IMG/VR virus record: IMGVR_UViG_3300042450_001700
Strand: one strand, 5' to 3'
Length of the DNA stretch: 64,000 nt
From: an uncultured virus (IMG/VR IMGVR_UViG_3300042450_001700)
Taxonomy: Duplodnaviria; Heunggongvirae; Uroviricota; Caudoviricetes
In this document: positions 1-64,000 of the stretch, piece by piece
How positions within the stretch are numbered: position 1 is the stretch's first letter
Layout of the letters: each line of letters begins with the position of its first letter
The notes under the pieces: model-generated
What the model was told of the DNA's origin: nothing
The model's database searches: none
Seen by the model: the letters and a program-made list of their open reading frames with translations, nothing else
Program-made: the position numbers and the translations under genes

Positions 1-56
1 TGCAAAGCCCGCTCAGTAGCAGGCGGACGAACAACAGCTTCAGGTGAAATACCCAC
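1..56 (-). CDS. 5' end of a gene running off the window (virion operon)
   Basis: AGGAG SD followed by GTG at 56; the frame is open to the window edge (MGISPEAVVRPPATERAL...). Confidence 0.45.
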   Translation of the reverse strand, partial: MGISPEAVVRPPATERAL

Positions 57-130
57 AGGACCAACTCCTACTCAGGGAACAGACCCCAACACTAGCCTGA
101 ACACACCCAACGTAGGGTGAGAGTCAACAC

Positions 131-718
131 CTAAGCACCATGCGAGTTAGCCCAATGATGAGCGCCGAAAGTCCCCGGATGGCCCGTGTGATCCTCATTA
201 CGCCGATGTCGCTCATTCCAGTAATACGGCGAAAAAGACCGTGGCGGCAACAACAAAACATCAGCCTTATCCCTAAACAAGTCGTTCACCACTTTCGGAC
301 CCGAATGCAACGCACCCAAAGGTAGGCGTTCAATCGCCAAAGAGATAGCTTCACGAACAAGCGGATGACCAGCAACAGCACCCAACACAGCATCATTCAA
401 CGACCACGGTGATTCCCAAGTAGCAAACATGTCGTAAGGCAACAAACAGTCCAACGGCCTGAACACCTCAACATCAGAATCCAAATAGATTCCACCCCAA
501 TGCCACAACGCTTCCAACCGAACCAACCCCGCCATCTGAGCGCCAGACGCACAAGCCGCCCAGTGTGGCGAAGTCAGCGGGAACTTCACCGGGTCCAACG
601 GGTCACGCAACGTCACATAATCCCAATGAGGATGCAACCCGCACGCCCCACGCCAGAACCCTTCAACCTCATCAGAAGTCACTACAGGAACAGTGCGGAT
701 CAGCCGTGCAGGAATCAT
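131..718 (-). CDS. Glycosyltransferase, GT32/OCH1-like DXD sugar-binding family
   Basis: RLEALWHWGGIYLDSDVE motif, NDAVLGAVAGHP, GP and HHW..S motifs. Confidence 0.85.
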   Translation of the reverse strand: MIPARLIRTVPVVTSDEVEGFWRGACGLHPHWDYVTLRDPLDPVKFPLTSPHWAACASGAQMAGLVRLEALWHWGGIYLDSDVEVFRPLDCLLPYDMFATWESPWSLNDAVLGAVAGHPLVREAISLAIERLPLGALHSGPKVVNDLFRDKADVLLLPPRSFSPYYWNERHRRNEDHTGHPGTFGAHHWANSHGA

Positions 719-1317
719 CGTTCAGCAATCAACTTTCGCATCGCAACAGGTTTATCAACCGCCTGCCAATACCTATTCACAAGATCACGACTCGGTTGAG
801 CGCACACCCTTGCAGCATCACAATGCCACAAAGAAACAGCCAACCCCGGATGCCTCACCAAACCAGACAAGCAAGTCGCAACCGCAACCAACTGATCGTC
901 GTCGCCGCCCCAACCCACAAGCCGCTCGTCCTGACCGCCTATCGCATCCCAACCCGTTGGAGTCACAACATGAACCCCACCGTTAGCAAGCCCCGGCGGT
1001 GAATCCGTCCCCGCATAAACACACAAATCAAACGGGATATGCAACCTGTGATCGTCAGCTTCAGCAATCGCAGCAGCCAAACCAGTCGGAGGAGGAAGCG
1101 TGTCGGCATCCGAGATGACGACGACATCAGCGCCGATCCCTGCCGCTATCTCAACCGCAGCATTTCGGCACGCCGCAAGATTGAACACCTCGTGGCCCGT
1201 ATCAACCTCAACGATCTTCGCATCCGGCACATGAACCTCATACCACGCCCGTGTGACAGCGTAAGCGGCCATACGAGCGTCCTTAGCCCGCCAAGGGAAC
1301 ATCACCGCCACATTCAC
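715..1317 (-). CDS. Glycosyltransferase, GT-A fold (GT2/GT7-like)
   Basis: PWR, FNLAACRN, DAD and IGGQDERLVGWGGDD motifs. Confidence 0.8.
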   Translation of the reverse strand: MNVAVMFPWRAKDARMAAYAVTRAWYEVHVPDAKIVEVDTGHEVFNLAACRNAAVEIAAGIGADVVVISDADTLPPPTGLAAAIAEADDHRLHIPFDLCVYAGTDSPPGLANGGVHVVTPTGWDAIGGQDERLVGWGGDDDQLVAVATCLSGLVRHPGLAVSLWHCDAARVCAQPSRDLVNRYWQAVDKPVAMRKLIAER

Positions 1318-2258
1318 TCTACAAGCCCTTCAATAGCCTTCACGAAGCGCACAGCGCCATCATACGGGTCTAACTCTGAAACCCTTGCCAACGACTTAGC
1401 AGACGCAGCAGCCCACTCAACAGGGTCCAGAAGCCTTCTCAGTTCAGACATCCACCCCTTGAAATTGTTTGCATCGACAAACACCCCCGCCGCACCCAAC
1501 GATTCTTTCAACCCCGGAGTCGGAGAAGCCAACACAGGTATCCCCGAACACATCGCCTCAACACCAACCATCCCCCAAGTCTCAGCCTTAGAAGGCATCA
1601 ACAAAACACGGGTACGCGAATACACATCAGCGCGCATATCTTGAGTCACGCCAATAGTCTCAACATTCTGACCAACCAAAGATCGTTGCTTCCCATACCC
1701 CCCTTGGACACCCAAGAAGTCCACATCCGGCATAAACCGAATCAACTTCTGAAACATCCCCGCACCTTTAGGATCAGAAATATTCACAAGCGTTACAAGA
1801 TCACCCGGTGTAGTAGCAAAGTCCTGACGATCAAAAATCGGGTGAGCCACAATATGCGGGCAACGATGCCTAGCTATCTCAGCCGACGAGTCAGAATTGA
1901 ACACAAGCAAGTCAGGCGGGTACGCAGCTAACTGCCTCAAACCATCCTGACCGATCAAACCATGAACCATCCGAACCGATGGCTTGTTGTTGAACAACGC
2001 CAGCCGGTGTGCCTGCCCCGGATCACCAAGATGCGAAATAACAACATCAGCGCCGACCACAGTTTCTTCCATGCGCGCCAAACCCGGCACCACACGAACA
2101 CCATCCAAAACGTACTCATCGCCAACACCCATCACAGGGTTAGCAACAACATCATGTCCTGCCGCCCGCAGCACTTTTAGAAACTCATGTGTTGAAAGCC
2201 AAGACCCGACACGCGACCCCGGCGGGTACATCGGGACCACAGCACCAATTCGCATCAT
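1314..2258 (-). CDS. Glycosyltransferase, GT-B fold (GT4-like)
   Basis: KG motif and PSKAETWGMVGVEAMCSGIPVLAS (EX7E) motif. Confidence 0.88.
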   Translation of the reverse strand: MMRIGAVVPMYPPGSRVGSWLSTHEFLKVLRAAGHDVVANPVMGVGDEYVLDGVRVVPGLARMEETVVGADVVISHLGDPGQAHRLALFNNKPSVRMVHGLIGQDGLRQLAAYPPDLLVFNSDSSAEIARHRCPHIVAHPIFDRQDFATTPGDLVTLVNISDPKGAGMFQKLIRFMPDVDFLGVQGGYGKQRSLVGQNVETIGVTQDMRADVYSRTRVLLMPSKAETWGMVGVEAMCSGIPVLASPTPGLKESLGAAGVFVDANNFKGWMSELRRLLDPVEWAAASAKSLARVSELDPYDGAVRFVKAIEGLVE

Positions 2259-2292
2259 CGGATACTAACAAACAACCAACACCCCAAACGCG

Positions 2293-2320
2293 GAAAAGGG
2301 GGCCGGTTTCCCGACCCCCC
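2293..2320 (-). terminator. Intrinsic terminator after the major capsid gene
   Basis: GGGGGTCGG-GAAA-CCGGCCCCC hairpin followed by TTTT on the minus strand. Confidence 0.7.
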
Positions 2321-2343
2321 AAACCGCTAACCGTTCATTCCCT

Positions 2344-4338
2344 TCAATCGCCACACACAAGCGGTGTGACAGGCTCAGGGCCAGTTCCGTCAGGGCAAAG
2401 AGTGATCTCAAGTCGCAGCGACTCAAGACCAACTTGGCAAACCTGAACCCACTGCTCAGAGAAGATTTGCAGATCGTTGGTGCCGTTGAGGATTGAATCC
2501 CGCACGATACCGACATCAAGTGTTCCACCATCAAGACGGACATAGGTGCCGGGAGCGAACATGTAACCAACCACAGAAGTTGGGAACGGGTTGATCGCAC
2601 CTGCACCCTGAGCGCCATTGAAAGCCTGCCCAGCGCCGGTTGCCGAATCGTAGTACCACGCAATGTCAAGGTTCTCAGAAGCCAACCATGCGGTGACCTC
2701 AGCCTCTCCAGCGTTCAAGAAGTTCAAGCCGAGAGCATGATCGTTCACCATGTCAACCTTGATGAACTCAACAACCCATGAAGGAAGCATCAGGGTAAGA
2801 ACCGAGTTGATTCCCATGTGCTGACGACGACGGTAGTTCGCAGCAGCCGCAAGAATCGTCTGCGTCACACCACGAGTCGCGCCATAAGCGGGAGCAGCAG
2901 TGACAGCAGTAGACGTTGCGTCGATTGCGTCAAGGTAGAAGATTTCCTTGGTTGAAGTGAAAGCCACTGCAAGGTCTTCAAGGAAAGCAGCAACCTGCTC
3001 AGGGAACACCCGATAGTTCAGGTTGCCGAACTCCACACACTGAGACACTGCGTCAACGCGGCATTCCTCAATGGGTGGGCAGTCAACATGCACGCATGGC
3101 TTGGGAGCGGTAAGGCCGGAAGCGTCGCCGTAACCGGCAGCGTCCTCAGCTTCAGTCGTGACACGAACACCCGCAAGGGCATCGGTCCAGTCTGGAGGAG
3201 TGATGAAGCGGATGCCGCCACGAGGAGCCTCAACAGTTGGGAGAGCCTGCTCAACAGGGTTGATCTGCTCGGCCAGACGGAAGAAGTCATATGAAGGAGG
3301 CAACGGTGCGCAGTTACCACCAGAAGCAACAAGCGAAGTACGCTGTTGCGACTCAAGCGCCCAGTTGGTGCGGACGGTATCGAACACTGAGAAGTTTTCC
3401 TCAGCGCCACCGGCCACCTTGTTAGGCAGATCAGACTGTGCGGTCGCAAGAACGATCCGCTCATACGAACCAGAAGAAGCGTTGTTCATACCATGACGCT
3501 TCTTAGTGATCGCAGTAGCAAGCTCCATGCGGTCAAGAGAGGTGCCTTCACTGATACCGGGAACAGCGTTCGACGCGTGCAATGCAGCACCCGTAGAAAC
3601 CGTTTCACCGATAGGTGCAACACCGTCGGGGACAAGCCGGGTCAGTGCAGAACTGGCCTCGGCACCTGTAAGGGAACTGCTGTCTTCCATGCCGCTGACC
3701 TCCGTGGACAACTCGATTGTGGAATCTTCAACCACCTCAGACACGATGTCTGCGGCGGGTACTTCAACCTCAGCCTCAACCGCTAGTTCAGCAGTCTCAA
3801 CCTCGGGTACTACTTCTTCAACAACAACAACCTCTGCTACCTCAACCTCAACGGCTTCAGCAACTTCGACTGTCTCAACAACTTCGATTACTTCAACTAC
3901 TGCTTCTTCTTCAGAAAGTTCAGCAATAGCCTCAGCAACAACCTCAACCTCAACCTCAACTACAGGTTCAGGAGTTGGTTCGACCGGAGCTTCATCAGCA
4001 GCGAACTCTACAGACTCGTCAACAGACATCGGAGCGACTTCAATAGCATCTGCCATATCTCCCTCTTCTGCGACTAACTCTGGTGTTGCTTCTGCTAAAC
4101 GGCTAAGAGCCGCATCAACTCTGTCTGCACGATCTTTCCGTTGAGCGCTCCTTGCTGCAATCTCATTTGCAACACGGTCGTAGTCCGCTACAAGTTTTTC
4201 AACCTGTGCGAGTGCCTCATCTGATGCCGCTGCGTCAGCGCCAATCATTTCAGCTTCAGTGCGAATGGAATCGCTAAGAGCAGTTAGGTCGGCATCGACC
4301 ATTGCTGTTAGGTCTTCTGGTACCACGATTTCTGCCAA
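2344..4338 (-). CDS. Major capsid protein with long acidic N-terminal scaffold-like region
   Basis: 664 aa with TTG start after GGAGG. Acidic E/V-rich N-terminus, then LVASGGNCAP..., APRGGIRF and GGTLDVGIVRDSILNGTNDLQIFSE as in actinophage capsids. Lies downstream of portal and protease. Confidence 0.85.
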   Translation of the reverse strand: MAEIVVPEDLTAMVDADLTALSDSIRTEAEMIGADAAASDEALAQVEKLVADYDRVANEIAARSAQRKDRADRVDAALSRLAEATPELVAEEGDMADAIEVAPMSVDESVEFAADEAPVEPTPEPVVEVEVEVVAEAIAELSEEEAVVEVIEVVETVEVAEAVEVEVAEVVVVEEVVPEVETAELAVEAEVEVPAADIVSEVVEDSTIELSTEVSGMEDSSSLTGAEASSALTRLVPDGVAPIGETVSTGAALHASNAVPGISEGTSLDRMELATAITKKRHGMNNASSGSYERIVLATAQSDLPNKVAGGAEENFSVFDTVRTNWALESQQRTSLVASGGNCAPLPPSYDFFRLAEQINPVEQALPTVEAPRGGIRFITPPDWTDALAGVRVTTEAEDAAGYGDASGLTAPKPCVHVDCPPIEECRVDAVSQCVEFGNLNYRVFPEQVAAFLEDLAVAFTSTKEIFYLDAIDATSTAVTAAPAYGATRGVTQTILAAAANYRRRQHMGINSVLTLMLPSWVVEFIKVDMVNDHALGLNFLNAGEAEVTAWLASENLDIAWYYDSATGAGQAFNGAQGAGAINPFPTSVVGYMFAPGTYVRLDGGTLDVGIVRDSILNGTNDLQIFSEQWVQVCQVGLESLRLEITLCPDGTGPEPVTPLVCGD

Positions 4339-4764
4339 TTTAGAACTCCTCCAGCTTGAGCGTTAGGTGTTGTACCGCAGCTACGGACTAACCGTTACCG
4401 CTCAACCCCAGTGCTTCAGGGCTGTTAGCTGGATACTTTAGAACAAGATATAACAGTTTAGGTGCATAGCTAATCAACAGAGCGTTGAGCGCCCGGTGGC
4501 CGGGGCGGAGCGGGAGTCGATCTGCCCTCTCTGAACTGCATCGTTCCAAGAGGGTTTGATTCTGTTGGTGATGGTTCAGATTCACTCGCTGACGGCATTT
4601 CATCTTCAAGTTGTTGCAGCAAAACGCTAGAAGCTTGGCCGGTAAACAAGCTATAGATCGCAACAGCACCGGCAATCCAATTTGACTTGTTGGTCCGTTC
4701 TTCGCCGCGAGCTAGTCCTGCTTTACGCCATTCTGCACGGATGCGAGCAAGGCTTGGTTTGCTA

Positions 4765-5085
4765 TCAAATTTCTTCTGGCGGGTTTGTTTGTGTCGTGAA
4801 GTTTCTAATGTCAACACTAGTTTCAATCTGTTTCCTTTTGCGTTTATAACGGTTCATCGCCCGTCGCATCTCTTTGCGTTGCCGACCAGAAGTGCCACCG
4901 TAAACACCGTCGTCCTCGTCGATGTTTGCTGTCAAACATTCTTGTTGGACTTCACAGCCTAAGCAGAATTGTTTGGCTTTGGCTACCTCGTTGACTTGCC
5001 CTTGCTTAGGGAAGAACATGCTGGGCGGTTTGCCTCGGCAGCGTGCTTTGAGTTTCCAGTCATCGGGGCCGTCTTTGATCCGGTG
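4765..5085 (-). CDS. whiB: WhiB-family Fe-S transcription factor (start uncertain)
   Basis: In-frame DWKLKARCRGKPPSMFFP...AKQFCLGCEVQQECL...DGVYGGTSGRQR gives four Cys plus the G(V/I)(W/Y)GG turn. The first Cys lies upstream of the tracked ATG at 5019. Confidence 0.85.
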   Translation of the reverse strand, partial: HRIKDGPDDWKLKARCRGKPPSMFFPKQGQVNEVAKAKQFCLGCEVQQECLTANIDEDDGVYGGTSGRQRKEMRRAMNRYKRKRKQIETSVDIRNFTTQTNPPEEI

Positions 5086-5139
5086 ATGTTATACGAATGA
5101 CACGGGTGTAGTTCGATTCTTGGTTTTGTGATTGAAAAG

Positions 5140-5200
5140 AAATCTCAAGATTGTTTGTTATTGACTTTGATTCTGTAGTTGATCGTGCTATAGTAAAGAG
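5140..5200 (+). promoter_or_regulatory. Class I promoter with 17-bp operator
   Basis: AT-rich AAAGAAAT block, TTGATT-N16-TATAGT, GTAGTTGATCGTGCTAT at 5175-5191, ATG 6 nt after the -10. Confidence 0.7.
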
Positions 5201-5368
5201 ATGAGCAAGCCTTGCAACATCGACCAGCCGCACTGCCGAAGCTGCGGTTCCACCAACGAAGAAGACATTGGCTGGAGCGCACGAGAGCAAAACGAAGGTT
5301 ACAGCGATTGCTGCAACAAAATCATCGAAATTGACAACACCCGCTGCCGCAACCATCACAACGAATAG
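5201..5368 (+). CDS. Small Cys-rich protein (55 aa, leaderless)
   Basis: MSKPCNIDQPHCRSCGSTNEED...DCCNKIIEIDNTRCRNHHNE, read manually (below the track cutoff). Confidence 0.65.
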   Translation: MSKPCNIDQPHCRSCGSTNEEDIGWSAREQNEGYSDCCNKIIEIDNTRCRNHHNE

Positions 5369-5377
5369 GAGCAAACA

Positions 5378-5476
5378 ATGCCAAACGAACCAACAACTCA
5401 AGAGGAGTGGGATCAGGAAGACGAGGAATGGGACCGCAGTTGGGAAGAAGACGAGGAAACCGATGAGCGTGGCTAA
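5378..5476 (+). CDS. Very acidic Trp-containing peptide (32 aa)
   Basis: AGGAG SD; MPNEPTTQEEWDQEDEEWDRSWEEDEETDERG. Confidence 0.6.
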   Translation: MPNEPTTQEEWDQEDEEWDRSWEEDEETDERG

Positions 5477-5501
5477 CACGCTCAGTACCAAGGAGACAAC
5501 A

Positions 5502-5771
5502 ATGACCACCACCACAATCAAGTTCACCAAGACCACCGAGGGTTACGCGACACCTGACGGGCGATTCACAATCACCCCTTGGATGAACCGCACCAACAGC
5601 ACCTCCCGTGGCTCAGGTCGCCGCAACTGGCAGATCACCGATACCAGCGGTGCCGAACCGTTCGTGTTTGGCTCACGCCGATCACGCCAACCAATCAACA
5701 CTCGCACCGTTGAAACAGTCGCAGAAGCCCGCAGCGTTATCGCTCGGGTTATCTGGATCGAAACCCAATAA
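5502..5771 (+). CDS. Hypothetical protein
   Basis: AAGGAG SD before ATG 5502; 3' part of tracked ORF 5268..5771. Confidence 0.65.
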   Translation: MTTTTIKFTKTTEGYATPDGRFTITPWMNRTNSTSRGSGRRNWQITDTSGAEPFVFGSRRSRQPINTRTVETVAEARSVIARVIWIETQ

Positions 5772-5861
5772 CCAAACAGCCTATGCGGTCAGCGCAGCAC
5801 ACGAGCCAAGCGGACCAACGTCGCCCGCACCCCGCCCAGCCTGCGACGGCGGCGAGCCAAC

Positions 5862-6206
5862 CTAGACCTCACGCCCCATCTTCCTCCGCACCAAATGCAA
5901 AGCCCCGCACCCGGCAATCAAATCCCCATCCCAAGACTGCCCCTCACACCGGGCAATCCAAGCATTCCGATTCACCCGGCGAACCACAAACTCAGACAAC
6001 CCGCAACCATCGCACTGATCGCCCGCAACAACCTGACCCTCATCCGGCTCAGACTCAGACACAAAAAACCATTCATCAGGCAACCTGTCATTCGGGCGAA
6101 ACGCCCAAACCAGATCGCCATGCTGTTTACAAAACGTGTTGTTATCAGCAGAACGAGTCTCATGCGACAACACCACACCACAACCACGATCAGCGCACCT
6201 AGACAA
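5862..6206 (-). CDS. Hypothetical Cys-containing protein
   Basis: CxxxxC and CxxC motifs; overlaps the upstream gene. Confidence 0.55.
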   Translation of the reverse strand: MSRCADRGCGVVLSHETRSADNNTFCKQHGDLVWAFRPNDRLPDEWFFVSESEPDEGQVVAGDQCDGCGLSEFVVRRVNRNAWIARCEGQSWDGDLIAGCGALHLVRRKMGREV

Positions 6207-6786
6207 CTTTAGCCACCAAACGCTTCACACGGCTAGAGAACAACACGCCCTGATCCGGCTCATGGTTCCACGGGTTAGGCAAACCCAACAGTCGTGCAAC
6301 ACGGCTATGCACCGACATCACATCGCCGCCACGAGTCCCCGGAACAGCCCAACGAGAAGGCGGCTCAGTGTTCATCCGAGCCAACCCATACATCAAAGCG
6401 AGAGCGGCACGCAGTTCGTCAATCTCAGTTCTACCACTATCAACAGAATGAACCTTGCAGATCAGCGAAGTCCAAATCGTTGTCGCAGACCCATGCTTGC
6501 CCTGAGCGAGCGTGTTCTTCTTCCGACCAGAATTGCAGATCACACCATCACGAACAGCAGAACGGAACCTCGCGCCAAGCGCGCTGTTCGCCCCCGTCGG
6601 ATTAGCAGGCAAACCCATCCGCCACACATCTTCAGAAGTGAACTCCAACGACTTCTCAGCTAACCGAAAGATGTAGTCATCAGCAAGAGACTTCCACTCC
6701 TCAAGCGCATTCCCGTCAGACCTGTCAATACCAACATCCGCCGCTTTACTAGCAGCATCCCAATCCAAACCAATCTGCTCATTCAT
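6199..6786 (-). CDS. Hypothetical protein (leaderless)
   Basis: TGTCTA-N10-TATCCT-N6-ATG at 6786 (MNEQIGLDW...). Confidence 0.65.
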   Translation of the reverse strand: MNEQIGLDWDAASKAADVGIDRSDGNALEEWKSLADDYIFRLAEKSLEFTSEDVWRMGLPANPTGANSALGARFRSAVRDGVICNSGRKKNTLAQGKHGSATTIWTSLICKVHSVDSGRTEIDELRAALALMYGLARMNTEPPSRWAVPGTRGGDVMSVHSRVARLLGLPNPWNHEPDQGVLFSSRVKRLVAKVV

Positions 6787-6844
6787 ACCAACAGGATACA
6801 CGGGCGGGTAGACACCCCAGATGACCACCCGCCCGGTCCAGCGG

Positions 6845-9800
6845 TCAGATACCTGTGTCGCAGGAGCAACCCAACTCAGCATCATTGACCGGGGAAAGCG
6901 CTGCGAACTTCGCAGCAGCAGCAGCAGCACGAACAGGTCGAAGCGCCTCACGGAACTCGGCAAGCTCAACCCGGATACCGTCCAACTCCCGACGCATATC
7001 CGACTTCTCAGTGTCCGCAGTATGGATCATTCCCGCAGCAACCAAGGCAGTCACTTCACCGGCCACAGAATCCCACACACCACGAGGTGCGGAAACCTCA
7101 GCGCCAGAAGCGACAAGACCCTCAACAATGAAGCCTGACACGTTCACTGAGAGCAGACCAACAACTTCAAGCCTGCCACCCAACTGCCGCCAGTCAGGAG
7201 AAACATCCGAGCCACGGAACTTACGAACCTGCTCCGCAGACAAACCGGGGCGCAACGCCCCAGCCGCTACGATGCCGAACTCGTTTTCATAGAGCGCAAC
7301 ATCGGCCACAGCGCAACCCGTATCGGCATAGAACGCTTGCGAGTCAGAAGCGACCAACCTCAAGTTAGGGTGAACCGTGTCCATGTAAACCGGGCCGGTA
7401 GCAACAAGTGTTCCCTCAGCAGTCAACACGTTCTTGTTACGGAAATGCTTGTAAGCACAACCGGACTTAGGAACAGGAACACAACGATCAGCGAACCCGA
7501 TGTGGCAAGAACCCCAAGCAGCGACAAGCCCGTAGCAGCGCCCGTCCGGGTGAACCGTGAACGGCTCAACGCCTGTCATGTCTCCCGGTAGGAACCATTC
7601 CATCGGCGGGTTAGCAGGAACCTCAACAGACGCAGCAGCAGAAGCAACAAGACTTGCTAAACCTTGCTCTGCGTTACCTTTACCTGAAGGCCACACACCA
7701 AGCGGTGAAGGCACACGCCACACATCGCCCAATGTTTCAGCGCCAGAAGCAACAAGAGTCACATCAACTTCAACTTCGTCGCCAATCAAGACTGTGACGA
7801 ACGCTTCTTGGAACGCAGGGAACGGGGTAAGCGTAGCGCCCATCAAACGACCCGCAACAAGCACCTCAAGTGCGTCTACCCCACCGAACATCATGTCGTC
7901 AGCAGATACAGAAGCCCCGTCATCGGTCATAAACTCGATTTTCACAGAGTCGATGTCAGCAGACACACCACGCATGGTGCCTTCTTCGAGAAGCCGGTGT
8001 GCTTCAACACCAGCAACGCCTGAGTCAAAGAAACCTCGGCCAACAATGTTCTGACCCTGACGCTCAATCTCGTGGATCGAACCGGCGATCACAGCACCAT
8101 CATGGCCTGAAGCGTTCGCAGTCTGAAGCATCAGAGGCAATGGAAGCTCACGCCATGTCAAAGCGTTCTCAGCAATCTTCCGGCCATCACCCGAGGCAAG
8201 ACCCTCAACGATCAGAACGCCTTCCCAATCGTAGAGTGAGACAGGTGTGTCAACCATTTGTGGTTCATCAGCAAGAGTCACCCCATCGGTTGCCATCAGC
8301 ATCATCGGGCCACCTTCGCCGCCCATACCGTCTTTCTCTTTATGCTCTTCTTCTTCTTCTGCGGCTTCAATCGTGATGCAAGTCCCAGCAGGCAAGGTCA
8401 CAACGATCTCATCTTCGCTTTCTTTGTCGTATCCGCCTTCTTTCATACCTTTACCGCACTCGCATTCACCTTCGCCGCATTCACATTCGATTTCAGTTTC
8501 GATCTGGATAACCTCAACTTCAACCTCAAGCAGAGGATTATCAAACTCTGCTGGCCTTTCAGCCGAAAGGTTTTCAATCGTCTTCTCAGCCCAACGGCGG
8601 GCAAGTTCTGCCATTAGCTCATCATCTGACAAACCTGACATATCGCCATCAGTGACAACGATCTCACCTTCTTCAAGTTCGACCGGCTCAAGTTCATCTG
8701 TTTCAAGCGGGTCCATTAGTTCATCCTCGTGCATGTCAAATACTTCAGTTGAACTACTAGTTGTTTCCATATCTGCATCCCATGCTTTCTGATTGGTATT
8801 AGCTAACTCGGTATTCGCTGCCATCAAAGCAACCTCGTAATCGTCCTGTGATAACAACTTTGGTGCTATCCGCTGGTCATCACGCAAGTGTCGGGCAAGG
8901 TGGTCATACACTCCCTGACGGTCTACAAGTGGGATAGTGCTGCCACCACGAGCGCCATTCAAGATACCTATGCCACTAGAACACGCAACCCGTGAAGCGC
9001 TAATAGAAGCGCCAGTGTCGGAAACGAAATGGTGGAAGAACTTGTAAGAACCTTTGACGCTTGTGTCTTTAGCGTCATCTCTCCAAGCGTAGAAATCAGC
9101 GAAGTACTCTTCGCTATTAGGGGAGATGATTCTTACTTCGGAAGCAGACGGACCCACGAACCGTTGATCGCCAACAGGGGTGCTATGCGAAGCAATCGCA
9201 CCAAACTCGGCAGACTCAGCAGTCTGTGCTTTCATCTCATTCGACTTAGCAAGAGCAACTAGGTAATCCTCTTGAGATAGAAGTTCGATTACATCACGGC
9301 CTGCGTCACGCAGGTGACGAGCAAGATGGTTGTAGACGCTTTTACGGTCAGCTTCAGGAATTGTGGTCCCAGCGCCGCCACCGTTTAGAACACTGATCCC
9401 ACCAGAACACGCGATCCGAGAAGCAGCACCCGGTGTTCCGTCAGCATCAACAAAGTGATGCCGGAACTTGTAAGACGACTTGACTTCAGTGTTTCCGTTC
9501 CTATCACGCCACGCAAAAATCTTGGCGAAGTACTCCTCTTTATTAGGGGAGATGATCCTTGTTGCTTGAGCAGCAGGACTTGAAAAACTGTCCTCGCTCA
9601 GTGCCGACGAATGCGAAGCAATAGCCCCAAGCGAAACCGCATCCTCAATTTCCGTTGAAACCGGATCGACTCCCAGTTCTGACATCGCCCCGGCGAGCAT
9701 CGCAGATAGCATCGCTTCACGGTTCACAAACCCCGCAGGAGCAGCACTGTTAGTCGCTACTTCTGGCATCTCTGGTGGGAGCGCCTCGTCGGTCAGATCA

Positions 9801-9967
9801 ACGTCAGGGTTGTCCATCTGACCGATCCACGCTTCTGCTTCAGCGGCAGTCAGGTGACACGAGTCATGGATGATTGTGCCGTCATCGGCAGCGGACACTA
9901 CGGCTACTGCGAACCCCCCGGAGGGTAGCGGGCAGTACGGGCTGTCGGGTACAACTTGAAAGCTCAT
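6845..9967 (-). CDS. Capsid maturation protease fusion protein
   Basis: 1040 aa between portal and capsid. LTWRELPLPLMLQ...GHDGAVIAGSI...GVSAD...GATLTPFPAF protease-like domain, with an internal duplicated ~120-aa domain. Confidence 0.7.
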   Translation of the reverse strand: MSFQVVPDSPYCPLPSGGFAVAVVSAADDGTIIHDSCHLTAAEAEAWIGQMDNPDVDLTDEALPPEMPEVATNSAAPAGFVNREAMLSAMLAGAMSELGVDPVSTEIEDAVSLGAIASHSSALSEDSFSSPAAQATRIISPNKEEYFAKIFAWRDRNGNTEVKSSYKFRHHFVDADGTPGAASRIACSGGISVLNGGGAGTTIPEADRKSVYNHLARHLRDAGRDVIELLSQEDYLVALAKSNEMKAQTAESAEFGAIASHSTPVGDQRFVGPSASEVRIISPNSEEYFADFYAWRDDAKDTSVKGSYKFFHHFVSDTGASISASRVACSSGIGILNGARGGSTIPLVDRQGVYDHLARHLRDDQRIAPKLLSQDDYEVALMAANTELANTNQKAWDADMETTSSSTEVFDMHEDELMDPLETDELEPVELEEGEIVVTDGDMSGLSDDELMAELARRWAEKTIENLSAERPAEFDNPLLEVEVEVIQIETEIECECGEGECECGKGMKEGGYDKESEDEIVVTLPAGTCITIEAAEEEEEHKEKDGMGGEGGPMMLMATDGVTLADEPQMVDTPVSLYDWEGVLIVEGLASGDGRKIAENALTWRELPLPLMLQTANASGHDGAVIAGSIHEIERQGQNIVGRGFFDSGVAGVEAHRLLEEGTMRGVSADIDSVKIEFMTDDGASVSADDMMFGGVDALEVLVAGRLMGATLTPFPAFQEAFVTVLIGDEVEVDVTLVASGAETLGDVWRVPSPLGVWPSGKGNAEQGLASLVASAAASVEVPANPPMEWFLPGDMTGVEPFTVHPDGRCYGLVAAWGSCHIGFADRCVPVPKSGCAYKHFRNKNVLTAEGTLVATGPVYMDTVHPNLRLVASDSQAFYADTGCAVADVALYENEFGIVAAGALRPGLSAEQVRKFRGSDVSPDWRQLGGRLEVVGLLSVNVSGFIVEGLVASGAEVSAPRGVWDSVAGEVTALVAAGMIHTADTEKSDMRRELDGIRVELAEFREALRPVRAAAAAAKFAALSPVNDAELGCSCDTGI

Positions 9968-10062
9968 ATGGACTCCGAGGCTAACACGCCACTGGCGTTA
10001 GGCATGGTTGTTCTTGAAGTCTTGGACCTTACTATGAAGAAACCCAATCTACGGACGGGTTA

Positions 10063-12060
10063 TCAAATAGCAATCGTTGTGGTGTGTGTTTCGGACCTGA
10101 TGTTAGCGAAAGACCACAACGCTTTCTGCAAAGGAACAGACATCAAATCAAGAGGCACATCACCATCCCAATTATCACCAATCTGCGCCACATAGCCTGC
10201 ATACGAATCTAAGGCCATTACTAGCGGGCCAACCACATTCCCTGTCAATGCGGGAATAGACATAGGTTCTAGACCCGTGCCGACCAACCAGTCGGTAACC
10301 AAATCTTCTGCTGAAGCAACGAATCCGTTACTAGCAGAAAGAGTGACTTGCTCATCTGGATTCAACTTTTCGCCTAAAGCCAAATTCGCTGCACTTGTCA
10401 AAGCTTCAACAAGATCGTCGATTACAGCTAAACCTTCCGATGACTTCCCATCAGGACGAGGAACCGGAGGGGCGTTACCTTCAATACCTTTTGGCGTACT
10501 TGGTTGTGCTGCCGGAGCGTTATTTGTCGCCCCCGGATCGGCAAGAGGCTGATTCACCGGATCGGCAGGCAACGCAGCAGGAACAGCAGTACCACCCGCT
10601 TCTTCAGGGATATTGACACTCAACAAGTCAAAGTCCATGAACAGCCTTGCAAGCTCAGGATACAAAGCAGGCAGAAGCCTCGGACCGAAGTTACGCGGAT
10701 CAGATAAAACAACCTTCTCCAACAGTCTTCTCTGCCGCTCATCGCCAGTCGGGTAATCTTCCATATCGAAACCATTAGCCCGCAGATATGTTGCATCAGA
10801 TAAAGCCATCCGATCCCACGCACCTGTCGCAGCCGGACCTTCATCTTGCCGGGAAGTCAAAATGCGAGAATCGAAAAGTAGTTCAAATCGCAAAACATCT
10901 TGATCTGATAGATGCTCAAACTCTGCCAACATCGGGCGCAGATAAGCGACAGTGATGAACTCTGCGATCATCTCTCCAACAGGATTCACATGCTTACCGA
11001 TCAAATCGGCATCCACGTTGTACGACGACCAATGGTTCAACCCTGCTTTGCCGCCAATGATCTCAGGTGGAGCATCTAGACCCTTAGCGAGTCTATCTAG
11101 TAGTTCCATCCGCAGGCTTTGATAGGTGACATCCAAGTCTTGTGCTAATTCAATCAGTCTAATCTTGTCACCAAATTCGGCAGCACCACGAACAACAAGC
11201 GGGACCAGACCCGCGGCGGATGTCCTATCTCTCACCGGGGCAGACATGTGTTCTACCAGTGTCCCAATGAACTCGTCGAAGTCATCCGAATCGTTCGGTG
11301 CTTCAGTCTCGTTGATAGGGCCGAAACTCATCTCCTCGGGAATGAACAACATCCCCGAAGACAGCCGTGACTTAGCGATTGAATCAACAACCTCCGATAG
11401 AACAACCAGTTCACGACAGATCGGCAACACACGCTTCATCGGGGAATCAGCACGCATCGAATACCGTGGGTCCGGTCGCCACAACCGGGCAATGAAAGCC
11501 TCAACATCAACAAACCCTGCGTCGCCATCAGAAAGCCCACTAGCGTTCCGTTTGATCTGTTGCTTGCCTTGCCCAGCGGTGACCCGAATCTCCTCGGTGG
11601 ATAAGAACTCCCACATGAACCCTGCGGCCCGGTCGAACTTATCTTTCAGCGGGGTGCCTAACAGGAAACTTTCACCTGCTATTTGCAAGTGCATAGCAGC
11701 CCTGCGTTTCAACTCCTTCTGCCCACCTTGCGGCCCTGTGAACGCAGCCATGACCCGTGCTGCACGGCCATCATTGGAATCTTCTATCTCTACACCGCTA
11801 GGGGTTATACGTCGCTCTACCACCCGTAGTTCACAAGTTGAAACCAGATTAGCTACAAGGTTGTTGAGGTAGCCGATCTCACCGATTAGCTCGTTGAAGG
11901 AGAAAGCGTCACGTTGCCATTCGTGGCCTCTTCGGGGTGGGACCATCCATGAGTCGATCCGTGACAGCGCTGCGGATGACACGGACGCAAGGTTCGGCTG
12001 GGGTGCAACCATTGCGAACTCGGCACTGTTCTGTTGGTTCCATCTTGAAGCGCGAGGCAT
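10063..12060 (-). CDS. Portal protein
   Basis: 665 aa first gene of the head operon; IAGESFL, ADSP, SRLSSGMLFIPEE, RLAKGLDAPPE and NHWS motifs typical of actinophage portals. Confidence 0.8.
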   Translation of the reverse strand: MPRASRWNQQNSAEFAMVAPQPNLASVSSAALSRIDSWMVPPRRGHEWQRDAFSFNELIGEIGYLNNLVANLVSTCELRVVERRITPSGVEIEDSNDGRAARVMAAFTGPQGGQKELKRRAAMHLQIAGESFLLGTPLKDKFDRAAGFMWEFLSTEEIRVTAGQGKQQIKRNASGLSDGDAGFVDVEAFIARLWRPDPRYSMRADSPMKRVLPICRELVVLSEVVDSIAKSRLSSGMLFIPEEMSFGPINETEAPNDSDDFDEFIGTLVEHMSAPVRDRTSAAGLVPLVVRGAAEFGDKIRLIELAQDLDVTYQSLRMELLDRLAKGLDAPPEIIGGKAGLNHWSSYNVDADLIGKHVNPVGEMIAEFITVAYLRPMLAEFEHLSDQDVLRFELLFDSRILTSRQDEGPAATGAWDRMALSDATYLRANGFDMEDYPTGDERQRRLLEKVVLSDPRNFGPRLLPALYPELARLFMDFDLLSVNIPEEAGGTAVPAALPADPVNQPLADPGATNNAPAAQPSTPKGIEGNAPPVPRPDGKSSEGLAVIDDLVEALTSAANLALGEKLNPDEQVTLSASNGFVASAEDLVTDWLVGTGLEPMSIPALTGNVVGPLVMALDSYAGYVAQIGDNWDGDVPLDLMSVPLQKALWSFANIRSETHTTTIAI

Positions 12061-12097
12061 GGTGCAACTCTACCTCTCCGGTTAGTCGCAGAACGTG

Positions 12098-12202
12098 CTA
12101 CTTCTTGAATCGGCCTTCGACTGACATTTTCCAGAACAGGAGTGCGAGCGATGCGGTGATGTATCCGATTACAAGTGCGATGCCGATGTAAGTGTTTGTC
12201 AT
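12098..12202 (-). CDS. Small single-TM peptide (34 aa, leaderless)
   Basis: TATGAT-N6-ATG; MTNTYIGIALVIGYITASLALLFWKMSVEGRFKK; paralog at 42463-42555. Confidence 0.6.
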   Translation of the reverse strand: MTNTYIGIALVIGYITASLALLFWKMSVEGRFKK

Positions 12203-12237
12203 GCCATTATCATAGCACGATCTACCACAACATCAAG

Positions 12238-12735
12238 TCAGTGTGAAAGATTGTTTGATATTTCTTCAGAACCCAACCGGCCCACCCGAAGCTTCACATT
12301 CCCATCAACCACCGGCTCAGGACACACCACCGGCTCAGCGCCCAGCCACCGGAACACCGCATCAAAACTCTCAGGATCAGACAACACTTCCTCATAGACC
12401 AACGGATACACCCTGATCCCCCGAGCAACCGCCCAAGTCAATACCCGCATCTGCGCCTGCACAATGTTCGCCTCAGCTTCCTCACGGCAAGAAGCAATAC
12501 CACGATCCACCTGCGAACTAATCGTCGCCTCAAACGACCTCAACACAAGAACAACCGCCTGCGGCCACTCCCCGCCAAAGTCAAAATCCGTCGGCCAATG
12601 CGACATCCACTTATCACCCGACGGCATCGACCAGTGCCGAGCAACCACCGCAGGATTAGCTTCCAACCAACGAGACACAAACCTCGTAGCCGACCCAGCA
12701 GGCCCGGTCACGATCACGTTCACATGGTCACTCAC
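12238..12735 (-). CDS. Sulfotransferase/P-loop-like protein
   Basis: VIVTGPAGSATRFVSRWL..NP, LVLRS...TISS and LVYEEVLSDP resemble the sulfotransferase fold; GTG overlaps the upstream stop. Confidence 0.5.
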   Translation of the reverse strand: MSDHVNVIVTGPAGSATRFVSRWLEANPAVVARHWSMPSGDKWMSHWPTDFDFGGEWPQAVVLVLRSFEATISSQVDRGIASCREEAEANIVQAQMRVLTWAVARGIRVYPLVYEEVLSDPESFDAVFRWLGAEPVVCPEPVVDGNVKLRVGRLGSEEISNNLSH

Positions 12736-13307
12736 GCAATCCACTCACCAATCCACACAGACTCAGCCCAACCCGCTTCTTGACCATACGCCATGATCTC
12801 AACCTCGGATGTCTGTCGCCAATGCACACCATCCCTGACAAGCGTACAAGCCCTGTCAGTACCAGTTTCACCGCTCACAAGCCACTCATCCAACGGTGGG
12901 TTGCAACCAGTAGGAACAGTCACAAGCAAACGCCCGCCCGGTGCAAGCAAAGACCTCAAATGTTCAATCGCCCTAACCGACCCACCCGGCTCACGAGGCT
13001 TCTCATCCCAACGAACATGCTCAACCGTTGAGATAGAAAATATCTGATCCCACGAACCAGTCACCTCAAACACATCAAGGTTCCACACACCGGCAGAATG
13101 CTCCCAGCGGTCAACGACGGCACGTTCTGGTGCTTCAGGGTAATGCGCAAGAACATTACCAAGTTCAAGTATCGACCCTTGACGATCCAACCATTGACGC
13201 ACAATCGGTATCTCAACCGCACGTTCATTCAACCGGGTGGTGTTGTACTCGAAGTCAGCGTACTCAAGTACACGACCCCAATAAGTGAATACTTCCATCC
13301 GGTTCAT
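12732..13307 (-). CDS. Class I SAM-dependent methyltransferase-like protein
   Basis: ILELGN, WDQIFSISTVEHV and LLAPGGRLLVTVP motifs. Confidence 0.7.
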   Translation of the reverse strand: MNRMEVFTYWGRVLEYADFEYNTTRLNERAVEIPIVRQWLDRQGSILELGNVLAHYPEAPERAVVDRWEHSAGVWNLDVFEVTGSWDQIFSISTVEHVRWDEKPREPGGSVRAIEHLRSLLAPGGRLLVTVPTGCNPPLDEWLVSGETGTDRACTLVRDGVHWRQTSEVEIMAYGQEAGWAESVWIGEWIA

Positions 13308-13317
13308 TCAACCTCCC

Positions 13318-13530
13318 TCAAGGTTCATCAGGTTCATCGTAGTCAGGAATATCAAGGAAACACGGCAGGACCACCATCTCCTTACCCAACACCGACTCCA
13401 GCAGTTCAAGCTCAGTGAGTTTCGCAATCACCCGCTCGTAGTCCTTCGCAGTCAAAACGATGTACGCCCCGTAGCCTGCCCAGTTGTAGAGCGCTTGTTC
13501 GATTGACCCTTCGGTTGGTTCTAAGCCCAC
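13318..13530 (-). CDS. Hypothetical protein
   Basis: Coupled ORF within the operon. Confidence 0.5.
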   Translation of the reverse strand: MGLEPTEGSIEQALYNWAGYGAYIVLTAKDYERVIAKLTELELLESVLGKEMVVLPCFLDIPDYDEPDEP

Positions 13531-13850
13531 ACGACTTCCCTTCTTAGTTGTCGGGCCACAGTAGCAACCCTGATTACATCCGCCACCCTACGCGCTGTGA
13601 CGTTCTGCCAACCGCCTCCAACAACCCAAGTGGATTCGTAGCCGCCTGCCTTAGCCAACGGGTCTACGCCGCTGTCAAGGAACGCTTCCGCCGGGAGAGA
13701 ACCCACGACCTGATCTTCGACAGTCAGATCAAAACACTCCAACACGTTCGCCCACGAGGAGTACCCCATGTCAGCAGAATAGAAACCTTCCGACTCAAGA
13801 GCATTCCACTCCTGCGCTGTCTGGCATGACACTGATATTGAAATTCCCAT
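13521..13850 (-). CDS. Hypothetical protein
   Basis: ATG 13850 overlaps the upstream TAA (MGISISVSC...). Confidence 0.6.
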   Translation of the reverse strand: MGISISVSCQTAQEWNALESEGFYSADMGYSSWANVLECFDLTVEDQVVGSLPAEAFLDSGVDPLAKAGGYESTWVVGGGWQNVTARRVADVIRVATVARQLRREVVWA

Positions 13851-14020
13851 TAGGCTTCCTTTCCGAAGTCTTCGATCTTGACACCACGAACAATTTGTCC
13901 GGTACGGTTTTTGGTTAGGTCGTAAACGAACTTGCCGTTCAGCATCCAACACCTAGCGAGTGTGTGAGTTTCCCCGTCGTACTGGAAGCGCTCACCCGTC
14001 TTTGGCATCAGATAGCTCAC
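13850..14020 (-). CDS. Hypothetical protein
   Basis: GTGA overlap with the upstream stop. Confidence 0.5.
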   Translation of the reverse strand: MSYLMPKTGERFQYDGETHTLARCWMLNGKFVYDLTKNRTGQIVRGVKIEDFGKEA

Positions 14021-14388
14021 TTGGCTACCCACCAAGGCAACATGCGGTCAGGAATCTCGCCGGTGACAGTGCCGTCAGTGTCGATAACTCCGACGACTTC
14101 TGCTCCCTGAAATGAACATAGGATGCGATGGTTGAGTGATGAGCGAATGAAGAACCGATCACCTACCGCCATGTCTGCCGAACCGTATGAGGTATAAACC
14201 CGGAGGCTCTTTGTGGCGAAGCTTCCGTTTCCTCTGCGAATGCCATCGGCATCCTTTGGTGCATGAACAAAGTCTTTCGACACGTTGATGACGTACACGG
14301 CTGACCGTGCCTGCCACTCGCGTGAAGCTCTCGCCCCGGTTGGGTTCATCTTCTCTTTGGTATTCAGTGCGAAGTGTGTCATTTGCAT
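14017..14388 (-). CDS. Hypothetical protein
   Basis: GAGGAG SD; downstream of a class II promoter. Confidence 0.65.
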   Translation of the reverse strand: MQMTHFALNTKEKMNPTGARASREWQARSAVYVINVSKDFVHAPKDADGIRRGNGSFATKSLRVYTSYGSADMAVGDRFFIRSSLNHRILCSFQGAEVVGVIDTDGTVTGEIPDRMLPWWVAK

Positions 14389-14423
14389 TCTCCTCTGTTG
14401 TGACTGAGGTTCTCAGTCGATGT

Positions 14424-14510
14424 CATGTAGATAACCCTACAGCATGGGTCTGACATTATCAAACCAATAATGGTCAATATCGAAGATTTCTTCAGATTTC
14501 TTTTTCACCC
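14424..14510 (-). promoter_or_regulatory. Class II promoter cassette (TGTCAG-N10-TAGGGT) ending in ATGACATCGAC
   Basis: Near-identical to 17518-17592, 48245-48324 and 50557-50646. Confidence 0.75.
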
Positions 14511-14550
14511 CAAACCAAGCCCGTCCACCCGACATGCAATACTTGACCCG

Positions 14551-14645
14551 TCGGGCGTGGTCCCGTTGAAGCTTGAATCTCCTCTTAGTCGATGTCAGAT
14601 CAAGCCGAGGGCGACTCTCCTTGTCGTGTTGTGAGCCACGCCCGA
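14551..14645 (+). ncRNA. Candidate small structured RNA (strand uncertain)
   Basis: Closing stem TCGGGCGTGG/CCACGCCCGA, inner GCTTGA..ATCT/AGAT.CAAGC stem; intergenic. Confidence 0.35.
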
Positions 14646-14724
14646 CAACACTCTCCACTTCCTTTCATATACCTTTCACATCTGCTGAGCTTGTAGTTGC
14701 GCAGTGGAAGGCGCAGGAGGAAAC

Positions 14725-15009
14725 ATGAAAACAACCTTGCGAAAAGCATGGTGCAAAGCCAGACGGTTAGCGCGCCGCAAACACCGCTGGGTCATCATCC
14801 GCAGAATCGTTCCATCAAGTAAAGCGCTTGTCGGCAAAGCTAGAGAAGACCGGCGAACGATGTGGCTGCTTGAAGGGATAGATACGGAATGGGAAATCAC
14901 TTCAGATAGCAGGGAAGCAAACGGAATGGTTTGTTTTTGGTGTCGTGAGCAATGGTTGTGGGATGAACCAACTGTTGAGGGTTACAGAGATTGGTTGTTA
15001 GACAACTAA
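14725..15009 (+). CDS. Hypothetical basic protein with CxxC
   Basis: GGAGG SD before ATG 14725. Confidence 0.55.
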   Translation: MKTTLRKAWCKARRLARRKHRWVIIRRIVPSSKALVGKAREDRRTMWLLEGIDTEWEITSDSREANGMVCFWCREQWLWDEPTVEGYRDWLLDN

Positions 15010-15039
15010 CTGTCACACCCCTGTAGTAGTATCTGTTAC

Positions 15040-15270
15040 ATGATCTTGATACAGGAACTTGTAGGCGACAACACGGCAACCGGATCGGTATGGGAATGCG
15101 TCACACCCGTACCCCACGATTGCACCGGGGTAGCAACGGTCGCTGTCACTCAAACCCCTTGCTGCCCCGCAGGAGCGGTCACAGAGCAGTCATGGCAAGA
15201 AGCGCAAGCTGCTGCTGAACACGCCGAGGCATTAGCTGAAGCTGCCGCTCAGAACGCTTCAGAACTTTAG
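15040..15270 (+). CDS. Hypothetical protein (leaderless)
   Basis: TGTCAC-N10-TAGTAT-N7-ATG. Confidence 0.6.
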   Translation: MILIQELVGDNTATGSVWECVTPVPHDCTGVATVAVTQTPCCPAGAVTEQSWQEAQAAAEHAEALAEAAAQNASEL

Positions 15271-15438
15271 GAAGCAGTCAGGGCAAACATCATCCACGCC
15301 CGGACGCTGACGCTCCCAGCCGTAGGTGGCGGCGGCTTCCCTGATCGCATCGGCGGCGGCGGACTCTGCGACAGGCGCACACCGTTTGCAACGATCACAC
15401 CTAACCGTCCATCCCTTTTTCTTCAACGCTGTAGTCAT
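15259..15438 (-). CDS. Small zinc-ribbon-like protein (59 aa)
   Basis: MTTALKKKGWTVRCDRCKRC...GW...DVCPDCFLKF, read manually. Confidence 0.6.
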   Translation of the reverse strand: MTTALKKKGWTVRCDRCKRCAPVAESAAADAIREAAATYGWERQRPGVDDVCPDCFLKF

Positions 15439-15447
15439 GCAAACAGC

Positions 15448-15620
15448 TTACTCAGGGTCAGGCCATTCTGTTGCATCAAACATCACTGCTGCCTCCTGAG
15501 CGCACTGCCCGCAGATACCCCCGTACTGGTTCCATTCAGACGGCCAGTACACCGGGTTGATATGACGGCAAGGCCAACCGCAACGTGGGCAGTCCAACTT
15601 GAAAGAGTCTTTGCCAACAC
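15448..15620 (-). CDS. Small zinc-finger protein (start uncertain)
   Basis: CPRCGW...ICGQC pair in the 3' part of tracked ORF 15448..15864. Confidence 0.45.
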
Positions 15621-15689
15621 TCGGGGAAGTAATTTCGTGTCTAGGTAATCTGTTAGAACGTGTTCGTACTTCGATCAAAAAGGAATCCA

Positions 15690-15881
15690 ATGGGTGATGT
15701 GAAACAAGAAGTGTACTCGGGTGATATGCGTGGCTGTGATGAATGCGGGGTCGGGCCGGAAGATGAGTGTGTTCCTGATTGCCCGTGGGTTGCTGCGGCT
15801 GAAGACGCTGCCACCACTGGGTCGCCGCCCGGTTTGCTGTTAGATGTCCTGACGGACCTTCCACCTAATGTTACAGAATGA
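15690..15881 (+). CDS. Small acidic Cys-containing protein
   Basis: AAGGA SD; CDECG...CVPDCP. Confidence 0.5.
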   Translation: MGDVKQEVYSGDMRGCDECGVGPEDECVPDCPWVAAAEDAATTGSPPGLLLDVLTDLPPNVTE

Positions 15882-15980
15882 TTGCAATGCGTCTACTTGT
15901 GCGCGTAGCCTAGACACCTAACAGCCACCCGCTCATCCAAAACGGGTGGCTGTCGTGTATCTAACCGACAACTGAAAGAG

Positions 15981-16412
15981 GTGACCATGAGGCTCAATCT
16001 CAGGTCTGTATCCATTGCCGCAATCGTGATCTTAGCTGCGGTGTCAAGCGTTAGCTGTACCCCGGAAGAAATAGCGTCTTACGCGACGATGAACCCGGCG
16101 GAGCAGGCTGCTGTGAAAGCGCATCTGCAAGCGCAGGCGAAACCTGTTGAGCAGGCTCACACGCCTCCCGGTGGTTTCCTTGCTTGTGTTCGCAGGCATG
16201 AGAGCGGTGGAAGCTACACCGCCAAGAACCCCGTGAGTACCGCTTCAGGTGCGTACCAGTTCCTTGATTCGACTTGGCGGACTATGAGCGCCCGCGCAGG
16301 CCACGGCGGTTACGGCTCGGCCCGTCACGCCCCACCCCACATCCAAGATGCGGTTGCGATCTACACCGTGAACAGCGGGTGGCGTTCAGCTTGGAACGGC
16401 ACCGGCTGCTAA
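15981..16412 (+). CDS. Secreted/lipoprotein lytic transglycosylase (Rpf-like domain)
   Basis: Signal peptide ending SVSC; CVRRHESGG.Y...ASGAYQFLDSTW...QD..A...W motifs. Confidence 0.85.
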   Translation: MTMRLNLRSVSIAAIVILAAVSSVSCTPEEIASYATMNPAEQAAVKAHLQAQAKPVEQAHTPPGGFLACVRRHESGGSYTAKNPVSTASGAYQFLDSTWRTMSARAGHGGYGSARHAPPHIQDAVAIYTVNSGWRSAWNGTGC

Positions 16413-16425
16413 CACTGGGACTGCC

Positions 16426-16460
16426 GCCCGGTGGTGTCCCTTGCGGGGTGTCACCGGGCT
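16426..16460. terminator. Hairpin between convergent genes
   Basis: GCCCGGTG...CACCGGGC inverted repeat. Confidence 0.5.
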
Positions 16461-16686
16461 AACCCAACTTGAACATGTTGGCAAGGCGCTCCGGTCCGGG
16501 CTGGCCGTCAGCGGACCGTGGGTTGTGAAGCAGGTCATGCAACTCGTTCAACTCTCGCAACCGATCAGCAACAGGGTCTAGGAGATACCATTTTGCGCCC
16601 CACCCGTCTGCGAGAAAGTCGGTGTTGTTGTGCTTGGTCTTGAGGTGGATCATTGCGTCGCTGACACTTGTGAACTGTTCGTTCAT
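16459..16686 (-). CDS. Hypothetical protein
   Basis: ATGA-coupled start (MNEQFT...). Confidence 0.55.
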   Translation of the reverse strand: MNEQFTSVSDAMIHLKTKHNNTDFLADGWGAKWYLLDPVADRLRELNELHDLLHNPRSADGQPGPERLANMFKLG

Positions 16687-16988
16687 GGTTCCATCCTTCT
16701 TACGTCGAAGCCTGCAAGCGAGACACGCCACGGTTCGCAAAGTTGCATCCCGTTCTCACGGAACATCCACACGGTCATTTGACCTTTGTCGGTATCTTCT
16801 TGGAAGCGGTCAAAGACTCGGATGCCTGCTTCTTTGAGTTGCACTCTGAGAATCTCATCGGCCCGGAACATCTCCGCTTTACGGTCTTCGCCGCCGTTAC
16901 GGTCGTAGTCTTGACACGCCCGGTTCAATGCCTGAGCAACCTCGGTTTCCCGAATTGCTTTGATGACTGAGTGAGAGATTTCGTTCAT
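16683..16988 (-). CDS. Hypothetical protein
   Basis: ATGA-coupled ORF. Confidence 0.6.
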   Translation of the reverse strand: MNEISHSVIKAIRETEVAQALNRACQDYDRNGGEDRKAEMFRADEILRVQLKEAGIRVFDRFQEDTDKGQMTVWMFRENGMQLCEPWRVSLAGFDVRRMEP

Positions 16989-17233
16989 GCTGCCACCCGC
17001 TCAAAGACAAGAGCGATGGTCGCTGACATGGTTGCCTCGGAAGGCATCCGGGTGGTTCCCGCTGCGGCGGCGATGTCTGACCAGAAGATGTCGTCACCGA
17101 TGGAGTCCATCAGCATCGACAGATCGTCGGGGGTCGGCACTGCTTTGCCTTGAGCGACAAACAGGATTGCTTCGTCGGCCATGCGGCTTGCGAGTGCGAG
17201 TCGGTTGGTTAGGTGGGCTGGATGGACTGCCAT
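16985..17233 (-). CDS. HPxHL-family small protein, copy 1
   Basis: AAGGAG SD; MAVHPAHLTNR...; paralogs at 24751 and 33699. Confidence 0.7.
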   Translation of the reverse strand: MAVHPAHLTNRLALASRMADEAILFVAQGKAVPTPDDLSMLMDSIGDDIFWSDIAAAAGTTRMPSEATMSATIALVFERVAA

Positions 17234-17310
17234 TCTTCTTTGCTCCTTGTGTTGTGATTACTTGTTTGATTATATCAAACGGGTAGGACGCTTTGTCCCA
17301 CCCGTTTGCG

Positions 17311-17520
17311 TTAGGCGTTCAACTCGTTGACCCGAGCGATTGCTCGTTCGAGCAAGTCTGCATTCCGACGCAGACTTGCGATCTGGTCAAGGGCCATCTG
17401 CGTCATCCACGCTTCGCCTTCGATGACTCGGCGTGCGAGTCCTTCGGCCATGATTGCGTCATGCTCCAAAGCTCCGGCGCTTACAACTCTTTCGTATGTG
17501 ATGTTCTCGGTCGATGTCAT
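17311..17520 (-). CDS. Hypothetical protein (leaderless, MTST start)
   Basis: TGTCAC-N10-TATCGT-N7-ATG. Confidence 0.65.
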   Translation of the reverse strand: MTSTENITYERVVSAGALEHDAIMAEGLARRVIEGEAWMTQMALDQIASLRRNADLLERAIARVNELNA

Positions 17521-17684
17521 GTAGATAACGATACAGCATGGGTGTGACATTATCAAACCAATAACGAAGATTTCTTCAGATTTCTTTTTCGCTCCACCAA
17601 ACCCGATGACCAGTCCAGCGGTTTGCGTCCACCCCTCCACCTACAATGAAGCTCGTACATAGAAGGACTAGAGCGAGGTTGAAC

Positions 17685-18365
17685 ATGGCAGCAATAAGCG
17701 AGTTTTACGCATCCCCCGGTTTGCGATTGGGTCTTCTCTTAGATGACCACCCCGAAGCAACCTACGAGTTTCGACTCGCAACCGGAGCAGAGATCGGTGT
17801 CCCCGACAAGTTCGGTGCAGACAAACCATTCTGCGTAGCAACAATCAGATTCCCTAAAGGCCGTGCTGATGTCACTGCTTGGAAACCTGTCGCAGCATCG
17901 GGAACACCAGACGAGTGGAACATCCTTTGCACCAAGACGTTGGGTCGGGCGTTGAAGCGTGCCGGATACCCTGACGACTTGAAAGACCTAAAGGCTCTTG
18001 TCTTGTGGCGGCAGCGTGACGCAGAGATCGCAGCGATCCGCGGTGGCAACACAACACATGTCATGCCGTCGGCTAATGCTATCGCAGCAGCACCTTCATC
18101 TGATCCGATGCAAGTCGCGTTGGATGAAGCAGGAGTCACGAACGAGGAAGCAACCGGCGGCGATGAGGAAGCTGACATCTTAGATGTGTCGCCTAGCGAA
18201 GTGATCGACGATGAAACGCTGAATGAGATCACTGAGTTAGTCAACGGTCTAGATAAGACTGAAGAGAAAGTGTTCGTTGCTTTCCTGAAGAAACTTGGAA
18301 TCAGTAATCTGGTTTACGCATCGGCTACGGATGCTGAAGCGATCCTCGGATGGTTCGACGCATGA
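17685..18365 (+). CDS. Putative ssDNA-annealing (Rad52/Sak-like) protein
   Basis: GAGG SD; CTKTLGRALKRAGY resembles the T.A.GRAL..G motif of SSAPs; acidic tail; clustered with SSB. Confidence 0.45.
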   Translation: MAAISEFYASPGLRLGLLLDDHPEATYEFRLATGAEIGVPDKFGADKPFCVATIRFPKGRADVTAWKPVAASGTPDEWNILCTKTLGRALKRAGYPDDLKDLKALVLWRQRDAEIAAIRGGNTTHVMPSANAIAAAPSSDPMQVALDEAGVTNEEATGGDEEADILDVSPSEVIDDETLNEITELVNGLDKTEEKVFVAFLKKLGISNLVYASATDAEAILGWFDA

Positions 18366-18754
18366 GCAAACGAGTTGAGTTCAAGGTTGTCGGGTTGACG
18401 TTCATGGAACGCTACCCACAGAACTTGCAGACCATCGAAGCGTTTGTTATCGAAGCTCAAACGAAACAGCTTGGTTGGAATGGTGAAGCAGTAGATCAAC
18501 CTGTTGAGGTTGTGCTGATCCGTAACGCCGAGAATGAGTTTGACGAAAACGCTGTTGAGGTTCACATTCCTATGTTGGGGAGAAGGTCAATGATCGGCCA
18601 TGTTCCTCGTGACCTCGCAGCGAAGCTCGCCCCGTCACTTGACCGTGGTGACTTGTGGAAATGCGAAGTTGAGACTGTGTTGGTTTCACCGGAGAACCCG
18701 GACCTACCGGGAATCCAAATTGTGATTGAGCGTGCGGCACAAGCCGCAGCGTAA
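18362..18754 (+). CDS. HIRAN domain protein
   Basis: FKVVG..F, LIRNAENEFDENAVEVH and IGHVPR motifs. Confidence 0.8.
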   Translation: MSKRVEFKVVGLTFMERYPQNLQTIEAFVIEAQTKQLGWNGEAVDQPVEVVLIRNAENEFDENAVEVHIPMLGRRSMIGHVPRDLAAKLAPSLDRGDLWKCEVETVLVSPENPDLPGIQIVIERAAQAAA

Positions 18755-18769
18755 CTAGAGAGAGAGATT

Positions 18770-19225
18770 ATGGCAGCAGGCAATGAAGTCACACTGGTAG
18801 GAAACGTCACTTCTGACCCGGAGTTGCAGATCACCCCGTCAGGTGTTTCTGTCGCCCGGTTCGGGTTGGCTTGGAACAGGCGATTCCAGAAGGACGGCGA
18901 ATGGCAGGAGGAGCCAAACTTCTTCGACATCACTTGTTGGAAGGAGACTGCGGAGAACGTGGTGGAGTCGTTCCGTAAGGGTGATCGTGTTCTTGTCTCC
19001 GGTCGTCTTGAGCATTCCCGTTGGGAAGACAAGAAGACTGGGGAGAAGCGGTCGAAGGTTGGTGTCGTAGCTGATGAGGTTGCGGGGACTACTCGTTGGG
19101 CGACGGTTGAGATGCACAAGGTTGAGCAGGCTGGCGGGCGTAGCGATGATCGTGGGCGTAGTTCTGCTCCTCGTAAGCGTGCGCCACAGCGTGAGGAATC
19201 CTATGAGAACGAGGAACCTTTCTAA
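18770..19225 (+). CDS. ssb: Single-stranded DNA-binding protein
   Basis: VTLVGNVTSDPEL, AENVVESFRKGDRVLVSGRL and C-terminal EEPF. Confidence 0.95.
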   Translation: MAAGNEVTLVGNVTSDPELQITPSGVSVARFGLAWNRRFQKDGEWQEEPNFFDITCWKETAENVVESFRKGDRVLVSGRLEHSRWEDKKTGEKRSKVGVVADEVAGTTRWATVEMHKVEQAGGRSDDRGRSSAPRKRAPQREESYENEEPF

Positions 19226-19377
19226 ACCGTTTGCGTTGTTGTTGTTGGTTGCGGCCCGCTTTCTGCTTTTGCAGGGAGCGGGTTTCAGCTTTTCCAAAGA
19301 TATTTGTGAATGGGTTTGTAATTGTCACACCCATGTGATTGACTGTAGTCGTACTCACAACACGACAGGAGCAGGAC

Positions 19378-19521
19378 ATGAAGATCAAGGAAGCAGTAAA
19401 GGCCACGAGGATCGCAGAACGCAACGCACGAGTTGCAGCCATGCGTGACGGTCGCCGCCAAACCGCCCACAAGTTTGTGGATCGTAAGAAGGAAGCTTCC
19501 CGTCGGGCTTGCCGAGGCTAA
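19378..19521 (+). CDS. Small basic protein
   Basis: AGGAG SD; ...DRKKEASRRACRG end typical of small phage proteins. Confidence 0.6.
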   Translation: MKIKEAVKATRIAERNARVAAMRDGRRQTAHKFVDRKKEASRRACRG

Positions 19522-19581
19522 CCCTTCACTGTCACACCCACCCCGTATACTGATTCACAACACAACACAAGGAGAACAGCA

Positions 19582-19920
19582 ATGAACGCACTACAAGAAC
19601 TACTCAAGTTTCTACGGTCACTACCAGAGGTTGGCCTACTCGAAGATGCCGTCAAAGAACTTGCAGCCGCAAACGGTGGTCGTGAAGACGACACCTTCTG
19701 GAGCGAGGCAGAAGACCTCACCTACGAATGCGAGTTGCGGGCTATGGACCTGCAAGAGAAGCTTGACTCGTTGGGTATCAACTACCAATCACAGTGGGGT
19801 GTAAACAACTCGTGGTCCGTGCGACTCGGCACAAACGACCGCACCCTGAACGGTCACACCTTACCCGGCCCGGTCATCGCTGACTGCCGCACCACCACCG
19901 AAAGTTACTTCACGGAATGA
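19582..19920 (+). CDS. Hypothetical protein
   Basis: Class II promoter at 19530-19551 and AAGGAG SD. Confidence 0.7.
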   Translation: MNALQELLKFLRSLPEVGLLEDAVKELAAANGGREDDTFWSEAEDLTYECELRAMDLQEKLDSLGINYQSQWGVNNSWSVRLGTNDRTLNGHTLPGPVIADCRTTTESYFTE

Positions 19921-20111
19921 CACAACTCAGATTCACCGCAGCAGACATCGACCGGCTCAAAGCCACAGCAATCCTCATGGTCGGTTTCGACTGGCCCGAG
20001 GAAACAATCTGTAGAGCAATGGCTCACAGTGTCGGCTTAGGTTGGGAAGACTTCACGATGCCAGAGCGTGACTACACACTCATGCTGATCCGTGGAACCC
20101 TGATGGTCTAA
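19917..20111 (+). CDS. Hypothetical protein
   Basis: ATGA-coupled. Confidence 0.6.
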   Translation: MTQLRFTAADIDRLKATAILMVGFDWPEETICRAMAHSVGLGWEDFTMPERDYTLMLIRGTLMV

Positions 20112-20302
20112 CCCTCAACGTCGTGGTTCGCGTACTGAACACGCGCATCAGGAAACGCAGCACGCGCTTTGCGAACCGCATGCCACTTGAACCTGAACCC
20201 CTGCTCGGCAGAACCGATCACCCGGTTGTTACCCGCGACTGCCCGCCAGCGCCACAGCCCAGTCTCGTCGGCGTAGATGACAACCTTGTTCCCTTTAGCC
20301 AT
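20108..20302 (-). CDS. DUF1508/YegP-like small protein
   Basis: IYADETGLWRWRAVAGNNRVIGSAEQGF motif; ATG overlaps the endolysin stop. Confidence 0.65.
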   Translation of the reverse strand: MAKGNKVVIYADETGLWRWRAVAGNNRVIGSAEQGFRFKWHAVRKARAAFPDARVQYANHDVEG

Positions 20303-21069
20303 TACGACTGCAAACGCTGAGACAGAAGGTTCGCTGTTGCTGTCGCGTTTTCTGCCGACGACGGTGCAGCAGCCCCGCCGCCGGTAACGACAATCGGGTT
20401 CACCGTCTTGTTCGCCGTCAACGTATTGAAAGTTGCAAGCGTAACGTCCTGAACCTTCGCCCCAAAGAAAACGAGCAGTTGTAGCTCCTCCGGTGAAAGC
20501 CAACGACGGTTGAAATCGTCGATCACTTCGACACGCCCGTGGCTAGGATCACCGGGCTGATTTACTCTTAGATAACTGCTTGCCATTTCATCCTCCGGTG
20601 TTGGGATCGGTTGCGACCCGGTTGCTATTCCTGTTGCTATCTCGGCAGGGCTTGCGACGATCTCGTAGTGCATCGCATCTTTGTTGCCTGAGTAATCCCC
20701 GCCCCAACGGAACACGTTGACCCCGTTGTTTGTTCTGATCGCTTTGATCTCATCGACCATTCCGCGAGGCATGTCTGTTATCAGGACCGGCCCGTAGGGG
20801 TTCTGCTGCCAGTTGATGTCTGCCGCTATCCCGTAGGCGTGCAGGGAGTACTGCGTGCCGCCCGTTATGGCACGACAGTTGTACGCACCACAGTCGGGTG
20901 GGGTTGCCTTGTAGTTCCACTTGATGAGTACAGCGTTGAGTGCTTGCCATGCGTCAACGGTTGAAGCACGAACACTGATCGACGCACCGCCAAACAGGGG
21001 GACGGAAGCGAACGGCCCAGTGCAGGCGGGTTCCCAGAGGACTCGGAGTTGTGCTGTCGTCCGGCTCAT
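20302..21069 (-). CDS. Endolysin, M15 family peptidase
   Basis: R...SLHAYGIAADIN (SxHxxGxAxD) and WGG...DAMHYE motifs. Confidence 0.88.
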   Translation of the reverse strand: MSRTTAQLRVLWEPACTGPFASVPLFGGASISVRASTVDAWQALNAVLIKWNYKATPPDCGAYNCRAITGGTQYSLHAYGIAADINWQQNPYGPVLITDMPRGMVDEIKAIRTNNGVNVFRWGGDYSGNKDAMHYEIVASPAEIATGIATGSQPIPTPEDEMASSYLRVNQPGDPSHGRVEVIDDFNRRWLSPEELQLLVFFGAKVQDVTLATFNTLTANKTVNPIVVTGGGAAAPSSAENATATANLLSQRLQS

Positions 21070-21215
21070 ATCATTTCTTCTTCATCGTTCATGCCGTGCG
21101 GGGCGTTGTCGTCGGGGAATGCCCCGGCGTGGATGACGATTCCTTGTCGGGCGTATAGCTCGTGGTCAACAAGATCGACGTAGCGATCTAGGTCTTCTGC
21201 GGTGGGGTCGTCCAT
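21066..21215 (-). CDS. Small acidic protein (49 aa)
   Basis: MDDPTAEDLDRY..., ATGA overlap with endolysin; TACGAT-N7-ATG leaderless start. Confidence 0.5.
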   Translation of the reverse strand: MDDPTAEDLDRYVDLVDHELYARQGIVIHAGAFPDDNAPHGMNDEEEMI

Positions 21216-21284
21216 GTGGTTGATCGTAGTCGTGTGGTTGTGGGTTGGCAGGGTGGTATTGGCGATGTGACAAGAGTCACAAAC

Positions 21285-21334
21285 AAATAGTAGTTATTGA
21301 CTTGATTAGTGTAGAACCATCAACTACATTCATA
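21285..21334 (+). promoter_or_regulatory. Class I promoter with operator
   Basis: TTGATT(21302)-N17-TACATT(21325); operator GTAGAACCATCAACTAC at 21311-21327. Confidence 0.75.
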
Positions 21335-22015
21335 GGGGTAGGAGCAACCAACAGCAAGGAGCAACATCACTGAAGCAACCAAAACAAACAGAGAACGACC
21401 GCCACCCGAGCCAGACCCAAGGCTCCATCAAGACAGTTCGCTTGAGTCTTGAAAGGGTGAGGCGGCAGTAGCGCACCACTACAAATCACGGTGACGGTTC
21501 CAGCCGAGGAACAGAAAGTAACGGCAAAGCCTGAGAAACAACAGGCAACTCAGCTAGTCAAGCTGAAAGCGAAGCGTGCGCAATCCTTGGCACTTGAGGT
21601 GAAGAATCAAACGGCCACCGAGTAACCCATACAACCACAGCTCTTGGAATAGAGCCACGGAACTCATCGTACTCCTCTCCCTTGCAACATATCTAAGGGT
21701 TGCGCACACTTCGCTTCCAGTCCGACTAGCTACACAGAAACCGCAGAGACATCAGGGCAACCCTTGCAGGGTTGTAAACCTGTGACAGGTCACGGACCCG
21801 GCAAGAGTCCACTCAAGGCATTGAGGACCACACAGGCGACTGCGCCTGATGTACTGACTGCGGCGAGGTAGTTGGATAACGACCTGTGACAGGGTGCTAG
21901 TAGAGATTCACTCATTGGCTTGCCGCCAGACTGAGGCCCGAGCTAGATCACACCCCGAGCTTTTCCTGTCCTATACCGGCAGAACAGCCCCGCCTAGCGC
22001 GGGGCTTTCTGCTTT
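21335..22015 (+). ncRNA. Large structured ncRNA candidate A (~680 nt)
   Basis: No ORF >=60 aa in any frame; bounded by promoter and terminator; long helix 21552-21590/21694-21731; 5'/3' end pairing. Confidence 0.7.
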
Positions 22016-22017
22016 TT
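21979..22017 (+). terminator. Intrinsic terminator (possibly bidirectional)
   Basis: AGCCCCGC-CTAGC-GCGGGGCT hairpin followed by TTCTGCTTTTT. Confidence 0.8.
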
Positions 22018-22444
22018 AGTCAGCCATCGGCTCAGGAATAACCACAGCCGGAAGCAACGCAGCCGACTCCGGGTCACCAACCCGCCGAGCGCCTTCCGCC
22101 TTCAACGCCGCCACAGCGCCCACAGCCCCAGCCCCAAGCGCCGCCTTCCAGAAGTCACCCGACTGAACGTCCAACACGGGTGCCATCACCATGAACGCAA
22201 GGAACGCAGACGCACCTGACCGGGCGACACGCAACGTAAGGTCAGTGTAGAACGGCATACCCACCGGGATCACAGCGGAGTTGACTGAGTTGAGCGCAAG
22301 AGTGATAACCGCTGACACCCCAGCCAACGCTGCGCACTGAACAGCGGTCCAACCGAAAGCCATACCGCCGAACAACGCCACGACAAAAGCTTGAATAAAC
22401 TGAGCTAAAACCTTTTCAACGATTGGTGCAAGTAGCTGTTTCAT
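22016..22444 (-). CDS. Holin-like membrane protein
   Basis: Multiple TM segments, ...FIQAF and VGDPESAALLP ending, near the endolysin. Confidence 0.7.
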   Translation of the reverse strand: MKQLLAPIVEKVLAQFIQAFVVALFGGMAFGWTAVQCAALAGVSAVITLALNSVNSAVIPVGMPFYTDLTLRVARSGASAFLAFMVMAPVLDVQSGDFWKAALGAGAVGAVAALKAEGARRVGDPESAALLPAVVIPEPMAD

Positions 22445-22815
22445 TCTTCTCCTTCATCAGTTTTCCGGGTGCGTGCGGTCCGCTTGTAATCTACAAGCGA
22501 ATCCGGCATCGGCACGTTTACCTGTTTGAGATGTTCGACCAGTGCGACAAACCTGCGTTCCAACTCGTTACACCGAGCAGCCTCAGCAGCCGACTTCGCT
22601 TCAAGCCGGTCATACCGAGATTCGCTCTTACCAAGATCAACTTCTAACGCCGCCAGACGCTTGCCGAGCATCTCCGCTGCGGGGACTGTTGCGTTCAACA
22701 ACCTTTCCGCATAGTCAGCCTGCGAAGGTCTACGACCCGCAATATAAGTGAGGACAGTTGTTAGCGCGCCAAGACCAATCGCCACTAGCGTTGTCACTCC
22801 AAACTGTTCAGCCAC
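22441..22815 (-). CDS. Membrane-anchored coiled-coil protein (lysis region)
   Basis: N-terminal TM helix followed by a coiled coil. Confidence 0.65.
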   Translation of the reverse strand: MAEQFGVTTLVAIGLGALTTVLTYIAGRRPSQADYAERLLNATVPAAEMLGKRLAALEVDLGKSESRYDRLEAKSAAEAARCNELERRFVALVEHLKQVNVPMPDSLVDYKRTARTRKTDEGEE

Positions 22816-23144
22816 GCGTCGCCCCGTTCTATCTGTTCCATCAGTTCAGCCTGCTTTTTCATCAGCAGAGTTTCAAGCGAAGCGGACAACGCCACACAAC
22901 AAATCCCGAACGCTATACAAACAGCAAACGCCACAGAGATTGAAAGTTCGTAGCTCTCAGCAACAAACCCGTGTGCGAATAATACGGCACCGATAGCAAT
23001 TCCCCATGATGCTAAAGCAATCATTGTGAAACCGAACCGGGCGAGACGAGTCAAGTAAGCGTGAAGCACAACACTGCACACCAAAAGACCTACACCGCCC
23101 CATACAACAAAAATCAGACCCGCCGCTAACCACAAACCGTTCAT
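22794..23144 (-). CDS. Multi-pass membrane protein
   Basis: Three hydrophobic segments. Confidence 0.65.
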   Translation of the reverse strand: MNGLWLAAGLIFVVWGGVGLLVCSVVLHAYLTRLARFGFTMIALASWGIAIGAVLFAHGFVAESYELSISVAFAVCIAFGICCVALSASLETLLMKKQAELMEQIERGDAWLNSLE

Positions 23145-24067
23145 GCTTCTTCAGCCTCCAACAAGTCTGTCATCAGCAACGTGAACTTCCCGACGTTCGA
23201 CCCTGCCCAACTGCTACCTGTCTGAACTTGAATATGAGGTTGCAACGGTTTCGTAGGATCATTGTTTGTAAAGCCTGAACGGTCGATGATCCTCAACCCG
23301 TACAACGCAGCAGCCTCAGCAAGCGAACGGCACTCACCGCCAAGAGCAACCATCTGCTGATATGAACCAGACCCACGATCCAACACCAACTTCCCCCCGG
23401 CTCGTGGGCCAGTGGTAAGCGTCCCGTCGCAACCAACGTAATCCGGTAGGACAATCGCTAAGTCATGCGGGTCATCATGCGACCACGGGGTCCACAAGTG
23501 CATGTGATGGGCGTAACCGGTAGCGGTGCATGGTTTACCCTGAACGCACACACCGTCCAACCAGCGGCCCCACATGAGCGCCTGATTAGGTATAGGCGGT
23601 AACGCAGGGGCAGCAACCGGGTCGAACTGGATTAGCTCGTGAACCGTTCCATCCGGCGAGGTAATAACCTCGTGTCTGTCCCAGCTTGGGGTCGGCCAGC
23701 CTCGTGTGTAGTACTCGCCTGAGGCAGGCAACGGAATCACCGTCCGGGTTTGTTCCCACTTTCCGTACCCGCCGCCGTAAGTAAGAACCCTGTTCTGGTT
23801 CAACCCTTGTTGCATGAATGTTCCGGTTGAAATACCTGACGGGCCGACAACATCCGGGGAGAACGGGCGTGTTGTCAAACCGATGTACCAGTTAGGCCAT
23901 TGAACCGGCCCTGATGGGATAGCAACCGTTCTAGCTTTGGTTACTTCAACCCGACTACAAACAGGAAGCGTAAAGTACTTCCATTGGGTCGCCCTGTGTG
24001 CGAGGCGTGACCAAGTGTTGACGTTCTGCCCCCAAACCAGCCGCTCTAACGCGTTAGGTGTCGCCAT
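23141..24067 (-). CDS. Hypothetical protein (308 aa, leaderless)
   Basis: TACAAT-N6-ATG; long ORF rich in W/P/G. Confidence 0.7.
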   Translation of the reverse strand: MATPNALERLVWGQNVNTWSRLAHRATQWKYFTLPVCSRVEVTKARTVAIPSGPVQWPNWYIGLTTRPFSPDVVGPSGISTGTFMQQGLNQNRVLTYGGGYGKWEQTRTVIPLPASGEYYTRGWPTPSWDRHEVITSPDGTVHELIQFDPVAAPALPPIPNQALMWGRWLDGVCVQGKPCTATGYAHHMHLWTPWSHDDPHDLAIVLPDYVGCDGTLTTGPRAGGKLVLDRGSGSYQQMVALGGECRSLAEAAALYGLRIIDRSGFTNNDPTKPLQPHIQVQTGSSWAGSNVGKFTLLMTDLLEAEEA

Positions 24068-24107
24068 CCGCTAATTGTAAACCAGACTCTCAGGAATGTC
24101 GGGAGGG

Positions 24108-24380
24108 TTACGGGCAGACTTCCTCAAAGAACGCTTCTGCCACATCGGGGTCTACGTTGTTTTCGATAGCCGTTGATCTTGCGAGTGACGGGTCGATGTC
24201 GATAGCCATGCACACGTTTGCTTGACTTTCAATGTCTTCCTCGTCCCATGATTCTTGCAACCCGGCGTATTCGCTCAAGTCGGAACCGGTTATGCCGCTG
24301 TCGAAGCTGTTGCCGTCGTAGCTGTCAGAGCCGCACCCAGCGGCAGCGAACAAAGCGACGATTAGTAGTAGTTTCCTCAT
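24108..24380 (-). CDS. Acidic lipoprotein
   Basis: MRKLLLIVALFAAAGC lipobox. Confidence 0.7.
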   Translation of the reverse strand: MRKLLLIVALFAAAGCGSDSYDGNSFDSGITGSDLSEYAGLQESWDEEDIESQANVCMAIDIDPSLARSTAIENNVDPDVAEAFFEEVCP

Positions 24381-24415
24381 AGCGTCACCATATCCTCTGA
24401 GGTAGACAGAAAGCT

Positions 24416-24754
24416 TTAGTAGGCATCTAGGTTCACCCACCGTGCGACAACCGCTAACAAGTTGTCGTAGTCGCCGCCTGTTGCGTCATTGTTGAAATCG
24501 GTTGTCTGTTCCTTGGTTGCGCCTGCTGAATGCAGTGCTTGTGTCACAGCGCCGAGGATGTAGAAGGCGTTTCCTTCTGGCCCGTTCAAGTCGATTTCGA
24601 TTTCAACTTCAGGGAACATCGGAACCGTGTGTGTCGCTACGAACTGTTCGGCTTCTTGTTCAGTTGCGAACGTGCCGACGAGTGTGTCGTCTTCTGTTCG
24701 CACCATGAACGGAAGCGATGCCGAGGATTCAAGTTTGCTGATCGTGAGTGTCAT
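24416..24754 (-). CDS. Conserved phage hypothetical protein
   Basis: DLNGPEGNAFYILG.V..AL..AG...GDYDNLL motif; ATGA-coupled. Confidence 0.7.
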   Translation of the reverse strand: MTLTISKLESSASLPFMVRTEDDTLVGTFATEQEAEQFVATHTVPMFPEVEIEIDLNGPEGNAFYILGAVTQALHSAGATKEQTTDFNNDATGGDYDNLLAVVARWVNLDAY

Positions 24755-24975
24755 GCCGCCACCTGCCGAGCGGCAACGATTGCGACAGCGGCGGCGATTG
24801 TATCGACCGAGGGGCGGGTGGTGCAGCCTGCTCCTTCTGCGATGCGGGTCCAGATCAACCCGTCCAATGGGAAGTCGAACAGGTAACGGTTGGGGATTTC
24901 CCACTCAGCGGCGGAGTCCGCAATGCGGATCGCAAGTTCGATTCGGTTCTTCAGGTGTTCTGGATGTAGTGCCAT
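24751..24975 (-). CDS. HPxHL-family small protein, copy 2
   Basis: GAGGAG SD; MALHPEHLKNR...; class II promoter at 25010-25031. Confidence 0.7.
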   Translation of the reverse strand: MALHPEHLKNRIELAIRIADSAAEWEIPNRYLFDFPLDGLIWTRIAEGAGCTTRPSVDTIAAAVAIVAARQVAA

Positions 24976-25034
24976 GTTCTGTTCTCCTCGTTGTTGTGAC
25001 TTGTTAGTGATTGTAGCTAGGGGGTGGGACAGTA

Positions 25035-25238
25035 TTACTCTGCCCGCTCCCATTGTTCTGCTTGGCGGATGGCGATGACCCTGCGCAACATGTCACGCTT
25101 CAATTCGTGGTCCATAGCCTCGCTTTTCAATCCGCACTTGGATGCCATCTGGAACATTGCGTCCTCAAATGCTTCTTCGCGAATCATCTGATCGGTCGTG
25201 TTCTTGCGGATGTATTCTTGGATTGCTGTTTCTTTCAT
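25035..25238 (-). CDS. Hypothetical protein
   Basis: AAGGAG SD and its own class II promoter at 25273-25294. Confidence 0.65.
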   Translation of the reverse strand: MKETAIQEYIRKNTTDQMIREEAFEDAMFQMASKCGLKSEAMDHELKRDMLRRVIAIRQAEQWERAE

Positions 25239-25304
25239 CTTGGTTCTCCTTGGTTGTGATTACTTGTTAGTTATTGTAGTTGGGGGGTGTGACAGTAAGT
25301 TGGA

Positions 25305-25607
25305 TCAGCGAACGTGCTTGATGATCGCTCGGCGGGCTGCGGCGACTGTTGTGTAGTCCCGCTCGGTATCGTCAGGGAACTGAACCCGGACCATCTTGGT
25401 GCCGGGGTTCATCATGGAGCGCATCATCTCAGCGTCGGCTCCGAAGCGGATGACGTTCAAGTCCCACACCATGTAGTTGTCGAATGCTGGTCCGTAGGCG
25501 GTGAAAAGGCAGGCGGCGATTCCGTCGCGGTTGGTGATTCCTTCGCCGTCGGAGAAGCGAATCTGGAAGCCGGTTGCTGATGTTGCGAAGGTGTCGGTGT
25601 TGCTCAT
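25305..25607 (-). CDS. Hypothetical protein
   Basis: AGGAG SD; ~130-nt leader from the class II promoter at 25747-25768. Confidence 0.65.
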   Translation of the reverse strand: MSNTDTFATSATGFQIRFSDGEGITNRDGIAACLFTAYGPAFDNYMVWDLNVIRFGADAEMMRSMMNPGTKMVRVQFPDDTERDYTTVAAARRAIIKHVR

Positions 25608-25889
25608 GGTGCTTCTCCTAGATCGTTGTGTTGGGTTGGGAGCCTCGGTGTCTCCCGTGGGGGTGTCTCATCCTCCCCTGCGATGGCCTCGGATTTGTTA
25701 CAAGCTTTGACTCCGGTGCCGATCAACTGCTCGCTTGTGTAGATAACCATACAGCATGTCTGTGACAGTGAGTGACCAAAACGGAACATTTCTTCAAATT
25801 CTTTTCCAAACCCCAAACCCGACCCCGCCGATGAGCGCCCAACAGCGGGTTCCACGACCCGAGTCCATCACGCAAGGTAGACTCCGCCG

Positions 25890-26729
25890 ATGAGCAAACT
25901 TGTAGGGCTATCCCCATCCAGTGTTCAGCTATGGGAACAATGCCCACGCAAGTTCAAGGAAGAAAAGATGATGGGCCGATCAGGTGGCACAGGTGAAGCC
26001 GCGCTACTCGGCACGTTCGTCCATCTCGCACTCGAACATCTCATGCAACTACCAACCGAAGAACGAGTCATCGAAACAGCCCGCATGATCGCGCGTTCCT
26101 CGTGGGAAGAATTTGCTGCATCACGAGAATGGATCGGATGGGTTTCCGAAACAGGGTTTGATGATGAGCAAGCGTTTCGTCGTCGGGGCTGGGCAAGCAT
26201 CTGCGGCTATTTCCAAATGGAGAATCCGCAACAGGTTGAGGTTGTTGCAACCGAGCGTTTCATTTCGGCAACTCTTGAAGGTGTTCCTGTCAGGGGGATT
26301 GTTGACAGGCTTGATCGTGATGTGTTCGGCAATGTTGTGATCGTTGATTACAAGACAGGCAAGGTTCCATCCCCGTGGTTCCGCGCACCGAAGATGCAAC
26401 AACTCAACATCTATGCGGCGCTCGTTGAAGAGGTTGACGGGGTGCGACCTGATGAGGGCCGGTTGTTGTTCACTTCGTTCTCGGAGACTATTGCTACGGA
26501 TGTGACTGCGGAGTCTGTGTGGTCTGCGGTTGAGGTGTTGAAGAATGCGTGGGCGGCGATTGACCGGGCGGCGAACGATGATGTGTTCCCTGCGAAGGTT
26601 GGACCGTTGTGTGGTTGGTGTCCGTTTGTTGGTGAGTGTGTTGATGGGTTGGCTGAGGTGAAGTCTCGGCGGTCTGCGGGGAAGTTGAAGAAGACTGCTC
26701 CGGCTTGGGAGTTAGCGGCGGGCGAGTGA
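25890..26729 (+). CDS. PD-(D/E)XK RecB/Cas4-like exonuclease
   Basis: LSPSS...CP, GTFVH, RGIVDRLD, IVDYKTG, QLNIY and CGWCPF...C motifs; leaderless TAGACT-N6-ATG. Confidence 0.9.
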   Translation: MSKLVGLSPSSVQLWEQCPRKFKEEKMMGRSGGTGEAALLGTFVHLALEHLMQLPTEERVIETARMIARSSWEEFAASREWIGWVSETGFDDEQAFRRRGWASICGYFQMENPQQVEVVATERFISATLEGVPVRGIVDRLDRDVFGNVVIVDYKTGKVPSPWFRAPKMQQLNIYAALVEEVDGVRPDEGRLLFTSFSETIATDVTAESVWSAVEVLKNAWAAIDRAANDDVFPAKVGPLCGWCPFVGECVDGLAEVKSRRSAGKLKKTAPAWELAAGE

Positions 26730-26734
26730 CCCTG

Positions 26735-26800
26735 AAAAGGAATATCAAACAATCCGCTTTATTGAATTGACATGTGTAGTCGATGGGACTATCTTGATGG
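26735..26800 (+). promoter_or_regulatory. Class I promoter with operator
   Basis: TTGACA(26767)-N17-TATCTT(26790). Confidence 0.8.
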
Positions 26801-27197
26801 GGGTAAGGCAATACATCCGAAACGAACCGGCGCAACCGGGGGTCAAGGCGGGGGGACAACCGTAGCAAAAGGGTTCCAACAAGCACCAAGGTCAACGGCC
26901 CGCTAGTGGACATCAGACACTCAGCAGGGATACGGCAACGCATCCCCAACGCAAGCCAGCACGCATTAGCGGGAACACGAGTCTTGATGGCAGAAGCAAC
27001 GCACGAGCAATCTTGCATCGTTGAGAAACGAACAGACAAGAGGTTCAATCGTGACGTAAGAGCTACCGAAAGTAGTTCTGAATGTGAGGCGTGCCTGAGT
27101 TCGTGGATTGCGCATCTAGTAGCAAAAGCGCAGTAAGGGGTTTGGTGAATCAAACTTGTTGGAACCGGATTACGGTCCCCCCGCCCTTTTCGGTTTT
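26801..27197 (+). ncRNA. Structured ncRNA candidate B (~395 nt)
   Basis: Perfect long-range stems 26847-26857/27175-27185 and 26872-26883/27155-27166; many GNRA-type hairpins; U-rich 3' end. Confidence 0.75.
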
Positions 27198-27412
27198 TAC
27201 ACCGTCATCCGACGGGACTCCACCCGCACGCCCTGTTGCTCTGCGAAGACGCGTGCTTCACGCAGCGTGTAGAACACTGATTCTTCTCCGGCGGCAGTCA
27301 CGACGAACATCACTTTGGACCTAGCTACGCCACGCTCAAACGCCGCAGCCTGTAACTGGGTAGGCGCTGCCGTGGCTGTTGTACGTTTGGCTTTGCCGCA
27401 TCCGCATCCCAT
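27197..27412 (-). CDS. Small MGCGC-type protein
   Basis: MGCGCGKAKR...; ATG overlaps the upstream stop. Confidence 0.65.
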   Translation of the reverse strand: MGCGCGKAKRTTATAAPTQLQAAAFERGVARSKVMFVVTAAGEESVFYTLREARVFAEQQGVRVESRRMTV

Positions 27413-27648
27413 TAGGCGGGAACCTCGTCTGGTTCGGATCGTCCTTCGATGATCCAGCCCGGACCCTTCTGCCGTTGTGCGTACCAGCGGGCTTCGCGTA
27501 GTAGGTAGAACCGTACTGGTTCTAGTCCTGTGTGTTCTGGTGGGATTGCGTAGAACCAGACATGGGTTGGTTGGCCGGTGGTGGTTGGCGCTGATCTTGC
27601 TCCGCTGACTGGTGGGAGCCGTTTGTTCTTTCCGCAGTTGCAGGCCAT
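27412..27648 (-). CDS. Small MACNC-type protein
   Basis: MACNCGKNKR...FYLLREAR; paralog of the adjacent gene (FYTLREAR). Confidence 0.65.
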   Translation of the reverse strand: MACNCGKNKRLPPVSGARSAPTTTGQPTHVWFYAIPPEHTGLEPVRFYLLREARWYAQRQKGPGWIIEGRSEPDEVPA

Positions 27649-27807
27649 TGGGTGATGGTAGTTGGTGTCGGGTGTTGGGGGATAGCGTTGTCGGGTTTTG
27701 GGGGTCGAAAAGAAATCTGAAGAAATATCCTATTTGGACTTGCGGGCTGTAGTCGTATCGACTATCTTGATGGGGGTAAGGCAATTCACAACAAAGGAGC
27801 AAGGCAC

Positions 27808-28038
27808 ATGGGAATCGAAATCGAAGTACGGAACGGAATGGTCATCGAAGTTGATGAAGACTTCAACACAGAGTCCAATGACATAACCGTATGGGTGCTG
27901 GAAGTCGAAGTATTCGACCCTCAAGCGTCACCATGCTTTTCAAGCATCACCGAATACGGTGTCTTTGAGACATCCGCTGAGGCTGAGGCTGACGCACCTG
28001 AAGATGCGAAGCTTTACGAGGCGGAGGTGACAGCGTAA
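27808..28038 (+). CDS. Acidic hypothetical protein
   Basis: Class I promoter at 27740-27768, AAGGAG SD; paralog at 48690. Confidence 0.7.
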   Translation: MGIEIEVRNGMVIEVDEDFNTESNDITVWVLEVEVFDPQASPCFSSITEYGVFETSAEAEADAPEDAKLYEAEVTA

Positions 28039-28343
28039 TGGCAAAACACGCGGCACTCCCGATGAAGCCACTGTGGGACATCGCTCGCAGCATGAGTGAT
28101 GACCCGATGTTCAACCAGCGTGACTTCGCCCGAGCAGTCAACCATTCCACACGGGCCGTGACCCGTTGGATCACGGCAGGCGAAACCCTTTCGTGGGTGT
28201 CGGCAGACGAGGCGGCTATCGCACTCGGTTTGCATCCGATCCTTGTTTGGGGCGAAGCATGGTTGAACGTACGTGGCGAGTTGACTGATCTGGAAGCCGA
28301 AGTGATTGGCGATCTGGAAACGGAAGCACTCACCGATCTATAA
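28038..28343 (+). CDS. HTH-like DNA-binding protein
   Basis: NQRDFARAVNHSTRAVTRW...ADEAAIALGLHP..VWG pattern. Confidence 0.6.
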   Translation: MAKHAALPMKPLWDIARSMSDDPMFNQRDFARAVNHSTRAVTRWITAGETLSWVSADEAAIALGLHPILVWGEAWLNVRGELTDLEAEVIGDLETEALTDL

Positions 28344-28440
28344 ACAATCTGAGTTATAGGTGGTGTGGCGCTCAATAGTGTCACACCACCTAGATACACT
28401 TATCAAACAAGCAAGTCACAACTACCAAGGAGCGAGAGCA

Positions 28441-28671
28441 ATGGCAAAGAAGAAGGATTACCCGGCGATCAGCAAAGAGCAGAGGATCGAAGTCCTCTCG
28501 GTGTACCTCACCAAGATTGAATCAGGTCTTTCCGATCTGATCGCCAAGCGTGACAAGCTTCAAGACACCCCCGAGTCGGAATGGGCGCAACGCAACGTGC
28601 GAAACGCGACAGCACACATCGAAGTGACTCGCAACGAGCTTCACGCTCTCCTCGCAGAGGTGGCAGTCTGA
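28441..28671 (+). CDS. Hypothetical coiled-coil protein
   Basis: Class II promoter at 28379-28400, AAGGAG SD. Confidence 0.65.
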   Translation: MAKKKDYPAISKEQRIEVLSVYLTKIESGLSDLIAKRDKLQDTPESEWAQRNVRNATAHIEVTRNELHALLAEVAV

Positions 28672-29105
28672 TGGGGTCAGCAAACTTCCGCACAATCAAC
28701 ACAGGCGTGAACGCAGAAGCAGCATTCGATCAAGCCGTAGCTCAGGCATACGACGAGTACGGCTACGAGGGTTACACCGGCAGCATCGCTGAGAAAGACA
28801 GTTTCATAATCGTCCACCTCCCGCTCCACGCCGAAGCAGAACTGGTTGTAGGCGCTCTGGATCTCTCACAGTGCGCAGACTCCTACTACCCGACCGACAG
28901 AGAAGAAGCCGCTGCCGCCAAAACGTTACTCAACGCATACTTCGGTGAAAGCGACGCAGACCGGCTGATCGCCACCTACCTCAACAAGTGGGGACCGGCG
29001 CTCTGCTTCAAGCTTCGCCCACCCGAAATCGTCCAATGGGGCAGATACAACACGCTCCCAACTCACCAAGATGTGTTCTTGTTCGCAGGGTACGCATCCG
29101 AATGA
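28671..29105 (+). CDS. Conserved phage hypothetical protein
   Basis: MGSANF...AF..AV..A..EYG..GYTGSIAEK...KWGPA...FAGYASE. Confidence 0.75.
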   Translation: MGSANFRTINTGVNAEAAFDQAVAQAYDEYGYEGYTGSIAEKDSFIIVHLPLHAEAELVVGALDLSQCADSYYPTDREEAAAAKTLLNAYFGESDADRLIATYLNKWGPALCFKLRPPEIVQWGRYNTLPTHQDVFLFAGYASE

Positions 29106-29461
29106 ACCCACACACACTCGCCACCGGCAAAACCCCCGACCAAGCATTCAACAAAGCAACCCGCCAACCCGGAACCCACCTCACAAAAAAAGCGGGCTAC
29201 ACACACATCCCCCTCCCACCCAAAGTCATGGCACACAAAGTCCTAGCCGCCATCCAAGACACACAACACACAAACAACCCCAACGCAGACAACCGAGACA
29301 AACGAGCAGCCCAAAAAGCCGCCCAATGGCTCCAAACCCTCCCAACACCACCCCCACCCAACACCACCATCTGCCTACAACTAACAGGCCGACCCCTCAA
29401 CCAATACATCAACCAACACGGACCCCTCCCCAAAAACCACAACCTCTACATCTTCACCTAA
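29102..29461 (+). CDS. Diverged tandem paralog of the upstream gene, extremely C/A-skewed
   Basis: TGKTPDQAFNKA aligns with TGVNAEAAFDQA; ATGA-coupled. Confidence 0.55.
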   Translation: MNPHTLATGKTPDQAFNKATRQPGTHLTKKAGYTHIPLPPKVMAHKVLAAIQDTQHTNNPNADNRDKRAAQKAAQWLQTLPTPPPPNTTICLQLTGRPLNQYINQHGPLPKNHNLYIFT

Positions 29462-29632
29462 CCCCAAACCCAAACCCCCCCGAACAAACCCCACCCCCAA
29501 AACACAGGTCAGGAGTTTCAACCCACCACCTGTAGAAACATCGACTACAACAACATTTCGGATATACACAAACCGAACCACCCGGACTCAAAAAGAACCC
29601 ACAAAAAAAGATTGGGAGTTTCAAGTTGTCAA

Positions 29633-29822
29633 CTTTTCCAAAAAGTTATCCACAGGTTTTTCCACAGAGTTATCCACAGAACACCTGTTCGACGAACATT
29701 TGTTCGGAAAAGTTGTCCACAGGTTGTCCACAGGTTGTCCACAGCTTTATCCACAGAAAAGTTTTCCACAGGTTTTCCACAGGCAAAAGTTATCCACAGT
29801 TTGTCCACAGGTTTATCCCCAA
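29633..29822 (+). repeat. DnaA-box array with LexA-like boxes (left)
   Basis: TTATCCACA x4, TTGTCCACA x4 and TTTTCCACA x3, co-oriented at ~11-12 bp spacing; GAAC-N4-GTTC at 29679 and 29694. Confidence 0.85.
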
Positions 29823-29825
29823 CCT

Positions 29826-30602
29826 TGTTCGCTGTTCTCGGCTCGTGGTCGGCGCTCGTGGTCGGCTCTCGCTCTCTTGTTCTCGGCTCGTTCTCGGCTC
29901 TCGCTCTCGCTCTCATGTGGCTCTCATGTTGTGGCAATAGGTGAGACAGTAGGCGCGCGCTATCGGCTCTCTCTGTTCGCTCTCGTTCGTGTGGTCGGCG
30001 CGCTCTCGGCTCTCTCGTTCGTGCCGCTCGTGTTCGCTCTCGGCTCGTGGTCGGCTCTCTCTGTTCGTGGTTCGTTCGTGCCGCTCTCGCTCGTTCTCTT
30101 GGCTCGTGTTCGTGTGCGGCTCGTGGTCGGCTCTCTCTGTTCGTGGTTCGTTCGTGCCGCTCTCGCTCGTTCTCTTGGCTCGTGTTCGTGTGCCGCTCGT
30201 GGTCGGCTCTCGTGTTCGTGTGGCTCGTTCGCTCGTGTGGCTCGTGTGCCGCTCGTGTGGCTCTCTCTCGGCTCTCGTGTGCCGCTCTCGTGGCCCAGCA
30301 GCGCGTGCCGCTCTCGGCTCGTGGTTCGTGTGGCTCTCGTTCGTGTTCGTTCGCTCTCGTGGCTCTCGTGGCGCTCTCGTTCGTGGTCGGCGCTCATGGC
30401 TCTCTCGTGTGTTCTCTGTTCGCTCTCGGCTCTCGCTCTCGTGTGGCGCTCTCTCGCTCGTTCTCGTGGCTCGTGGTCGGCTCTCGTTGGCTCTCGCTCG
30501 TGGTGCCGCTCTCGTTCTCTCTCGTGGCTCGTGGCTCTCGCTCATGGCACTCACCCAGCAGCTCGTGCCGCTCGTGCCGCTCGTGCCGCTCGTTCTCGTT
30601 CT
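29826..30602. repeat. Adenine-free low-complexity tract 1
   Basis: Mosaic of GCTCTC/GCTCGTG/GTTC/GCC/GGTCG units. Confidence 0.9.
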
Positions 30603-30605
30603 CCC

Positions 30606-30646
30606 CAAAAACTAGAACGAGAGCCGACCGTTTTGGTCGGCTCTCG
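30606..30646 (-). terminator. Cassette terminator
   Basis: GAGAGCCGACC-AAAAC-GGTCGGCTCTC hairpin then GTTCTAGTTTTT; repeated at ~31641-31682, 32686-32728 and 33646-33684. Confidence 0.75.
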
Positions 30647-30657
30647 TTCTCGGCTCG

Positions 30658-30984
30658 TCAGTCCTTGAATATTGCTTTTAGCTCGGCAGTGATTGCCCGC
30701 TGAAGCGCTGGAATTTCGCGCACAAGAGCGTTGTACGTTTTCGGCTCAACCGCCAAAGTGTGAGTGCCAACACCTTGAGCGTTGAGAGTGCGAACCCACT
30801 TAGGCGTTCCGGCGTATCCTTCGTCAGTTGTGATGACTTTCGTGCCGTTCTCGTTGTAACCAACGAACACCCGGCGAGGATTTCCATGTACGTTGTTTGT
30901 TGTTGTGTAGTAGCCGATCGAACGGATGTTGAGCAGTAGCTCGTGTGCGGTCATTTGGTTGGCGAGTACTTCGTGGATTGCCAT
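30658..30984 (-). CDS. Cassette gene 1, hypothetical (108 aa)
   Basis: Normal-complexity ORF between the conserved leader and terminator. Confidence 0.75.
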   Translation of the reverse strand: MAIHEVLANQMTAHELLLNIRSIGYYTTTNNVHGNPRRVFVGYNENGTKVITTDEGYAGTPKWVRTLNAQGVGTHTLAVEPKTYNALVREIPALQRAITAELKAIFKD

Positions 30985-31172
30985 GATTTTTCTCTCATTC
31001 CCGAGCGGCTCGTGCCGCTCGTGTTGTTGGTGTGACTACATTCAACCAAAGATTGGAACAGAACGCAATAGCAAAACACCAGATTCTTTTTCTGACAGCG
31101 ATTTAGCCGCTAGAACTAGGGGGTTTTGCCCCAAAAGAAATATTTTGGAATCGCTCCAAAACGGTCGTTTTG
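30985..31172 (-). promoter_or_regulatory. Conserved ~185-bp cassette upstream block (4 copies)
   Basis: Homologous to 31961-32146, 33022-33208 and 33999-34180; includes TTGCGT, GTAGTCACACCAACAACACGAG and a hairpin before GAGAG. Confidence 0.75.
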
Positions 31173-31635
31173 GCGCTCTCGGCTCATGTTGCTCTCGGCT
31201 CTCGTGGTGCCGCTCATGTTGCTCTCGTGCCGCTCTCGCTCTCGGCTCTCGCTTGCCGCTCATGGCGCTCTCGTGTGGTCGGCGCTCGTGGCTCTCGGCT
31301 CGTGGTCGGCGCTCTCACCCAGCAGCGCTCTCGCGCGCTCTCGTGGCTCGTGGTCGGCGCTCGGCTCATGGTCGGCTCGTGCCGCTCTCACCCAGCGCTC
31401 GTGTGGCGCTCGTGTGGTGCCGCTCTCGGCTCGTTCTCTCTCGTGGTCGGCTCTCGTGCCGCTCGTGCCGCTCGTGGCGCTCTCGTGGCTCGTGGTGCCG
31501 CTCTCTCGGCTCTCGGCTCGTGTGCTTGCTCTCGCTCTCTCTCGTGCCGCTCTCGGCTCGTGTGGTGCCGCTCGTGGCTCATGCCGCTCTCGGCTCTCGC
31601 CCAGTCTTGTGTGGCGCTCGTGGCGCTCTCTCGTT
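31173..31635. repeat. Adenine-free low-complexity tract 2
   Basis: Same unit vocabulary as tract 1. Confidence 0.9.
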
Positions 31636-31693
31636 GGATCCAAAAACTAGAACGAGAGCCGACCGTTTTGGTCGGCTCTCGCTCTCGCTCGTT

Positions 31694-31960
31694 CTAGCCT
31701 AGTTGATCCTCTCGTTTTGGCAGTAGTTGGAGTTCTTCCCGATCTCCGGCGAGAGCGTCACAACATTCGCACAAGTTGCGGCTGAATGATCCCGAGAACC
31801 AATCCGAAGCCGGAACCAGATCAAAATCCTTGCTTAGTTCTTCGATCCCTTTTTGGCATGCAATCGAATCGGCTTCGCTCATTCCCGAGTCATCGCCATC
31901 AGCGATCATTTGGAGGCAGTTGAGGCAAACTCGGATGGTGATGATGTCTGACAGCTTCAT
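31694..31960 (-). CDS. Cassette gene 2, acidic Zn-binding-like (88 aa)
   Basis: VCLNC...FS...CECC...GDR motif. Confidence 0.75.
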   Translation of the reverse strand: MKLSDIITIRVCLNCLQMIADGDDSGMSEADSIACQKGIEELSKDFDLVPASDWFSGSFSRNLCECCDALAGDREELQLLPKREDQLG

Positions 31961-32146
31961 TTTTTTCTCTCATTCCCGAGCGGCTCGTGCCGCTCGTGTT
32001 GTTGGTGTGACTACATCAAAGCAAACATTTTGACTATACGCAATAGCAAAATGCGAGATTCTTTTTCTGACCGGGGTTTTGCCGCTAGTTCTAGGGGTTT
32101 TCACGCCAAAAGAAATATTTTGGAATACGTCCAAAACGGACGTTTT

Positions 32147-32685
32147 GCCGCTCTCGGCTCTCTTGTGCCGCTCGTGTTCTCGTGGTTCTCGCTCTCTCGT
32201 TCTCTCGGCTCGTGTGGCGCTCGTGTGGTCGGCTCATGGCGCTCTCGCTCGTGGTTCGTCCTAGTGCCGCTCTCGTGGCTCGTGGCGCTCGTGTGTGGCT
32301 CTCTCGTGGTTCTCGTGGCGCTCTCGTGTGGCGCTCGTTCTCATGCCGCTCTCGTGGCTCTCGTGTGGCTCGTGGTTCGTGCCGCTCGTGGTTCTCGGCT
32401 CTCACCCAGCAGCGCGCTCGTGTGGCTCGTGTGGTGCCGCTCGTGTTCGTTCGTGGTTCGTGGTCGGCGCTCGTGTTCTCTGTTCGCTCTCGTGGCTCGT
32501 GTGGCGCTCTCGTGGCGCTCATGGTGCCGCTCTCGTTCGTGGTCGGCTCATGTGGCTCTCTCGTGGCTCGTGGTTGCTCGTTCGTGGTTGCTCTCGGCTC
32601 ATGGCGCTCTCGTGTTCGTTCGTGCCGCTCTCGGCTCTCTCGTGGCTCTCACCCAGCGCTCGTGGTGCCGCTCTCGGCTCGTGCC
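32147..32685. repeat. Adenine-free low-complexity tract 3
   Basis: Same unit vocabulary. Confidence 0.9.
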
Positions 32686-32736
32686 AAAAACGGCAACAAG
32701 CGCCGACCGTTTTGGTCGGCGCTCGTTGCTCGTTTT

Positions 32737-33021
32737 CTAGAACGCTTGGAACAGAATCCCGTCGCAAAATTCGACTGCAAAAGTCATATCGTTGAGAGCG
32801 TCAAGCGAGTCGAAATTTTCGCCGTAGTTCTCGTTGATCTCTTCCAAGTCTGCCGCAAACATCCATTCTTGATCGAATGCGATTGGATCGAATTCAACCC
32901 CTTGGCCTTCTTCTTCTGCCGCTTCGATAAGCTCAAACAGTGCGTAGGATGCGTTGATCGGCCAGTTGCAAAGTGTGCGCATTGTTTGGGCAAACGTGCA
33001 GGCTGTCAGTAGTTCGTACAT
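32737..33021 (-). CDS. Cassette gene 3, very acidic protein (94 aa)
   Basis: SYALFELIE...EFDPIAFDQEW...LDALNDMT; D/E-rich. Confidence 0.75.
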   Translation of the reverse strand: MYELLTACTFAQTMRTLCNWPINASYALFELIEAAEEEGQGVEFDPIAFDQEWMFAADLEEINENYGENFDSLDALNDMTFAVEFCDGILFQAF

Positions 33022-33208
33022 TTTCTTTTCTCATTTCCCGAGCAGTTGGTGCCGCTCGTGTTGTTGGTGTGACTACATCAAAGCAAAGATTTGAAAGATA
33101 CGCAATAGCAAAACACGAGATTCTTTTTTCGACCGGGGTTTTCGCCCTAGAACTAGCGGGTTTTGCACCAAAAGAAATATTTTGGAATCGCTCCAAAACG
33201 GCAGTTTT

Positions 33209-33645
33209 CGCGCTCTCGCTCGTTCTCTCGTGTTGCTCGTTCTCGGCTCTCGGCTCATGGTTCTCTCGGCTCTCGTGTGGTGCCGCTCTCGCTCTCGGCT
33301 CTCGCTCTCGGCTCGTGTGCCGCTCTCGCCCAGCAGCGCGCTCGTGTGCCGCTCTCGTGTGGTTCGTGGTCGGCTCTCGGCTCTCGCTCATGGTTGCTCT
33401 CGTGTGCCGCTCGTGTTCGTGGCAGATACCCAGCGGCGCGTGCCGCTCTCGTGGCTCGTGTTTGCTCTCGGCTCATGCCGCTCTCGTGGTTGCTCTCTCG
33501 TGGCTCTCTCGGCTCGTGGTTGCTCTCTCGCTCGTGCCGCTCATGGTCGGCTCGTGGTGCCGCTCTCGGCTCTCGTGGTCGGCTCTCGTGCCGCTCTCGT
33601 TCTCGTGGCTCTCCCAGCCGCTCGTGGCGCTCGTGTGGCGCTCGC
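33209..33645. repeat. Adenine-free low-complexity tract 4
   Basis: Same unit vocabulary. Confidence 0.9.
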
Positions 33646-33698
33646 AAAAACGAGAATGAGCGCCGACCTTTTTGGTCGGCGCTCGTGGCTCGTGTGGT

Positions 33699-33998
33699 TC
33701 AGTCGTATTCAACCTCACCCCATTGATTTGTTCGTGAATGACAGAACTCTTCAACATAGTAAGAGTTGAGATCAACGTATTTTGGTGCCGCTTCAGCCGC
33801 TTCAGCCGCTTCAGCGATTTCCATGACTAGCGCCCTAGTCGAAACTGACGGAACCGATTTGCCGCCAGCGTTTTTGGCGATTTCAGTCCACTCAGAATCG
33901 GTCAAGTACTCGGGGTTTTTGCCGATAGTGGCGATTTCTGTCGCCATCTTCTTAGCAAGCTTTGCCCGATTTGCTAGGTGTGCCGGATGTGCTTTCAT
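33699..33998 (-). CDS. Cassette gene 4, HPxHL-family copy 3
   Basis: MKAHPAHLANR...W..IA..AG...PS..T. Confidence 0.75.
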   Translation of the reverse strand: MKAHPAHLANRAKLAKKMATEIATIGKNPEYLTDSEWTEIAKNAGGKSVPSVSTRALVMEIAEAAEAAEAAPKYVDLNSYYVEEFCHSRTNQWGEVEYD

Positions 33999-34180
33999 TC
34001 TGCTCTCTCTTCCCGAGCCGCTCGGCTCGTGTTGTTGGTGTGACTACATCAAAGCAAAGATTCCACACATAAGCAATAGCAAAATGCGAGATTCTTTTTG
34101 GAACAGCGGTTTTACCCCTAGAACTAGGGGGTTTTGCACCAAAAGAAATCTTTTGGAATCAGCCCAAAACGGTCGTTTTG

Positions 34181-34528
34181 GCTCTCGGCTCGCTCTCTCA
34201 TGGTCGGCTCTCGGCTCGTGTTCTCATGGCTCTCTCATGGCGCTCTCATGGTTCTCTCTCTCTTGTGCCGCTCTCGCTCTCTCATGCCGCTCTCGTGGTC
34301 GGCTCGTGGCTCGTGGCGCTCTCTCTTGCTCTCGGCTCTCGTGTGGCGCTCTCGTGGCTCGTGTGGTTGCTCTCTGTTCTCGTGGCGCTCTCTGTTCTCT
34401 CTCGGCTCGTGTTCTCTCTCTCATGGCGCGCTCGTTCTCGTGGTCGGCTCGTGGTCGGCTCGTGGTTGCTCTCGCTCTCTCGCTCTCGGCTCTCTCATGG
34501 TCGGCTCGTGTGGCGCTCTCGGCTCATG
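34181..34528. repeat. Adenine-free low-complexity tract 5
   Basis: Same unit vocabulary. Confidence 0.9.
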
Positions 34529-34614
34529 CAAAACATCTGCCGAACTCGTGACAGAAAACCGCCACTAGCGCGCGCGGTCGATTCCAAAACGACCAACACG
34601 AAAACGCCCGCGAG

Positions 34615-34846
34615 TTATCCCCAACCACACCAACCAGACGAGCCAAAAACAGCCAAAAGTTTTCCACAGGTTTTCCACAGGTTTTCCACAACTTTTTCCA
34701 CAGAACACCCGTTCCCCAAACGAATGTTCGATCAAAGTTATCCACAAGTTATCCACAGGTTTATCCACAGAACACCTGTTCGATCCGGTTATCCCCAGAG
34801 TTATCCACAGGTTTATCCACAGGTTTATCCACAGCCTGTGGATAAC
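34615..34846 (+). repeat. DnaA-box array with LexA-like boxes (right)
   Basis: TTATCCACA x6 plus one inverted copy (34837), TTTTCCACA x4; GAAC-N4-GTTC at 34703 and 34770. Confidence 0.85.
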
Positions 34847-35068
34847 CCAGCCCAGCCCAGCCCAGCCCCAAGCGGGCGGCGGCGGGCGGGCGGCAGCGGC
34901 GGCCCAGCCAGCGCGAGTTTTCCGGGCGGCGGGCGGCGGCGGCCAGCGCGAATTTCCGGGCGGGTGGGCGGCCCAGTCCGGCCCAGTCCGGCCCCGGATA
35001 AACGGCGGCCCAGCCAGCGCGAGTTTTCTAGGGGGCGGCGGGGCGGCGGGCCAGCGCGAATTTTCTAA
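34847..35068. repeat. GC-rich repeat block
   Basis: CCCAG tandem repeats, GGGC/GGC runs and four CCAGCGCGA(G/A)TTT units. Confidence 0.8.
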
Positions 35069-35074
35069 TTCGGA

Positions 35075-35461
35075 TTACCTATAAGGCGAAAGCGTCCCCG
35101 CAGCAGGAAACCCCCGTGATAACCACCCGCAAACCAAAAGCTCAATCGACGGGCGCACAACCAGAGCCGAAACCCCGGCAGCAGCCAGATCGTCTAGCCA
35201 TTCACGTTGTTCGACGGAAAGACGACCGACTTCCCGTTTGAGTTCAAGACATGCGAAACCGAAACGCGGGTGGACGAGCGCGAGGTCGGGGAACCCTTTA
35301 GCGTCTGCGTCACCGACGAAAACGCCTGCTGAGACTTGTCGTCGTGAATCGTGGAAGTGTGCGACACGCCATCCGTATAAACGGGCGAAAGTCATTATCC
35401 GGTTTTGTAGGTCTTTCTCGGTGATCTCTCGGAATGCTTTCTCTTCATTCGTAAGTCGCAT
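35075..35461 (-). CDS. VRR-NUC domain nuclease
   Basis: TEKDLQ, GFPDL, ELK...GRLS.EQ..WL motifs. Confidence 0.85.
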   Translation of the reverse strand: MRLTNEEKAFREITEKDLQNRIMTFARLYGWRVAHFHDSRRQVSAGVFVGDADAKGFPDLALVHPRFGFACLELKREVGRLSVEQREWLDDLAAAGVSALVVRPSIELLVCGWLSRGFPAAGTLSPYR

Positions 35462-35630
35462 TGTTATCCGTTCTGAACGCGTTGAAAGCCCCGAGGAGTG
35501 TTGCGAGTCCTCTGGTTTTGCAGATACCGCTTTTCACGATTCGTGGTCCACGCCAAACAACCCATACCCACTTTCGGTTGCTTCGCCGTTTCGTATCAAA
35601 CCAAATCCGATCAGTTGATGTATCTGTCAT
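35445..35630 (-). CDS. Hypothetical small protein
   Basis: Overlapping ORF within the operon. Confidence 0.45.
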   Translation of the reverse strand: MTDTSTDRIWFDTKRRSNRKWVWVVWRGPRIVKSGICKTRGLATLLGAFNAFRTDNNATYE

Positions 35631-35976
35631 TGCGTGAACCTAACTGTTCCCATTCTTCATCTCCTTCACGAACAACTAATACTTGACCAAACAGGTCACG
35701 AATCAGTTTTGGGTTGTCTTCGATGAACCCGTTTGACCAGTTACATGCAGGGATCAGGTTATTCGGGTTGATAAGGCTTCCACCTGCTGATCGTTTACGT
35801 CGTTCGTGTAAACCTTGGATTCCTGCGCATTGAGTTCGTATTGACTCGTCTTGTAACAGCGGGCAAATCAGGCAACCTATACCTGATTTGATTAGTGATT
35901 GGATAAGAGGAACCCTTGTTTCTTTCATCAGTGTTGAACGTTTTTCAGAACGTGGTCTGAGTTTGCGACCCTTCAT
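35611..35976 (-). CDS. HNH endonuclease-like protein
   Basis: CLIC, HERRKRSAGGS...NLIPACNWSN motif. Confidence 0.7.
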   Translation of the reverse strand: MKGRKLRPRSEKRSTLMKETRVPLIQSLIKSGIGCLICPLLQDESIRTQCAGIQGLHERRKRSAGGSLINPNNLIPACNWSNGFIEDNPKLIRDLFGQVLVVREGDEEWEQLGSRNDRYIN

Positions 35977-36070
35977 TGGCGACCGTTCATTGGCGACCGT
36001 CTAGGCTTGGCGACCGCCCATTGGCGACCGCCCAAGATTGGCGACCGATACCCCCTACTGGCGACCGATA
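35976..36070 (+). repeat. Six direct repeats of (T/C)TGGCGACCG
   Basis: Copies at 35976, 35990, 36007, 36021, 36038 and 36058. Confidence 0.85.
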
Positions 36071-36088
36071 CCGGTACAGCACATCTGC

Positions 36089-36316
36089 TCATTCGGCAGC
36101 GTCTTCCTCGTAGGCTAATAAGAGTATTTCTGATACCTGAACGGCAGTGAACGACACATTCATTACCCCACCAACTTTGCCCATCAGTTGCCCTTCGACC
36201 CCGTAAAGATTCGTTTGATTCAACGCAAGGATAACGCCATGCCCTTCGTTCTCTGCGTTTAGCAATGCCTCTTCAATCGTGTCAGGCGCTAACTTGAATT
36301 TGTTCTTCACGACCAA
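36089..36316 (-). CDS. Hypothetical protein
   Basis: AAGGAGG SD. Confidence 0.6.
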   Translation of the reverse strand: MVVKNKFKLAPDTIEEALLNAENEGHGVILALNQTNLYGVEGQLMGKVGGVMNVSFTAVQVSEILLLAYEEDAAE

Positions 36317-36368
36317 CCTCCTTGTTGTAGGAGATGCTACCTGTGGGGTTAGACCCGAATATGTCTAT

Positions 36369-36635
36369 ATGGGCAGTTATGGTTTACGGATGGATGAAGA
36401 ATCGTTTGACTACCCTGAAGACCCTTATCAGCTTGATGAGGTAGGTATAGGGACGGTTACGTCTTTAGAGGATGACGGGGTTGGAACCTACTTGTCTGTG
36501 TTGATTTCTGCGCATAACTCTTATGAGGGAGGTGCGTTCCACTTTGTTGTATCTCCTGAAGACGCGTTGAAGGTCGCCGCTTTGATTCTTGACTCTGTTG
36601 TGCTTATAAAGGCTTCTCTGACTGAGACTGAATAA
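36369..36635 (+). CDS. Acidic hypothetical protein (start 36369 or 36390)
   Basis: 3' part of tracked ORF 36279..36635. Confidence 0.55.
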   Translation: MGSYGLRMDEESFDYPEDPYQLDEVGIGTVTSLEDDGVGTYLSVLISAHNSYEGGAFHFVVSPEDALKVAALILDSVVLIKASLTETE

Positions 36636-36637
36636 GC

Positions 36638-36902
36638 GGCTTGGTCCAGTCCCGTCACGGCTGGGCGAAGCCGGTATCGGGTTTCAGTAAATGCGAAAGG
36701 ACCGGAAGTCTGTGCTTCAGTGCTTCGCTCCTGCGGAGCTTCTCTGTCGCTCACTTCTCCGGTCCTTTGTAGCTTGAGCTTCTCTATCCTCGTTCCTACG
36801 GAACTTCAGTGCTTCGCTCAGTTGCTTTGTAGCTAGTGGCTAGGCCGTCCGTTCCCGGTTTCATTCCCGGACTTGACCGCTTTGCGCAGGTACTCGCTAC
36901 CC
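36638..36902 (-). ncRNA. Structured ncRNA candidate F (~265 nt)
   Basis: Class I promoter TTGCGC-N17-TACGGT at 36908-36936; closing stem GGTC-A-AGTCC/GGACT-G-GACC; duplicated internal motifs. Confidence 0.65.
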
Positions 36903-37033
36903 CCATTACCGTATCAGGGTTTACTACAGTGCGCAAGTCAATAACGAAACAATCTCAGATTTCTTTTTGACCACCATCGGGCCACCACCACCAGTTTCCT
37001 GTTTGCGTCCATAGAGAATGTTATTGTTGAAGT

Positions 37034-37420
37034 ATGGAATCAGAAACAGTACAACCAATGAAGCAACGCAAGTCAGGCCGTCCCCTCAAAACAGACGAAC
37101 CACTCAAGACCTACTCGTTCAGTCTGAGCGAAAACCAGATCGCACTTCTTGACGGTTGGGCTAAAGCGAAGGGCGAGTCGCGATCCGCAGTGTTGCGTTC
37201 ACTCGTTATGCGTTTGGAAGCAGCGCCGGTGGTTGAGCCTAAGCCGCTTCAACTGAACCCGGTTGAAGTGCAGCCTGTAGCAGATGCGCCTCGCCCGCCG
37301 AGCGACATCGCTGTTGAAGCAGCAGTAGCGGCTGTTGAGTACGATGCGGCAGTTGAGCCTCCGGTTGAACTGACTGTTGCTCAACGCATCGCAGCAGCTC
37401 TTGCATCTCTTGATGCGTAG
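37034..37420 (+). CDS. Ribbon-helix-helix (CopG-like) DNA-binding protein
   Basis: GRP...YSFSLS....LLD.WA...GESRSAVLR pattern; leaderless. Confidence 0.75.
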   Translation: MESETVQPMKQRKSGRPLKTDEPLKTYSFSLSENQIALLDGWAKAKGESRSAVLRSLVMRLEAAPVVEPKPLQLNPVEVQPVADAPRPPSDIAVEAAVAAVEYDAAVEPPVELTVAQRIAAALASLDA

Positions 37421-37611
37421 TGGAACCTGAACCTCCTGTAGAGGTTGACCCTCCGGTTGATAACCCGATGCTTGACGTTTATAAAGCGGCTACCGAGTTG
37501 TTGCGGCGGAACCGTCCTGTGAAACAGAACCGTGAGCAGCGGCGTGCAGCGTTACGGGCGAAGAAGTCTAAAGGTCGTTGACCGCTGGGTCTGAGTTGTG
37601 GGGTCACCGTA

Positions 37612-37688
37612 AAATGGAAGAAGCCCGGTGCGTAAGGGGGAGCTTCTTGATGCTCAACCCCCGACAACCGGGCTTGCGTTCCTATGTG
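37612..37688 (-). ncRNA. Small hairpin RNA candidate G (~77 nt)
   Basis: Class I promoter TTGATA-N17-TACAGT; AAGCCCGGT/ACCGGGCTT closing stem followed by a U-rich tail. Confidence 0.5.
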
Positions 37689-37752
37689 TCTTTGACTGTA
37701 GTTGATGGTTCTACAGTTATCAAGTCTATTTGCAAATAGTTTTCGGATTTCT

Positions 37753-38529
37753 TTACAACCCCAAAACCGTGTACTCAACCACACACTGACAATTCACTGA
37801 CTCAGCAGCAGGCAAAGCAATATCCCCCGGATACTCAGCAAAGAACCCACCAACAACAAACAACTCACCCGGACCCACCACCTGCCCATTAGCAGCAGCA
37901 TGAGACTCCCTACTATCCACCAACTGGCAAATCCAAACCTTCGACCCCTCAACACCAACAGCGATCAACTCATCAGGAATATCAACATCGTCCAACTCCG
38001 CCAACAAATCAAAAGCAGAACCAGCCGCAGCGTTCAACCCGCTGTTCGTTTCAGTAACAGTCATAACCCGTGCCACCCCCTGAGACAACGGTCCAGACAC
38101 ACCACCATCAAACAACCCCAGCCGGTCTAACAGCCAACCCGGAGCCTGACCAGATGCCTCCGTTGAAGCAACCGCAACCCGCCCATCAACAGTTGCGCCA
38201 ACCTTGTAAATCACAACCATCCGTGCAGCCAACATCTCCTCAGCCGCACTCTCCACAACATTAGAACGCAACAACCACACCAACCCCAAAGCAATCGCAG
38301 CATCACGAGCAATCTCCCGATACATCCGATCCAAAACAGGCTTCACTTCAGAATCAACAGCCTCAACCCACCAGCCCTGATCCCACAAGTCCTCATACAT
38401 CCCATCAGACTTCGTGACTCTCGCCCTCAACTTCGCTCTCACATCATCAAACGCAAAGCCAATAGCACGCCCAACCCTATAATTCCACAACGCACGGTCA
38501 GCATCAGATAACAGATACGACCCGGCCAT
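37753..38529 (-). CDS. MuF-like minor head protein
   Basis: TETN, KVW...SRESH...NGQ...F.VGG...YPGD...ESVNCQC motifs. Confidence 0.8.
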   Translation of the reverse strand: MAGSYLLSDADRALWNYRVGRAIGFAFDDVRAKLRARVTKSDGMYEDLWDQGWWVEAVDSEVKPVLDRMYREIARDAAIALGLVWLLRSNVVESAAEEMLAARMVVIYKVGATVDGRVAVASTEASGQAPGWLLDRLGLFDGGVSGPLSQGVARVMTVTETNSGLNAAAGSAFDLLAELDDVDIPDELIAVGVEGSKVWICQLVDSRESHAAANGQVVGPGELFVVGGFFAEYPGDIALPAAESVNCQCVVEYTVLGL

Positions 38530-39056
38530 CAGATAGATTCGATCTGTCTAAGGCGTGCATCTGCCCAAGTCTTACCCGGATCGCCACCCCACAACGCCCA
38601 AGCGATACGCCCAGCCGATGGGTAACCTTCTTCTCCACGACGGAACCCTTCAGCATCCTTATCAACCTCATGCCGAGCGAAGAACGATGCCATCCTGCGA
38701 ACAGTGTCAGGTGACAACCGAACCCTATTGGAAATATCGCGCGCTCGTGCAACACCAACCGCAGTGCCACCCCGCTTGAACTCAGCCCGCCAAGCCAAAC
38801 CCCTCTCAGCTTCAGCAACCATCGCGTCCGTAGGATTCAAGTCCAGATCAGCAAGCGAAACATAAGCAGCGAGCGCCGATAGCGCAGCGCCAGACAAACG
38901 GCCCTGAAGGTTTTCATTAGCGTGCAACGCAGCCACCTGAGCTAACGCATCACGCTTCGACCCATGACACGACAACAACCGACCTGTCTCTAAACGAACA
39001 CCCCACGGGGTAGATACCGGGCAACCCTGATCGTTACCAACAATATCCCAAGGCAT
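38529..39056 (-). CDS. Conserved phage head-associated hypothetical protein
   Basis: AERGLAWR..GGT.VG..RA...RMASFFARH...GYPSAGRIAWALWGGD motif common in phage head loci. Confidence 0.7.
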   Translation of the reverse strand: MPWDIVGNDQGCPVSTPWGVRLETGRLLSCHGSKRDALAQVAALHANENLQGRLSGAALSALAAYVSLADLDLNPTDAMVAEAERGLAWRAEFKRGGTAVGVARARDISNRVRLSPDTVRRMASFFARHEVDKDAEGFRRGEEGYPSAGRIAWALWGGDPGKTWADARLRQIESI

Positions 39057-39289
39057 CAGAAACTAAACATCCACTTCGCAACAGTCCACACCAACCACAC
39101 CGCAGGCATCAACATGGCTATAACAAACAACCATGTTGCGAAGACAGTGAAAAATGAGACAGCCATCTTCGCCCCAGCGGGGGTTTCCCTTTTCAGGGGG
39201 GAAGGCGTGGCAGCAGGAAAGCTTTCACCGGTCATCTCGTCAAATATCCTTGACTGTTGTTCATAGTCCCACTCTCGCCCATTACTCAT
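39056..39289 (-). CDS. Small membrane protein
   Basis: C-terminal hydrophobic segment. Confidence 0.6.
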   Translation of the reverse strand: MSNGREWDYEQQSRIFDEMTGESFPAATPSPLKRETPAGAKMAVSFFTVFATWLFVIAMLMPAVWLVWTVAKWMFSF

Positions 39290-39320
39290 AGTCGTACCCT
39301 TGTCTGCTGTTCAGAGTCCA

Positions 39321-40595
39321 TCAGTACGGCACCTCTTCATCCCAATGGTCTTTCGGTTGTTGCCATCCCGAGTCTAGTTCCCAAACACCTTTCCAAGGCC
39401 ACGGTGTGGAACGCTCAATCACATCAGGCCAATCATTCTCCAGACGGTCGCCACGCCAACGCCCAACCTGCATGATCTCATTGCCATCTTCTTTCGATTC
39501 CAGCTTCAACCCGATCTCAGGCCACCGCAACCACAGGCTCGAACCATACGGCATCAAGTCACGAGTACCGCCTGACCCTTTCGGTGCGTGATGCTCAAGG
39601 ATCAGCCCGAACCCGTAACGGACACGCAGATCGTCAAACACAGACATCACCTCAGAAGAAGCCTGCTCATCGGATTCTCGTGCTTCCACCCGGTACGCCT
39701 TGTAGATCGGCCCCAAGCAAACGAGTGTGGGGCGCACATGGGCGATCACAGCTTCCAGTTCAGACCTGTCACGCCTTGACCGCAGATTCACACCACCGGG
39801 CCGGTGCCATAGCCATGCTCTATCAGGATCGTATTCTTCAGCAACCGAACCAACTTGTGTTCTGATCGGATTACAAACGTCGATAATCGAATCATCAGGA
39901 TTCTCAAGATCAACAATCAGCGTCCTACAAGGCGGTATCGGCGTGAACCGCAAAGGATGAATCCCCTGCGCAGCAGCAATACCCAACTGCCGCAGCAGAA
40001 CCGTCTTACCGATCCCCTCCTGAGCAACAACCATCACCCGCCACCCGACACGCATCAAACCCGGAATCACCCAAGCAGGACGCTCCGAAACAGGCCGATC
40101 CAAGAACCCGTCAATCGTCCACACATCCCCCGGCACCTCAACCACATCCGACTTATGAATATCCAGCACCGCAGCATTCAACATGTCACCAAGCTCAGAT
40201 GGATCACCGTCCTGCCCGTAAGACCGTTCCCCTATTTCCTTGCAAGCGCTAATCAGCTTCCTGTACGCAGCGCACTTCACAACCCTTGTCGCATACGCAG
40301 ACACGTTTGACACGAACCCAGCGTTCGCCACCAATGACATAATCCCCGCAGCACCCCCATAAGCGCCTTCCCCCTCAGACAGCGTGAGCGCCCCCGTAAG
40401 CGTCGTAGCGTCCACAGGCTCCCCACGCCCATACATCCCCGCAATCGTCGCATACAGCACCCTCAGACGAGGCGTGTAGAGGTCTTCAGCGGAACACAGC
40501 GGCAATACCTCACCGATAGCCTCGTTATTCAAGATCATCGCACCAACAAGCGCTTCCTCAGCCTGCTCGTCATACGGCGGCGATTGTTCCTTCAT
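39321..40595 (-). CDS. Replicative helicase (DnaB N-terminal domain plus RecA-like/AAA_25 ATPase)
   Basis: PPYDEQAEEALVGAM N-domain; Walker A EGIGKT; LILEHH..K and YGSS motifs. Confidence 0.85.
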   Translation of the reverse strand: MKEQSPPYDEQAEEALVGAMILNNEAIGEVLPLCSAEDLYTPRLRVLYATIAGMYGRGEPVDATTLTGALTLSEGEGAYGGAAGIMSLVANAGFVSNVSAYATRVVKCAAYRKLISACKEIGERSYGQDGDPSELGDMLNAAVLDIHKSDVVEVPGDVWTIDGFLDRPVSERPAWVIPGLMRVGWRVMVVAQEGIGKTVLLRQLGIAAAQGIHPLRFTPIPPCRTLIVDLENPDDSIIDVCNPIRTQVGSVAEEYDPDRAWLWHRPGGVNLRSRRDRSELEAVIAHVRPTLVCLGPIYKAYRVEARESDEQASSEVMSVFDDLRVRYGFGLILEHHAPKGSGGTRDLMPYGSSLWLRWPEIGLKLESKEDGNEIMQVGRWRGDRLENDWPDVIERSTPWPWKGVWELDSGWQQPKDHWDEEVPY

Positions 40596-41029
40596 GCTTC
40601 CAACTCCTTCAACCCGGACAACTTGCCCTGAACCAGCGCTTCATACGAACCCTTGAACCGTGATTGCCAACCAAACATCCCCGCAGACAAACCAGCACAC
40701 GACTCAATGACCAGATCATGCACGACAGGACGGACGGGAACATGCCCCGAACCATTCACAAACCGCATCTGCTCCCGATAAGCCAACCAGCGCTCGGCAC
40801 CAGCCAACGCCGCAGCTTCATCCGGCGCTCCAGTAGCAGCACGACACACAGCAGCCACAGACGGACGGAACTCCTCAGTCCTCAACATTGCCTGAACACC
40901 CATATTGGTTGGCCCAAACGGAAGACCCCTCAAACACTCCACATAGATCAACGCCATCTCAGGAGGGAACTTCTGCGACCACCCAAACTCCAACAACCGG
41001 ACAACCTGCCCTGCCTCACCAAGGTTCAT
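40592..41029 (-). CDS. Putative helicase loader/inhibitor (G39P-like)
   Basis: Position between initiator and helicase; FRPSVA motif. Confidence 0.5.
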   Translation of the reverse strand: MNLGEAGQVVRLLEFGWSQKFPPEMALIYVECLRGLPFGPTNMGVQAMLRTEEFRPSVAAVCRAATGAPDEAAALAGAERWLAYREQMRFVNGSGHVPVRPVVHDLVIESCAGLSAGMFGWQSRFKGSYEALVQGKLSGLKELEA

Positions 41030-41973
41030 CCCTGCTCCTGAGCGTACAAAGCCATCACCTGATCCGTAGCCGACATCTTCCCGCGTTCCCCTCCAGCCTC
41101 AAAGATGTCCCTAAACCGCTCAACCCGCTCACCATCCCTGATCGCAACAAGCAGATCATCAAACTTCTTCCCATCAGGGTTATCCCCTGTATGCCACGCA
41201 GACAACGCAATCCCCCGTGCAGCAGCCACCAAGTCCTCCTCGGTGTAACCCTCGCGCAAACGGGCAGCAACAGCAGACCTCCGTTTCGCGTTCAACTTCA
41301 CTTTCCCCGGTGCGCGCCCAGTCGCCAGCACCCACGCTTCCATCACCCGCTCCGCCGTCCCCGCGTTTTTCGTTATCTGCCCTGCGTCAACGAGTTGAAG
41401 TTCAGAACGAGGCGGTAAAGAAACGGATTCCGTTTCCGCGTTTTCTGTTTCGTTGACATAAGTCTTTATAGTCTTTTTATAGTCTTGACTCTTAGTACTG
41501 ATAATAGGGCCTGAAAAACCGGAACCCGTTTCTCCGGCTCCGGTTATCCGGCGACGGGTTTCCAGTCCCCGGTCAATATGACTATCAGATAAGTCGTCGT
41601 CTGTTTCGACCAGTGGCCGCTCCCGAACCACAGCTTCATTCACCCAACGCCCATCCGGGCCACGATACTTTTCACGCGTGATATAGCCAGCTTCTTCAAG
41701 CTCCGCTAACGCAGCACGAACAGCATCACGACCCTCCTTGCATCGTTTACTGATCTCTATTGAGTTGATCCGCCAACCATCAGGCTTGTCCAAAAGCCAC
41801 ACGAGCAGCCCAGTGGCACGCAACGACAAGGCTTCATCGTTGATAGTCCGTGAGTCAATGACTGTGAACTGTTTGCGGTGTTCAACTCTGATCGTCACTT
41901 CAGTCCTTCCCTGCCGGACCCGAAGTGTGCAACCTTGACCAAGTGCTGTATGCTTGGACTCAGGAACTGACAC
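41026..41973 (-). CDS. Replication initiator-like protein with N-terminal HTH (start may be GTG 41898)
   Basis: FTVI...LSLRATGLLVWLL..PDGW...EGRDAVR.AL.ELE.AGY; C-terminal ARLREGYT..DL domain. Confidence 0.75.
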   Translation of the reverse strand: MSVPESKHTALGQGCTLRVRQGRTEVTIRVEHRKQFTVIDSRTINDEALSLRATGLLVWLLDKPDGWRINSIEISKRCKEGRDAVRAALAELEEAGYITREKYRGPDGRWVNEAVVRERPLVETDDDLSDSHIDRGLETRRRITGAGETGSGFSGPIISTKSQDYKKTIKTYVNETENAETESVSLPPRSELQLVDAGQITKNAGTAERVMEAWVLATGRAPGKVKLNAKRRSAVAARLREGYTEEDLVAAARGIALSAWHTGDNPDGKKFDDLLVAIRDGERVERFRDIFEAGGERGKMSATDQVMALYAQEQG

Positions 41974-42103
41974 GCCAAATGGGTATGGCGGAGGTGTCTT
42001 AGAAGAGTCGGGCGAGTACTAATCGTCCGGCTTCTTCGCGTATTGGGCTACCGACCCCATGAGTGTTTTGGACCCGGTAGCGGCAAGTGTACCAGATGGG
42101 TGT

Positions 42104-42466
42104 TCAGATTTCTTTCTCCACATAAACCACTCTGCCGTCAATGATGACGATGCCTTCTGGCAATATCGCATGATCCAGTATCGCCCCACGCAGATCAGCT
42201 CCGAATAGGCTTGCTCCGAATAGGTGTGCGTTCGTGAGGTTCGCTCTGCGTAGGTCGGCTCTGCGTAGGTCGGCGTTATGCAGGTTTGCGCAGATGAGGT
42301 CGGCTCCGATGAGGTTCGATCCGAATAGGTCGGCGTTTGTCAGGTTCGCTCCGAACAGAACGGCTCCCATTAGGTTTGTGTCGGATAGGTCTGCCCCGTA
42401 GAGGTTCACTCCGGTTAGGTCGGCTCGTTCCATGTTGCGGACTTCGTGTCCGATGATTGTGGTCAT
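42104..42466 (-). CDS. Pentapeptide repeat protein
   Basis: A(D/N)Lxx repeats throughout. Confidence 0.9.
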   Translation of the reverse strand: MTTIIGHEVRNMERADLTGVNLYGADLSDTNLMGAVLFGANLTNADLFGSNLIGADLICANLHNADLRRADLRRANLTNAHLFGASLFGADLRGAILDHAILPEGIVIIDGRVVYVEKEI

Positions 42467-42555
42467 CCTTCGACCCATATTCTCCAGCAGAGCATTCCTA
42501 CGCTTGCGATGTTTCCTACGATTGCGATTGCTATGTGAATCTCGGTCTGTGTCAT
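42463..42555 (-). CDS. Small single-TM peptide (30 aa, leaderless)
   Basis: TTGATT-N16-TATACT-N6-ATG; MTQTEIHIAIAIVGNIASVGMLCWRIWVEG. Confidence 0.6.
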   Translation of the reverse strand: MTQTEIHIAIAIVGNIASVGMLCWRIWVEG

Positions 42556-42656
42556 ACCCCTAGTATAGTCATATGAACTACAGAATCAAGTCAATATCAA
42601 ACAAATATCAAGATTTCTTTCAGCACCAAACACCACACAACGGCTACCCTAAACAT

Positions 42657-44228
42657 GTGGAACCACTCGTAGTAATCCCATCGGAACTACTTGCACTCGC
42701 AACAGACCACGAACGCGAGCAATACCGCCTATACCTAATCGACGCAGCAGTCACCACCGACGACTGGGAAACATGGCTACTCGGAATGGCCCCCGGCTAC
42801 GCATCAGCCCCATTCGGTGACCACCACAAACAATTCTGGAACTGGGCATGGGAAGTAGAAACAGGTGAACGACCCCGACCGTTCGTCGCTATCTGGCCCC
42901 GAGGCGGCGCAAAGAGTACCAGCGCCGAGATGTGCGTCGTCGCTCTCGGCGCACGACAGAAACGCCACTACTGCCTATACGTCAGCGAAACACAAGATCA
43001 GGCAGACGACCACGTTGCCAACATCGCATCACTACTCGAAGACACCGAAATCGGATTCGCATACCCCGAACTAGGCGAACGAATGATGGGTAAGTTCGGA
43101 TCAGCAAAAGGTTGGCGGCGCAACCGAATCCGAACCGGAACCGGGTTCACCGTTGACGCTGTAGGACTTGACTCAGCATCACGAGGCATCAAACTCGAAA
43201 ACCTGCGACCCGACCTAATGGTCTTCGATGACATCGACAGCGAATCCGACGGGCCATCAGCCACAGACAAAAAGATCCGAACCATCACCCGCAAACTTCT
43301 CCCAGCGGGATCAAACGCTTGCGCTGTTATCGCCATCCAGAACAAGGTCCACGACAACTCCATCTTCGCACGACTCGCAGACGGACGAGCAGACTTTCTC
43401 CGTGACCGAATTGTGTCCGGGCCAATCCCATCAGTATGGAACCTTGAATGGGTAGAACAAGAAGGCTTGTTCAACATCGTCACAGGGCAAGCGGCATGGG
43501 AAGGCCAGCCACTCGAATCGTCACAAGCGCTCCTCAACGACATCGGACTAACAGCGTTCCTCGCAGAGTGCCAACACGCGACAGTCACGATGACCGGCGG
43601 GATGTTCGACCACATCAACTGGCCGAACCTTCATGTCACCGAAGCAGAACTACCAGTTATGAAACGCGTAGTCGTCTGGTTGGACCCTGCTGTCACCTCA
43701 AACGACCAATCAGACTGCCAAGGCATCCAATGCGATGGGCTGGGTTCCGACGGTTTGATCTACCGTCTTTGGTCATGGGAGGGGCGCACCACACCACTTG
43801 ACGCTGTGATGCGTGGAATCAGAATCGCTCTTCAATGGAACGCCGACACGCTCGGAGTTGAATCCGACCAAGGCGGCGATACATGGCAAACGGTTTACCA
43901 TCAGGCTTGCGAGAACTTGCGTGACGCAGGGGAACTTGAAGGATCAGCACCACGGTTCGCTTCAGCGAAAGCAGGCGCAGGGCATGGATCGAAGATGGCT
44001 CGTGCGCAACGGATGCTTGTCGATTACGAACGGAACCAGATCAGGCATCTCCTTGGCACACACCAAGTGTTAGAACTTGGACTCATGCGTTTCCCTAAGA
44101 TCAAACCATACGATCTTGTTGACGCAGCGTACTGGGCGTGGGCGGACATCTCGAAGAAGACGAACAGGTCGAAGTCTCGTATCGGGTCTGCGGCTAACTC
44201 AACTATCGGTGCGTTCAACTTCAACTAA
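42657..44228 (+). CDS. terL: Terminase large subunit
   Basis: WPRGGAKST Walker A, RPDLMVFDDID Walker B, WLDPA and DLVDA nuclease motifs; probable leaderless GTG 42657. Confidence 0.9.
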   Translation: MEPLVVIPSELLALATDHEREQYRLYLIDAAVTTDDWETWLLGMAPGYASAPFGDHHKQFWNWAWEVETGERPRPFVAIWPRGGAKSTSAEMCVVALGARQKRHYCLYVSETQDQADDHVANIASLLEDTEIGFAYPELGERMMGKFGSAKGWRRNRIRTGTGFTVDAVGLDSASRGIKLENLRPDLMVFDDIDSESDGPSATDKKIRTITRKLLPAGSNACAVIAIQNKVHDNSIFARLADGRADFLRDRIVSGPIPSVWNLEWVEQEGLFNIVTGQAAWEGQPLESSQALLNDIGLTAFLAECQHATVTMTGGMFDHINWPNLHVTEAELPVMKRVVVWLDPAVTSNDQSDCQGIQCDGLGSDGLIYRLWSWEGRTTPLDAVMRGIRIALQWNADTLGVESDQGGDTWQTVYHQACENLRDAGELEGSAPRFASAKAGAGHGSKMARAQRMLVDYERNQIRHLLGTHQVLELGLMRFPKIKPYDLVDAAYWAWADISKKTNRSKSRIGSAANSTIGAFNFN

Positions 44229-44263
44229 AAATGCAAGAAGCCCCTCCGTTGTGGAGGGGCTGA
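44227..44263 (-). terminator. Intrinsic terminator between terL and ncRNA C
   Basis: AGCCCCTCC-N5-GGAGGGGCT hairpin followed by TCTTGCATTTT on the minus strand. Confidence 0.75.
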
Positions 44264-45007
44264 AGCCATCTTGCTGACTAACCGAGAAGGCAATACGTCC
44301 TTCTGTCGGCATCGGTTGATACCGCCAAATTTTTGCACCATTGGGGGTGCCTGCAACCGCCCTTGCAGGTGGGTTCCTATCTTCTGTCACCCGAGGTCTA
44401 CAACCCTTGGAACACCGGAAGATTCGTTCAGCGGCGGGACTTTGTTTCAGGCGATATTCCCTGTGCTGCTTTTTGCCTGTACTGCTTGTTGATCGCAGAA
44501 CCGTTGAGTTAGCAGGAAGAGCGGCGGGAGAGATGCACCAACAACGCGCCCATCTTCGCTTCACATCAGAAGCTCGTTACCTAGCCGGGAGGGGAGAGAT
44601 GCACCAACAACGCTCCACCGGGTAGGGAATGGCTAACTGGCGGGAAGTATATCTTCCCGCTAACTCAACGGTCCTACGAATCAAGTTCTTAGAAGATGCT
44701 CTTGGACCGGCTACTTGCTTTCGTTCTTACTACTCCACGGATTGTGCGCACGCACCGCTTCACCTCAGAACTAGTTGCTTTCACCGTTCTCCGCATTCAC
44801 TCGCGCTATGTCAACATCCATCCACCACCTTCATAAGCACATCTCTGTGTGCCGTAGGGCGCTTCACTTGGCGATCAGCCCGGTACTTCTGCGGTTCCAA
44901 GTTCATCATCTAAGAACTTGATTCCTGTACTTGAGAGTCTTTGGTGTGCGGACCCTAGCCGCCATGCTCCCCGGTCGTTCCGGTTCTTTAGGTTGTATTG
45001 CCTTACC
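44229..45007 (-). ncRNA. Large structured ncRNA candidate C (~780 nt)
   Basis: Promoter TTGACA-N17-TATCTT at 45014-45042; 5'/3' stem 44995-45004/44287-44296; perfect 16-bp stem 44678-44693/44909-44924; stem 44498-44520/44652-44674. Confidence 0.75.
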
Positions 45008-45077
45008 CCCATAAAGATAGTCGATGCGACTACACATGTCAAGTCAATAATCAAGATTGTTTGATATTTCTTTTCGG

Positions 45078-45981
45078 CACCAACCCCAGCCTTCACGACT
45101 GGCACTGAATGACTGGTCAAGCTCCATTGGATGCCACACGCCCATTTCACCGTCAAGCTCAACGGTCCGGTAGGTCAACTTCCGGTGTGGACTCACCCTT
45201 CTGCTCTCCGCCAGTCGGCGGTGTTGCTCAAACTGCACCTGCTTTCTCTAGTTGGAATGATCTAAACGAATGTGTGGGGAATCCGGTTTTCCGGGCTACA
45301 GTCCAGCGGCGGTCTCTCCCTTGCGCACGACACGCGGGCTAGGTGCTTGTCTGCGGAATACCGGCCTAACCGGACTCCCCTTGAATCTTGAGTTGACGCT
45401 TGGATCGTTTGGGAGTGACCCGACGAACTCCGCATATCTCATCAAGATTCAGTACTTGACCGTTTCGCAATGAACAGCATTTCTGCTGTCGCCTAATGGC
45501 CGTCCGGTCAAGATCGCTTGGCATTGAATGCCTTATAGGTTACTCACGCTCCGGGTAATTAGTCCGTTTGATTAGCGTAGGGCGGTATGGATCGGTGTCA
45601 GCTAAAGACTTCAGTGTTTATCACCCTTCCAGTTTCGATCCGCAGCGTTCGAGGAGAACTCGTAAACCCCGGAACCATCTTGGTTTCCGCACTGTCGTAG
45701 CTGCTGTTCAGGTACCTAACTCAGGTTCCTACTGCCAGTCGCCGCTGCCGACAGTTTCCGACTTGCGGACATCTGCTGAACTTTGACTGGTGCTGCTAAT
45801 TGCGTGAGCGACCTATAAGACGCTCATTGCTTTCTTGAGAGCTAAGAGTCTGTTGAAGGTTTGTCACGTTGTTACCGGTTTGGAATGTCCCGTTCTTTGC
45901 GTGGGGGCCTTGCTGATCTCTTAGCCGCTCAAGCTTGTCTCTGTTTTCAAGTTGCTGTTGTGAGGCTGTTGCTCCCCCACA
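45078..45981 (-). ncRNA. Large structured ncRNA candidate D (~900 nt)
   Basis: Promoter TTGCGG-N17-TACTGT at 45988-46016; 5' TGTGTGGGG pairs with 45271-45279; many internal stems; no credible ORF. Confidence 0.65.
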
Positions 45982-46047
45982 CACAAGACAGTAGTCGATA
46001 CGACTACAGTCCGCAAGTCGAAACAGAAGATTGTTTGATATTTCTTT

Positions 46048-46599
46048 TGGTTGGTCAGTGAAACCGATGTTCTGAATAAGAGCTGCAAGTTTCTATCCCT
46101 GTGACGCAACATCGGGCTGCCTTGCTCCCCGACCGAATACGCTTCGGTGATTACGCTCTTGACGACGCTTTCACTTGACTCTGTGTGCCTGTCTGTCTCC
46201 AGACGATTCCACTGACCAACCACTCAAGTTGCTGCGGAGGTGCCGTACTAGGGATGTGTTGGGAGAGCAAGGCTTACGTCTTTCGACTACTTGGTCACCT
46301 CAATCGTCTTGGGTCCGATACCGCAAGTTTCAACTTGAGTCATTCTAGTTACTGTTGAGGAAGCCGTACTGAGGATGTCTTAGGAGAGGAAGGCTTACAC
46401 CCGAGGGCTACTTCTTGCACTTCAATCGTCTTCTGGTATCAAACAGAATCTAACTAGCACTCGCTGTTTCTGTTGCTGAGTGTGCAACCGTCACATTTCC
46501 TTGAGGTGGTGTGTCACCCGGAATCCGCTACACGCTTTGTGCGTCTTGCTGCGATTCGCCCCCGGTTGTGTCTCCGGTTCGTACTGCTCACTTCCTTAT
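46048..46599 (-). ncRNA. Large structured ncRNA candidate E (~550 nt)
   Basis: Class II promoter at 46607-46629; duplicated ~77-nt domain; stem GGTTGGTCAGTG/CACTGACCAACC at the 3' end. Confidence 0.7.
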
Positions 46600-46746
46600 G
46601 TAGATAAAGATACTACAGGTGTCTGACATTATGCGAATCCAAATGGTGTGACTCTTGTCACACGCCAAATCGGAGCCGCCAGCACACCCAGCCGACACGC
46701 GACAAAGGGACCGGAGCTACCCGGTCCCCTCATCACCAACAACAAC

Positions 46747-47736
46747 TCACAAGCCGTTACGAGCAGACTCAGCGAACACCGCCTGAGTCACCTTCTGGTC
46801 ATCAAGGTCAATCGCACCCGACAGGAAGTCAGTCATCGTGCGACCAAGACGAGAAGTTGAACCAGCAGTACCGTTCGCACGGAACGGACGCTCGTGCTGA
46901 CGGTAGGTGTTGAACGCCTGCACAACTCCCCATCCGGTTCCACGGAAGTCACCGACACGCTCATCGTTGCGATAGATGTTGGACACCGACTCCACACGGT
47001 TCTCCCAACGAGTACGAGCAGCCTCGGTTGCGGACTCAGGTGGCATCGGAGCCAAGCGGTTCACGATCCGGTAGAACTCGGTGTCGGTCACCGAAAGGTT
47101 GATTAGCGTGTTGACTTCCTCGTTGAACGACTCAGCCTGCTTCCACATCAGACCGAGAGTGTTGCGAGCGGTCGTGAAGTTCATCGACGAGTTGAGCGTG
47201 TGACGCAACTTGAACACGTTGTCGCTTTTGCGTCGGAGAGCGCCGATCTGGTTTGAGCAGATGAAGCGGAACATTCCCATCCGGTATGAAGTCGCAAGCG
47301 AACCATCGTGCGAGGATGCGAGTGTGAGTGTTGGTGCAACGTCACCCTCACCGGCTTCCAAGCATGGTGCCTGAACCTGAACCCATCCGACCGCACCGTT
47401 CTTCAGCAGGCCCGCACCCGAAACCTGAAGGTCGGTGTCGGACGCATCCAAGAGTGTGAACAGGTTGTCCACGAGTACGTCGCTGAACTGGTGAAGTCCG
47501 TGTGACTTGGACACCGTGTTGAGAACCATGCCCGTGTCGGTTCGGCGGATGGCTTGCTTGTTCTCAAGCGCCACCATCGAATCGGAACCCGAGTCGTGTG
47601 TGTAGAGCGGGGTGTACTCCACAGTGAAGTTGAACAGGTCACGCACCCGCTCAAACGGAACAGGTCCGGCGTGCTTCTCGTTTGCGTGGACGCTTCCACC
47701 ATTGCCGAGGATTGTGATGTCTGTGTTGTTTGCCAT
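46747..47736 (-). CDS. DUF932 family protein
   Basis: AGLLKNG, LASSHDGS, RFICSNQ and RHT motifs; GT.WG..QA...Y..H. Confidence 0.85.
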   Translation of the reverse strand: MANNTDITILGNGGSVHANEKHAGPVPFERVRDLFNFTVEYTPLYTHDSGSDSMVALENKQAIRRTDTGMVLNTVSKSHGLHQFSDVLVDNLFTLLDASDTDLQVSGAGLLKNGAVGWVQVQAPCLEAGEGDVAPTLTLASSHDGSLATSYRMGMFRFICSNQIGALRRKSDNVFKLRHTLNSSMNFTTARNTLGLMWKQAESFNEEVNTLINLSVTDTEFYRIVNRLAPMPPESATEAARTRWENRVESVSNIYRNDERVGDFRGTGWGVVQAFNTYRQHERPFRANGTAGSTSRLGRTMTDFLSGAIDLDDQKVTQAVFAESARNGL

Positions 47737-48008
47737 TGTGATTGCCTCCGTGTTAGTTGTTGCTGTTGGTTGTTGTACGACTCACTATATAGATCGGTGT
47801 GGACGCTAAATGACTTTCCACTAAACTTTTCTTTGGATTCGTTTACAAACCTAAACCCTCAACCACTACTTCACCCCCGCACCACCAACCCCGACGCTGG
47901 GCAAACCCTCAACCTCAACCACAGGTTTACAGTTAGACACTCGGAACCGGAACGCCGCCCAGTACGTCGAAGGTTTGCGTCCACACTGCTCTATAGACTG
48001 TTGAACAT

Positions 48009-48245
48009 ATGACTACTGAACAAGAAGTGAGCAGCAACTACACGCCTGCACAGCAATGGCTTGCAGCACTAGACCTTATGGTCAAGGCCACCGAGGAACT
48101 GGGCGTGAACCATGCCGAGTATCCGCGGGCGGCGGTTGAGTGTGGGCCGGAGATGGTTCGTGAGATTGACCGTGTGATTCGGATTGCTCAACGGTTGACT
48201 GATGGTTGTGATGTTGAGTTTCAGCGGAAGCGTTTGAGCGTCTAA
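48009..48245 (+). CDS. Hypothetical protein
   Basis: CGTCCA-N10-TAGACT promoter just upstream. Confidence 0.6.
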   Translation: MTTEQEVSSNYTPAQQWLAALDLMVKATEELGVNHAEYPRAAVECGPEMVREIDRVIRIAQRLTDGCDVEFQRKRLSV

Positions 48246-48313
48246 AAAGAAATATCAAACAATCTTGGTTATTGACTTGATAATGTCCCACAGGTGCAGT
48301 AACTTGATCTACA

Positions 48314-48606
48314 TGACATCGACCGAGATCATCCAGACAATCAACAACAACTACTGCAACCGTGCGACCATCGCAGCGGATGCCGCTGCGAACAACACCG
48401 ACGAGGCATTCGCCATCCGAGCGATTGCAACGCGCCGGACAAACGCACAGGAGACAGTGTTCGCACTGTTCATCGCAATGAGCGGCGGAACTTGCACCCG
48501 AGCGATTCACTCGGATCGCATCGACCGGGAGATCGCAGCTTGCGCCGGATTCACGCAAGCGGAGATTGACTTCGCTCGTCGGGCCAACGCCGAGTGCGTC
48601 AACTAA
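48314..48606 (+). CDS. Hypothetical protein (leaderless, MTST start)
   Basis: TGTCCC-N10-TAACTT-N7-ATG. Confidence 0.65.
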
Positions 48607-48689
48607 AACCTCAAGCGGGTGTGGCACGACAAAGTGTCACACCCACCCATTACAATCACAACCAAGTTCACAACCAAGGAGCAAGCAAG

Positions 48690-48929
48690 ATGACAACGAT
48701 CAAAGTAAACACACCACGGTTCACAGTGACCACAGAGGTCAGCCGCCACTTCGATATTGAGTCAAACGACATTCACGTTTGGTTCTCCAACTGCGAGTAC
48801 GGGGTCTTCGACACCAAAGCCGCAGCGGAGCGCAGCGCACCTGCACGAGCGAAGGTTGAGCGTGCAATCGACATCACGATCAACGGCAACACTTCACTTT
48901 TGATTCCAGTAACCGAGGTGATCTTCTAA
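48690..48929 (+). CDS. Hypothetical protein, paralog of 27808-28038
   Basis: ESNDI.VW...EYGVF.T.A.AE..AP shared; AAGGAG SD. Confidence 0.7.
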   Translation: MTTIKVNTPRFTVTTEVSRHFDIESNDIHVWFSNCEYGVFDTKAAAERSAPARAKVERAIDITINGNTSLLIPVTEVIF

Positions 48930-49153
48930 TGGAAACAGCAGCATATTCAGCAACAGCAACAGCAACAGCAACATTGCATTTCACAGCGAGGGTTAGCGGC
49001 TCATCGTTCGCCGGTTTCGATGTGCCAATAGGCTACTTCGCCAATGCCGACCAAGCTACGCAGTACGCAGATCAGCTCTTTCCGTGCGGTATGCCCTACT
49101 CAGGGTCTAACGGGACACTTGATTTTGTGTTTCTCACAGCGGCAGCGGGCTGA
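48929..49153 (+). CDS. Hypothetical protein (tandem paralog a)
   Basis: HFTARVSGS...G.F.NA..A.Q.A.Q...GTL.FVFLTA. Confidence 0.7.
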   Translation: METAAYSATATATATLHFTARVSGSSFAGFDVPIGYFANADQATQYADQLFPCGMPYSGSNGTLDFVFLTAAAG

Positions 49154-49359
49154 TGGAACCCTCATACGGAATCTTCCCATCCGAACCAGCAGCAGTTCAC
49201 TTCACTGCGAGGGTCAGCGGTTCAGACATGCCGCTCGGTTTCTTCTCCAACGCCGCTGAAGCACAACAGTTCGCAGAGCAGTTCATCGGACGAGGCAACG
49301 CCGACGGCTACAATGTTGGGACACTTGAGTTTGTGTTCCTCACAGCAGGAGCATTCTGA
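49153..49359 (+). CDS. Hypothetical protein (tandem paralog b)
   Basis: Same motif as the preceding ORF. Confidence 0.7.
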   Translation: MEPSYGIFPSEPAAVHFTARVSGSDMPLGFFSNAAEAQQFAEQFIGRGNADGYNVGTLEFVFLTAGAF

Positions 49360-49688
49360 TGATGGTGAGAGACTGGAACATCGACACACTCCGGGAGGAG
49401 TGGAACAAGGTTGACGACCAACGCCTTGAAGCGATACGCGACGAGAACCTTGAAATGGAAATCATCGCGATGGCACAGCTAGACGTTTTGGAAGACCAGA
49501 TCGAAAGAAGGATGGCGAAGATGGAACAACAGGATCGCTCACGAGGTTTCATCACGTTCGACGGTCGCTACCAGTGGAACTATCGGAACGCTGACGGACC
49601 GATTACTAAGGGTGCTTCTGAGGGTTACGCGTCGCACGCCGAAGCAGCTATCGGTCTTGTCGCTTTCATCGAAAGCCTTGACGACTGA
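49359..49688 (+). CDS. Hypothetical protein
   Basis: Coupled ORF. Confidence 0.65.
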   Translation: MMVRDWNIDTLREEWNKVDDQRLEAIRDENLEMEIIAMAQLDVLEDQIERRMAKMEQQDRSRGFITFDGRYQWNYRNADGPITKGASEGYASHAEAAIGLVAFIESLDD

Positions 49689-49838
49689 TGGGTGTTGAAC
49701 GGTTGGCTCGTGAGATCGTTGCGAACTCGGATGGCAAGGTGTCGTGGGAGGAAGCTTTGCGTGAAGCGTGGTGGACCACAATGGCAGGCTGGGGCGAGAT
49801 CGAAAACCCTGAACCTGTAGTTGAGGTTGAGGGTTAGG

Positions 49839-50570
49839 GTGAACCACACGACTCATAACATCGACTGCATCAACCTGCCATCACTGGGACTTGAACCAGT
49901 CCAACTTGTTTACGCTGACCCACCGTTCAACACAGGCAGAGACTTCGGAGAATGGGCCGACAACCACTGGGCCACAACGAGCGATTACATCCGGTGGCTT
50001 ACCCCACGCCTTGAAGCGTGTTGGGAGCAGCTTTCGCCTAACGGCAATCTGGTCTTGCATTTGGATTGGCGGACAGCGCACAGAGCGAAGATCGCTTTGG
50101 ACGACATCGCTGGGGAGCAGAACTTCTTGAATGAGATTGTGTGGGCGTACCGTTCTGGCGGTGCGTCGAAGCGGCATCTGTCTAGGAAGCATGACACGTT
50201 GTTGTGGTATGCGAAGGGTGATGGTTACACGTTCAATCCGCAGCGTGTGCCGTATGCGCCGGGGACTGATGTGAGCAGGCCGGGGTTTCATCCTGATGGG
50301 AAGTTGATGACTGATGTGTGGGACATCTCTTTCATTTCGACTAGCTCGCATGAGCGCACTGGGTGGCCTACGCAGAAGCCGGTGACGTTGTTGTCTCGTG
50401 TGGTTGAGTTGTTTAGCAATCGGGGTGATGTTGTGTTGGACCCGTTTTGTGGTTCTGGTACGACTGGGGTTGCGGCGAAGCGGTTGGGGCGTGGTTCGGT
50501 GTTGTTGGATGTGAACCCGGATGCGACTGCGTTGGCGGGGGAGCGTGTTTGGGGTGAAAAAGAAATCTGA
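49839..50570 (+). CDS. N6-adenine/N4-cytosine DNA methyltransferase (beta class)
   Basis: DPPF, PTQKP and VLDPFCGSGTT motifs. Confidence 0.9.
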   Translation: MNHTTHNIDCINLPSLGLEPVQLVYADPPFNTGRDFGEWADNHWATTSDYIRWLTPRLEACWEQLSPNGNLVLHLDWRTAHRAKIALDDIAGEQNFLNEIVWAYRSGGASKRHLSRKHDTLLWYAKGDGYTFNPQRVPYAPGTDVSRPGFHPDGKLMTDVWDISFISTSSHERTGWPTQKPVTLLSRVVELFSNRGDVVLDPFCGSGTTGVAAKRLGRGSVLLDVNPDATALAGERVWGEKEI

Positions 50571-50635
50571 AGAAATGTTCCATATTGGGCATTATTGGTT
50601 TGATAATGTCATACCCATGCTGTAGGGTTATCTAC

Positions 50636-50803
50636 ATGACATCGACCTTCTACACCATCTTCCACAAGCCAACCAACTGCAACGTGCGCTTGACCCACGA
50701 GGTCACCGAGCGAGAGTGGCAAGCAGCTATGGACTGGATGGTCGGTCAGGCCAACCCGGTTCTGTCAGGCAGCGAGTACAGCCCACTCGTCTTCGAGAAA
50801 TAA
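50636..50803 (+). CDS. Hypothetical protein (leaderless, MTST start)
   Basis: TGTCAT-N10-TAGGGT-N7-ATG. Confidence 0.6.
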   Translation: MTSTFYTIFHKPTNCNVRLTHEVTEREWQAAMDWMVGQANPVLSGSEYSPLVFEK

Positions 50804-50829
50804 ACCAACTCACAACAACAGGAGCAGAC

Positions 50830-50994
50830 ATGACAAACGACGAGTTCACCAAAATCGTAGAGAAGGTACAGGCCACACACGCTGCCGACGCAGCAACCTG
50901 CACCGAATGCGAGTCCGTAAAAGGACTTGTTGCTACCACCACGTTCTGCACGATCTGCTTCCTCAAAGCAGTAGAGAAAGAAGACGCACTGTGA
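50830..50994 (+). CDS. Small zinc-finger protein
   Basis: AGGAG SD; CTEC...CTIC. Confidence 0.6.
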   Translation: MTNDEFTKIVEKVQATHAADAATCTECESVKGLVATTTFCTICFLKAVEKEDAL

Positions 50995-51170
50995 ACATCG
51001 AAGCCCTACTCCAAGAAGCAACCAAATCCGGTGAAACCGACATCTGCCCCGACTGCCAATGGGACCGACACCTAGTCCCCGAAACCGGGCGTTGCGTGGA
51101 CTGCGAAATCGCAGCAGAGCAATTCCGCATCATGCAGGCATCGTGTGACGGCTACCAGCCGATCTACTAA
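50991..51170 (+). CDS. Small zinc-finger protein
   Basis: GTGA-coupled; CPDC...CVDC. Confidence 0.6.
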   Translation: MNIEALLQEATKSGETDICPDCQWDRHLVPETGRCVDCEIAAEQFRIMQASCDGYQPIY

Positions 51171-51203
51171 CCACCTACTAATCAAAGTCAAATTAGGAGC
51201 AAC

Positions 51204-51452
51204 ATGACCGCACCAACCTTCACACCGATCAAAGCAACAGGGCAACGCCACGCCACCACCGAACCCCACACATGGTGGAACGCCAACATCGAAAACGGCG
51301 CACGCATCATCATCTTCCCAAGGCCAAGCGGATACCAGATCGCTGTTACCCGACCAGCCGGAGCAGGCCAGTCATACGGCATGTACCCAACACTTGAAGC
51401 CGCCTACCTAGAAGCCTGCGTGATCCACACCGAAATCCTCGCAGACAACTGA
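51204..51452 (+). CDS. Hypothetical protein
   Basis: AGGAG SD. Confidence 0.65.
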   Translation: MTAPTFTPIKATGQRHATTEPHTWWNANIENGARIIIFPRPSGYQIAVTRPAGAGQSYGMYPTLEAAYLEACVIHTEILADN

Positions 51453-51614
51453 GCGGTGACCGGCCCTTACCGGGCAGGGACAGAACCGGCCACCACAACC
51501 AAAACCCGCTTACCCGCCGGTGGACGACCCGCACTTCGCCCAGCAACGGCGCGGGTTTCCAAAACCAGACACCACCAAAACCACCCAAAACAGCCCTAAA
51601 CCAAATAGGAAACC

Positions 51615-52112
51615 CTACTCAAGTTCGGTCGAATCAGCCTCAACAGCACGACGACGAGACTCCAACTTCATAGCCAAACTCTCAATCGCAGACGAGTCAA
51701 CACCTAACGTAACCCGCATATCAACAGGGCCACCGTCAGCGCCAGTAACTTCAATCTTCGATGCGTCCCTACGCCCCCACCGTTCAGGGTTCTTGCGTTC
51801 ACGAATCCATGCGGCGGCTTGCCATTGTCCGTCTTGGGCGGATCTGCGGATGAGGGCTATGTCTGCGACTTCTGCGTCGGCTTCTGCTTTTTCTATTGCG
51901 GCTAAGAATGCTAGGTATTCTGGTGGTGCGTCGGGGTTTTCGGCTTGTTTCAACCAGTTTCGGAGTGTTTGGTTGCTTATGCCTGCGTAGCGGCAGGCTA
52001 CTTCTCGGTAGTTGCCTGCTTGGAGTGCGGTGATTATTTTGTCGCAGCGTTCTTTGTTGAACTTGGTTGGTCTGCCGGGGTGGTCGTATGAGGTTATAGG
52101 GGGCGTTGGCAT
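51615..52112 (-). CDS. terS: Terminase small subunit-like protein
   Basis: GRPTKF...ACRYAGIS..T..NW, WQAAAW..ER..PE.WGR and EVTGADGGP motifs. Confidence 0.75.
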   Translation of the reverse strand: MPTPPITSYDHPGRPTKFNKERCDKIITALQAGNYREVACRYAGISNQTLRNWLKQAENPDAPPEYLAFLAAIEKAEADAEVADIALIRRSAQDGQWQAAAWIRERKNPERWGRRDASKIEVTGADGGPVDMRVTLGVDSSAIESLAMKLESRRRAVEADSTELE

Positions 52113-52585
52113 GTGGGGCAGTTTCCTTGTCCGTGTTCTGTGTTGTCTTTTTCTGGTGGTTGGAAGGCGGCGGGGTTGTCGGTGGTTTGGAGGAGGGCTT
52201 GGAGGTCTTCGGGTGTGAAGCTTGTTGCTTCTAGGAGTTGGGTGTTGTTGTTTGAGATGTTGGTGAGCATTGTTGTGAGTTCTTTGTTGTCCCAGCGGGA
52301 GAGGTCGGAGGTGTGGTTATCGGCTATTGCGAATGCTTGTGCTTCTTCTAGGGTGAGGTTGACTGTGATGGCGGCGATGTGGTCCCAGCCGAGTTGGACG
52401 GCGGCGGCGTGGGTGTGGTTCCCTGCGAGGATTTGTCCGTCTTGGTTTACGACTAACGGTTTGAGTTGCCCGAATTGGGTGAGGCTTGCTTTGATTGCGT
52501 TGACGTTGCCGCGGCGGGGGTTGTGGTGTAGGGGTGTGAGGGTTTCGATTGGGACGAGTAGTTCTTGGAGGTCGTCTGCAATCAT
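52094..52585 (-). CDS. ParB/Srx N-terminal domain protein
   Basis: NPRRG, SL..FGQ.KP, ILAGNHT..AA and ADN motifs. Confidence 0.85.
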   Translation of the reverse strand: MIADDLQELLVPIETLTPLHHNPRRGNVNAIKASLTQFGQLKPLVVNQDGQILAGNHTHAAAVQLGWDHIAAITVNLTLEEAQAFAIADNHTSDLSRWDNKELTTMLTNISNNNTQLLEATSFTPEDLQALLQTTDNPAAFQPPEKDNTEHGQGNCPTCQRPL

Positions 52586-52640
52586 GGTTGTGATTCTACC
52601 ATACGTTTAGGCATTATTTGGGGTATGATCGGTTTTCTAT

Positions 52641-53312
52641 TTGGAGGTTGTTGTGTCGAATGTTGTTCCGCAGTTGCAGGGGTTGTGTGTTCCTGTTGAG
52701 GGGTTGAGAACGATGACTGGTAATCCGCGTCGGGGTGATGTGGATGCGGTGATGCGTTCGTTGGATGCTTTTGGTCAGCGGAAACCGATTGTTGCTCGTG
52801 AGAGTACGGGCGAGGTGATCGCTGGGAACCATACGTTTATGGCGGCGGTGAAGTTGGGTTGGTCTGAGATTGCGGTTGTGTGGGTTGATGATGATGATGC
52901 GACGGCTAAGGCGTTTGCGTTGGCTGATAATCGGACTGCCGAGTTGGGTGGTTATGATGATGAGTTGTTGGCGGGGATGATCGCTGAGGTGATGTCTGCT
53001 GACTTGGGGTTGTTGGCTGCGGCTTCGTATACGGCTGACGATTTGGATGCGTTGTTGGCGGATACTTTGCCTGTTGAGGAGTTGCCGGTTCCTGAGACTC
53101 GTAAGGCCCCGGTGAAGTTGGCTGAACGGTTTGTTGGTTTGCCTGTGAGTGTGTTGAACAGTCGTGAGGGTTGGTGGCAGGATCGGAAACGGGCGTGGAC
53201 TGATCTTGGGATTGAGTCTGAGTTGGGTCGTGATGGTAAACCGTTGACTTGGAATGTTGCTGTGCCGCAGGGTCACGGCCATCAGGCGACGGATATGGTG
53301 CAAAATGGTTGA
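52641..53312 (+). CDS. ParB/Srx domain protein carrying the N-terminal segment of a DNA methyltransferase
   Basis: NPRRG...IAGNHT...LADNRTAE; ends with LAERF..P.SVL..R.GWWQDRKRAW..LGI.SELGR. Confidence 0.8.
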   Translation: MEVVVSNVVPQLQGLCVPVEGLRTMTGNPRRGDVDAVMRSLDAFGQRKPIVARESTGEVIAGNHTFMAAVKLGWSEIAVVWVDDDDATAKAFALADNRTAELGGYDDELLAGMIAEVMSADLGLLAAASYTADDLDALLADTLPVEELPVPETRKAPVKLAERFVGLPVSVLNSREGWWQDRKRAWTDLGIESELGRDGKPLTWNVAVPQGHGHQATDMVQNG

Positions 53313-54876
53313 ACCTGTTGTTGAGGTTGAGGGTTACGGTGAGGGTTCAACTTCTTTGTTTGACCCGGTTTTGTGTGAACTGGTTTATAGGTGGTTTTGT
53401 CCACCGGGCGGTCAGGTGTTGGACCCGTTCGCCGGGGGTTCTGTTCGTGGGGTTGTTGCGTCGAAGTTGGGTCGGGAGTACACGGGGATTGACGTTCGCC
53501 CGGAGCAGGTTGAGGCGAACAGGTTGCAGGGTGAAAGGCTTTGCCGCGGGTTGTCGTTTGTGCCGGATGTCCCTGAGGATCACATGCCTGAGCTGACACC
53601 GGTTGAAACTCATGGTGACATCTGGTTGAAACGTGAGGATCATTATGTTTTTGGTGGGGTGAGGGGTGCGAAAGTTCGGACTTGTATGCTTCTGGTTGAG
53701 CGTGCGCGTGAACAAGGGGTTGGGGTTGTCACGGCTGGGTCACGGCAGTCGCCGCAGGTGAACTTTGTGGCTCAGATTGCAGCGGCGTTGGGTGTGAAGT
53801 GTCGGGCGCATGTGCCTTCTGGCGATTTGACACCGGAGCTTCTTGCGGCTCGTGGCGCTGGTTGCGAGTTGATTCAACATCAGGCGGGGTATAACACGGT
53901 GATCGTTGCGCGTGCGCGTGAGGATGCGTTGCAGTCTGGTTGGGTTGAGATTCCGTATGGGATGGAAGCGCCGGAGGCGGTTGAGTTTACGAAACCGCAG
54001 GTTGCGAATATCCCTGACGGGGTTCAGCGGATTGTGAACAGTGTCGGGTCAGGAATGACTCTTGCGGGCATCCTGTGGGGTCTAGTTGAGTCGGGGAGGG
54101 ATATTCCGGTAGTTGGTGTGTGTGTCGGTCATCCGCCGTTAGAACGCCTTGAGAGGCACGCACCACCGGGTTGGCAGGAAATGGTGACGATTGTGGACCA
54201 CCCGTCCGATTACCACGACGAGGCAGCGGTGACTGTGTTCCGTGGGGTGCAGTTGGACCCGTGGTACGAGGCGAAGTGCATTCCGACTTTGGAACCGGGT
54301 GACTTGTTATGGGTGAGCGCTATCCGACCGTCAGTTGTTCTCGCCGCAGCACCGTTACCCCAGTGGGTTGAGGGTGACGCTTCAGAGGTGGGCGAGTTGT
54401 GTCAAGGTTTAGAAGCCGATTTGTGGTTTTCTTGTCCGCCTTATGGTGATCTTGAAGTGTACTCGGATGATCCGCGTGATCTTTCAACGATGGATTACTC
54501 AACTTTTATTGAGTCATTCCGACAGATTGTTGATACGTCAACAAAACTGTTGAAGGACGACAGGTTCGCTGTTGTTGTTGTCGGTGACTTCCGTGGCCCC
54601 GACGGGAACTACCGCAACTTTGTTTCAGATACGATCAGCGCTTTCCAAGACGCAGGACTCAGCTTGTATAACGAGGCGATCCTTGTAACGAATCTTGCTT
54701 CACTGATTCTGCGTGTCGGTAAACAGTTTGATGTGTCCCGCAAGATGGGCAAGTCGCATCAGAATGTTCTTGTGTTCTTGAAGGGTGACGCACGCGCAGC
54801 GACACGCGCTTGCGGTCCGGTGCAGGCCGGTGATCTGACGGCTGAGGCCACGGAAAGCGTCCAACCGGAATCGTAG
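53305..54876 (+). CDS. DNA methyltransferase with inserted PLP-dependent (fold type II) domain
   Basis: TSLFDPVLCE...VLDPFAGGSVRG; insert LTPVE...LKRED...GAKVR...VGSGMTLAGI...DPWYEAK; then FSCPPY...K.HQNVLVF.KG. Confidence 0.85.
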   Translation: MVEPVVEVEGYGEGSTSLFDPVLCELVYRWFCPPGGQVLDPFAGGSVRGVVASKLGREYTGIDVRPEQVEANRLQGERLCRGLSFVPDVPEDHMPELTPVETHGDIWLKREDHYVFGGVRGAKVRTCMLLVERAREQGVGVVTAGSRQSPQVNFVAQIAAALGVKCRAHVPSGDLTPELLAARGAGCELIQHQAGYNTVIVARAREDALQSGWVEIPYGMEAPEAVEFTKPQVANIPDGVQRIVNSVGSGMTLAGILWGLVESGRDIPVVGVCVGHPPLERLERHAPPGWQEMVTIVDHPSDYHDEAAVTVFRGVQLDPWYEAKCIPTLEPGDLLWVSAIRPSVVLAAAPLPQWVEGDASEVGELCQGLEADLWFSCPPYGDLEVYSDDPRDLSTMDYSTFIESFRQIVDTSTKLLKDDRFAVVVVGDFRGPDGNYRNFVSDTISAFQDAGLSLYNEAILVTNLASLILRVGKQFDVSRKMGKSHQNVLVFLKGDARAATRACGPVQAGDLTAEATESVQPES

Positions 54877-54885
54877 AATGGTCGT

Positions 54886-55362
54886 ATGTCAGACCATTAC
54901 GATCCGAGAACAGCCCGACCTGCTAGGCACGTTGACCAGCGCGCACGAAACGGGCGGACAAGAGACAACGGGGGGCAGATGCTTCCCGAGCTTCCGTCGC
55001 TAGGCGAGGTGGAGCGGCGGATCATGCGGGTGGATGACGAGTTGGCTGATCTGGTTGAGCAGCATTACTCGGCGGCGGAGCAAGCGGCTGGGGCAGAAGC
55101 GGATTGGAAAAGCCATCGTGATCGGATACTGGTTGGGATCGCTGATCGGGGCGATAAGGAAGCGGCGGATATTCGTGAGGCTCGTGCGAAGCGTGCGAGG
55201 GTTGATCCGTCTGATCCTGATTCTGCGATTGGTGATGACTTGTACCGGCTATACAAGATTTTTGAGGCTCGTGAGAAGTCGATTGACCGGCATATCCGTG
55301 CTGTTCAGACGAGAGCAACAGCTTTGATGTCGGTCGCCAAGGGCATCCGTGGTGTGACTTGA
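54886..55362 (+). CDS. Hypothetical coiled-coil protein (leaderless)
   Basis: CGTCCA-N10-TAGAAT-N6-ATG. Confidence 0.7.
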   Translation: MSDHYDPRTARPARHVDQRARNGRTRDNGGQMLPELPSLGEVERRIMRVDDELADLVEQHYSAAEQAAGAEADWKSHRDRILVGIADRGDKEAADIREARAKRARVDPSDPDSAIGDDLYRLYKIFEAREKSIDRHIRAVQTRATALMSVAKGIRGVT

Positions 55363-55442
55363 TACGCCTTTCTATTAGTAATCTGATTTGTCGTCCATCA
55401 TGCGATGTAAGATACTCAAACAGCTAAAGGAAAGGGGCAGAC

Positions 55443-56315
55443 ATGCTACTCACCAAGAAGAACATGAAGGCAATCCGAGCAGAACAAGAAGAAAAACACC
55501 GTGAAGCTACGCGCAGTCTTCGCAAATTGCGTGTAGAACAAATGTACGAACAGCGCGCCAGCGGCATGTCTTTCCAAGAGATCGCCACAAACTTTGGTGT
55601 GACCCGTGAACGTGTCCGGCAGATACTCGCTGAGTTCCCTGAACTAAAAGCCGAATCCACTAAAGCAAGAGAAGCTGAGAAGTGGGCTGAAGTCTTAGAT
55701 CATGCAGACGAGATCGACGCATCGTTTATGCGAACCCACAAGAAGTCAAAGGTGATTGAGGAGTTCCCTTTCATCACTGCTGCAAGAATGAACCGCTACT
55801 TGACTGAACGGTTTCCTCTGCATCCATCTAGCAGATCGAATGCGGGACACTGGTCTGTTGAAGAGTTGGTTGGGTTTCTTCAAGAGGCAGCGGCCTCACG
55901 GCATTCACTTTCTGTCAACGACTACAGAAAGTGGAGCGAACGTGTCCGTAGCGAAGGTCGTAGAGTCCCCGTTGTGCTAACCGTTGTGACCCGATTCGGG
56001 CAATGGAATGAAGCAATCCGGCAGGCAGGTTTAGAACCAAAAGAACGGTATAACGAATACCGTGTCTGGAGTGATGAAGATGTAGAGAGCATTATGCGCT
56101 CGTTCATCTCTTATCAGATTGAACACGCTGAACGAATCAGCATTAGCAACCTTGACAAGTGGCTCTTGGAGCAACCTGTCGGGAGTGTTCCTTCTGAGGG
56201 GTTGTTCAGGAATCGAATCCCGAATTGGGCGGAGTACGTTGACGTTGCCTTAGCGGAAATGCAAACAACAGATCAAACAAACAAACAGAAAGCGGAAGCA
56301 AATGACCACATTTAG
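55443..56315 (+). CDS. Sigma70 region-4-like HTH protein with homing-endonuclease-associated repeats
   Basis: GMSFQEIATNFGVTRERVRQI; WS.EE...L..A...S...Y...P......RFG.WNEA...AGL. Confidence 0.7.
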   Translation: MLLTKKNMKAIRAEQEEKHREATRSLRKLRVEQMYEQRASGMSFQEIATNFGVTRERVRQILAEFPELKAESTKAREAEKWAEVLDHADEIDASFMRTHKKSKVIEEFPFITAARMNRYLTERFPLHPSSRSNAGHWSVEELVGFLQEAAASRHSLSVNDYRKWSERVRSEGRRVPVVLTVVTRFGQWNEAIRQAGLEPKERYNEYRVWSDEDVESIMRSFISYQIEHAERISISNLDKWLLEQPVGSVPSEGLFRNRIPNWAEYVDVALAEMQTTDQTNKQKAEANDHI

Positions 56316-56529
56316 TATCCAGACCGAACAGAAGTTCAGTGTTACTTACGAAATCGTTGCAGACAGTGCCAGCGAAGCGTGGGAGTTGCTGACAGGCAAT
56401 GCAGAACTGAACTGCGAACCTTCAGCCCGTGGGTGGTACTTGACCTGCGTCGATCAGCAGCCAAGTGACATCATTGCCACAATGGAAGAATCAACAATTC
56501 AGGTCTTGAAAGGACAAGCAGATGACTAA
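56302..56529 (+). CDS. Hypothetical protein
   Basis: Coupled ORF. Confidence 0.6.
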   Translation: MTTFSIQTEQKFSVTYEIVADSASEAWELLTGNAELNCEPSARGWYLTCVDQQPSDIIATMEESTIQVLKGQADD

Positions 56530-56830
56530 CAAAGAAATGGTTTCTCGAAAGCACCGAGGGGCAAGGACAAACCTTGAGTTTCTTGACAAGCTGAAGTGGC
56601 ACGATGCCCAAGCGAAACGCTTTGATCGGGCTGTCAAGAATCACCCGACTGCGACGCACTGGACGCGTTCGATACCCGGACTGCCGTCAGCTTGGCAGGA
56701 CAGCAATCAAGGTGGCACCGACCTGTGGGACGACTACTACATCCATCACGCCGACGGGAGCTTTGAGTACATCCAAGCTTTGCCGTTCGTTGAAGAATGG
56801 GAAACAGAACGCCCCGCTCCTCATAACTGA
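56522..56830 (+). CDS. Hypothetical protein
   Basis: Coupled ORF. Confidence 0.6.
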   Translation: MTNKEMVSRKHRGARTNLEFLDKLKWHDAQAKRFDRAVKNHPTATHWTRSIPGLPSAWQDSNQGGTDLWDDYYIHHADGSFEYIQALPFVEEWETERPAPHN

Positions 56831-56842
56831 GCGGGACTAGTC

Positions 56843-57056
56843 CTCGGCACCACCTCTCCTTTCCATCTCCACCTCGTGGTGCCGGGGCAATCTTTCTAAC
56901 TGAACGATCAGGTGGTGGTCGGGCCACCGTCCCTTCTCAGAGGGTTAGTAGTGGTCCCTCGCAGCAACGCACCGCACCACAGTGTCACGCCTTTAGGCTT
57001 TCGCAGGAGCAACGCCGAGCTAACACGCACCACACGCCCGGTCACCTCCTGATCTT
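56843..57056. ncRNA. Candidate structured intergenic RNA
   Basis: CTCGGCACCAC/GTGGTGCCGGG hairpin with a C/T loop; GATCAGG.GGTG/CACC.CCTGATC long-range stem. Confidence 0.35.
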
Positions 57057-57107
57057 TCAAGTCCACACCGTGTGGCAGCATGTAAACATTCAACAAGGGA
57101 GAAGATA

Positions 57108-57536
57108 ATGAATAAGAAAATTGGTTTAGCTTTGATCGTGATGATCGCAGCAAGCGGATGCGGTTCAACAATCGCAAGCGACGAACCCTACGCAGCGCCC
57201 GCGCCGCAAAGCATGAAGGATTACTTCAACGCTGAACCATCCTTCATGGATGACCTAAGCGGAGTCCAAGCAGACATGAGCGGAGTCAGCGCAGCAACAA
57301 AGACCGGCAACGTCGGAGTGGTTGACATAGCTTGCGAGAATCTGAGCGAGTCCGCATCTGAAGCGCTCGCCAAGTACAGTGACGCACCGGTGCAGCCGAT
57401 GCTTGACGCATTCCAAAACCTTGTTGACTCAGCAGCAGCGTGCATGGCAGGCGACTACGATAGCGCCACCACCTACGTCAACCAAGCAAGTGACAACTTC
57501 ACCGCGGCCACCGCTCAGATCAACGCCGCCGGTTAG
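57108..57536 (+). CDS. Lipoprotein
   Basis: MNKKIGLALIVMIAASGC lipobox; GGGAG SD. Confidence 0.75.
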   Translation: MNKKIGLALIVMIAASGCGSTIASDEPYAAPAPQSMKDYFNAEPSFMDDLSGVQADMSGVSAATKTGNVGVVDIACENLSESASEALAKYSDAPVQPMLDAFQNLVDSAAACMAGDYDSATTYVNQASDNFTAATAQINAAG

Positions 57537-57724
57537 ACAGGTTGCAACCAGCCCGCTTGTATCATGCCGGGAACGTGCGAACCACGCACCCAAGTAAGTT
57601 CCCCCGCCCGAGCGCCTAGCACCGCGACAGTGGCCCTAACGTGTTGTGTGTCGCCAACGTCATCACCGAGGATCGACGGGTTCGCTTCAGTAGCGGCTTT
57701 GCCTTGGTTGCATGAACAGGCCAT
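57533..57724 (-). CDS. Small MACSC-type protein
   Basis: MACSCNQGK...; end of the tail operon. Confidence 0.6.
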   Translation of the reverse strand: MACSCNQGKAATEANPSILGDDVGDTQHVRATVAVLGARAGELTWVRGSHVPGMIQAGWLQPV

Positions 57725-58107
57725 CAGTCAGACAGGTTCCAAGAAGTCATCACCGACGAGGGGGCTTCAACCGTGATCGTGTCAGGCTGGGCAGGCGTGG
57801 CGGCGGTTTCGTCTGAACCCTCAACCTGTACTTGAGGGTTAGGGTTAGGAGTCTCAACCTGTGGTTCAGGCTTCTTGCGGGCCGCACGTTTCTTAGGAGC
57901 AGGCGCAACTTCAACCGGAGCAACTTCAACCGGTGCTTCCACAGGCGCTTCAGTGGCCCACACAGGCGTTGTTGCGCCCGCCGGGGTAACGGCTACTAGC
58001 ATCCCCGATTTGACCCGCTGGGCGACCACAGGGTCCGCAGGGTCAAGGTCTTGGACTGTTCCGAACGGATGTTTGGGGAGACTGAACATTGCTTTGTAGA
58101 GAGTCAT
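57724..58107 (-). CDS. Hypothetical Pro/Ala-rich protein
   Basis: AGGA SD before ATG 58107; PKKRAARKK motif. Confidence 0.6.
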   Translation of the reverse strand: MTLYKAMFSLPKHPFGTVQDLDPADPVVAQRVKSGMLVAVTPAGATTPVWATEAPVEAPVEVAPVEVAPAPKKRAARKKPEPQVETPNPNPQVQVEGSDETAATPAQPDTITVEAPSSVMTSWNLSD

Positions 58108-58115
58108 GTTTGGTC

Positions 58116-58637
58116 CTAGAGGATGATGTTGACGAGGTTGCCGTTGATTGTTTGCACACCCGGTGTGAGCGTAGCCACATATGCTACCGCCTCGGGTTGC
58201 ACAAAGACGAGTTGCGCGCAGATCGTGTCGCAATCCGCTTGCGACCATCCATTCCAAAGAATGCAATCTCTGGTTGCTTGCTCAGGGAACGTCAAGTACC
58301 CCAAGTAGAAACCGACCAGCAAGTCTACGGGTTTGATCGGAGCGAGGATGTCGGGGTCCAACCCGAGTTCCCTTATCGCTTCTCGTTGGGCCAAGTACTC
58401 AGCCGATGGCAGTAACAGCGGATTAGGGTTGTTGACATAAAATTCCAGTGATGCAGCCGAATCAGTTGGTTGGTCTTCAGGCTGAACTGATCTTTTCAGT
58501 GATGTTGCAATCCTGTCCGCAAAGAAAGCAACAACACCGGGAATGGTGTCTGGCAGCGTTTCCCATGTTTGCGTTGTAGGTACCGTGTCAGCGTCAGCAT
58601 TTTCGCTTGTCATTGGTTCATCTCCGTTATCACTCAT
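58116..58637 (-). CDS. Hypothetical tail-region protein
   Basis: ATGA-coupled within the tail operon. Confidence 0.6.
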   Translation of the reverse strand: MSDNGDEPMTSENADADTVPTTQTWETLPDTIPGVVAFFADRIATSLKRSVQPEDQPTDSAASLEFYVNNPNPLLLPSAEYLAQREAIRELGLDPDILAPIKPVDLLVGFYLGYLTFPEQATRDCILWNGWSQADCDTICAQLVFVQPEAVAYVATLTPGVQTINGNLVNIIL

Positions 58638-59611
58638 ATCAGCGTCAACATTGTGAATCCATAAGAACCTTCAAATAGCGACGAGTAGCTCGCAGTCCAC
58701 GGCGGATTAGGAAAACCACTCGGAGGTAAAGGGAAGACGTTTGCGAAACCTGTTACTGCGTTCAGCCCAAAACTGACTCTTACCGACTCGCCCGGTTGAA
58801 GGGTGATGAAGCCGGTTGTTGTTCCAAGTTCAGTGATGGCGGCAACAAGACCCGTACCGCCGCCATCCAAGTTGTATCCAGAAAGATCAGGTGTTGCCCA
58901 ACCAGAACCCATTAGATCGCCACCGTAAGGGAAGACGAATGGGTAGCCCACAGAGTTCGTGTTATTGCTCGCTACTTGGTATGCGGTAGCAAACGGAACA
59001 TGGGTAACTGTCATGGATGGTTTGTTGGACATTGCGACGGGTGGTGGAGCGGCTGTTGGAAAAATCTGGAAGTAGGTCTTACCAACGATCTCTACCCACG
59101 GTGACTGCAAAGTCACATAATCTTGTACCCGTGGATATTTTATATCTATTAGAACCCTACGGGCAATCGGAGAAGTGTTAGCAATCGTTGCATGATTGCC
59201 AACATTGTCAGGGTCTATCATCTTGAAGTTTGCCCTCTGACTCAAAGCAACGTATGCCCGATTCCACCATATGCAATGTCTGCCCTCATACGGGCTTGTC
59301 TGAAACTGCCAGTAACCAGCCACATCAGGAGTCACAACAGGGACCACCTGAACAATGGAATGGTTGGTACAGGACTCAGGTCGCGCCCACACCTTACATT
59401 TCGCAGCATCCCAATAGAGTCCGTTCCCGCTAGGTGAACCAGCATCTATGTTGGCGGGGGCAGCAAAGAAACCCCTCGCAGGAACCTGTGTAGACATCCC
59501 CGGTTCAACCCAAAACTTGTTCGTCGTGTCATCCCAATGCAAACCGTTATTGAGGTCAACATCACCACACGCAAACGGCCACGCCGCTGTTGGTACACCA
59601 CACTGTGCCAT
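58634..59611 (-). CDS. Putative minor tail/fibre protein
   Basis: 325 aa, beta-rich, in the tail operon. Confidence 0.55.
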   Translation of the reverse strand: MAQCGVPTAAWPFACGDVDLNNGLHWDDTTNKFWVEPGMSTQVPARGFFAAPANIDAGSPSGNGLYWDAAKCKVWARPESCTNHSIVQVVPVVTPDVAGYWQFQTSPYEGRHCIWWNRAYVALSQRANFKMIDPDNVGNHATIANTSPIARRVLIDIKYPRVQDYVTLQSPWVEIVGKTYFQIFPTAAPPPVAMSNKPSMTVTHVPFATAYQVASNNTNSVGYPFVFPYGGDLMGSGWATPDLSGYNLDGGGTGLVAAITELGTTTGFITLQPGESVRVSFGLNAVTGFANVFPLPPSGFPNPPWTASYSSLFEGSYGFTMLTLI

Positions 59612-59622
59612 TCAGAATCCTC

Positions 59623-60180
59623 TCAAGGGAGCGTCGCAAGATAAGTAGTCGTCGCCGCTTGCGCCGCAGCAAAGTTGACTGCGCCTTCAACCGCTTGCAG
59701 CCATGTCTTGAAGGCGGGTCCACCGGCGATCAAACCAGTTGCACCGCAAGTCAAAATGTTCCCCGTCGAAAACGGGACAACAGGTTGCGCAAGTAGCGGA
59801 TTAGCAATAGTCCCATCGCCGCTCAGAAGAATGCACTGAGTGTCACCAACGCCCGCAACAGGAACGTTTGACCCATCAACAAACAAGCCCGCGATACCGC
59901 ATTCCAAAATGTTGTCAAGATCAGGGTCGATCACAGGAGTAATCACATACGGGTCAGCCTCGGTTCCCAACCCGCCAACCTCAATGCAAGAAGTGTTCTC
60001 AACTACAAGCGGCACCGCCAACAAACCATCAGGACCACAAGTCAACGTGTTACTAACCACAGGGTCAATAATCGGTGCGAGTACAAACGGCGCGCCCGTC
60101 GAACCATTACCAGAAACAGTAATGCAAGCTGAAGGACTAATACTGCAAACACAAGTAGAGGAACAACCGCAACGTGCCAT
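59623..60180 (-). CDS. Putative minor tail protein with repeated G.G...P..P motifs
   Basis: MARCGC...; three C-I-x-V/L-x-G-x-G-T..P repeats. Confidence 0.6.
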   Translation of the reverse strand: MARCGCSSTCVCSISPSACITVSGNGSTGAPFVLAPIIDPVVSNTLTCGPDGLLAVPLVVENTSCIEVGGLGTEADPYVITPVIDPDLDNILECGIAGLFVDGSNVPVAGVGDTQCILLSGDGTIANPLLAQPVVPFSTGNILTCGATGLIAGGPAFKTWLQAVEGAVNFAAAQAATTTYLATLP

Positions 60181-60194
60181 ATCAGAATCCTAAC

Positions 60195-60383
60195 TCATTG
60201 ACTACCAATAATCGGTCCGTACACCCCAGTTGGGACGTACAGGTATTTGAGGTCCGTGCCGACCTGAGCGAGAATCCAACCCCTGTCAGGCGGCAACGCC
60301 CCCGGCTGTTCTAGCGCACGAACACGCGCTTCCAATACTTCGATCCGGTGACCAAGATTGCGTTCATCATCACGAAAAGACAT
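60195..60383 (-). CDS. Small tail-associated coiled-coil protein
   Basis: LEARVRALE; directly after the minor tail gene. Confidence 0.6.
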   Translation of the reverse strand: MSFRDDERNLGHRIEVLEARVRALEQPGALPPDRGWILAQVGTDLKYLYVPTGVYGPIIGSQ

Positions 60384-62305
60384 CAGGTGCCAACCGTTCC
60401 AAGAGGTTGCAAGTCGATAGACACGCTACCATCAAACCCGACTTTCACAGACTTCAACCGGAAGTCCGCTACAACTTGACGGCATGAAGCACTGCTGTCA
60501 ACTCGCACTCTGATTCCCGGTATCAACTCCGGCAGCGTGATCGGCGCTGTTGGTTTCAGACCACCGCCAGAACCAGAGTCAATGTATAACTGGTCTTGCA
60601 GCAGAGCGAGTCGTGTGTTTGCCGCAGCTTGCGCAGACGCAACATCTTCGATTTCTGTTTCGCTGAAGGTTCGCACGAGGAGGCCGTAGAAGTCCGTATA
60701 AGGCGTGGTAGCAGTCGCGATGCCCGTAACGCCTTTCCCTAGAACGATCACCTGTGTGGCTTGATCGTTGCCTCTAGCGCTGATCGTGGGTGGCTGAACC
60801 CAGAACTCGTCCGTCAGAACAACGTATGGGTCAGCGGGGACTTGCTCGCCGCCGCAAAGAATGGTCCGCCCGTATGCCGAGTAGTCAATTCCTGTCTTAG
60901 CTAGTTCAGATAAAAGATCAGACGCATACTTGTAATCTGTTTGTAAATAGGTTCGTGAACCGAGGATGCCTGTCGGAGTCGTCGTGATACTAAAGTTCGC
61001 AACCGGATCAGTAGACATCGCAGAAGTAACAACAGACTCAAAAATCGTCGCAAGGTCCACGTTCACAAAGTTCAGATCGGCAGGCAACACACGCCTATCC
61101 CACCACGCGGTAAGATCAGCAGCAGTAACCTTGACCGTCCCGTAACCAAACTCCACGCCCGTCACTGGGCCGCACCACGCGTCTCGCCCGTCACGGTAAA
61201 CGATGATCTCGGTATTCCACGGGTACACTTCTTCCCAATTATCGCAGCAGGATTCTCCGAGTAGACCAGAAGTTACGCCGGTCATTTCTAGGGTTGAAGT
61301 TGCGTCAACGTCGCGGGTGAAGGAACCGGATACGGGGTTGAGTTCTGCGATGACACTTCCGCCGCCGCGGGTCATTAGTAGGACTTGTATGTCCTCGCCT
61401 ACGCCGAGTGTTGCACCGGGCAGACAGGTCGGGGTGAGAACGGATTGAAACGGTGGGATCAACACGCCCGCAACAACTTGTCCTGCGAAAGCATCTTCAG
61501 GGGGGCTATCGAAAGCGCTGAACATGGCTGTCAGCAGCACATGTACTTCTTCGACCGTAGGTATCGTGGCCGAGGTAACAACAACATCACCGGGAGCCAA
61601 CGCACTGTCGTTCGTCCAAGCATCACCAAACGGTGGAGGCCCTGAAGGAGTGAAGCTTGTCGCAGTACTAGAAATTGCAGCCGTGACCAATGGGCCGACC
61701 GTTGTTGGGCTAACCCACGGGGGAACCGCATCAGCAGAAAATGTTGCGGCACCTGTTGCCCAGTAGCCGTCGGGGTCCATCGGCAAGGTCATCGTTGTGG
61801 TTGTTTCCAAGTACATACCACCGGGAACAACGGTTGCTGTTGTCACACAGGTTGCACCGGAGAAAGACCACGAGAATGGGTTGCCGTAATCAGGTGCGAA
61901 GAAACCGTCCAAACTATTGTTGCAAACACCCGCATCGCTGGACTTGCCAAACTCAACAACCTCGCCAAACTGATTCGGCACAGACCCCGTAAAAACCTCA
62001 TACGGTTGTATGCGTACAAGTCCTTGAATGAGTTGTGTGTTGCCAAGAGAATCTTCAAGCAGACAAGTAACTGATTCGCAGCCCGGACTTGTAACAGGGC
62101 CACAAGTGTAAGCCTGCGGTAACGCATCAAACACGACGAGCGGGTTAGGAGAAAATCCTCCCCCCGAGTAAGTCCACTTGACTATCGGGTTGGTAGATGA
62201 GGTGACTGCACCTGTTACTTGTACGACAGCGCCGGGGTAACCAACCTCTGTGTAGCTGATTGAGAGTGCGGAGTAGTCAACTTGTATCTGACCGCTGATC
62301 GGCAT
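60383..62305 (-). CDS. Minor tail protein (ReqiPepy6 Gp37-like baseplate hub in the C-terminal half)
   Basis: PW..EIIVYRDG..AWCGPV, AADL.AWWDRR and LIPG motifs. Confidence 0.7.
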   Translation of the reverse strand: MPISGQIQVDYSALSISYTEVGYPGAVVQVTGAVTSSTNPIVKWTYSGGGFSPNPLVVFDALPQAYTCGPVTSPGCESVTCLLEDSLGNTQLIQGLVRIQPYEVFTGSVPNQFGEVVEFGKSSDAGVCNNSLDGFFAPDYGNPFSWSFSGATCVTTATVVPGGMYLETTTTMTLPMDPDGYWATGAATFSADAVPPWVSPTTVGPLVTAAISSTATSFTPSGPPPFGDAWTNDSALAPGDVVVTSATIPTVEEVHVLLTAMFSAFDSPPEDAFAGQVVAGVLIPPFQSVLTPTCLPGATLGVGEDIQVLLMTRGGGSVIAELNPVSGSFTRDVDATSTLEMTGVTSGLLGESCCDNWEEVYPWNTEIIVYRDGRDAWCGPVTGVEFGYGTVKVTAADLTAWWDRRVLPADLNFVNVDLATIFESVVTSAMSTDPVANFSITTTPTGILGSRTYLQTDYKYASDLLSELAKTGIDYSAYGRTILCGGEQVPADPYVVLTDEFWVQPPTISARGNDQATQVIVLGKGVTGIATATTPYTDFYGLLVRTFSETEIEDVASAQAAANTRLALLQDQLYIDSGSGGGLKPTAPITLPELIPGIRVRVDSSASCRQVVADFRLKSVKVGFDGSVSIDLQPLGTVGT

Positions 62306-62309
62306 TAGG

Positions 62310-64000
62310 TCAGCCGCCCGAGGCTAGGAACTTGCCCGCCGCACCAATCGTCACCCACGCACTATCAGACACCCGTGCATCAACCGAAATAATGAAACAC
62401 AACGTCGCGCACTGCGGCAGATCAAACCACTGAAACCCGGCGAACCCCGCCGACCCAACAATGCCCTGACCAGAGGTGTAAGTACCGCCCGCAAGTTCCA
62501 ACGAAACAATCCGGGTACGAGAGTCAATCGTCAGCGTCGAACCCGACGGGAGTTGCGAAACGGTTAGCTCCTGACACGGGACAATACATTTCCAATATTC
62601 ATCGTCTGCGATAATTCCACAAGGGCAAGGAATAGGCGGATCAAGATCAGCACGAGGATTCTCGTAAGCCGAGATTTTGAGGTTCCGCAGATCGGTAGCG
62701 CCCGCAAAAATTTGGATGAAAGAAGTCGCACTATTCCAGTCGGAAACATTTGTGTAAGACGCGCATATCTGTTTCGTTACCCACGGCTCGCACCAACAAT
62801 CATCGTCAGGAATGAACGGCAACGGTGGCGGGGTACGAACTACACCGCAGTCCGGTATGAACGAAATCGGTTCAATCTCAGGGCAGTCAATGCAGTCAGT
62901 AAAACACTTTTCATAAAGTTCAGCAGGGAACGGTTCCTCAAACACAGGGAACGTCAGATCAGAAAAGATGTACGGCAACTCAGATGCAATCGTGAACTGA
63001 ACCTTCAACGTCGTGTACCCGCACTGATCGCAGCAGGTGCCGAACTTGTCCACGACCTTCGGACCGTCTACTAGCCCTGTGCGGTGCAGGACACGACCGT
63101 AGTCCAACGGGTCAGCCTCAGCGGGTGGGCAGCACTTCAACATGAAGAAGTCACCCAACGCGCAATCAAAGCACCCAGTGGCACCGATCAGCGCTTCGTT
63201 CAACCAGTGCAGCCCGTACTCTGAACCACAACAAGTCTTTGCAAACAGGTAACCCGTTACGGTTAGTGTTCGTGGCCCCAACTTTAGTGGCCCCAAACTT
63301 CCACCATAGATGGAAGCGGGAGCTAGATCGCGTTGCACAACAGAATCAAAACCGGTTATGTCTTCAACGAACAGACCGTAGAAGTCACCTGACTCAGGCA
63401 CCTCTGGATCAAACCACGCAGGGCTATCAACGCCGCCTGTCAGATCAAGCTCATAGATTCCCGACGGCCCGGTCACTTCCCATATCCAAGTCCACCCCGT
63501 TGCAGAGATACTTACCGGGGCGATACCACTGCCGAAATCAAAGCAAACAAAACTAACTGCCGGAAACGATGCACCCACGATAGGTGTGTCCCAACGAAAC
63601 TCAACATCAACCGCGCCCGCAGGTTGAGACACAACTTGCGACGCTGTTCCTGATGGAAAGAAGTTCCAGCCCGCAGAACCAGTACCAGTCACAGATGTTG
63701 AACCCGGCAGCGGATTAGTAAAATCGTCAACCGACCACAAGTACATTCCCGAATCTGCTGAAGTCCACAAACCCGTGTCAACGGTGATGCAACTAATTCT
63801 GCAACCAACAAGAACCGCCCCCGGCACAGGTGGAACTACCGGCATCGGAACACCCGCACCCATAAAATCTGAAGCAAAAGGCAGAGGAAACGTATCGAAC
63901 AGCAAATTGAGTGAAGCAGGATTGAGACTTGAACCGGGCAGCAGCGGGATACCACCAAAGTCGCCTGCGTCGATCAAGTCGTCCGTCTGCTCAACCTCAA
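62310..64000 (-). CDS. Minor tail / distal tail protein (5' end probably beyond the window)
   Basis: SPAWFDPEVPES.DF.G, CCGSEYGL.WL and IDSRTR motifs; frame open to the window edge. Confidence 0.65.
   Translation of the reverse strand, partial: EVEQTDDLIDAGDFGGIPLLPGSSLNPASLNLLFDTFPLPFASDFMGAGVPMPVVPPVPGAVLVGCRISCITVDTGLWTSADSGMYLWSVDDFTNPLPGSTSVTGTGSAGWNFFPSGTASQVVSQPAGAVDVEFRWDTPIVGASFPAVSFVCFDFGSGIAPVSISATGWTWIWEVTGPSGIYELDLTGGVDSPAWFDPEVPESGDFYGLFVEDITGFDSVVQRDLAPASIYGGSLGPLKLGPRTLTVTGYLFAKTCCGSEYGLHWLNEALIGATGCFDCALGDFFMLKCCPPAEADPLDYGRVLHRTGLVDGPKVVDKFGTCCDQCGYTTLKVQFTIASELPYIFSDLTFPVFEEPFPAELYEKCFTDCIDCPEIEPISFIPDCGVVRTPPPLPFIPDDDCWCEPWVTKQICASYTNVSDWNSATSFIQIFAGATDLRNLKISAYENPRADLDPPIPCPCGIIADDEYWKCIVPCQELTVSQLPSGSTLTIDSRTRIVSLELAGGTYTSGQGIVGSAGFAGFQWFDLPQCATLCFIISVDARVSDSAWVTIGAAGKFLASGG

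What the first reader, a model, noticed from the sequence alone, without database searches (positions are those of the whole stretch)
44229..46630. Three large ncRNA candidates in tandem, each with its own promoter
Seen: 2.4 kb between terL and the DUF932 gene has no credible ORF and divides into three co-oriented minus-strand units. They are separated by copies of the AAAGAAATATCAAACAATCTT promoter block at 45050-45075 and 46027-46049. At unit E the class II cassette reads TATCTAC-ATA where its protein-coding copies read (T/G)ATCTAC-ATG. Inference: an RNA gene array assembled from the same promoter cassettes that carry small accessory genes.
Basis: partly seen in the sequence, partly recalled or inferred. 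Interest (0 to 1): 0.85.

Follow-up and report, generated by a model that had tools for sequence, protein, structure and literature searches.

The report
Tandem large structured RNAs in phage
An uncultured phage, probably of an actinobacterium, devotes about 2.4 kb between its terminase gene and a DUF932 gene to three promoter-led, protein-free units that look like large folded RNAs of families not yet catalogued, and whose function is unknown.

Summary
Window 44229-46746 is the longest non-coding-like stretch of the window. It has no Pfam, PHROG, Rfam or tRNA match. It splits into three minus-strand units at two exact copies of a 21-nt A-rich block and sigma-70-like promoters.

About a dozen related metagenomic phage contigs carry the same units as separable modules. 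The aligned parts differ by 2-8%, against 14-19% for the flanking terL and DUF932 genes, and substitutions show no codon periodicity.

Unit 2 has 20 base pairs with compensatory double changes. Helix-closed domains are inserted, deleted or replaced, and a GAAA loop is swapped for UUCG with stem covariation. Promoter types are exchanged exactly at the predicted starts.

I read this as an array of independent structured non-coding RNA genes. They are new families of the GOLLD/ROOL kind and are borne on the same promoter cassettes as small leaderless protein genes.

- Function is unknown; an early host-takeover or decoy role is a guess.
- Transcription is not shown.
- Only unit 1 has a canonical terminator.
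- A fourth unit lies at 26803-27205.
- The scan had already noted the 120-nt tandem domain on other DNA (e1-5947968).

The parts
42573..44228 (+). terL (large terminase), converging on unit 1
   Evidence: phrog_38 E 4.6e-47. Unit 1 lies next to terL in 7 relative contigs, including ones where DUF932, unit 3 and unit 2 lie elsewhere.
44239..44261 (-). Intrinsic terminator at the 3' end of unit 1; the only canonical one in the array
   Evidence: 9-bp stem with 7 GC pairs, followed by a T-rich tail on the minus strand. Conserved in L011, L017 and L019.
44239..45007 (-). Unit 1 (U1), about 770 nt
   Evidence: Fold z -3.9. Body conserved from AAAGAACCGG onward in 5 relative loci (4 distinct, since L018 and L020 read alike), while the promoter class differs.
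44493..44679 (-). U1 variable domain closed by a 28-nt helix (89% complementary), holding two 25-nt direct repeats
   Evidence: Inverted repeat I2 and direct repeat D3. Replaced by unrelated helix-closed sequence in L017 and L019, and deleted in L018 and L020.
44679..44923 (-). U1 core domain closed by a 34-nt helix
   Evidence: Inverted repeat I1. Consensus fold has 72 pairs, 7 with double changes, all from L019. Sense strand -74.5 against -62.3 kcal/mol for the antisense strand.
44969..44986 (-). 5' hairpin GAACCGG-loop-CCGGGG of U1
   Evidence: 3 copies in the window against 0.03 expected, each about 20-40 nt after a predicted start.
45014..45073 (-). Promoter cassette P1 (class I): A-rich block 45053-45073, -35 TTGACA 45042-45037, palindrome 45018-45033, -10 TATCTT 45019-45014
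   Evidence: 10 of 12 consensus matches with a 17-nt spacer.
45075..45981 (-). Unit 2 (U2), about 900 nt
   Evidence: Fold z -3.8. 81-97% identical in 5 relative contigs. Two domains with 10 + 10 compensatory pairs.
45511..45844 (-). U2 core domain
   Evidence: 96 pairs, 97.0% of cells paired, 10 pairs with double changes. Covariation score 0.163 against 0.107 (0 of 500 shuffles reach it). Slid controls give 0-3 pairs.
45272..45453 (-). U2 3' domain
   Evidence: 58 pairs, 10 with double changes (0 of 500 shuffles). One 13-bp helix has 6 compensatory pairs.
45988..46047 (-). Promoter cassette P2 (class I): A-rich block 46027-46047, -35-like TTGCGG 46016-46011, palindrome 45992-46007, -10 TACTGT 45993-45988
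   Evidence: Conserved in L026, L027, L031 and L028.
46050..46599 (-).
   Evidence: 96-98% identical in 6 relative loci of 5 contigs, whose promoter regions differ. Homology to L031 begins at U3 position 2. Fold z only -0.95.
46345..46458 (-). Domain X, copy 1
   Evidence: Tandem 121-nt duplication at 76% identity. The outer and inner helices differ between the copies but both pair.
46222..46340 (-). Domain X, copy 2
   Evidence: GAAA loop with its stem replaced by UUCG with a covarying stem in L028 and L029. A further copy lies inside a 216-nt helix-closed insert in U1 of L017.
46048..46222 (-). U3 3' hairpin domain closed by a 19-nt helix, with no T-run after it
   Evidence: Inverted repeat I4. 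Replaced by unrelated helix-closed domains in L028 and L029. Not called as a terminator.
46560..46580 (-). 5' hairpin GAACCGG-loop-CCGGGG of U3
46598..46663 (-). Promoter cassette P3 (class II): -10 TATCTT 46607-46612, TATCTAC then ATA at the predicted +1 (46599), upstream hairpin 46646-46663
   Evidence: Relatives have TTGCAA or TTGTGA as the -35 at 17-18 nt. The window copy has a weak -35 (my reading of the alignment).
46747..47736 (-). DUF932 gene, upstream of and co-oriented with U3
   Evidence: PF06067 E 1.3e-37. The order DUF932, U3, U2 on one strand is kept in L027, L031, L028 and L029.
26803..27205 (+). Unit 5 (outside the finding): a fourth RNA candidate behind a class I cassette
   Evidence: Same leader and 5' hairpin as U1. 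Fold z -4.81, with 0 of 100 shuffles as stable. About 96% conserved in L080, with an A-U to G-C double change.

Best explanation
The stretch is an array of three independent genes for large, highly structured non-coding RNAs, read on the minus strand. They belong to families not in Rfam.

Shown by sequence and comparison:
- Each unit starts behind a portable promoter cassette. The cassette has an A-rich UP-like block at about -60 to -40, a -35 hexamer, a 17-nt spacer and a TANNNT-type -10. In class I the spacer is a palindrome.
- The same cassettes drive small protein genes elsewhere in the phage. The class II cassette places +1 on the A of ATG, giving a leaderless mRNA. In unit 3 that codon is ATA, so the transcript cannot be translated from its 5' end.
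- The bodies are built from helix-closed domains. These are kept by compensatory changes and are inserted, deleted or swapped as whole domains.
- Units move between related phages as modules.

Inferred:
- The host RNA polymerase makes these RNAs early and abundantly. The palindrome would let a dimeric repressor shut class I copies off.
- Units 3 and 2 either end at their long terminal hairpins or read through to the single terminator after unit 1. Read-through would give nested 3'-coterminal RNAs, which the long duplexes might allow a double-strand RNase to cut apart.

Speculative (about 1 in 4): the RNAs act in trans during host takeover. They might bind and hold a host or defence protein through the repeated domain X and the shared 5' hairpin. 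Alternatively they might assemble into RNA-only particles as ROOL and GOLLD do.

The neighbourhood is an early, accessory region: DNA methylases, a ParB-methylase, DUF932, a pentapeptide-repeat protein, a replication initiator and a helicase.
For: Non-coding:
- Codon-usage scan, with 28 consecutive low windows.
- The most variable codon phase holds 0.37 of 674 substitutions in the array, against 0.70 in terL and 0.67 in DUF932.
- No Pfam or PHROG hit for 5 of 5 longest ORFs.
- No frame opens under a changed stop codon.

Conservation:
- Substitutions per aligned base are U1 5.3%, U2 7.7% and U3 2.4%, against terL 18.7% and DUF932 14.1%.
- In L031, U3+U2 is 93.9% identical, against terL 76.6% and DUF932 80.8%.

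Structure:
- U2 core has 96 pairs, 10 compensatory. U2 3' domain has 58 pairs, 10 compensatory. The covariation score is reached by 0 of 500 shuffles in both, and slid controls give 0-3 pairs.
- Domain X has 4 compensatory pairs between copies and a GAAA-to-UUCG loop swap with stem covariation.
- The U1 core has 7 compensatory pairs.
- Whole helix-closed domains are replaced, deleted or inserted.

Strand:
- The promoters and the one terminator lie on the minus strand.
- The consensus fold is better on the sense strand for the U2 core (-100.1 against -91.6, with 10 against 6 compensatory pairs) and for the U1 core (-74.5 against -62.3).
- 3 of 9 tetraloop hairpins are GNRA on the sense strand, against 0 of 9 on the other strand.

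Independent units:
- Modules occur in different combinations and places in relatives.
- Promoter class is exchanged at the predicted start of U1 (L011, L017, L019) and of U3 (L031).
- A fourth family, U4, has its own cassette in L027 and L021.
- The shared 5' hairpin occurs 3 times against 0.03 expected.

Cassettes shared with protein genes.
Against: - No direct evidence of transcription. The RNA-library data are assembled contigs of relatives. They cover the units, DUF932 and the replication-initiator gene at similar depth, so DNA carry-over is not excluded.
- No canonical terminator lies between units.
- In L031 and L028, U2 is fused to U4 with no promoter between them. The units therefore need not be separate RNAs.
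- Thermodynamic z-scores do not favour the proposed strand. U1 gives -3.9 on the minus strand and -5.25 on the plus strand. U2 gives -3.8 and -2.5. U3 is not significant on either strand.
- Strand preference from consensus folds is undecided for two of four alignments.
- The window's own P3 has a weak -35.
- All homologues come from one narrow phage group (74-98% identity, about a dozen contigs). Covariation therefore rests on 5-6 sequences, and high identity could partly reflect recent exchange rather than selection.
- The 5'-3' closing helix of U1 predicted in the window is not kept in relatives.
- Nothing found bears on function. There are no antisense targets beyond chance, no RNA-related protein among 85 window ORFs and no tRNAs.
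Confidence: 0.72

Rival explanations
1. One long (about 2.4 kb) early non-coding transcript or leader, with internal promoters. It would act in cis, or as a precursor processed into pieces, rather than as three separate RNA genes.
For: - No terminator lies between units. The only canonical one follows U1.
- In L031 and L028, U2 runs into U4 without a promoter.
- In L027 the array runs on the same strand into the pentapeptide, replication-initiator and helicase genes.
- RNA-library contigs of relatives span the U3-U2 junction. In one run a contig also includes 94 nt upstream of the U3 start.
Against: - Each unit boundary carries a full promoter cassette, and these are conserved in relatives.
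- Units occur singly and in different orders.
- In the window the array ends at a terminator facing terL, so there is no downstream gene to regulate.
- Contigs cannot show single transcripts.
Confidence: 0.15
2. A DNA-level element: replication origin, packaging site, recombination hot spot or single-strand promoter-like hairpins. The inverted repeats would then matter as DNA.
For: - The stretch lies next to terL. In relatives it lies next to a replication-initiator-like gene and a DnaB-like helicase.
- It has long inverted repeats and repeated A-rich blocks.
- Folding z-scores are as good on the plus strand.
Against: - Branched multi-helix structures with compensatory changes.
- G-U pairs are tolerated on one strand: 62 of 573 cells in the U2 core, which would be A-C mismatches on the other strand.
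- GNRA and UUCG loop swaps.
- A promoter at each 5' boundary and a terminator at the 3' end.
- The units move independently of terL and of the replication genes.
Confidence: 0.05
3. Selfish or decaying mosaic DNA. On this reading the units are cassette debris spread by recombination at the shared promoter blocks, with no function for the phage.
For: - The genomes of this phage group are extremely mosaic.
- The shared blocks sit at module junctions.
- High identity could come from recent exchange.
Against: - Compensatory changes and domain-for-domain replacement that keep the closing helices.
- Arrays of 2.3-2.9 kb are retained in all relatives with enough sequence around DUF932.
- Divergence is lower than in neighbouring essential genes.
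Confidence: 0.04
4. The units encode very small proteins, for example leaderless micro-ORFs at the 5' ends, and the conservation is for those.
For: - The phage uses leaderless starts.
- If U2 starts at a GTG, a 19-codon frame is open there, and it stays open in L027 and L028 (my reading of the alignment).
Against: - No 3-periodic substitution anywhere in the array.
- 35-41 stops per frame on the minus strand.
- U3 begins ATA and hits a stop after 3 codons.
- Conservation extends over the whole 550-900 nt, not over short frames.
Confidence: 0.04

Closest known systems
GOLLD and ROOL RNAs (large ornate RNAs of phages and prophages; passages read in PMC12286853)
   Same: - Phage-encoded, several hundred nucleotides long and ORF-free.
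- Elaborate multi-helix structure supported by covariation, with variable and conserved regions.
- Function unknown.
   Different: - No sequence or structure match: 0 of 4227 Rfam families reach threshold in the window or in 7 relative loci, and nothing better than E 4 in 44000-47000.
- No tRNA island nearby: 0 tRNAs in 64 kb.
- Here several unrelated families stand in tandem, each behind a cassette promoter shared with protein genes.
- Distribution is confined to one phage group.
- Multimer or cage formation is untested.
Abundant early non-coding RNA made from Pleft at the right end of cluster A mycobacteriophages L5, D29 and StarStuff (abstract and passages read in PMC5712189)
   Same: - A phage of an actinobacterial host. 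For this window the host is inferred from WhiB and an Rpf-like domain.
- An ORF-free region of about 500 bp or more behind an early sigma-70-like promoter.
- 1-2-bp indels are tolerated among relatives.
- Function unknown.
   Different: - No sequence similarity: blastn against 50,697 phage records found nothing.
- The RNAs here are larger, number three in tandem plus one elsewhere, and have covariation-supported structure.
- Abundance, stability and toxicity are shown for L5/D29 and untested here.
Phage morons: independent promoter-gene-terminator units inserted between genes (recalled from the literature, not from a call)
   Same: Self-contained transcription units with their own promoter, present or absent among close relatives and placed between functional modules.
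   Different: - The payload is a structured RNA rather than a protein.
- Only one of the three units has its own canonical terminator.
Candidate structured RNAs of IMG/VR viruses (PMC10690425; passages read)
   Same: Predicted from the same kind of metagenomic viral contigs by covariation.
   Different: - That catalogue holds motifs of 30-151 nt (passage). These units are 400-900 nt.
- Six short motifs from U1-U3 were not found in the supplementary files that could be searched. Files 1, 2 and 4 were not searched, so a sub-domain may be listed there.

Membership tests
Any Rfam 15 family (including GOLLD, ROOL, OLE, HEARO, raiA, riboswitches, ribozymes, 6S, tmRNA, RNase P, group I/II introns) | Score at or above the family's gathering threshold against its covariance model | tested here: not met
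   0 matches in the whole window and 0 in 7 relative loci totalling 79.6 kb. With E up to 10 on 44000-47000 there were 4 chance-level hits of 12-18.5 bits, against thresholds of 39-100.
GOLLD/ROOL kind (large phage structured ncRNA) | ORF-free, more than 400 nt, phage-encoded | tested here: met
   Phage genes (terminase, portal, major head, tail) are in the window.
GOLLD/ROOL kind (large phage structured ncRNA) | Conserved secondary structure supported by compensatory changes | tested here: met
   U2 has 20 compensatory pairs in two domains, beyond shuffled and slid controls. Support is weaker for the U1 core (7 pairs from one sequence) and for domain X (4 pairs).
GOLLD/ROOL kind (large phage structured ncRNA) | Frequent placement near tRNA islands | tested here: not met
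   ARAGORN found 0 tRNA or tmRNA genes in 64 kb.
GOLLD/ROOL kind (large phage structured ncRNA) | Homo-oligomeric RNA-only assembly | not testable with these tools
   Needs native gels or cryo-EM.
Early Pleft-type non-coding RNA of actinobacteriophages | Early promoter directly upstream of an ORF-free transcribed region | tested here: inconclusive
   Promoter-like cassettes are present. Timing and transcription are not shown.
Early Pleft-type non-coding RNA of actinobacteriophages | Very abundant, stable transcript that is toxic to the host | not testable with these tools
   Host unknown and uncultured.
Cis-regulatory leader or riboswitch | Lies upstream of, and on the same strand as, the gene it controls | tested here: not met
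   In the window the array ends at a terminator facing the 3' end of terL.
Type III toxin-antitoxin antitoxin RNA (tandem repeat RNA next to an endoRNase toxin) | Short tandem repeats adjacent to a toxin gene | tested here: not met
   Only a two-copy 121-nt duplication. The neighbouring genes are terL and DUF932.
Protein-coding gene under an alternative genetic code | A long frame opens when one stop codon is read through | tested here: not met
   The longest run is 197 codons with TAG read through, 167 with TAA and 158 with TGA.

The most novel reading that the evidence does not exclude
This group of phages, probably of actinobacteria, carries a toolkit of at least five unrelated families of large modular RNAs: U1-U3 and U5 in this window, and U4 in relatives. 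These are traded between phages as promoter-plus-RNA cassettes, exactly as small accessory protein genes are. They are built from swappable helix-closed domains, including a 120-nt domain that can be duplicated or inserted into another RNA. In this window the RNAs add up to about 2.6 kb of 64 kb. They would act in trans as RNA-only machines or decoys in host takeover or counter-defence. That would make them an RNA counterpart of phage morons and a new source of ornate RNAs beyond GOLLD and ROOL.
Probability: 0.3. Interest if true: 0.85.

Novelty: new variant of a known kind. Interest (0 to 1): 0.68.

Why it matters
Large structured RNAs with no protein partner and no known function are rare. 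Only a handful of classes are known, and two of them (GOLLD and ROOL) turned out to form RNA cages.

Here one phage holds three such candidates side by side and a fourth elsewhere. None is in Rfam. Their boundaries, promoters and domain structure can be read directly from comparison with relatives.

The arrangement also shows something not described for the known classes. RNA genes are handled by phage evolution like protein morons: the same portable promoters, promoter swapping at the transcription start, and shuffling of whole RNA domains.

If the RNAs are expressed as predicted, they give ready constructs of 400-900 nt with defined ends. These could be used for structure work and for testing what abundant early phage RNAs do to the host.

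Tried and rejected
- Known RNA families: Rfam at gathering and at E up to 10, and tRNA/tmRNA search. Nothing found.
- Cultured relatives: blastn of the region against 50,697 phage records gave no match. terL by tblastn reached at most about 27% identity.
- Prophage or host search: the terL profile against 185,579 species genomes gave 152 pattern matches, none a relative. I could not centre a genome search on actinobacteria, because control genomes carry no handles.
- Wider homologues:
  - The metagenome scan gave 23 terL relatives, 19 of them at 34-54% identity. None has a unit homologue by blastn; only promoter blocks matched in L039.
  - Four motif scans of viral contigs returned the same phage group plus three new contigs.
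- A stop-to-stop ORF-gap test on the distant loci was uninformative at this G+C content.
- Folding z-scores as a test of strand do not discriminate.
- Indel lengths as a coding test were rejected. blastn gap placement made even terL show only non-multiple-of-3 gaps.
- Antisense targets: perfect 13-mers complementary to the units outside their own helices number 5, about what chance gives.
- The U1 5'-3' closing helix (44287-44301 with 44990-45004) was rejected as a conserved feature. Relatives with another promoter class lack the 5' arm, and L018 and L020 lack the 3' arm.
- U5 is homologous to U1 only over the first 100 nt or so.
- RNA libraries:
  - 7 runs of 2 studies hold 5-10% of the sampled words.
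  - Laid contigs leave most of terL and parts of U1 and U2 uncovered in the two deep runs. Given that terL is only 74-78% identical among relatives and the 85% cut-off, this says nothing.
  - One contig begins 6 nt before 46607. That is a weak hint of a 5' end at most.
- A packaging-RNA role like that of phi29 (recalled) was considered because U1 travels with terL. It was dropped because five terL relatives lack U1 downstream (L012, L014, L015, L016, L022).
- Supplement search of PMC10690425 gave no hit in the files searched; three files were not searched.
- Its BLAST part was rerun, and the fold was done with strand folding.
Full report
**What is there.** The window is a metagenomic phage contig. 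An IMG/VR fragment (G001) is 100% identical over the region, and the window's own assembly is not held.

- terL (42573-44228, +; phrog_38, E 4.6e-47) converges on a DUF932 gene (46747-47736, -; PF06067, E 1.3e-37).
- The 2518 nt between them hold no ORF above 121 aa.
- There is no Pfam or PHROG hit for the five longest ORFs.
- No stop-free run exceeds 116 codons, against 439-839 in seven coding controls of the same size. No frame opens when one stop codon is read through (at most 197 codons).
- A codon-usage score trained on 22 long ORFs of the window stays below threshold for 28 consecutive windows (44191-46621). This is the longest such run in the 64 kb.
- Rfam finds nothing at gathering thresholds in the window or in seven relative loci, and only chance-level hits at E up to 10. 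There are no tRNAs.

- It occurs again at 48246(+), with degenerate copies at 12247(-) and 26736(+). None is expected by chance.
- Behind each of the two internal copies lie a -35-like hexamer, a 17-nt spacer containing the palindrome GTAGTCG-N3-CGACTA(C), and a -10-like hexamer.
- P1 reads TTGACA-17-TATCTT, 10 of 12 matches to the consensus.
- Unit 3 has another cassette type, with a -10 hexamer followed by TATCTAC.
- The two other copies of that cassette in the window, at 48.3 kb(+) and 17.5 kb(-), put an ATG seven bases after the -10 and open ORFs beginning MTSTE. These would be leaderless mRNAs.
- Unit 3 has ATA at that spot and a stop three codons on.
- The generic promoter scan alone is not significant: 1 site against 1.4 expected.
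- Only one canonical terminator exists, at 44261-44239(-), at the end of unit 1.

**Relatives.** terL and DUF932 searches of IMG/VR gave 17 and 8 loci from about a dozen contigs. Motif scans added three more contigs.

- These phages are strongly mosaic.
- The units recur as separable modules. Unit 1 stays next to terL in seven contigs. DUF932, unit 3 and unit 2 stay together on one strand in five. In two contigs (L031/L018 and L027/L019) the two groups lie apart.
- Five terL relatives (L012, L014, L015, L016, L022) have no unit 1 downstream.
- Relatives L027 and L021 have a fourth family, U4, behind its own cassette. In L031 and L028, U2 is joined to U4 with no promoter between them.
- Non-coding-like arrays of 2.3-2.9 kb are present in L021, L027, L028 and L031.
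- In L031 and L028 a ParB-N/DNA-methylase gene sits between DUF932 and unit 3.
- More distant terL relatives from metagenomes (34-54% identity) have no detectable unit homologues. No relative was found in 185,579 species genomes.

**Conservation and lack of coding signal.** I counted substitutions over the blastn-aligned parts against nine loci. Three contigs are each counted twice through two loci, and replaced domains are excluded.

| Region | Substitutions per aligned base | Share of substitutions in the most variable codon phase |
|---|---|---|
| terL | 18.7% | 0.70 |
| DUF932 | 14.1% | 0.67 |
| U1 | 5.3% | 0.41 |
| U2 | 7.7% | 0.35 |
| U3 | 2.4% | 0.50 (68 substitutions only) |
| Whole array | not computed | 0.37 (674 substitutions) |

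In L031, U3 plus part of U2 is 93.9% identical over 1091 nt, where terL is 76.6% and DUF932 is 80.8%.

**RNA structure.**

- Long-range inverted repeats close whole domains.
- The U2 core (45511-45844) has a consensus fold of 96 pairs, with 97.0% of cells paired and 10 pairs with changes on both sides. The covariation score is 0.163 against 0.107 in shuffles (0 of 500 reach it), and slid controls give 0-3 such pairs.
- The U2 3' domain (45272-45453) has 58 pairs, 10 of them compensatory (0 of 500). Six of these lie in one 13-bp helix.
- The U1 core (44679-44923) has 72 pairs, 7 compensatory. All 7 come from one divergent sequence.
- Unit 3 holds two tandem copies of a roughly 120-nt domain (46345-46458 and 46222-46340; 76% identical). 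Their closing and inner helices differ in sequence but both pair, giving 4 compensatory pairs.
- In L028 and L029 the GAAA hairpin of copy 2 is replaced by a UUCG hairpin with a covarying stem.
- Whole helix-closed domains are exchanged:
  - The 44493-44679 domain of U1 is replaced in L017 and L019 and deleted in L018 and L020.
  - L017 carries a 216-nt helix-closed insert that contains a third version of the 120-nt domain.
  - The 3' hairpin domain of U3 is replaced in L028 and L029.
- A hairpin GAACCGG-loop-CCGGGG lies 20-40 nt after the predicted start of U1, U3 and a further unit. That is 3 copies against 0.03 expected.

**Which strand.**

- MFE z-scores show unusual foldability for U1 (-3.9) and U2 (-3.8) but are as good on the other strand (-5.25 and -2.5). 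U3 is not significant (-0.95 and -0.2).
- The minus strand is favoured by the orientation of the promoters and the terminator.
- It is also favoured by better consensus folds for the U2 core (-100.1 against -91.6 kcal/mol; 10 against 6 compensatory pairs) and the U1 core (-74.5 against -62.3). Two other alignments are undecided.
- 62 G-U cells in the U2 core would be A-C mismatches on the other strand. This count leans towards the strand the structure was predicted on.
- GNRA loops are found in 3 of 9 tetraloop hairpins on the minus strand against 0 of 9 on the plus strand. The window-wide background is 14 of 259.

**Promoter swapping.**

- In L011, L017 and L019 the body of U1 is kept from AAAGAACCGG onward, but the class I cassette and its leader are replaced by a class II-like one.
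- In L031 the body of U3 is 98% identical from its second base on, behind an unrelated promoter region.
- The conservation boundary thus falls at the predicted transcription start. This is the best indirect evidence that these are the starts and that promoter and payload are separate, exchangeable parts.

**Expression.** Seven RNA-library runs of two studies hold 5-10% of the region's sampled words.

- I laid four of them.
- In two runs of one study, contigs of relatives with word depth 640-700 cover U3 and run into U2. There 134 other letters replace 387, as in the L028-type variant.
- Contigs over DUF932 (520-695) and the replication-initiator gene (362-648) have similar depth.
- These are assemblies. 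They show presence in RNA libraries, not transcription, strand or ends.

**Context and host.**

- Among 85 likely genes of the window, PHROGs names major head, portal, small terminase, tail, endolysin, SSB, exonuclease, DnaB-like helicase, replication initiator, three ParB or DNA-methylase genes and a WhiB-like regulator. It names no reverse transcriptase and no RNA-processing or RNA-binding protein.
- WhiB (PF02467, 44.4 bits against a cut-off of 23.6) and an Rpf-like transglycosylase domain point to an actinobacterial host. So do the leaderless starts and the TANNNT-type -10 hexamers; that these features are typical of actinobacteria is recalled, not tested.
- The array sits among early, accessory genes: DUF932, a pentapeptide-repeat protein, methylases and replication genes.

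**What it most likely is.** I read this as three independent genes for large structured RNAs on portable promoter cassettes (confidence about 0.7).

- Whether units 3 and 2 end at their terminal hairpins or read through to the U1 terminator is open.
- Function is not indicated by anything I found. There are no antisense targets beyond chance and no linked RNA-related protein.
- My guess is trans-acting, abundant early RNAs that bind a host or defence factor, or that self-assemble. This rests only on the neighbourhood, on the repeated domain and on analogy.

**Comparison with what is known.**

- The kind is that of GOLLD and ROOL: large, ornate, phage-borne RNAs of unknown function that form cages (passages of PMC12286853). 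Membership is excluded by Rfam, and the tRNA association is absent.
- In biology the closest case is the abundant early non-coding RNA made from Pleft in mycobacteriophages L5, D29 and StarStuff. It comes from an ORF-free region of about 500 bp, is toxic to the host and has no known function (abstract and passages of PMC5712189). There is no sequence similarity.
- The IMG/VR catalogue of structured RNAs holds motifs of 30-151 nt (passage of PMC10690425). Six short motifs of these units were absent from the supplement files that could be searched, and three files were not searched.
- My two literature searches for phage large structured RNAs listed nothing that describes such an array. This is not proof that none is in print.
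- The scan itself noted the tandem 120-nt domain earlier on another genome (e1-5947968). My alignments agree with that note and place the domain in a larger array.

**Verdict.** These are new RNA families of a known kind in an unusual modular arrangement. Interest 0.68.

Noticed in passing
window 26736-27205 (+): A fourth RNA candidate (U5). A class I cassette (A-rich block 26736-26756, TTGACA, palindrome, TATCTT) leads into about 400 nt with the same leader and 5' hairpin as U1. The RNA is closed by a long G/C helix and followed by a T-run. Fold z is -4.81. It is about 96% conserved in L080, with one A-U to G-C double change.
   Followed up: partly
window 48246-48603 (+) and 17233-17590 (-): Two small genes sit behind class II cassettes, with the ATG placed 7 nt after the -10, so the mRNAs would be leaderless. 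Both begin MTSTE, so the first codons seem to belong to the cassette.
   Followed up: partly
window 27700-28035 (+): A class I cassette variant with the same GGGGGTAAGGCAAT leader as U1 and U5. Here it runs into a Shine-Dalgarno-like AAGGAG and an ATG gene, so one leader serves both RNA and protein payloads.
   Followed up: no
L027 8790-9800; L021 3060-4010 (-): A further RNA family (U4, about 650-900 nt) that is absent from the window. It has its own promoter cassette in L027 and L021 and is fused to U2 in L031 and L028. A 56-nt stretch near its 3' end is 80-82% identical to U1 positions 533-588.
   Followed up: partly
L031 7034-8644 (+); same place in L028: A 536-aa ParB-N plus N6/N4 DNA methylase gene is inserted between DUF932 and unit 3 in these relatives.
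   Followed up: partly
window 49821-54873: A cluster of DNA-methylase and ParB-like genes. It includes a 540-aa protein that combines a PLP-dependent enzyme domain (PALP) with a DNA methylase domain.
   Followed up: no
window 42573-44228, 51618-52112, 10066-12060, 2347-4338: The packaging and head genes are scattered. terL stands alone on the plus strand between minus-strand early genes, the small terminase is 7 kb away on the other strand, and portal and major head are 30-40 kb away.
   Followed up: no
window 14389-15040, 21070-22018, 29100-35000, 36633-37033: Other stretches with a low codon-usage score. The 29-35 kb stretch has many overlapping long ORFs on both strands but scores poorly. 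None carries the cassette blocks or the 5' hairpin.
   Followed up: no
L011 6001-7654: The terL match of this 97%-identical relative is 1654 nt long and does not translate straight through (16 stops in the given frame). This suggests a frameshift or an assembly error.
   Followed up: no
window 46700-46745 (-): A G/C-rich hairpin with a short T-run lies right after the DUF932 stop. It is probably that gene's terminator and would insulate unit 3 from upstream transcription. The scan did not call it.
   Followed up: no
window 4768-5019 (-), 15981-16409 (+): A WhiB-like regulator and an Rpf-like transglycosylase domain, both pointing to an actinobacterial host.
   Followed up: partly

Follow-up and report, generated by a model that had tools for sequence, protein, structure and literature searches.

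The loop that occurs twice in this phage DNA is a real repeat, and what deserves attention is the modular RNA in which it sits. Comparison with relatives shows that this RNA, which we call RNA C, consists of a conserved core and exchangeable peripheral modules, and that the domain with the twin loop is one of these modules. All positions below are those of the window, by which we mean the whole 64-kb stretch of DNA that was analysed.

The window belongs to a tailed phage and encodes a terminase large subunit, a portal protein, a major head protein and a DnaB-like helicase. Its sequence is present in DNA sequencing runs labelled lake water. All sampled words of RNA C are present in 12 DNA runs (2020-2024) and a fraction of 0.93-0.99 of them in three further runs, many of which may represent the source population; a virus record of 25.6 kb (G001) is 100% identical to the window over the region studied. 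The terminase large-subunit gene and the DUF932 gene are separated by a gap of 2.5 kb that holds no convincing open reading frame, a single GTG frame at 44199-44564 being the one frame of at least 100 aa. On the minus strand of the gap lie three promoter-plus-RNA units, the last of which is RNA C. The element AAAGAAATATCAAACAATCTT upstream of its promoter belongs to a family with sites at 12247 (minus), 26736 (plus), 45053 (minus), 46027 (minus) and 48246 (plus), counted at up to three mismatches, where 0 are expected. Judging from the T- and A-runs on either side of its stem, the terminator probably serves both directions and ends RNA C as well as the terminase transcript.

The predicted fold of RNA C reaches -299.5 kcal/mol (z -6.1; 0 of 20 shuffles equally stable), and an alignment of seven homologues gives 162 consensus pairs, 16 of which have changed on both sides and still pair. 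The view of the first-pass annotation, a model's reading of the letters, that the loops sit within a genuine structured non-coding RNA is borne out by these figures. Searches for known relatives of this RNA were negative: at gathering score, Rfam matched nothing anywhere in the window, and at E values up to 10 the region 42000-47000 gave a noise match to sR28 only; ARAGORN found 0 tRNA or tmRNA genes in the 64 kb; blastn of the 2.6-kb gap against phage GenBank records gave no match; and a non-exhaustive full-text search of the literature for phage RNAs of this kind returned only work on GOLLD, ROOL and OLE. Contigs from RNA libraries (runs X16-X19) contain relatives of RNAs A, B and C and leave 44505-44605 uncovered; since these contigs also span promoter sequence and the DUF932 gene, they are no proof of transcript ends or of expression of the twin form.

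Positions of the features discussed in the text, given on the coordinates of the window
Feature	Position	Strand	Remarks
CACCAACAAC in cassette 1 leader	31023..31032	-	108-aa ORF, 30658-30984
CACCAACAAC in cassette 2 leader	31998..32007	-	88-aa ORF, 31694-31960
CACCAACAAC in cassette 3 leader	33060..33069	-	94-aa ORF, 32737-33021
CACCAACAAC in cassette 4 leader	34031..34040	-	99-aa ORF, 33699-33998
Terminase large-subunit gene	42573-44228	+	phrog_38, E 4.6e-47; convergent with RNA C
RNA C, structured non-coding RNA	44228..45007	-	~780 nt; both ends inferred from promoter and terminator
RNA C intrinsic terminator	44239..44261	-	9-pair stem followed by T-run; just beyond terminase stop
Optional domain with both loop copies	44485..44676	-	~190 nt; absent, swapped or altered in relatives
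Closing helix I2, 3' arm	44493..44520	-	28-nt arms; predicted fold
Hairpin 2, GGCG ... CGCC	44523..44550	-	loop copy 2 at 44527-44546
Hairpin 1, CCGG-U-GGAG ... CUCC-CCGG	44585..44621	-	loop copy 1 at 44593-44612
Closing helix I2, 5' arm	44652..44679	-	28-nt arms, 89% complementary
Core helix I1, 3' arm	44678..44711	-	optional domain starts directly behind
Core helix I1, 5' arm	44891..44924	-	34-nt arms, 85% complementary; invariant and paired in 7/7 homologues
RNA C promoter, sigma-70-like, TTGACA-17-TATCTT	45014..45042	-	10/12 consensus positions; start near 45007 inferred
RNA C promoter upstream element AAAGAAATATCAAACAATCTT	45053..45073	-	promoter family, 5 window sites
DUF932 gene	46747-47736	-	

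Read on the minus strand, the loop 20-mer CGUUGUUGGUGCAUCUCUCC has exactly two sites, 44612-44593 and 44546-44527; correspondingly, CGTTGTTGGTGCATCTCTCC is found in the 64-kb window in exactly two copies, at 44527-44546 and 44593-44612, both of them on the minus strand. No third site exists in the window at up to three mismatches (0.01 expected from shuffles), and in full the repeat comprises 25 nt with one mismatch, at a spacing of 66 nt. The claim that one sequence of about 20 nt occurs twice therefore holds; the stems drawn around it need some qualification. GGCG (44550-44547) and CGCC (44526-44523) flank copy 2. At copy 1 the flank on the 5' side is GGAG (44616-44613) and the one on the 3' side is C-CUCC, so that closure by GGAG/CUCC either needs an offset of one nucleotide or makes use of the CUCC inside the repeat. 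In the predicted fold of hairpin 1 it is indeed the repeat-internal CUCC that pairs with GGAG, and the remainder forms an irregular stem capped by a UGGU tetraloop. An alternative exists for hairpin 2, whose 3' part CAUCUCU can pair with GAAGAUG upstream. Neither minimum-free-energy nor ensemble folds leave the 20-mer open, an irregular hairpin with the UGGU tetraloop being predicted instead. Within it, the loop 10-mer GUUGUUGGUG has a mean unpaired probability of 0.52 in hairpin 1 and 0.62 in hairpin 2, against 0.40 for RNA C overall, and opening the loop is calculated to cost 4.0-5.6 kcal/mol; among the windows of the domain, this cost is above the 25th percentile and below the median.

The domain that carries both copies starts some 330 nt downstream of the inferred 5' end of RNA C and, taken alone, has a predicted stability of -89.4 kcal/mol (z -7.25), a value that 0 of 200 shuffles equal. 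One pair of its closing helix I2 differs on both sides, being U-A in the window and C-G in two relatives (L013 and L040). BLAST of the 2.6-kb region against the collected loci places the domain only inside RNA C, and its linker 22-mer occurs once per contig. Terminal inverted arms (28 nt, 89%) would also fit a MITE-like mobile insertion; the element is, however, single-copy in these searches, and such arms are expected of any stem-closed RNA domain.

Relatives were gathered by searches that used the DUF932 protein or words from the core and the linker, and by one metagenome scan, of which L040 is the single new contig. The twin form was found only in four viral contigs, which are identical to the window over the matched parts and each have both copies. 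In L013 (94% identity over 2.6 kb) and L040 the domain is present with the loop in hairpin 1 only, where it differs by one change, A13 to U, outside the loop 10-mer; hairpin 2 of these two relatives has the same GGCG base and short, unrelated apices that also differ from each other. L014 and L017 have an unrelated stem-closed module of about 235 nt (hand count) at the site of the domain, and L018 and L032 are without any insert there, so the domain is missing or swapped in four of the six non-identical relatives; one RNA-library contig, too, joins 44484 to 44677 and skips 192 nt. As relatives either lack the domain or carry another module at the same site, the core does not need it. Similar indels are seen among the homologues at further hairpin tips of RNA C, and modules vary between phages whose neighbouring gene is 86-98% identical. 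Further variants of the domain were sought with the linker 22-mer and with a stem-anchored gapped pattern, and both gave the known lineages only; 5 of the 15 loci returned by the gapped scan were true, the other 10 being unrelated chance matches.

Some smaller resemblances among the modules may be recorded here. The heptamer GGUGCAU is shared with the alternative module of L014 and L017; it has 7 occurrences in the window. L017 has an extra 5' module that by eye looks like the tandemly duplicated module D2 of RNA A, and the two tandem copies of D2 in RNA A are 76% identical.

The comparison with L013 and L040 bears directly on how the twin came about. The first-pass annotation had taken the GGAG/CUCC and GGCG/CGCC closures for a compensatory change within one molecule. 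This is contradicted by the relatives: L013 and L040, which are without the second copy, have the GGCG base of hairpin 2, so the base is older than the loop copy. The distribution shows that the twin arose in the lineage of the window, when about 22 nt of the hairpin 1 apex were copied onto an already existing GGCG/CGCC stem, by internal duplication or gene conversion. Copy 2 shares with copy 1 the window-specific A13, where L013 and L040 have U, which means that the identity of the twins is either recent or maintained by conversion. The same annotation had named a loop that varies on conserved stems as evidence against its reading, and here the two hairpins part company: at hairpin 2 this evidence is found, the stem base of L013 and L040 being kept and the loop missing, and at hairpin 1 it is not, the loop being kept as well.

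It may be that this copying had no functional consequence at all, hairpin 2 being a fast-evolving, unconstrained tip that was overwritten by the apex of hairpin 1 through template switching or gene conversion, with the twin functionless and its 10-nt complement (see below) a product of chance. That hairpin 2 differs in each of the three lineages (window, L013, L040), that the whole domain is dispensable and that internal duplication of modules recurs in these RNAs, for example in D2 of RNA A, would all fit such a history, as would the chance statistics of the 10-nt complement. The twin form is nonetheless stable, being identical in four viral contigs and present in DNA runs from 2020-2024, many of them perhaps of the source population, and the copy keeps the pre-existing stem base precisely, which preserves a folded hairpin; we regard a purely neutral origin as unlikely.

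A protein could also be the partner of the repeat. The irregular hairpin, GGAG / C.G.U-UGU-UGGU-GCA-U.C.U / CUCC, would then be a putative site for an RNA-binding protein of the phage or host, its doubling would make a dimer site or a stronger decoy, and the complement in the cassettes would be coincidental. The 20-mer is predicted to fold as just such a stem with small symmetric internal loops rather than as an open loop; hairpin 1 is kept in all three domain-bearing lineages, and the element sits within an accessory module of a large scaffold RNA. Less easily accommodated are the restriction of the two copies to one lineage and the A13-to-U change of L013 and L040, which breaks a predicted pair of the hairpin; no candidate protein emerged. 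We hold protein docking to be unlikely, to the same degree as a neutral origin.

Since two direct repeats at a spacing of 66 nt are also what a mini-CRISPR array or a decoy for CRISPR-repeat RNA would present (two repeats of about 25 nt and a 41-nt spacer), this possibility was considered as well. It is extremely improbable: L013 and L040 have no second repeat, the unit forms part of a closed RNA domain, and among the genomes of 185,579 species the loop 19-mer gave five single scattered matches, none of them in an array. A long host target of the loop was likewise rejected, as the complement of the 19-mer gives five single matches in unrelated genomes (L055-L059), about the number estimated for a random 19-mer.

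The window-lineage loop further contains a quasi-palindrome, GGUGCAUC, and the two loops might therefore kiss each other within one RNA C or link several molecules into dimers or chains. In support of this, the calculated self-duplex of the window loop amounts to -11.7 kcal/mol over 8 bp, against -4.8 kcal/mol for the U13 loop of L013 and L040, and the palindrome-making A13 and the duplication are found in the same lineage; ROOL and GOLLD, according to the sections of the paper on them used here, assemble via kissing loops (PMC12286853). However, among 500 shuffled loops 20.4% reach -11.7 kcal/mol as well, and the palindrome, which L013 and L040 do not share, overlaps the predicted intraloop pairing; together these points make self-kissing a distinctly improbable function.

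The reading that we tentatively place first, and that is still more likely to be wrong than right, is that the twin-loop module acts in trans by base-pairing with the mRNAs of four small gene cassettes. The loop 10-mer GUUGUUGGUG is the exact complement of CACCAACAAC, which occurs once in each of the four cassette leaders; this had been noted before and was confirmed in all four, with the site in the first leader moved by one position (31023-31032 in place of 31024-31033). In all four leaders, CACCAACAAC falls within the first 12 nt after the probable start and is predicted to be unpaired, at an opening cost of 0.05-0.53 kcal/mol; close behind it follow a 5' hairpin, different in sequence from cassette to cassette, and the ribosome-binding site. 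The 10-bp duplex of loop 10-mer and leader is calculated at -13.9 kcal/mol, to be set against the 4.0-5.6 kcal/mol for opening the loop, and pairing would thus be energetically feasible, if modest.

As we picture it, GUUGUUGGUG at the tips of the hairpins would pair with CACCAACAAC, the CA-rich single strand at the 5' terminus of the four cassette mRNAs, shortly before their conserved 5' hairpin and their ribosome-binding site, and would thereby lower the translation or the stability of these mRNAs. The second loop copy might raise avidity, or might let one RNA C hold two transcripts. In addition, the closing helix of about 28 bp could be a site for RNase III, which would release the module as an RNA of about 150-190 nt. 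We rank antisense pairing first because no other reading names a specific, accessible partner, and because the closing helix is long enough for an RNase III site.

At present the antisense idea is no stronger than chance allows. The whole 20-mer scores -16.5 to -20.0 kcal/mol against the leaders, which ranks them 180-951 among 25,588 windows (mean -10.2, sd 3.2), and 69 of the 775 10-mers of RNA C, three different loop 10-mers among them, are matched by an exact same-strand complement at another place in the window; other parts of RNA C have complements of up to 14 nt to other loci. The earlier caution that a match of 10 nt could be chance in a CAA-rich genome is upheld by these ranks and counts. 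The window indeed abounds in CAACAAC-like sequence, with 43 one-mismatch sites of the 10-mer against 6.6 expected. Exact sites of CACCAACAAC number 8 against 0.19 expected, a comparison that overstates the case, since paralogy accounts for the four cassette sites and duplication for the two loops. The remaining two sites look like background: one, at 37848, is in coding sequence, and the other, at 46734, is in the 3' untranslated region of the DUF932 gene and is kept in one of six relatives (L014 only). The best same-strand duplex scores of all fall on the T-free arrays of the cassettes. A specific match of the loop to these arrays was rejected, the scores deriving from GAGAG and GCACCA words only and thus from composition, and no loop-complement words of 8 nt or more recur in the cassette arrays.

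Conservation of the two partners is similarly ambiguous. CACCAACAAC is kept in 14 of 14 leaders from five viral contigs, a set in which only close relatives are visible, since the search pattern demanded flanking promoter words. The invariant core of the leaders, GTAGTCACACCAACAACACGAGC, is 23 nt long and thus longer than the loop complement; the core overlaps with the probable -10 and start region, and promoter function can explain its conservation without any pairing. Three lineages have an identical loop 10-mer, and the leader is unchanged in 14 of 14 copies, so that neither partner offers variation in which covariation could show. Co-folding of the domain with the leaders returned a binding energy of 0, by a method that cannot form pairs between a strand and a loop inside a closed hairpin. 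Of the lineages with the loop, two have sufficient flanking DNA (the window and G002), and both contain the cassettes; cassette-bearing relatives manage with one loop copy. Two records without the loop, G006 (67.5 kb, 83% complete) and G003 (53 kb, 66% complete), have neither cassettes nor arrays in their assembled part; both break at about window position 39490, and the joint absence of cassettes and loop is therefore no more than suggestive.

The same motif might instead be read on double-stranded DNA by a protein of the phage or host, for instance as an operator that sits at +1 in the cassette promoters; the copies in the RNA C gene would then be extra sites 66 bp apart. The excess of exact CACCAACAAC sites over expectation, the invariant motif that abuts the probable -10 and start region of the cassettes, and the arrays of DnaA-box-like words that flank the cassette block could be taken to speak for an operator. 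Against this, two of the eight sites (37848 and 46734) have the look of background, the motif is without dyad symmetry, and nothing in an operator would place sites exactly at the tips of RNA hairpins, so that we consider a DNA-level site very improbable.

If the antisense reading is carried to its full extent, RNA C would be a scaffold RNA of a new class with exchangeable plug-in modules, of which the twin-loop module would be a trans guide, perhaps released by RNase III, that seizes the four cassette mRNAs at their 5' ends; the lineage of the window would have doubled the guide and gained a linking GGUGCAUC, and lineages in general would re-programme the RNA by swapping or duplicating modules. 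We offer this as speculation and hold it to be quite unlikely in its entirety.

We believe that the value of the system lies in this modularity. RNA C represents a family, unrelated in sequence to GOLLD and ROOL, in which a core accepts discrete stem-closed modules; since these are present, absent, swapped or internally duplicated, they are individually separable by experiment. The twin-loop module, in particular, offers a concrete and cheap hypothesis, namely that 10 nt of it pair with four transcripts whose leaders start alike. If this pairing is true, we would have a rare case of a guide sequence mounted on a large phage scaffold RNA; if it is false, the module is an example of how easily a CAA-rich genome gives rise to short complementarities and of how one hairpin tip can overwrite the next.

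The closest parallel to the proposed pairing is the c4 RNA, a 77-nt RNA processed from the transcript of its own target, in which two different loops face two adjacent target sites, and whose specificity was proven by compensatory differences between P1 and P7. The loop-display mechanism of c4 in P1 and P7 reportedly goes back to Citron and Schuster in 1990. Both c4 and, by our hypothesis, RNA C are phage RNAs that silence phage genes through hairpin-loop segments complementary to an mRNA leader. Unlike those of c4, the loops of RNA C are identical, and they lie within an RNA of about 780 nt and about 10 kb from the putative targets; the compensatory change of loop and target that was decisive for the c4 class has no counterpart among the RNA C sequences found, in which the loop 10-mer and its target are both invariant. 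The source consulted for P1 speaks, in the part used here, of a role of the c4 antisense RNA in the control of ant (PMC8201110). From put-like leader RNAs, the twin-loop domain differs in that it does not follow directly behind a promoter and is found about 330 nt into a stand-alone RNA. Short self- or cross-complementary loops that join RNA molecules are known from the dimerisation initiation site of HIV-1 and from the pRNA of phi29. The window loop resembles these in that it carries the self-complementary GGUGCAUC; it differs in that GGUGCAUC is not conserved in relatives and is equalled by 20% of shuffles.

Among large phage RNAs, GOLLD and ROOL frequently have tRNA islands in their neighbourhood, and they form homo-oligomeric, RNA-only assemblies. 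RNA C has no match to the covariance models of Rfam 15 and 0 tRNA genes nearby, and on both counts it falls outside GOLLD and ROOL. In the sections used here, the paper on these RNAs presents them as large, ornate RNAs of phages and prophages, several hundred nucleotides in length and of unknown function, with a 'variable linker' that has little similarity across homologues and with kissing loops central to assembly (PMC12286853). Measured against these sections, the likeness is one of kind only, RNA C being likewise a large, structured, phage-encoded RNA with a core and a freely variable internal region; in its case, however, what varies is a discrete, stem-closed module, which a relative has, lacks or replaces by another.

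Five promoters of the window, distributed over both strands, have in common an upstream element of 21 nt, AAAGAAATATCAAACAATCTT (sites 12247, 26736, 45053, 46027 and 48246). One of these sites opens a fourth stand-alone RNA candidate, which has this element in common with RNA C, the structured non-coding RNA of ~780 nt; its promoter is similar, with a spacer that contains a hairpin, and the first bases of the two transcripts are identical (GGGGGTAAGGCAATACA). The candidate folds with a z score of -4.76, and at its 3' end a GC hairpin and a T-run form a terminator-like site. Promoter and 5' start (GTAGTCGTATCGACTATCTT ... GGGGGTAAGGCAATTCA) recur at 27709-27810 (+), where they drive an mRNA that codes for protein and has a ribosome-binding site, with its ATG near 27809. 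A single promoter class thus serves both RNA genes and mRNAs. A word related to the upstream element, AAAGAAATAT, lies upstream of every promoter of the cassettes, the four small-gene units.

Features of the window, with coordinates and strand
Feature	Position	Strand	Description
Fourth stand-alone RNA candidate	26736-27195	+	~395 nt
DnaA-box-like word arrays, dense	29646-29790 and 34660-34837		one each side of the cassette block
Cassette block	29850-34560; cassettes 30658-33998	-	four units, ~1 kb each
Terminator-like sites	31002-31021, 31977-31996, 34014-34029	+	cassette leader hairpins, then TGTTGTTGGT
GC-rich stretch	34850-35070		GGGCTG and GCCGCC repeats
Pentapeptide-repeat protein	42104-42478	-	124 aa; adjoins terminase gene
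Protein with DNA-methylase segment combined with PLP-dependent enzyme domain	53254-54876	+	540 aa

All four cassettes follow one layout: a promoter-like region comes first, then a leader that does not vary, a hairpin at the 5' end, a short ORF and a strong terminator. The ORFs encode 108, 88, 94 and 99 aa, and no Pfam family was found for any of the four. Between the cassettes lie low-complexity arrays built of words such as CACGAG, CCGAGAG and GCGGCA, which are T-free on the minus strand over stretches of up to 334 nt. The block is flanked by the DnaA-box-like arrays, which together hold, on the plus strand, ten copies of TTATCCACA and seven of TTTTCCACA, and in addition a single inverted copy. 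In plus-strand orientation the leader hairpins, with TGTTGTTGGT after them, resemble terminators by score; another possible role of the CACCAACAAC word in the leaders is therefore to be the complementary strand of a weak terminator tail that serves antisense transcripts.

Among relatives, the same RNA C core is found behind two types of promoter and 5' end (compared over the region of window 45008-45045). The window shares with two related loci (L018 and L032) a type with a palindromic spacer and the start GGGGGTAAGG; the other type, in L013, L014, L017 and L040, has TATACT and a start near ACACAAGCAAGC. The contigs of two independent relatives, G003 and G006, have a common break point at the equivalent of ~39490, inside the helicase gene region; a genome end, a repeat or the border of a hypervariable stretch could each account for it.

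RNA A, which lies in the same intergenic gap as RNA C, contains a ~51-nt module in tandem duplicate (46242-46292 and 46363-46413; 76% identity, 121-nt spacing). The RNA C of L017 carries an extra 5' insert that, judged by eye, is similar to this duplicated module; if the two do match, it would mean that modules move between different RNAs.

Follow-up and report, generated by a model that had tools for sequence, protein, structure and literature searches.

Between the large terminase gene and a DUF932 gene of an uncultured tailed phage, two similar sequences follow each other in a stretch that is poor in open reading frames. What kind of element do these repeats form, and what could the phage gain from carrying two of them? 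We analyzed them within the whole stretch of DNA at hand, which is 64,000 nucleotides long and is called the window below. The window comes from a tailed phage; portal, major head and minor tail proteins are encoded in it, and the same genome carries genes for a replication initiator and a DnaB-like helicase (Pfam, PHROGs); no tRNA was found in the window. The DNA sequencing runs in which the stretch occurs are metagenomes of lake water, and one IMG/VR fragment (G001) is identical to the window across 44230-46750. The large terminase gene terL (PHROG 38) occupies 42573-44228 on the plus strand, and the DUF932 gene (Pfam PF06067, E 1.3e-37) occupies 46747-47736 on the minus strand. The ORF-poor stretch between them is 2.5 kb long (44230-46747), and the repeats sit inside it. 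A terminator-like hairpin read from the sequence, GGGACCGG-GUAGC-UCCGGUCCC followed by UUUG (46700..46730, minus strand), appears to end the upstream DUF932 gene. Elsewhere in the phage, a 540-aa ORF at 53254-54876 (plus strand) joins the C-terminal portion of a DNA methylase domain (N6/N4) to a PLP-dependent enzyme domain (Pfam PALP), an unusual pairing for one ORF.

The repeats are part of a noncoding unit of about 550 nt on the minus strand, from about 46600 to 46048, which we call RNA E. Its promoter-like region (46607..46635, minus strand) was located by alignment to a promoter motif that recurs in the phage. It has the -10 element TATCTT at 46612-46607 with a 17-nt spacer before it, the -35 element is degenerate (CGCATA), and the upstream A-rich element is deleted in this phage; a consensus promoter scan did not call it. 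Upstream of RNA E in the related loci L012, L013, L014 and L016, AAAGAAATAT and a better -35 element are both present. The RNA probably starts near 46600 (CAUAAGGAAG...).

The motif AAAGAAAT[AC]T occurs at 21 sites in the window against 1.7 expected, and none of 100 shuffles reached 21. When the sites were aligned by eye, 17 of the 21 showed a sigma-70-like promoter, that is, an A-rich upstream element, a -35 of TTGAC or TTGAT, a 17-nt spacer, which often contains the operator-like palindrome GTAGTCG-N3-CGACTAC, and a -10 that is TATCTT-like or TATAGT. Example sites are 5136+, 12267-, 26736+, 27719+, 42620-, 45073-, 46047- and 48246+. The promoter at 45989..46047 on the minus strand (repeat D1) belongs to the same family and starts the next noncoding unit; it consists of AAAGAAATAT, TTGCGG, a 17-nt spacer with the palindrome GTAGTCG-TAT-CGACTAC, and TACTGT. 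A second promoter subclass, TTGATAATGTCA...TATCTACATGACATCGAC, was seen at 14503-, 17587-, 48246+ and 50559+. It suggests leaderless mRNAs, as its transcripts would start at or beside ATG; the 5' start of RNA E is that of this subclass, with ATA replacing ATG. The leader GGGGGUAAGGCAAU would begin three transcripts (26736+, 27719+ and 45073-); it stands before a ribosome-binding site and ATG at 27719 and heads an ORF-poor unit at 45073.

RNA E is followed downstream by two more units (44230-45990, minus strand) that are poor in ORFs and promoter-driven, with starts near 45985 and 45005. They contain the long-range inverted repeats I1 (34 nt), I2 (28 nt) and I3 (29 nt) and end at a common terminator (44261-44239). 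Since the second of these units is found elsewhere in the genomes of L012, L015 and L016, the noncoding units are shuffled as modules. About 8 of the 64 kb of the window consists of promoter-driven noncoding units. At 44341-44913 (plus strand), one TAG codon lies between two in-phase frames of 94 aa each, which reading TAG as Q would join into 190 aa. Neither matches PHROGs, and they are probably due to chance, given the conserved RNA-like helices there. Another region of about 5.5 kb (29600-35070, plus strand) is strongly A-poor on the plus strand (9-16% A) and consists of degenerate short repeats in roughly 1-kb units, with GCTCTCG occurring 63 times and GCTCGTG 52 times within 3.9 kb. Four of these units (31134, 32109, 33171 and 34142) each open with the AAAGAAAT[AC]T motif and a hairpin, CCAAAACGG-N-CGTTTTGG. 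All plus-strand frames are open in this region only because stop codons need A, and the region may represent noncoding RNAs in an array or an array at the DNA level.

RNA E itself has the following parts on the minus strand. The 5' domain (46467..46600) has several small hairpins and is 93-97% identical in relatives; the only short frame in it is broken by a 2-nt deletion in L011. It is followed by two arms, c1 (46345..46457) and c2 (46222..46340), and by a 3' domain (46048..46222) whose 19-nt closing helix pairs 46222-46204 with 46066-46048. This helix is the inverted repeat I5, 89% complementary, and in L013 and L014 unrelated sequence takes the place of the 3' domain.

The original prediction described the two arms as a tandemly duplicated domain of about 77 nt. 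The duplication and its coordinates were borne out by several kinds of comparison. Positions 46432-46354 of c1 and 46310-46231 of c2 are direct repeats on the minus strand that are 75-76% alike. A repeat search returned 46242-46292 with 46363-46413 (51 nt, 76%) and 46296-46310 with 46418-46432 (15 nt, 93%), both at a spacing of 121-122 nt, and in blastn, run on about 90 kb of loci, c1 and c2 matched at 75% along 92 nt (E 1.7e-10 to 4.7e-9). With three c2 variants as its sole input, a covariance model scored c1 at 66.1 bits (E 1.7e-15) and at 66-69 bits in every relative, and in the 64-kb window it found nothing beyond the copies except a 12-bit fragment (E 0.86). The size given in the prediction was too small. 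That is, the unit that was duplicated is about 115-120 nt long, and each copy has its own closing stem.

The closing stem of c1 was obtained both by minimum free energy (MFE) folding and by RNAalifold, and the whole c1 unit is 96-99% identical in relatives. In this stem, P0a pairs 46457-46451 with 46351-46345, a 4-nt bulge (GAUU) follows, and P0b pairs 46446-46439 with 46358-46352; the strand CUAGUUA, bulge, CUGUUUGA thereby faces UCAACAG-UAACUAG. Alignments show a conserved 5' strand, S5 (AAGACGAUUGAAGUG, 46418..46432), and a conserved 3' strand, S3 (CUCUCCUAAGACAUCCUCAGUACGGC, 46363..46388). Between them lies a variable arm (46389..46414, from pair counts). In this arm, P2 is GAAG/CUUC (46414-46411 with 46392-46389), an internal loop places UA opposite GUAAGC, and P3 is GCC/GGU (46408-46406 with 46401-46399) with the loop CUCG, which is UCCG in L011, L012 and L016.

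Arm c2 was obtained by MFE, centroid and RNAalifold predictions and has the same parts. P0a pairs 46340-46331 with 46231-46222, the 4-nt bulge is AAAC, and P0b pairs 46326-46322 with 46236-46232, so that ACUCAAGUUG, bulge, UUGCG faces CGCAG-CAACUUGAGU. S5 is AAGACGAUUGAGGUG (46296..46310) and S3 is CUCUCCCAACACAUCCCUAGUACGGC (46242..46267), again from alignments, the latter being followed by a tail, ACCUC (46241-46237). The variable arm (46268..46293) has P2 CAAG/CUUG, the loop UA opposite GUAAGC, and P3 GUC/GAC with the loop GAAA. An arm is thus a long, irregular hairpin, and from base to tip its order is P0a, 4-nt bulge and P0b, the S5/S3 core, P2, the asymmetric UA/GUAAGC loop, and a 3-bp P3 with a tetraloop. 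The consensus sequences AAGACGAUUGARGUG for S5 and CUCUCCYAASACAUCCYYAGUACGG for S3 are both almost invariant. The two closing stems share no sequence and have the same architecture, and we therefore conclude that a whole helix-closed arm was duplicated and that the stems have diverged since. The conserved joints and the variable hairpin seen in the prediction are also evident in the alignments. Its reading of the hairpin as CCC-UC-GGG needs correction: there are three base pairs (G-Y, C-G or U-A, and C-G) and a tetraloop, CUCG or GAAA.

Is the pattern found in other phages? Eight IMG/VR contigs encode a close relative of the DUF932 protein. In seven of the eight loci, c1 and c2 lie downstream of the DUF932 gene, and two of these seven are identical to the window; at the eighth locus (L015) the contig ends 200 nt past the gene. 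This eighth contig carries two further, diverged copies of the arm, c3 and c4. Copy c3 (L015 2262-2181, 40 bits) lies within a clean insertion of about 210 nt in a different noncoding RNA, which is present without the insert in the window, L012 and L016; the insertion is bounded by its own stem of about 25 bp and by ACAAG microhomology. Copy c4 (G004 10134-10219, 40.5 bits) sits on a long stem in an RNA whose promoter and 5' end are those of RNA E and whose body differs, the 5' start TGTAGTATCTTTATCTACATAAGGAA being common to RNA E and the c4-bearing RNA of L259. That the arm is portable follows from c3 and c4, which a relative carries in noncoding RNAs other than RNA E. S5, S3, P2 and the closing stem are found in all four paralog types, and the GUAAGC loop and the position of P3 in three of the four; in c4 the P3 hairpin is placed elsewhere and the GUAAGC loop is not kept.

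In L012, L013, L014 and L016, the DUF932 gene is 83.5-86.8% identical to that of the window at the DNA level, the 379-nt RNA E core is 96.3-97.9% identical, arm c1 97.6-99.2% and arm c2 95.1-100%. Such high identity could be due in part to recent recombination or mosaic exchange, not selection. The c2 arms of L013 and L014 have six changes, and all of them fall within the P3 hairpin, where GUC-GAAA-GAC has become GCC-UUCG-GGC with the pairing kept. Such hairpin swaps, together with the four paralogs, speak for constraint on the arms.

We then counted base pairs in an alignment of 14 rows, of which 9 are distinct; this alignment was fitted to the model and represents four independent paralog types. 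Among the nine distinct rows, 98% of the cells were paired, compared with 33-59% when the partners were slid by 1-3 columns. Two-sided changes were present in 6 of the 13 pairs, and none of 500 shuffles reached the covariation score. In P2, the pairs seen were G-C and C-G, and A-U and U-A, with a further A-U to U-A change in c4. In P3, they were G-C, G-U and A-U, and C-G and U-A. Closing stems of differing sequence form in all four arms. In a comparison of the flank duplexes with 500 shuffles, the numbers of shuffles that were as good were 0 for c3, 0 for c4, 33 for c2 and 137 for c1, for which the segment taken cut off part of the stem. The 91-nt cores and the c1 unit were no more stable than shuffles (z +0.8 to +1.7; c1 unit +1.4), and for the c2 unit the z-score was -1.5, with 13 of 200 shuffles folding equally well. 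Folding energy thus lends the fold little support, and this low stability fits a core that is rich in unpaired, conserved pyrimidines.

For the interior of the arm, two models compete. In Model A, GARGUG pairs with the tail after AGUACGG, and this pairing is perfect in c2 (GAGGUG/CACCUC); chance alone often produces a 6-bp run of this kind (in 1626 of 3000 shuffles), and the tail is missing from c3 when that copy is aligned through its homologous P0b strand. In Model B, ACGAUUG of S5 pairs with YAGUACG, the 3' end of S3. The 5' strand of c3 has GCGUA for GACGA, which gives a perfect 8-bp helix with UAGUACGC, and only 48 of 3000 shuffles did as well. Model B is lower in energy in c1 (-21.3 vs -15.3) and c3 (-70.7 vs -66.6), and Model A in c2 (-29.2 vs -25.9). 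In c4 there is an uncompensated change in both models, with C changed to A in the proposed S5/S3 helix. From their topology, it seems that Models A and B could coexist only through an implausible zero-linker pseudoknot. We inspected the arms by eye for a pseudoknot of AAGACGAUU with S3 beyond the nested S5/S3 helix and saw none. We also rejected AAUCGUCU (46208-46200) as a required partner of the c2 5' strand (repeat I4), since L013 and L014 lack it and still have the arms. UA/GUAAGC is reminiscent of the 11-nt tetraloop receptor, and UAGUACG is reminiscent of the sarcin-ricin loop; both fit poorly in register, and we make no claim from them.

On which strand is the arm an RNA? Read on the minus strand, the P3 loops are CUCG, UCCG, UUCG and GAAA. 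GAAA and UUCG/UCCG/CUCG are stable tetraloop classes. G-U pairs occur in P3 of c1, in P2 of c3 and c4, in P0b of c2 and as U8-G in S5/S3; these pairs would be A-C on the opposite strand. All four arms are co-oriented with, and downstream of, the phage promoter motif. The loop classes, the G-U pairs and the promoter orientation all point to the minus strand. As for transcription, contigs of an 85-95% identical relative in two sediment metatranscriptome runs of one study span the genes and RNA E at similar depth; contigs of RNA libraries carry no strand, ends or expression ranking. In two soil oligo-dT runs, short pieces of low depth were few in 40000-50000, and none of them fell at 45344-47347.

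A repeat that codes for protein was rejected, as c1 and c2 differ by 1-nt indels and c1 has a plus-strand stop where c2 is open. Neither table 11 nor a reading of TAG as Q gives an ORF of >=110 aa on the arms. Under table 4 there is one plus-strand frame over the arms (46101-46457, 118 aa) with two TGA codons read through, and neither of these recodings opened anything convincing. Of the small ORFs in the region, 0 of 8 matched PHROGs. Two other candidates were also rejected. ToxI-like antitoxins are near-identical head-to-tail repeats of about 34-45 nt upstream of an endoribonuclease toxin gene; a type III antitoxin RNA of this kind does not fit units of about 120 nt that are 75% alike, with no adjacent ORF that has a family match. 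A diversity-generating retroelement pair, in which only adenines of one copy should differ, does not fit differences that include indels and all four bases in the alignments, and no reverse transcriptase was found among 12 proteins compared with Pfam and 18 with PHROGs.

The distribution of the arm was examined by several searches. A blastn search with 44230-46750 against phage and plasmid records gave no match. A strict S3 pattern in IMG/VR gave 8 stretches, all on the same eight contigs already known through DUF932. Two looser patterns gave 91 and at least 120 IMG/VR stretches. Among those listed, nhmmer reached E<1e-15 for loci of the same contigs only, and the next best, L155 (E 0.0055) and L079 (E 0.017), lack the rest of the motif by eye. 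In the JGI metagenomes, the S3 pattern gave 19 stretches, of which L025, L037 and L038 belong to the same clade and the other 16 have the pattern alone. In 185,579 species genomes, it gave three stretches, the best at 11.6 bits (E 0.87). A DUF932 profile scan added two loci, L274 and L275, which have no arm even with filters off (best 11.7 bits, E 0.1). The DUF932 of L274 is 66% identical, and no arm was present in the 5.2 kb downstream or in the 7.1 kb examined overall. The exact-pattern scans of IMG/VR, the JGI metagenomes and the species genomes therefore confine the arm to one phage clade. The motif is new and its distribution is narrow; full-text literature searches turned up no description of this RNA. 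The original prediction held that a lack of homologs with the same conserved and variable pattern would point to a neutral duplication. Homologs exist within one phage clade only, and four paralog types in that clade show the pattern.

Taken comprehensively, these results indicate that the arm is very probably a real, selected structured RNA module, although the evidence comes only from four paralog types in one clade of near-identical phages. The explanation that we favor overall, with a rough probability of 0.45, is a portable helix-closed arm with a docking surface, carried in a promoter-driven noncoding RNA. In this explanation, tandem helix-closed arms of about 115-120 nt on the minus strand would be presented within the RNA of about 550 nt. 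S5 may pair with the 3' end of S3 (ACGAUUG with YAGUACG), which would leave the pyrimidine-rich CUCUCCYAASA and the GUAAGC loop exposed. The exposed, conserved surface might then dock a partner acting in trans, most likely a protein and possibly an RNA; this docking-platform mechanism is a tentative proposal that builds on the predicted fold. An arm with such a docking surface would act as a tag, which phage RNAs may have gained by recombination, and its duplication would give two sites. There is also some small chance that the arm represents a new functional RNA class (aptamer, self-cleaving motif or protein tag) that was moved between noncoding RNAs by recombination.

We weighed this reading against several others. 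The arm might work by base pairing, the exposed C/U-rich seeds of S3 (CUCUCC, CAUCCY and the tail CACCUCC or CUUCCUC) pairing with purine-rich ribosome-binding sites or other RNAs, so that the RNA would serve as a regulator or a sponge. S3 is indeed G-poor, pyrimidine-rich and mostly unpaired in both predicted interior models, the motifs resemble the anti-Shine-Dalgarno sequence, and there are two arms with two or three such motifs each. The conservation, however, spans the whole 26-nt S3 as well as S5, which is more than short seeds need. A search of the window for 14-mer complements gave 18 against 6.7 expected and picked out no target; the best complements fall in the C/A-rich 29000-29400, under plus-strand ORFs, in the same sense as S3 on the plus strand. 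We regard the seed explanation as rather unlikely.

The original prediction likened the arm to an aptamer or ribozyme. The structured module stands, in view of the compensatory changes, the near-invariant joining strands and the minus-strand reading. The functional part finds no such support, for there is no downstream ORF, expression platform or clue to a ligand. A tandem ligand-binding aptamer of the riboswitch kind, which would switch between the S5/S3 helix and the helix of GARGUG with the 3' tail, would account for a conserved core between covarying helices, for the tandem arrangement, and for the use of the same strands in two competing pairings. Against it, the second helix cannot form in c3 when this copy is aligned by P0b homology, and Rfam shows no similarity. 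Rfam 15 gave no match in the whole window at gathering thresholds, and at E<=10 it gave four chance-level matches in 44000-47000, none of them on the arms, no match in 46215-46470, and three chance-level matches in the c3 insertion. A riboswitch is disfavored because no credible minus-strand ORF follows: the 100-aa frame at 45921-46223 crosses the next promoter, matches nothing in Pfam or PHROGs, and its region is unrelated sequence in L013 and L014. We regard the aptamer as quite unlikely. The arms do resemble tandem-aptamer riboswitches, such as the glycine riboswitch, in having adjacent homologous domains with a conserved core and variable hairpins. They differ from that type in the missing downstream gene, expression platform and family match, and in that each arm stands on its own long stem with no evident pairing between the domains.

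A new self-cleaving or processing module, inserted to cut or mature phage RNAs, is another reading to which we give little weight. The arm is small and closed by a helix, its core is invariant and its outer hairpins vary, and it is multi-copy and mobile in phage genomes, with four contexts. Small ribozymes are often multi-copy and mobile within phage genomes. In the features just named, the invariant core and helix-closed form included, the arm is like the hammerhead, twister, twister-sister, pistol and hatchet ribozymes, but no covariance model matches it, even at E<=10 on 256 nt. The expectation that it is not a hammerhead, twister or pistol thus held, with zero Rfam matches at E<=10 on the arms, and no known ribozyme family was matched. 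We recognized no cleavage-site signature, and the RNA-library contigs of the relative run uninterrupted through both arms, though contigs cannot show nicks.

It is equally improbable that the arms are structural filler or a neutral duplication, that is, a stable spacer whose identity comes from recent exchange among mosaic phages. The one-clade distribution and the visible shuffling of neighbouring modules among relatives agree with this idea. What it does not explain is that S5 and S3 are near-invariant in four diverged paralogs while stems and loops change with compensation, and that the six substitutions in c2 of L013 are limited to the hairpin. A DNA-level element, with protein-binding repeats for replication or packaging, would suit a place between terL and DUF932 with replication initiator and DnaB-like helicase genes 5-7 kb off, but it is highly improbable, as only RNA of one strand accounts for the compensatory changes, the G-U pairs and the tetraloop classes, the copies are embedded in promoter-driven units, and the repeats lie 120 nt apart and are only 75% alike.

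The RNA that carries the arms can also be compared with known phage RNAs. RNA E resembles GOLLD and ROOL in being phage-borne, in forming its own transcription unit, in its several domains and elaborate fold, in its orphan function, and in being conserved above the neighbouring genes. It differs from them in that it has no Rfam 15 match, is smaller (about 550 nt), occurs in a single lake-phage clade, and is built of modules, its arms and 3' domains being exchanged between relatives. Like phi29 pRNA, it is a phage-encoded structured noncoding RNA near a packaging gene. The pRNA serves as a docking piece for proteins and is, to our knowledge, restricted to phi29-like phages. RNA E is likened to pRNA in these general features; the present phage has an ordinary large terminase (PHROG 38), and the proximity of RNA E to terL may be coincidental.

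If the arm is a structural spacer, it is a minor curiosity, and its occurrence in one clade limits the reach of the finding. Structured RNAs carried by phages, GOLLD and ROOL being examples, belong to the most poorly understood of all RNAs. The arm is a small portable domain with clear boundaries, an invariant core, natural hairpin-swap variants and four natural contexts. If it proves to be a protein tag, or a new fold for catalysis or ligand binding, the known RNA classes would grow by one, and the arm might explain why this phage lineage keeps many noncoding transcription units.
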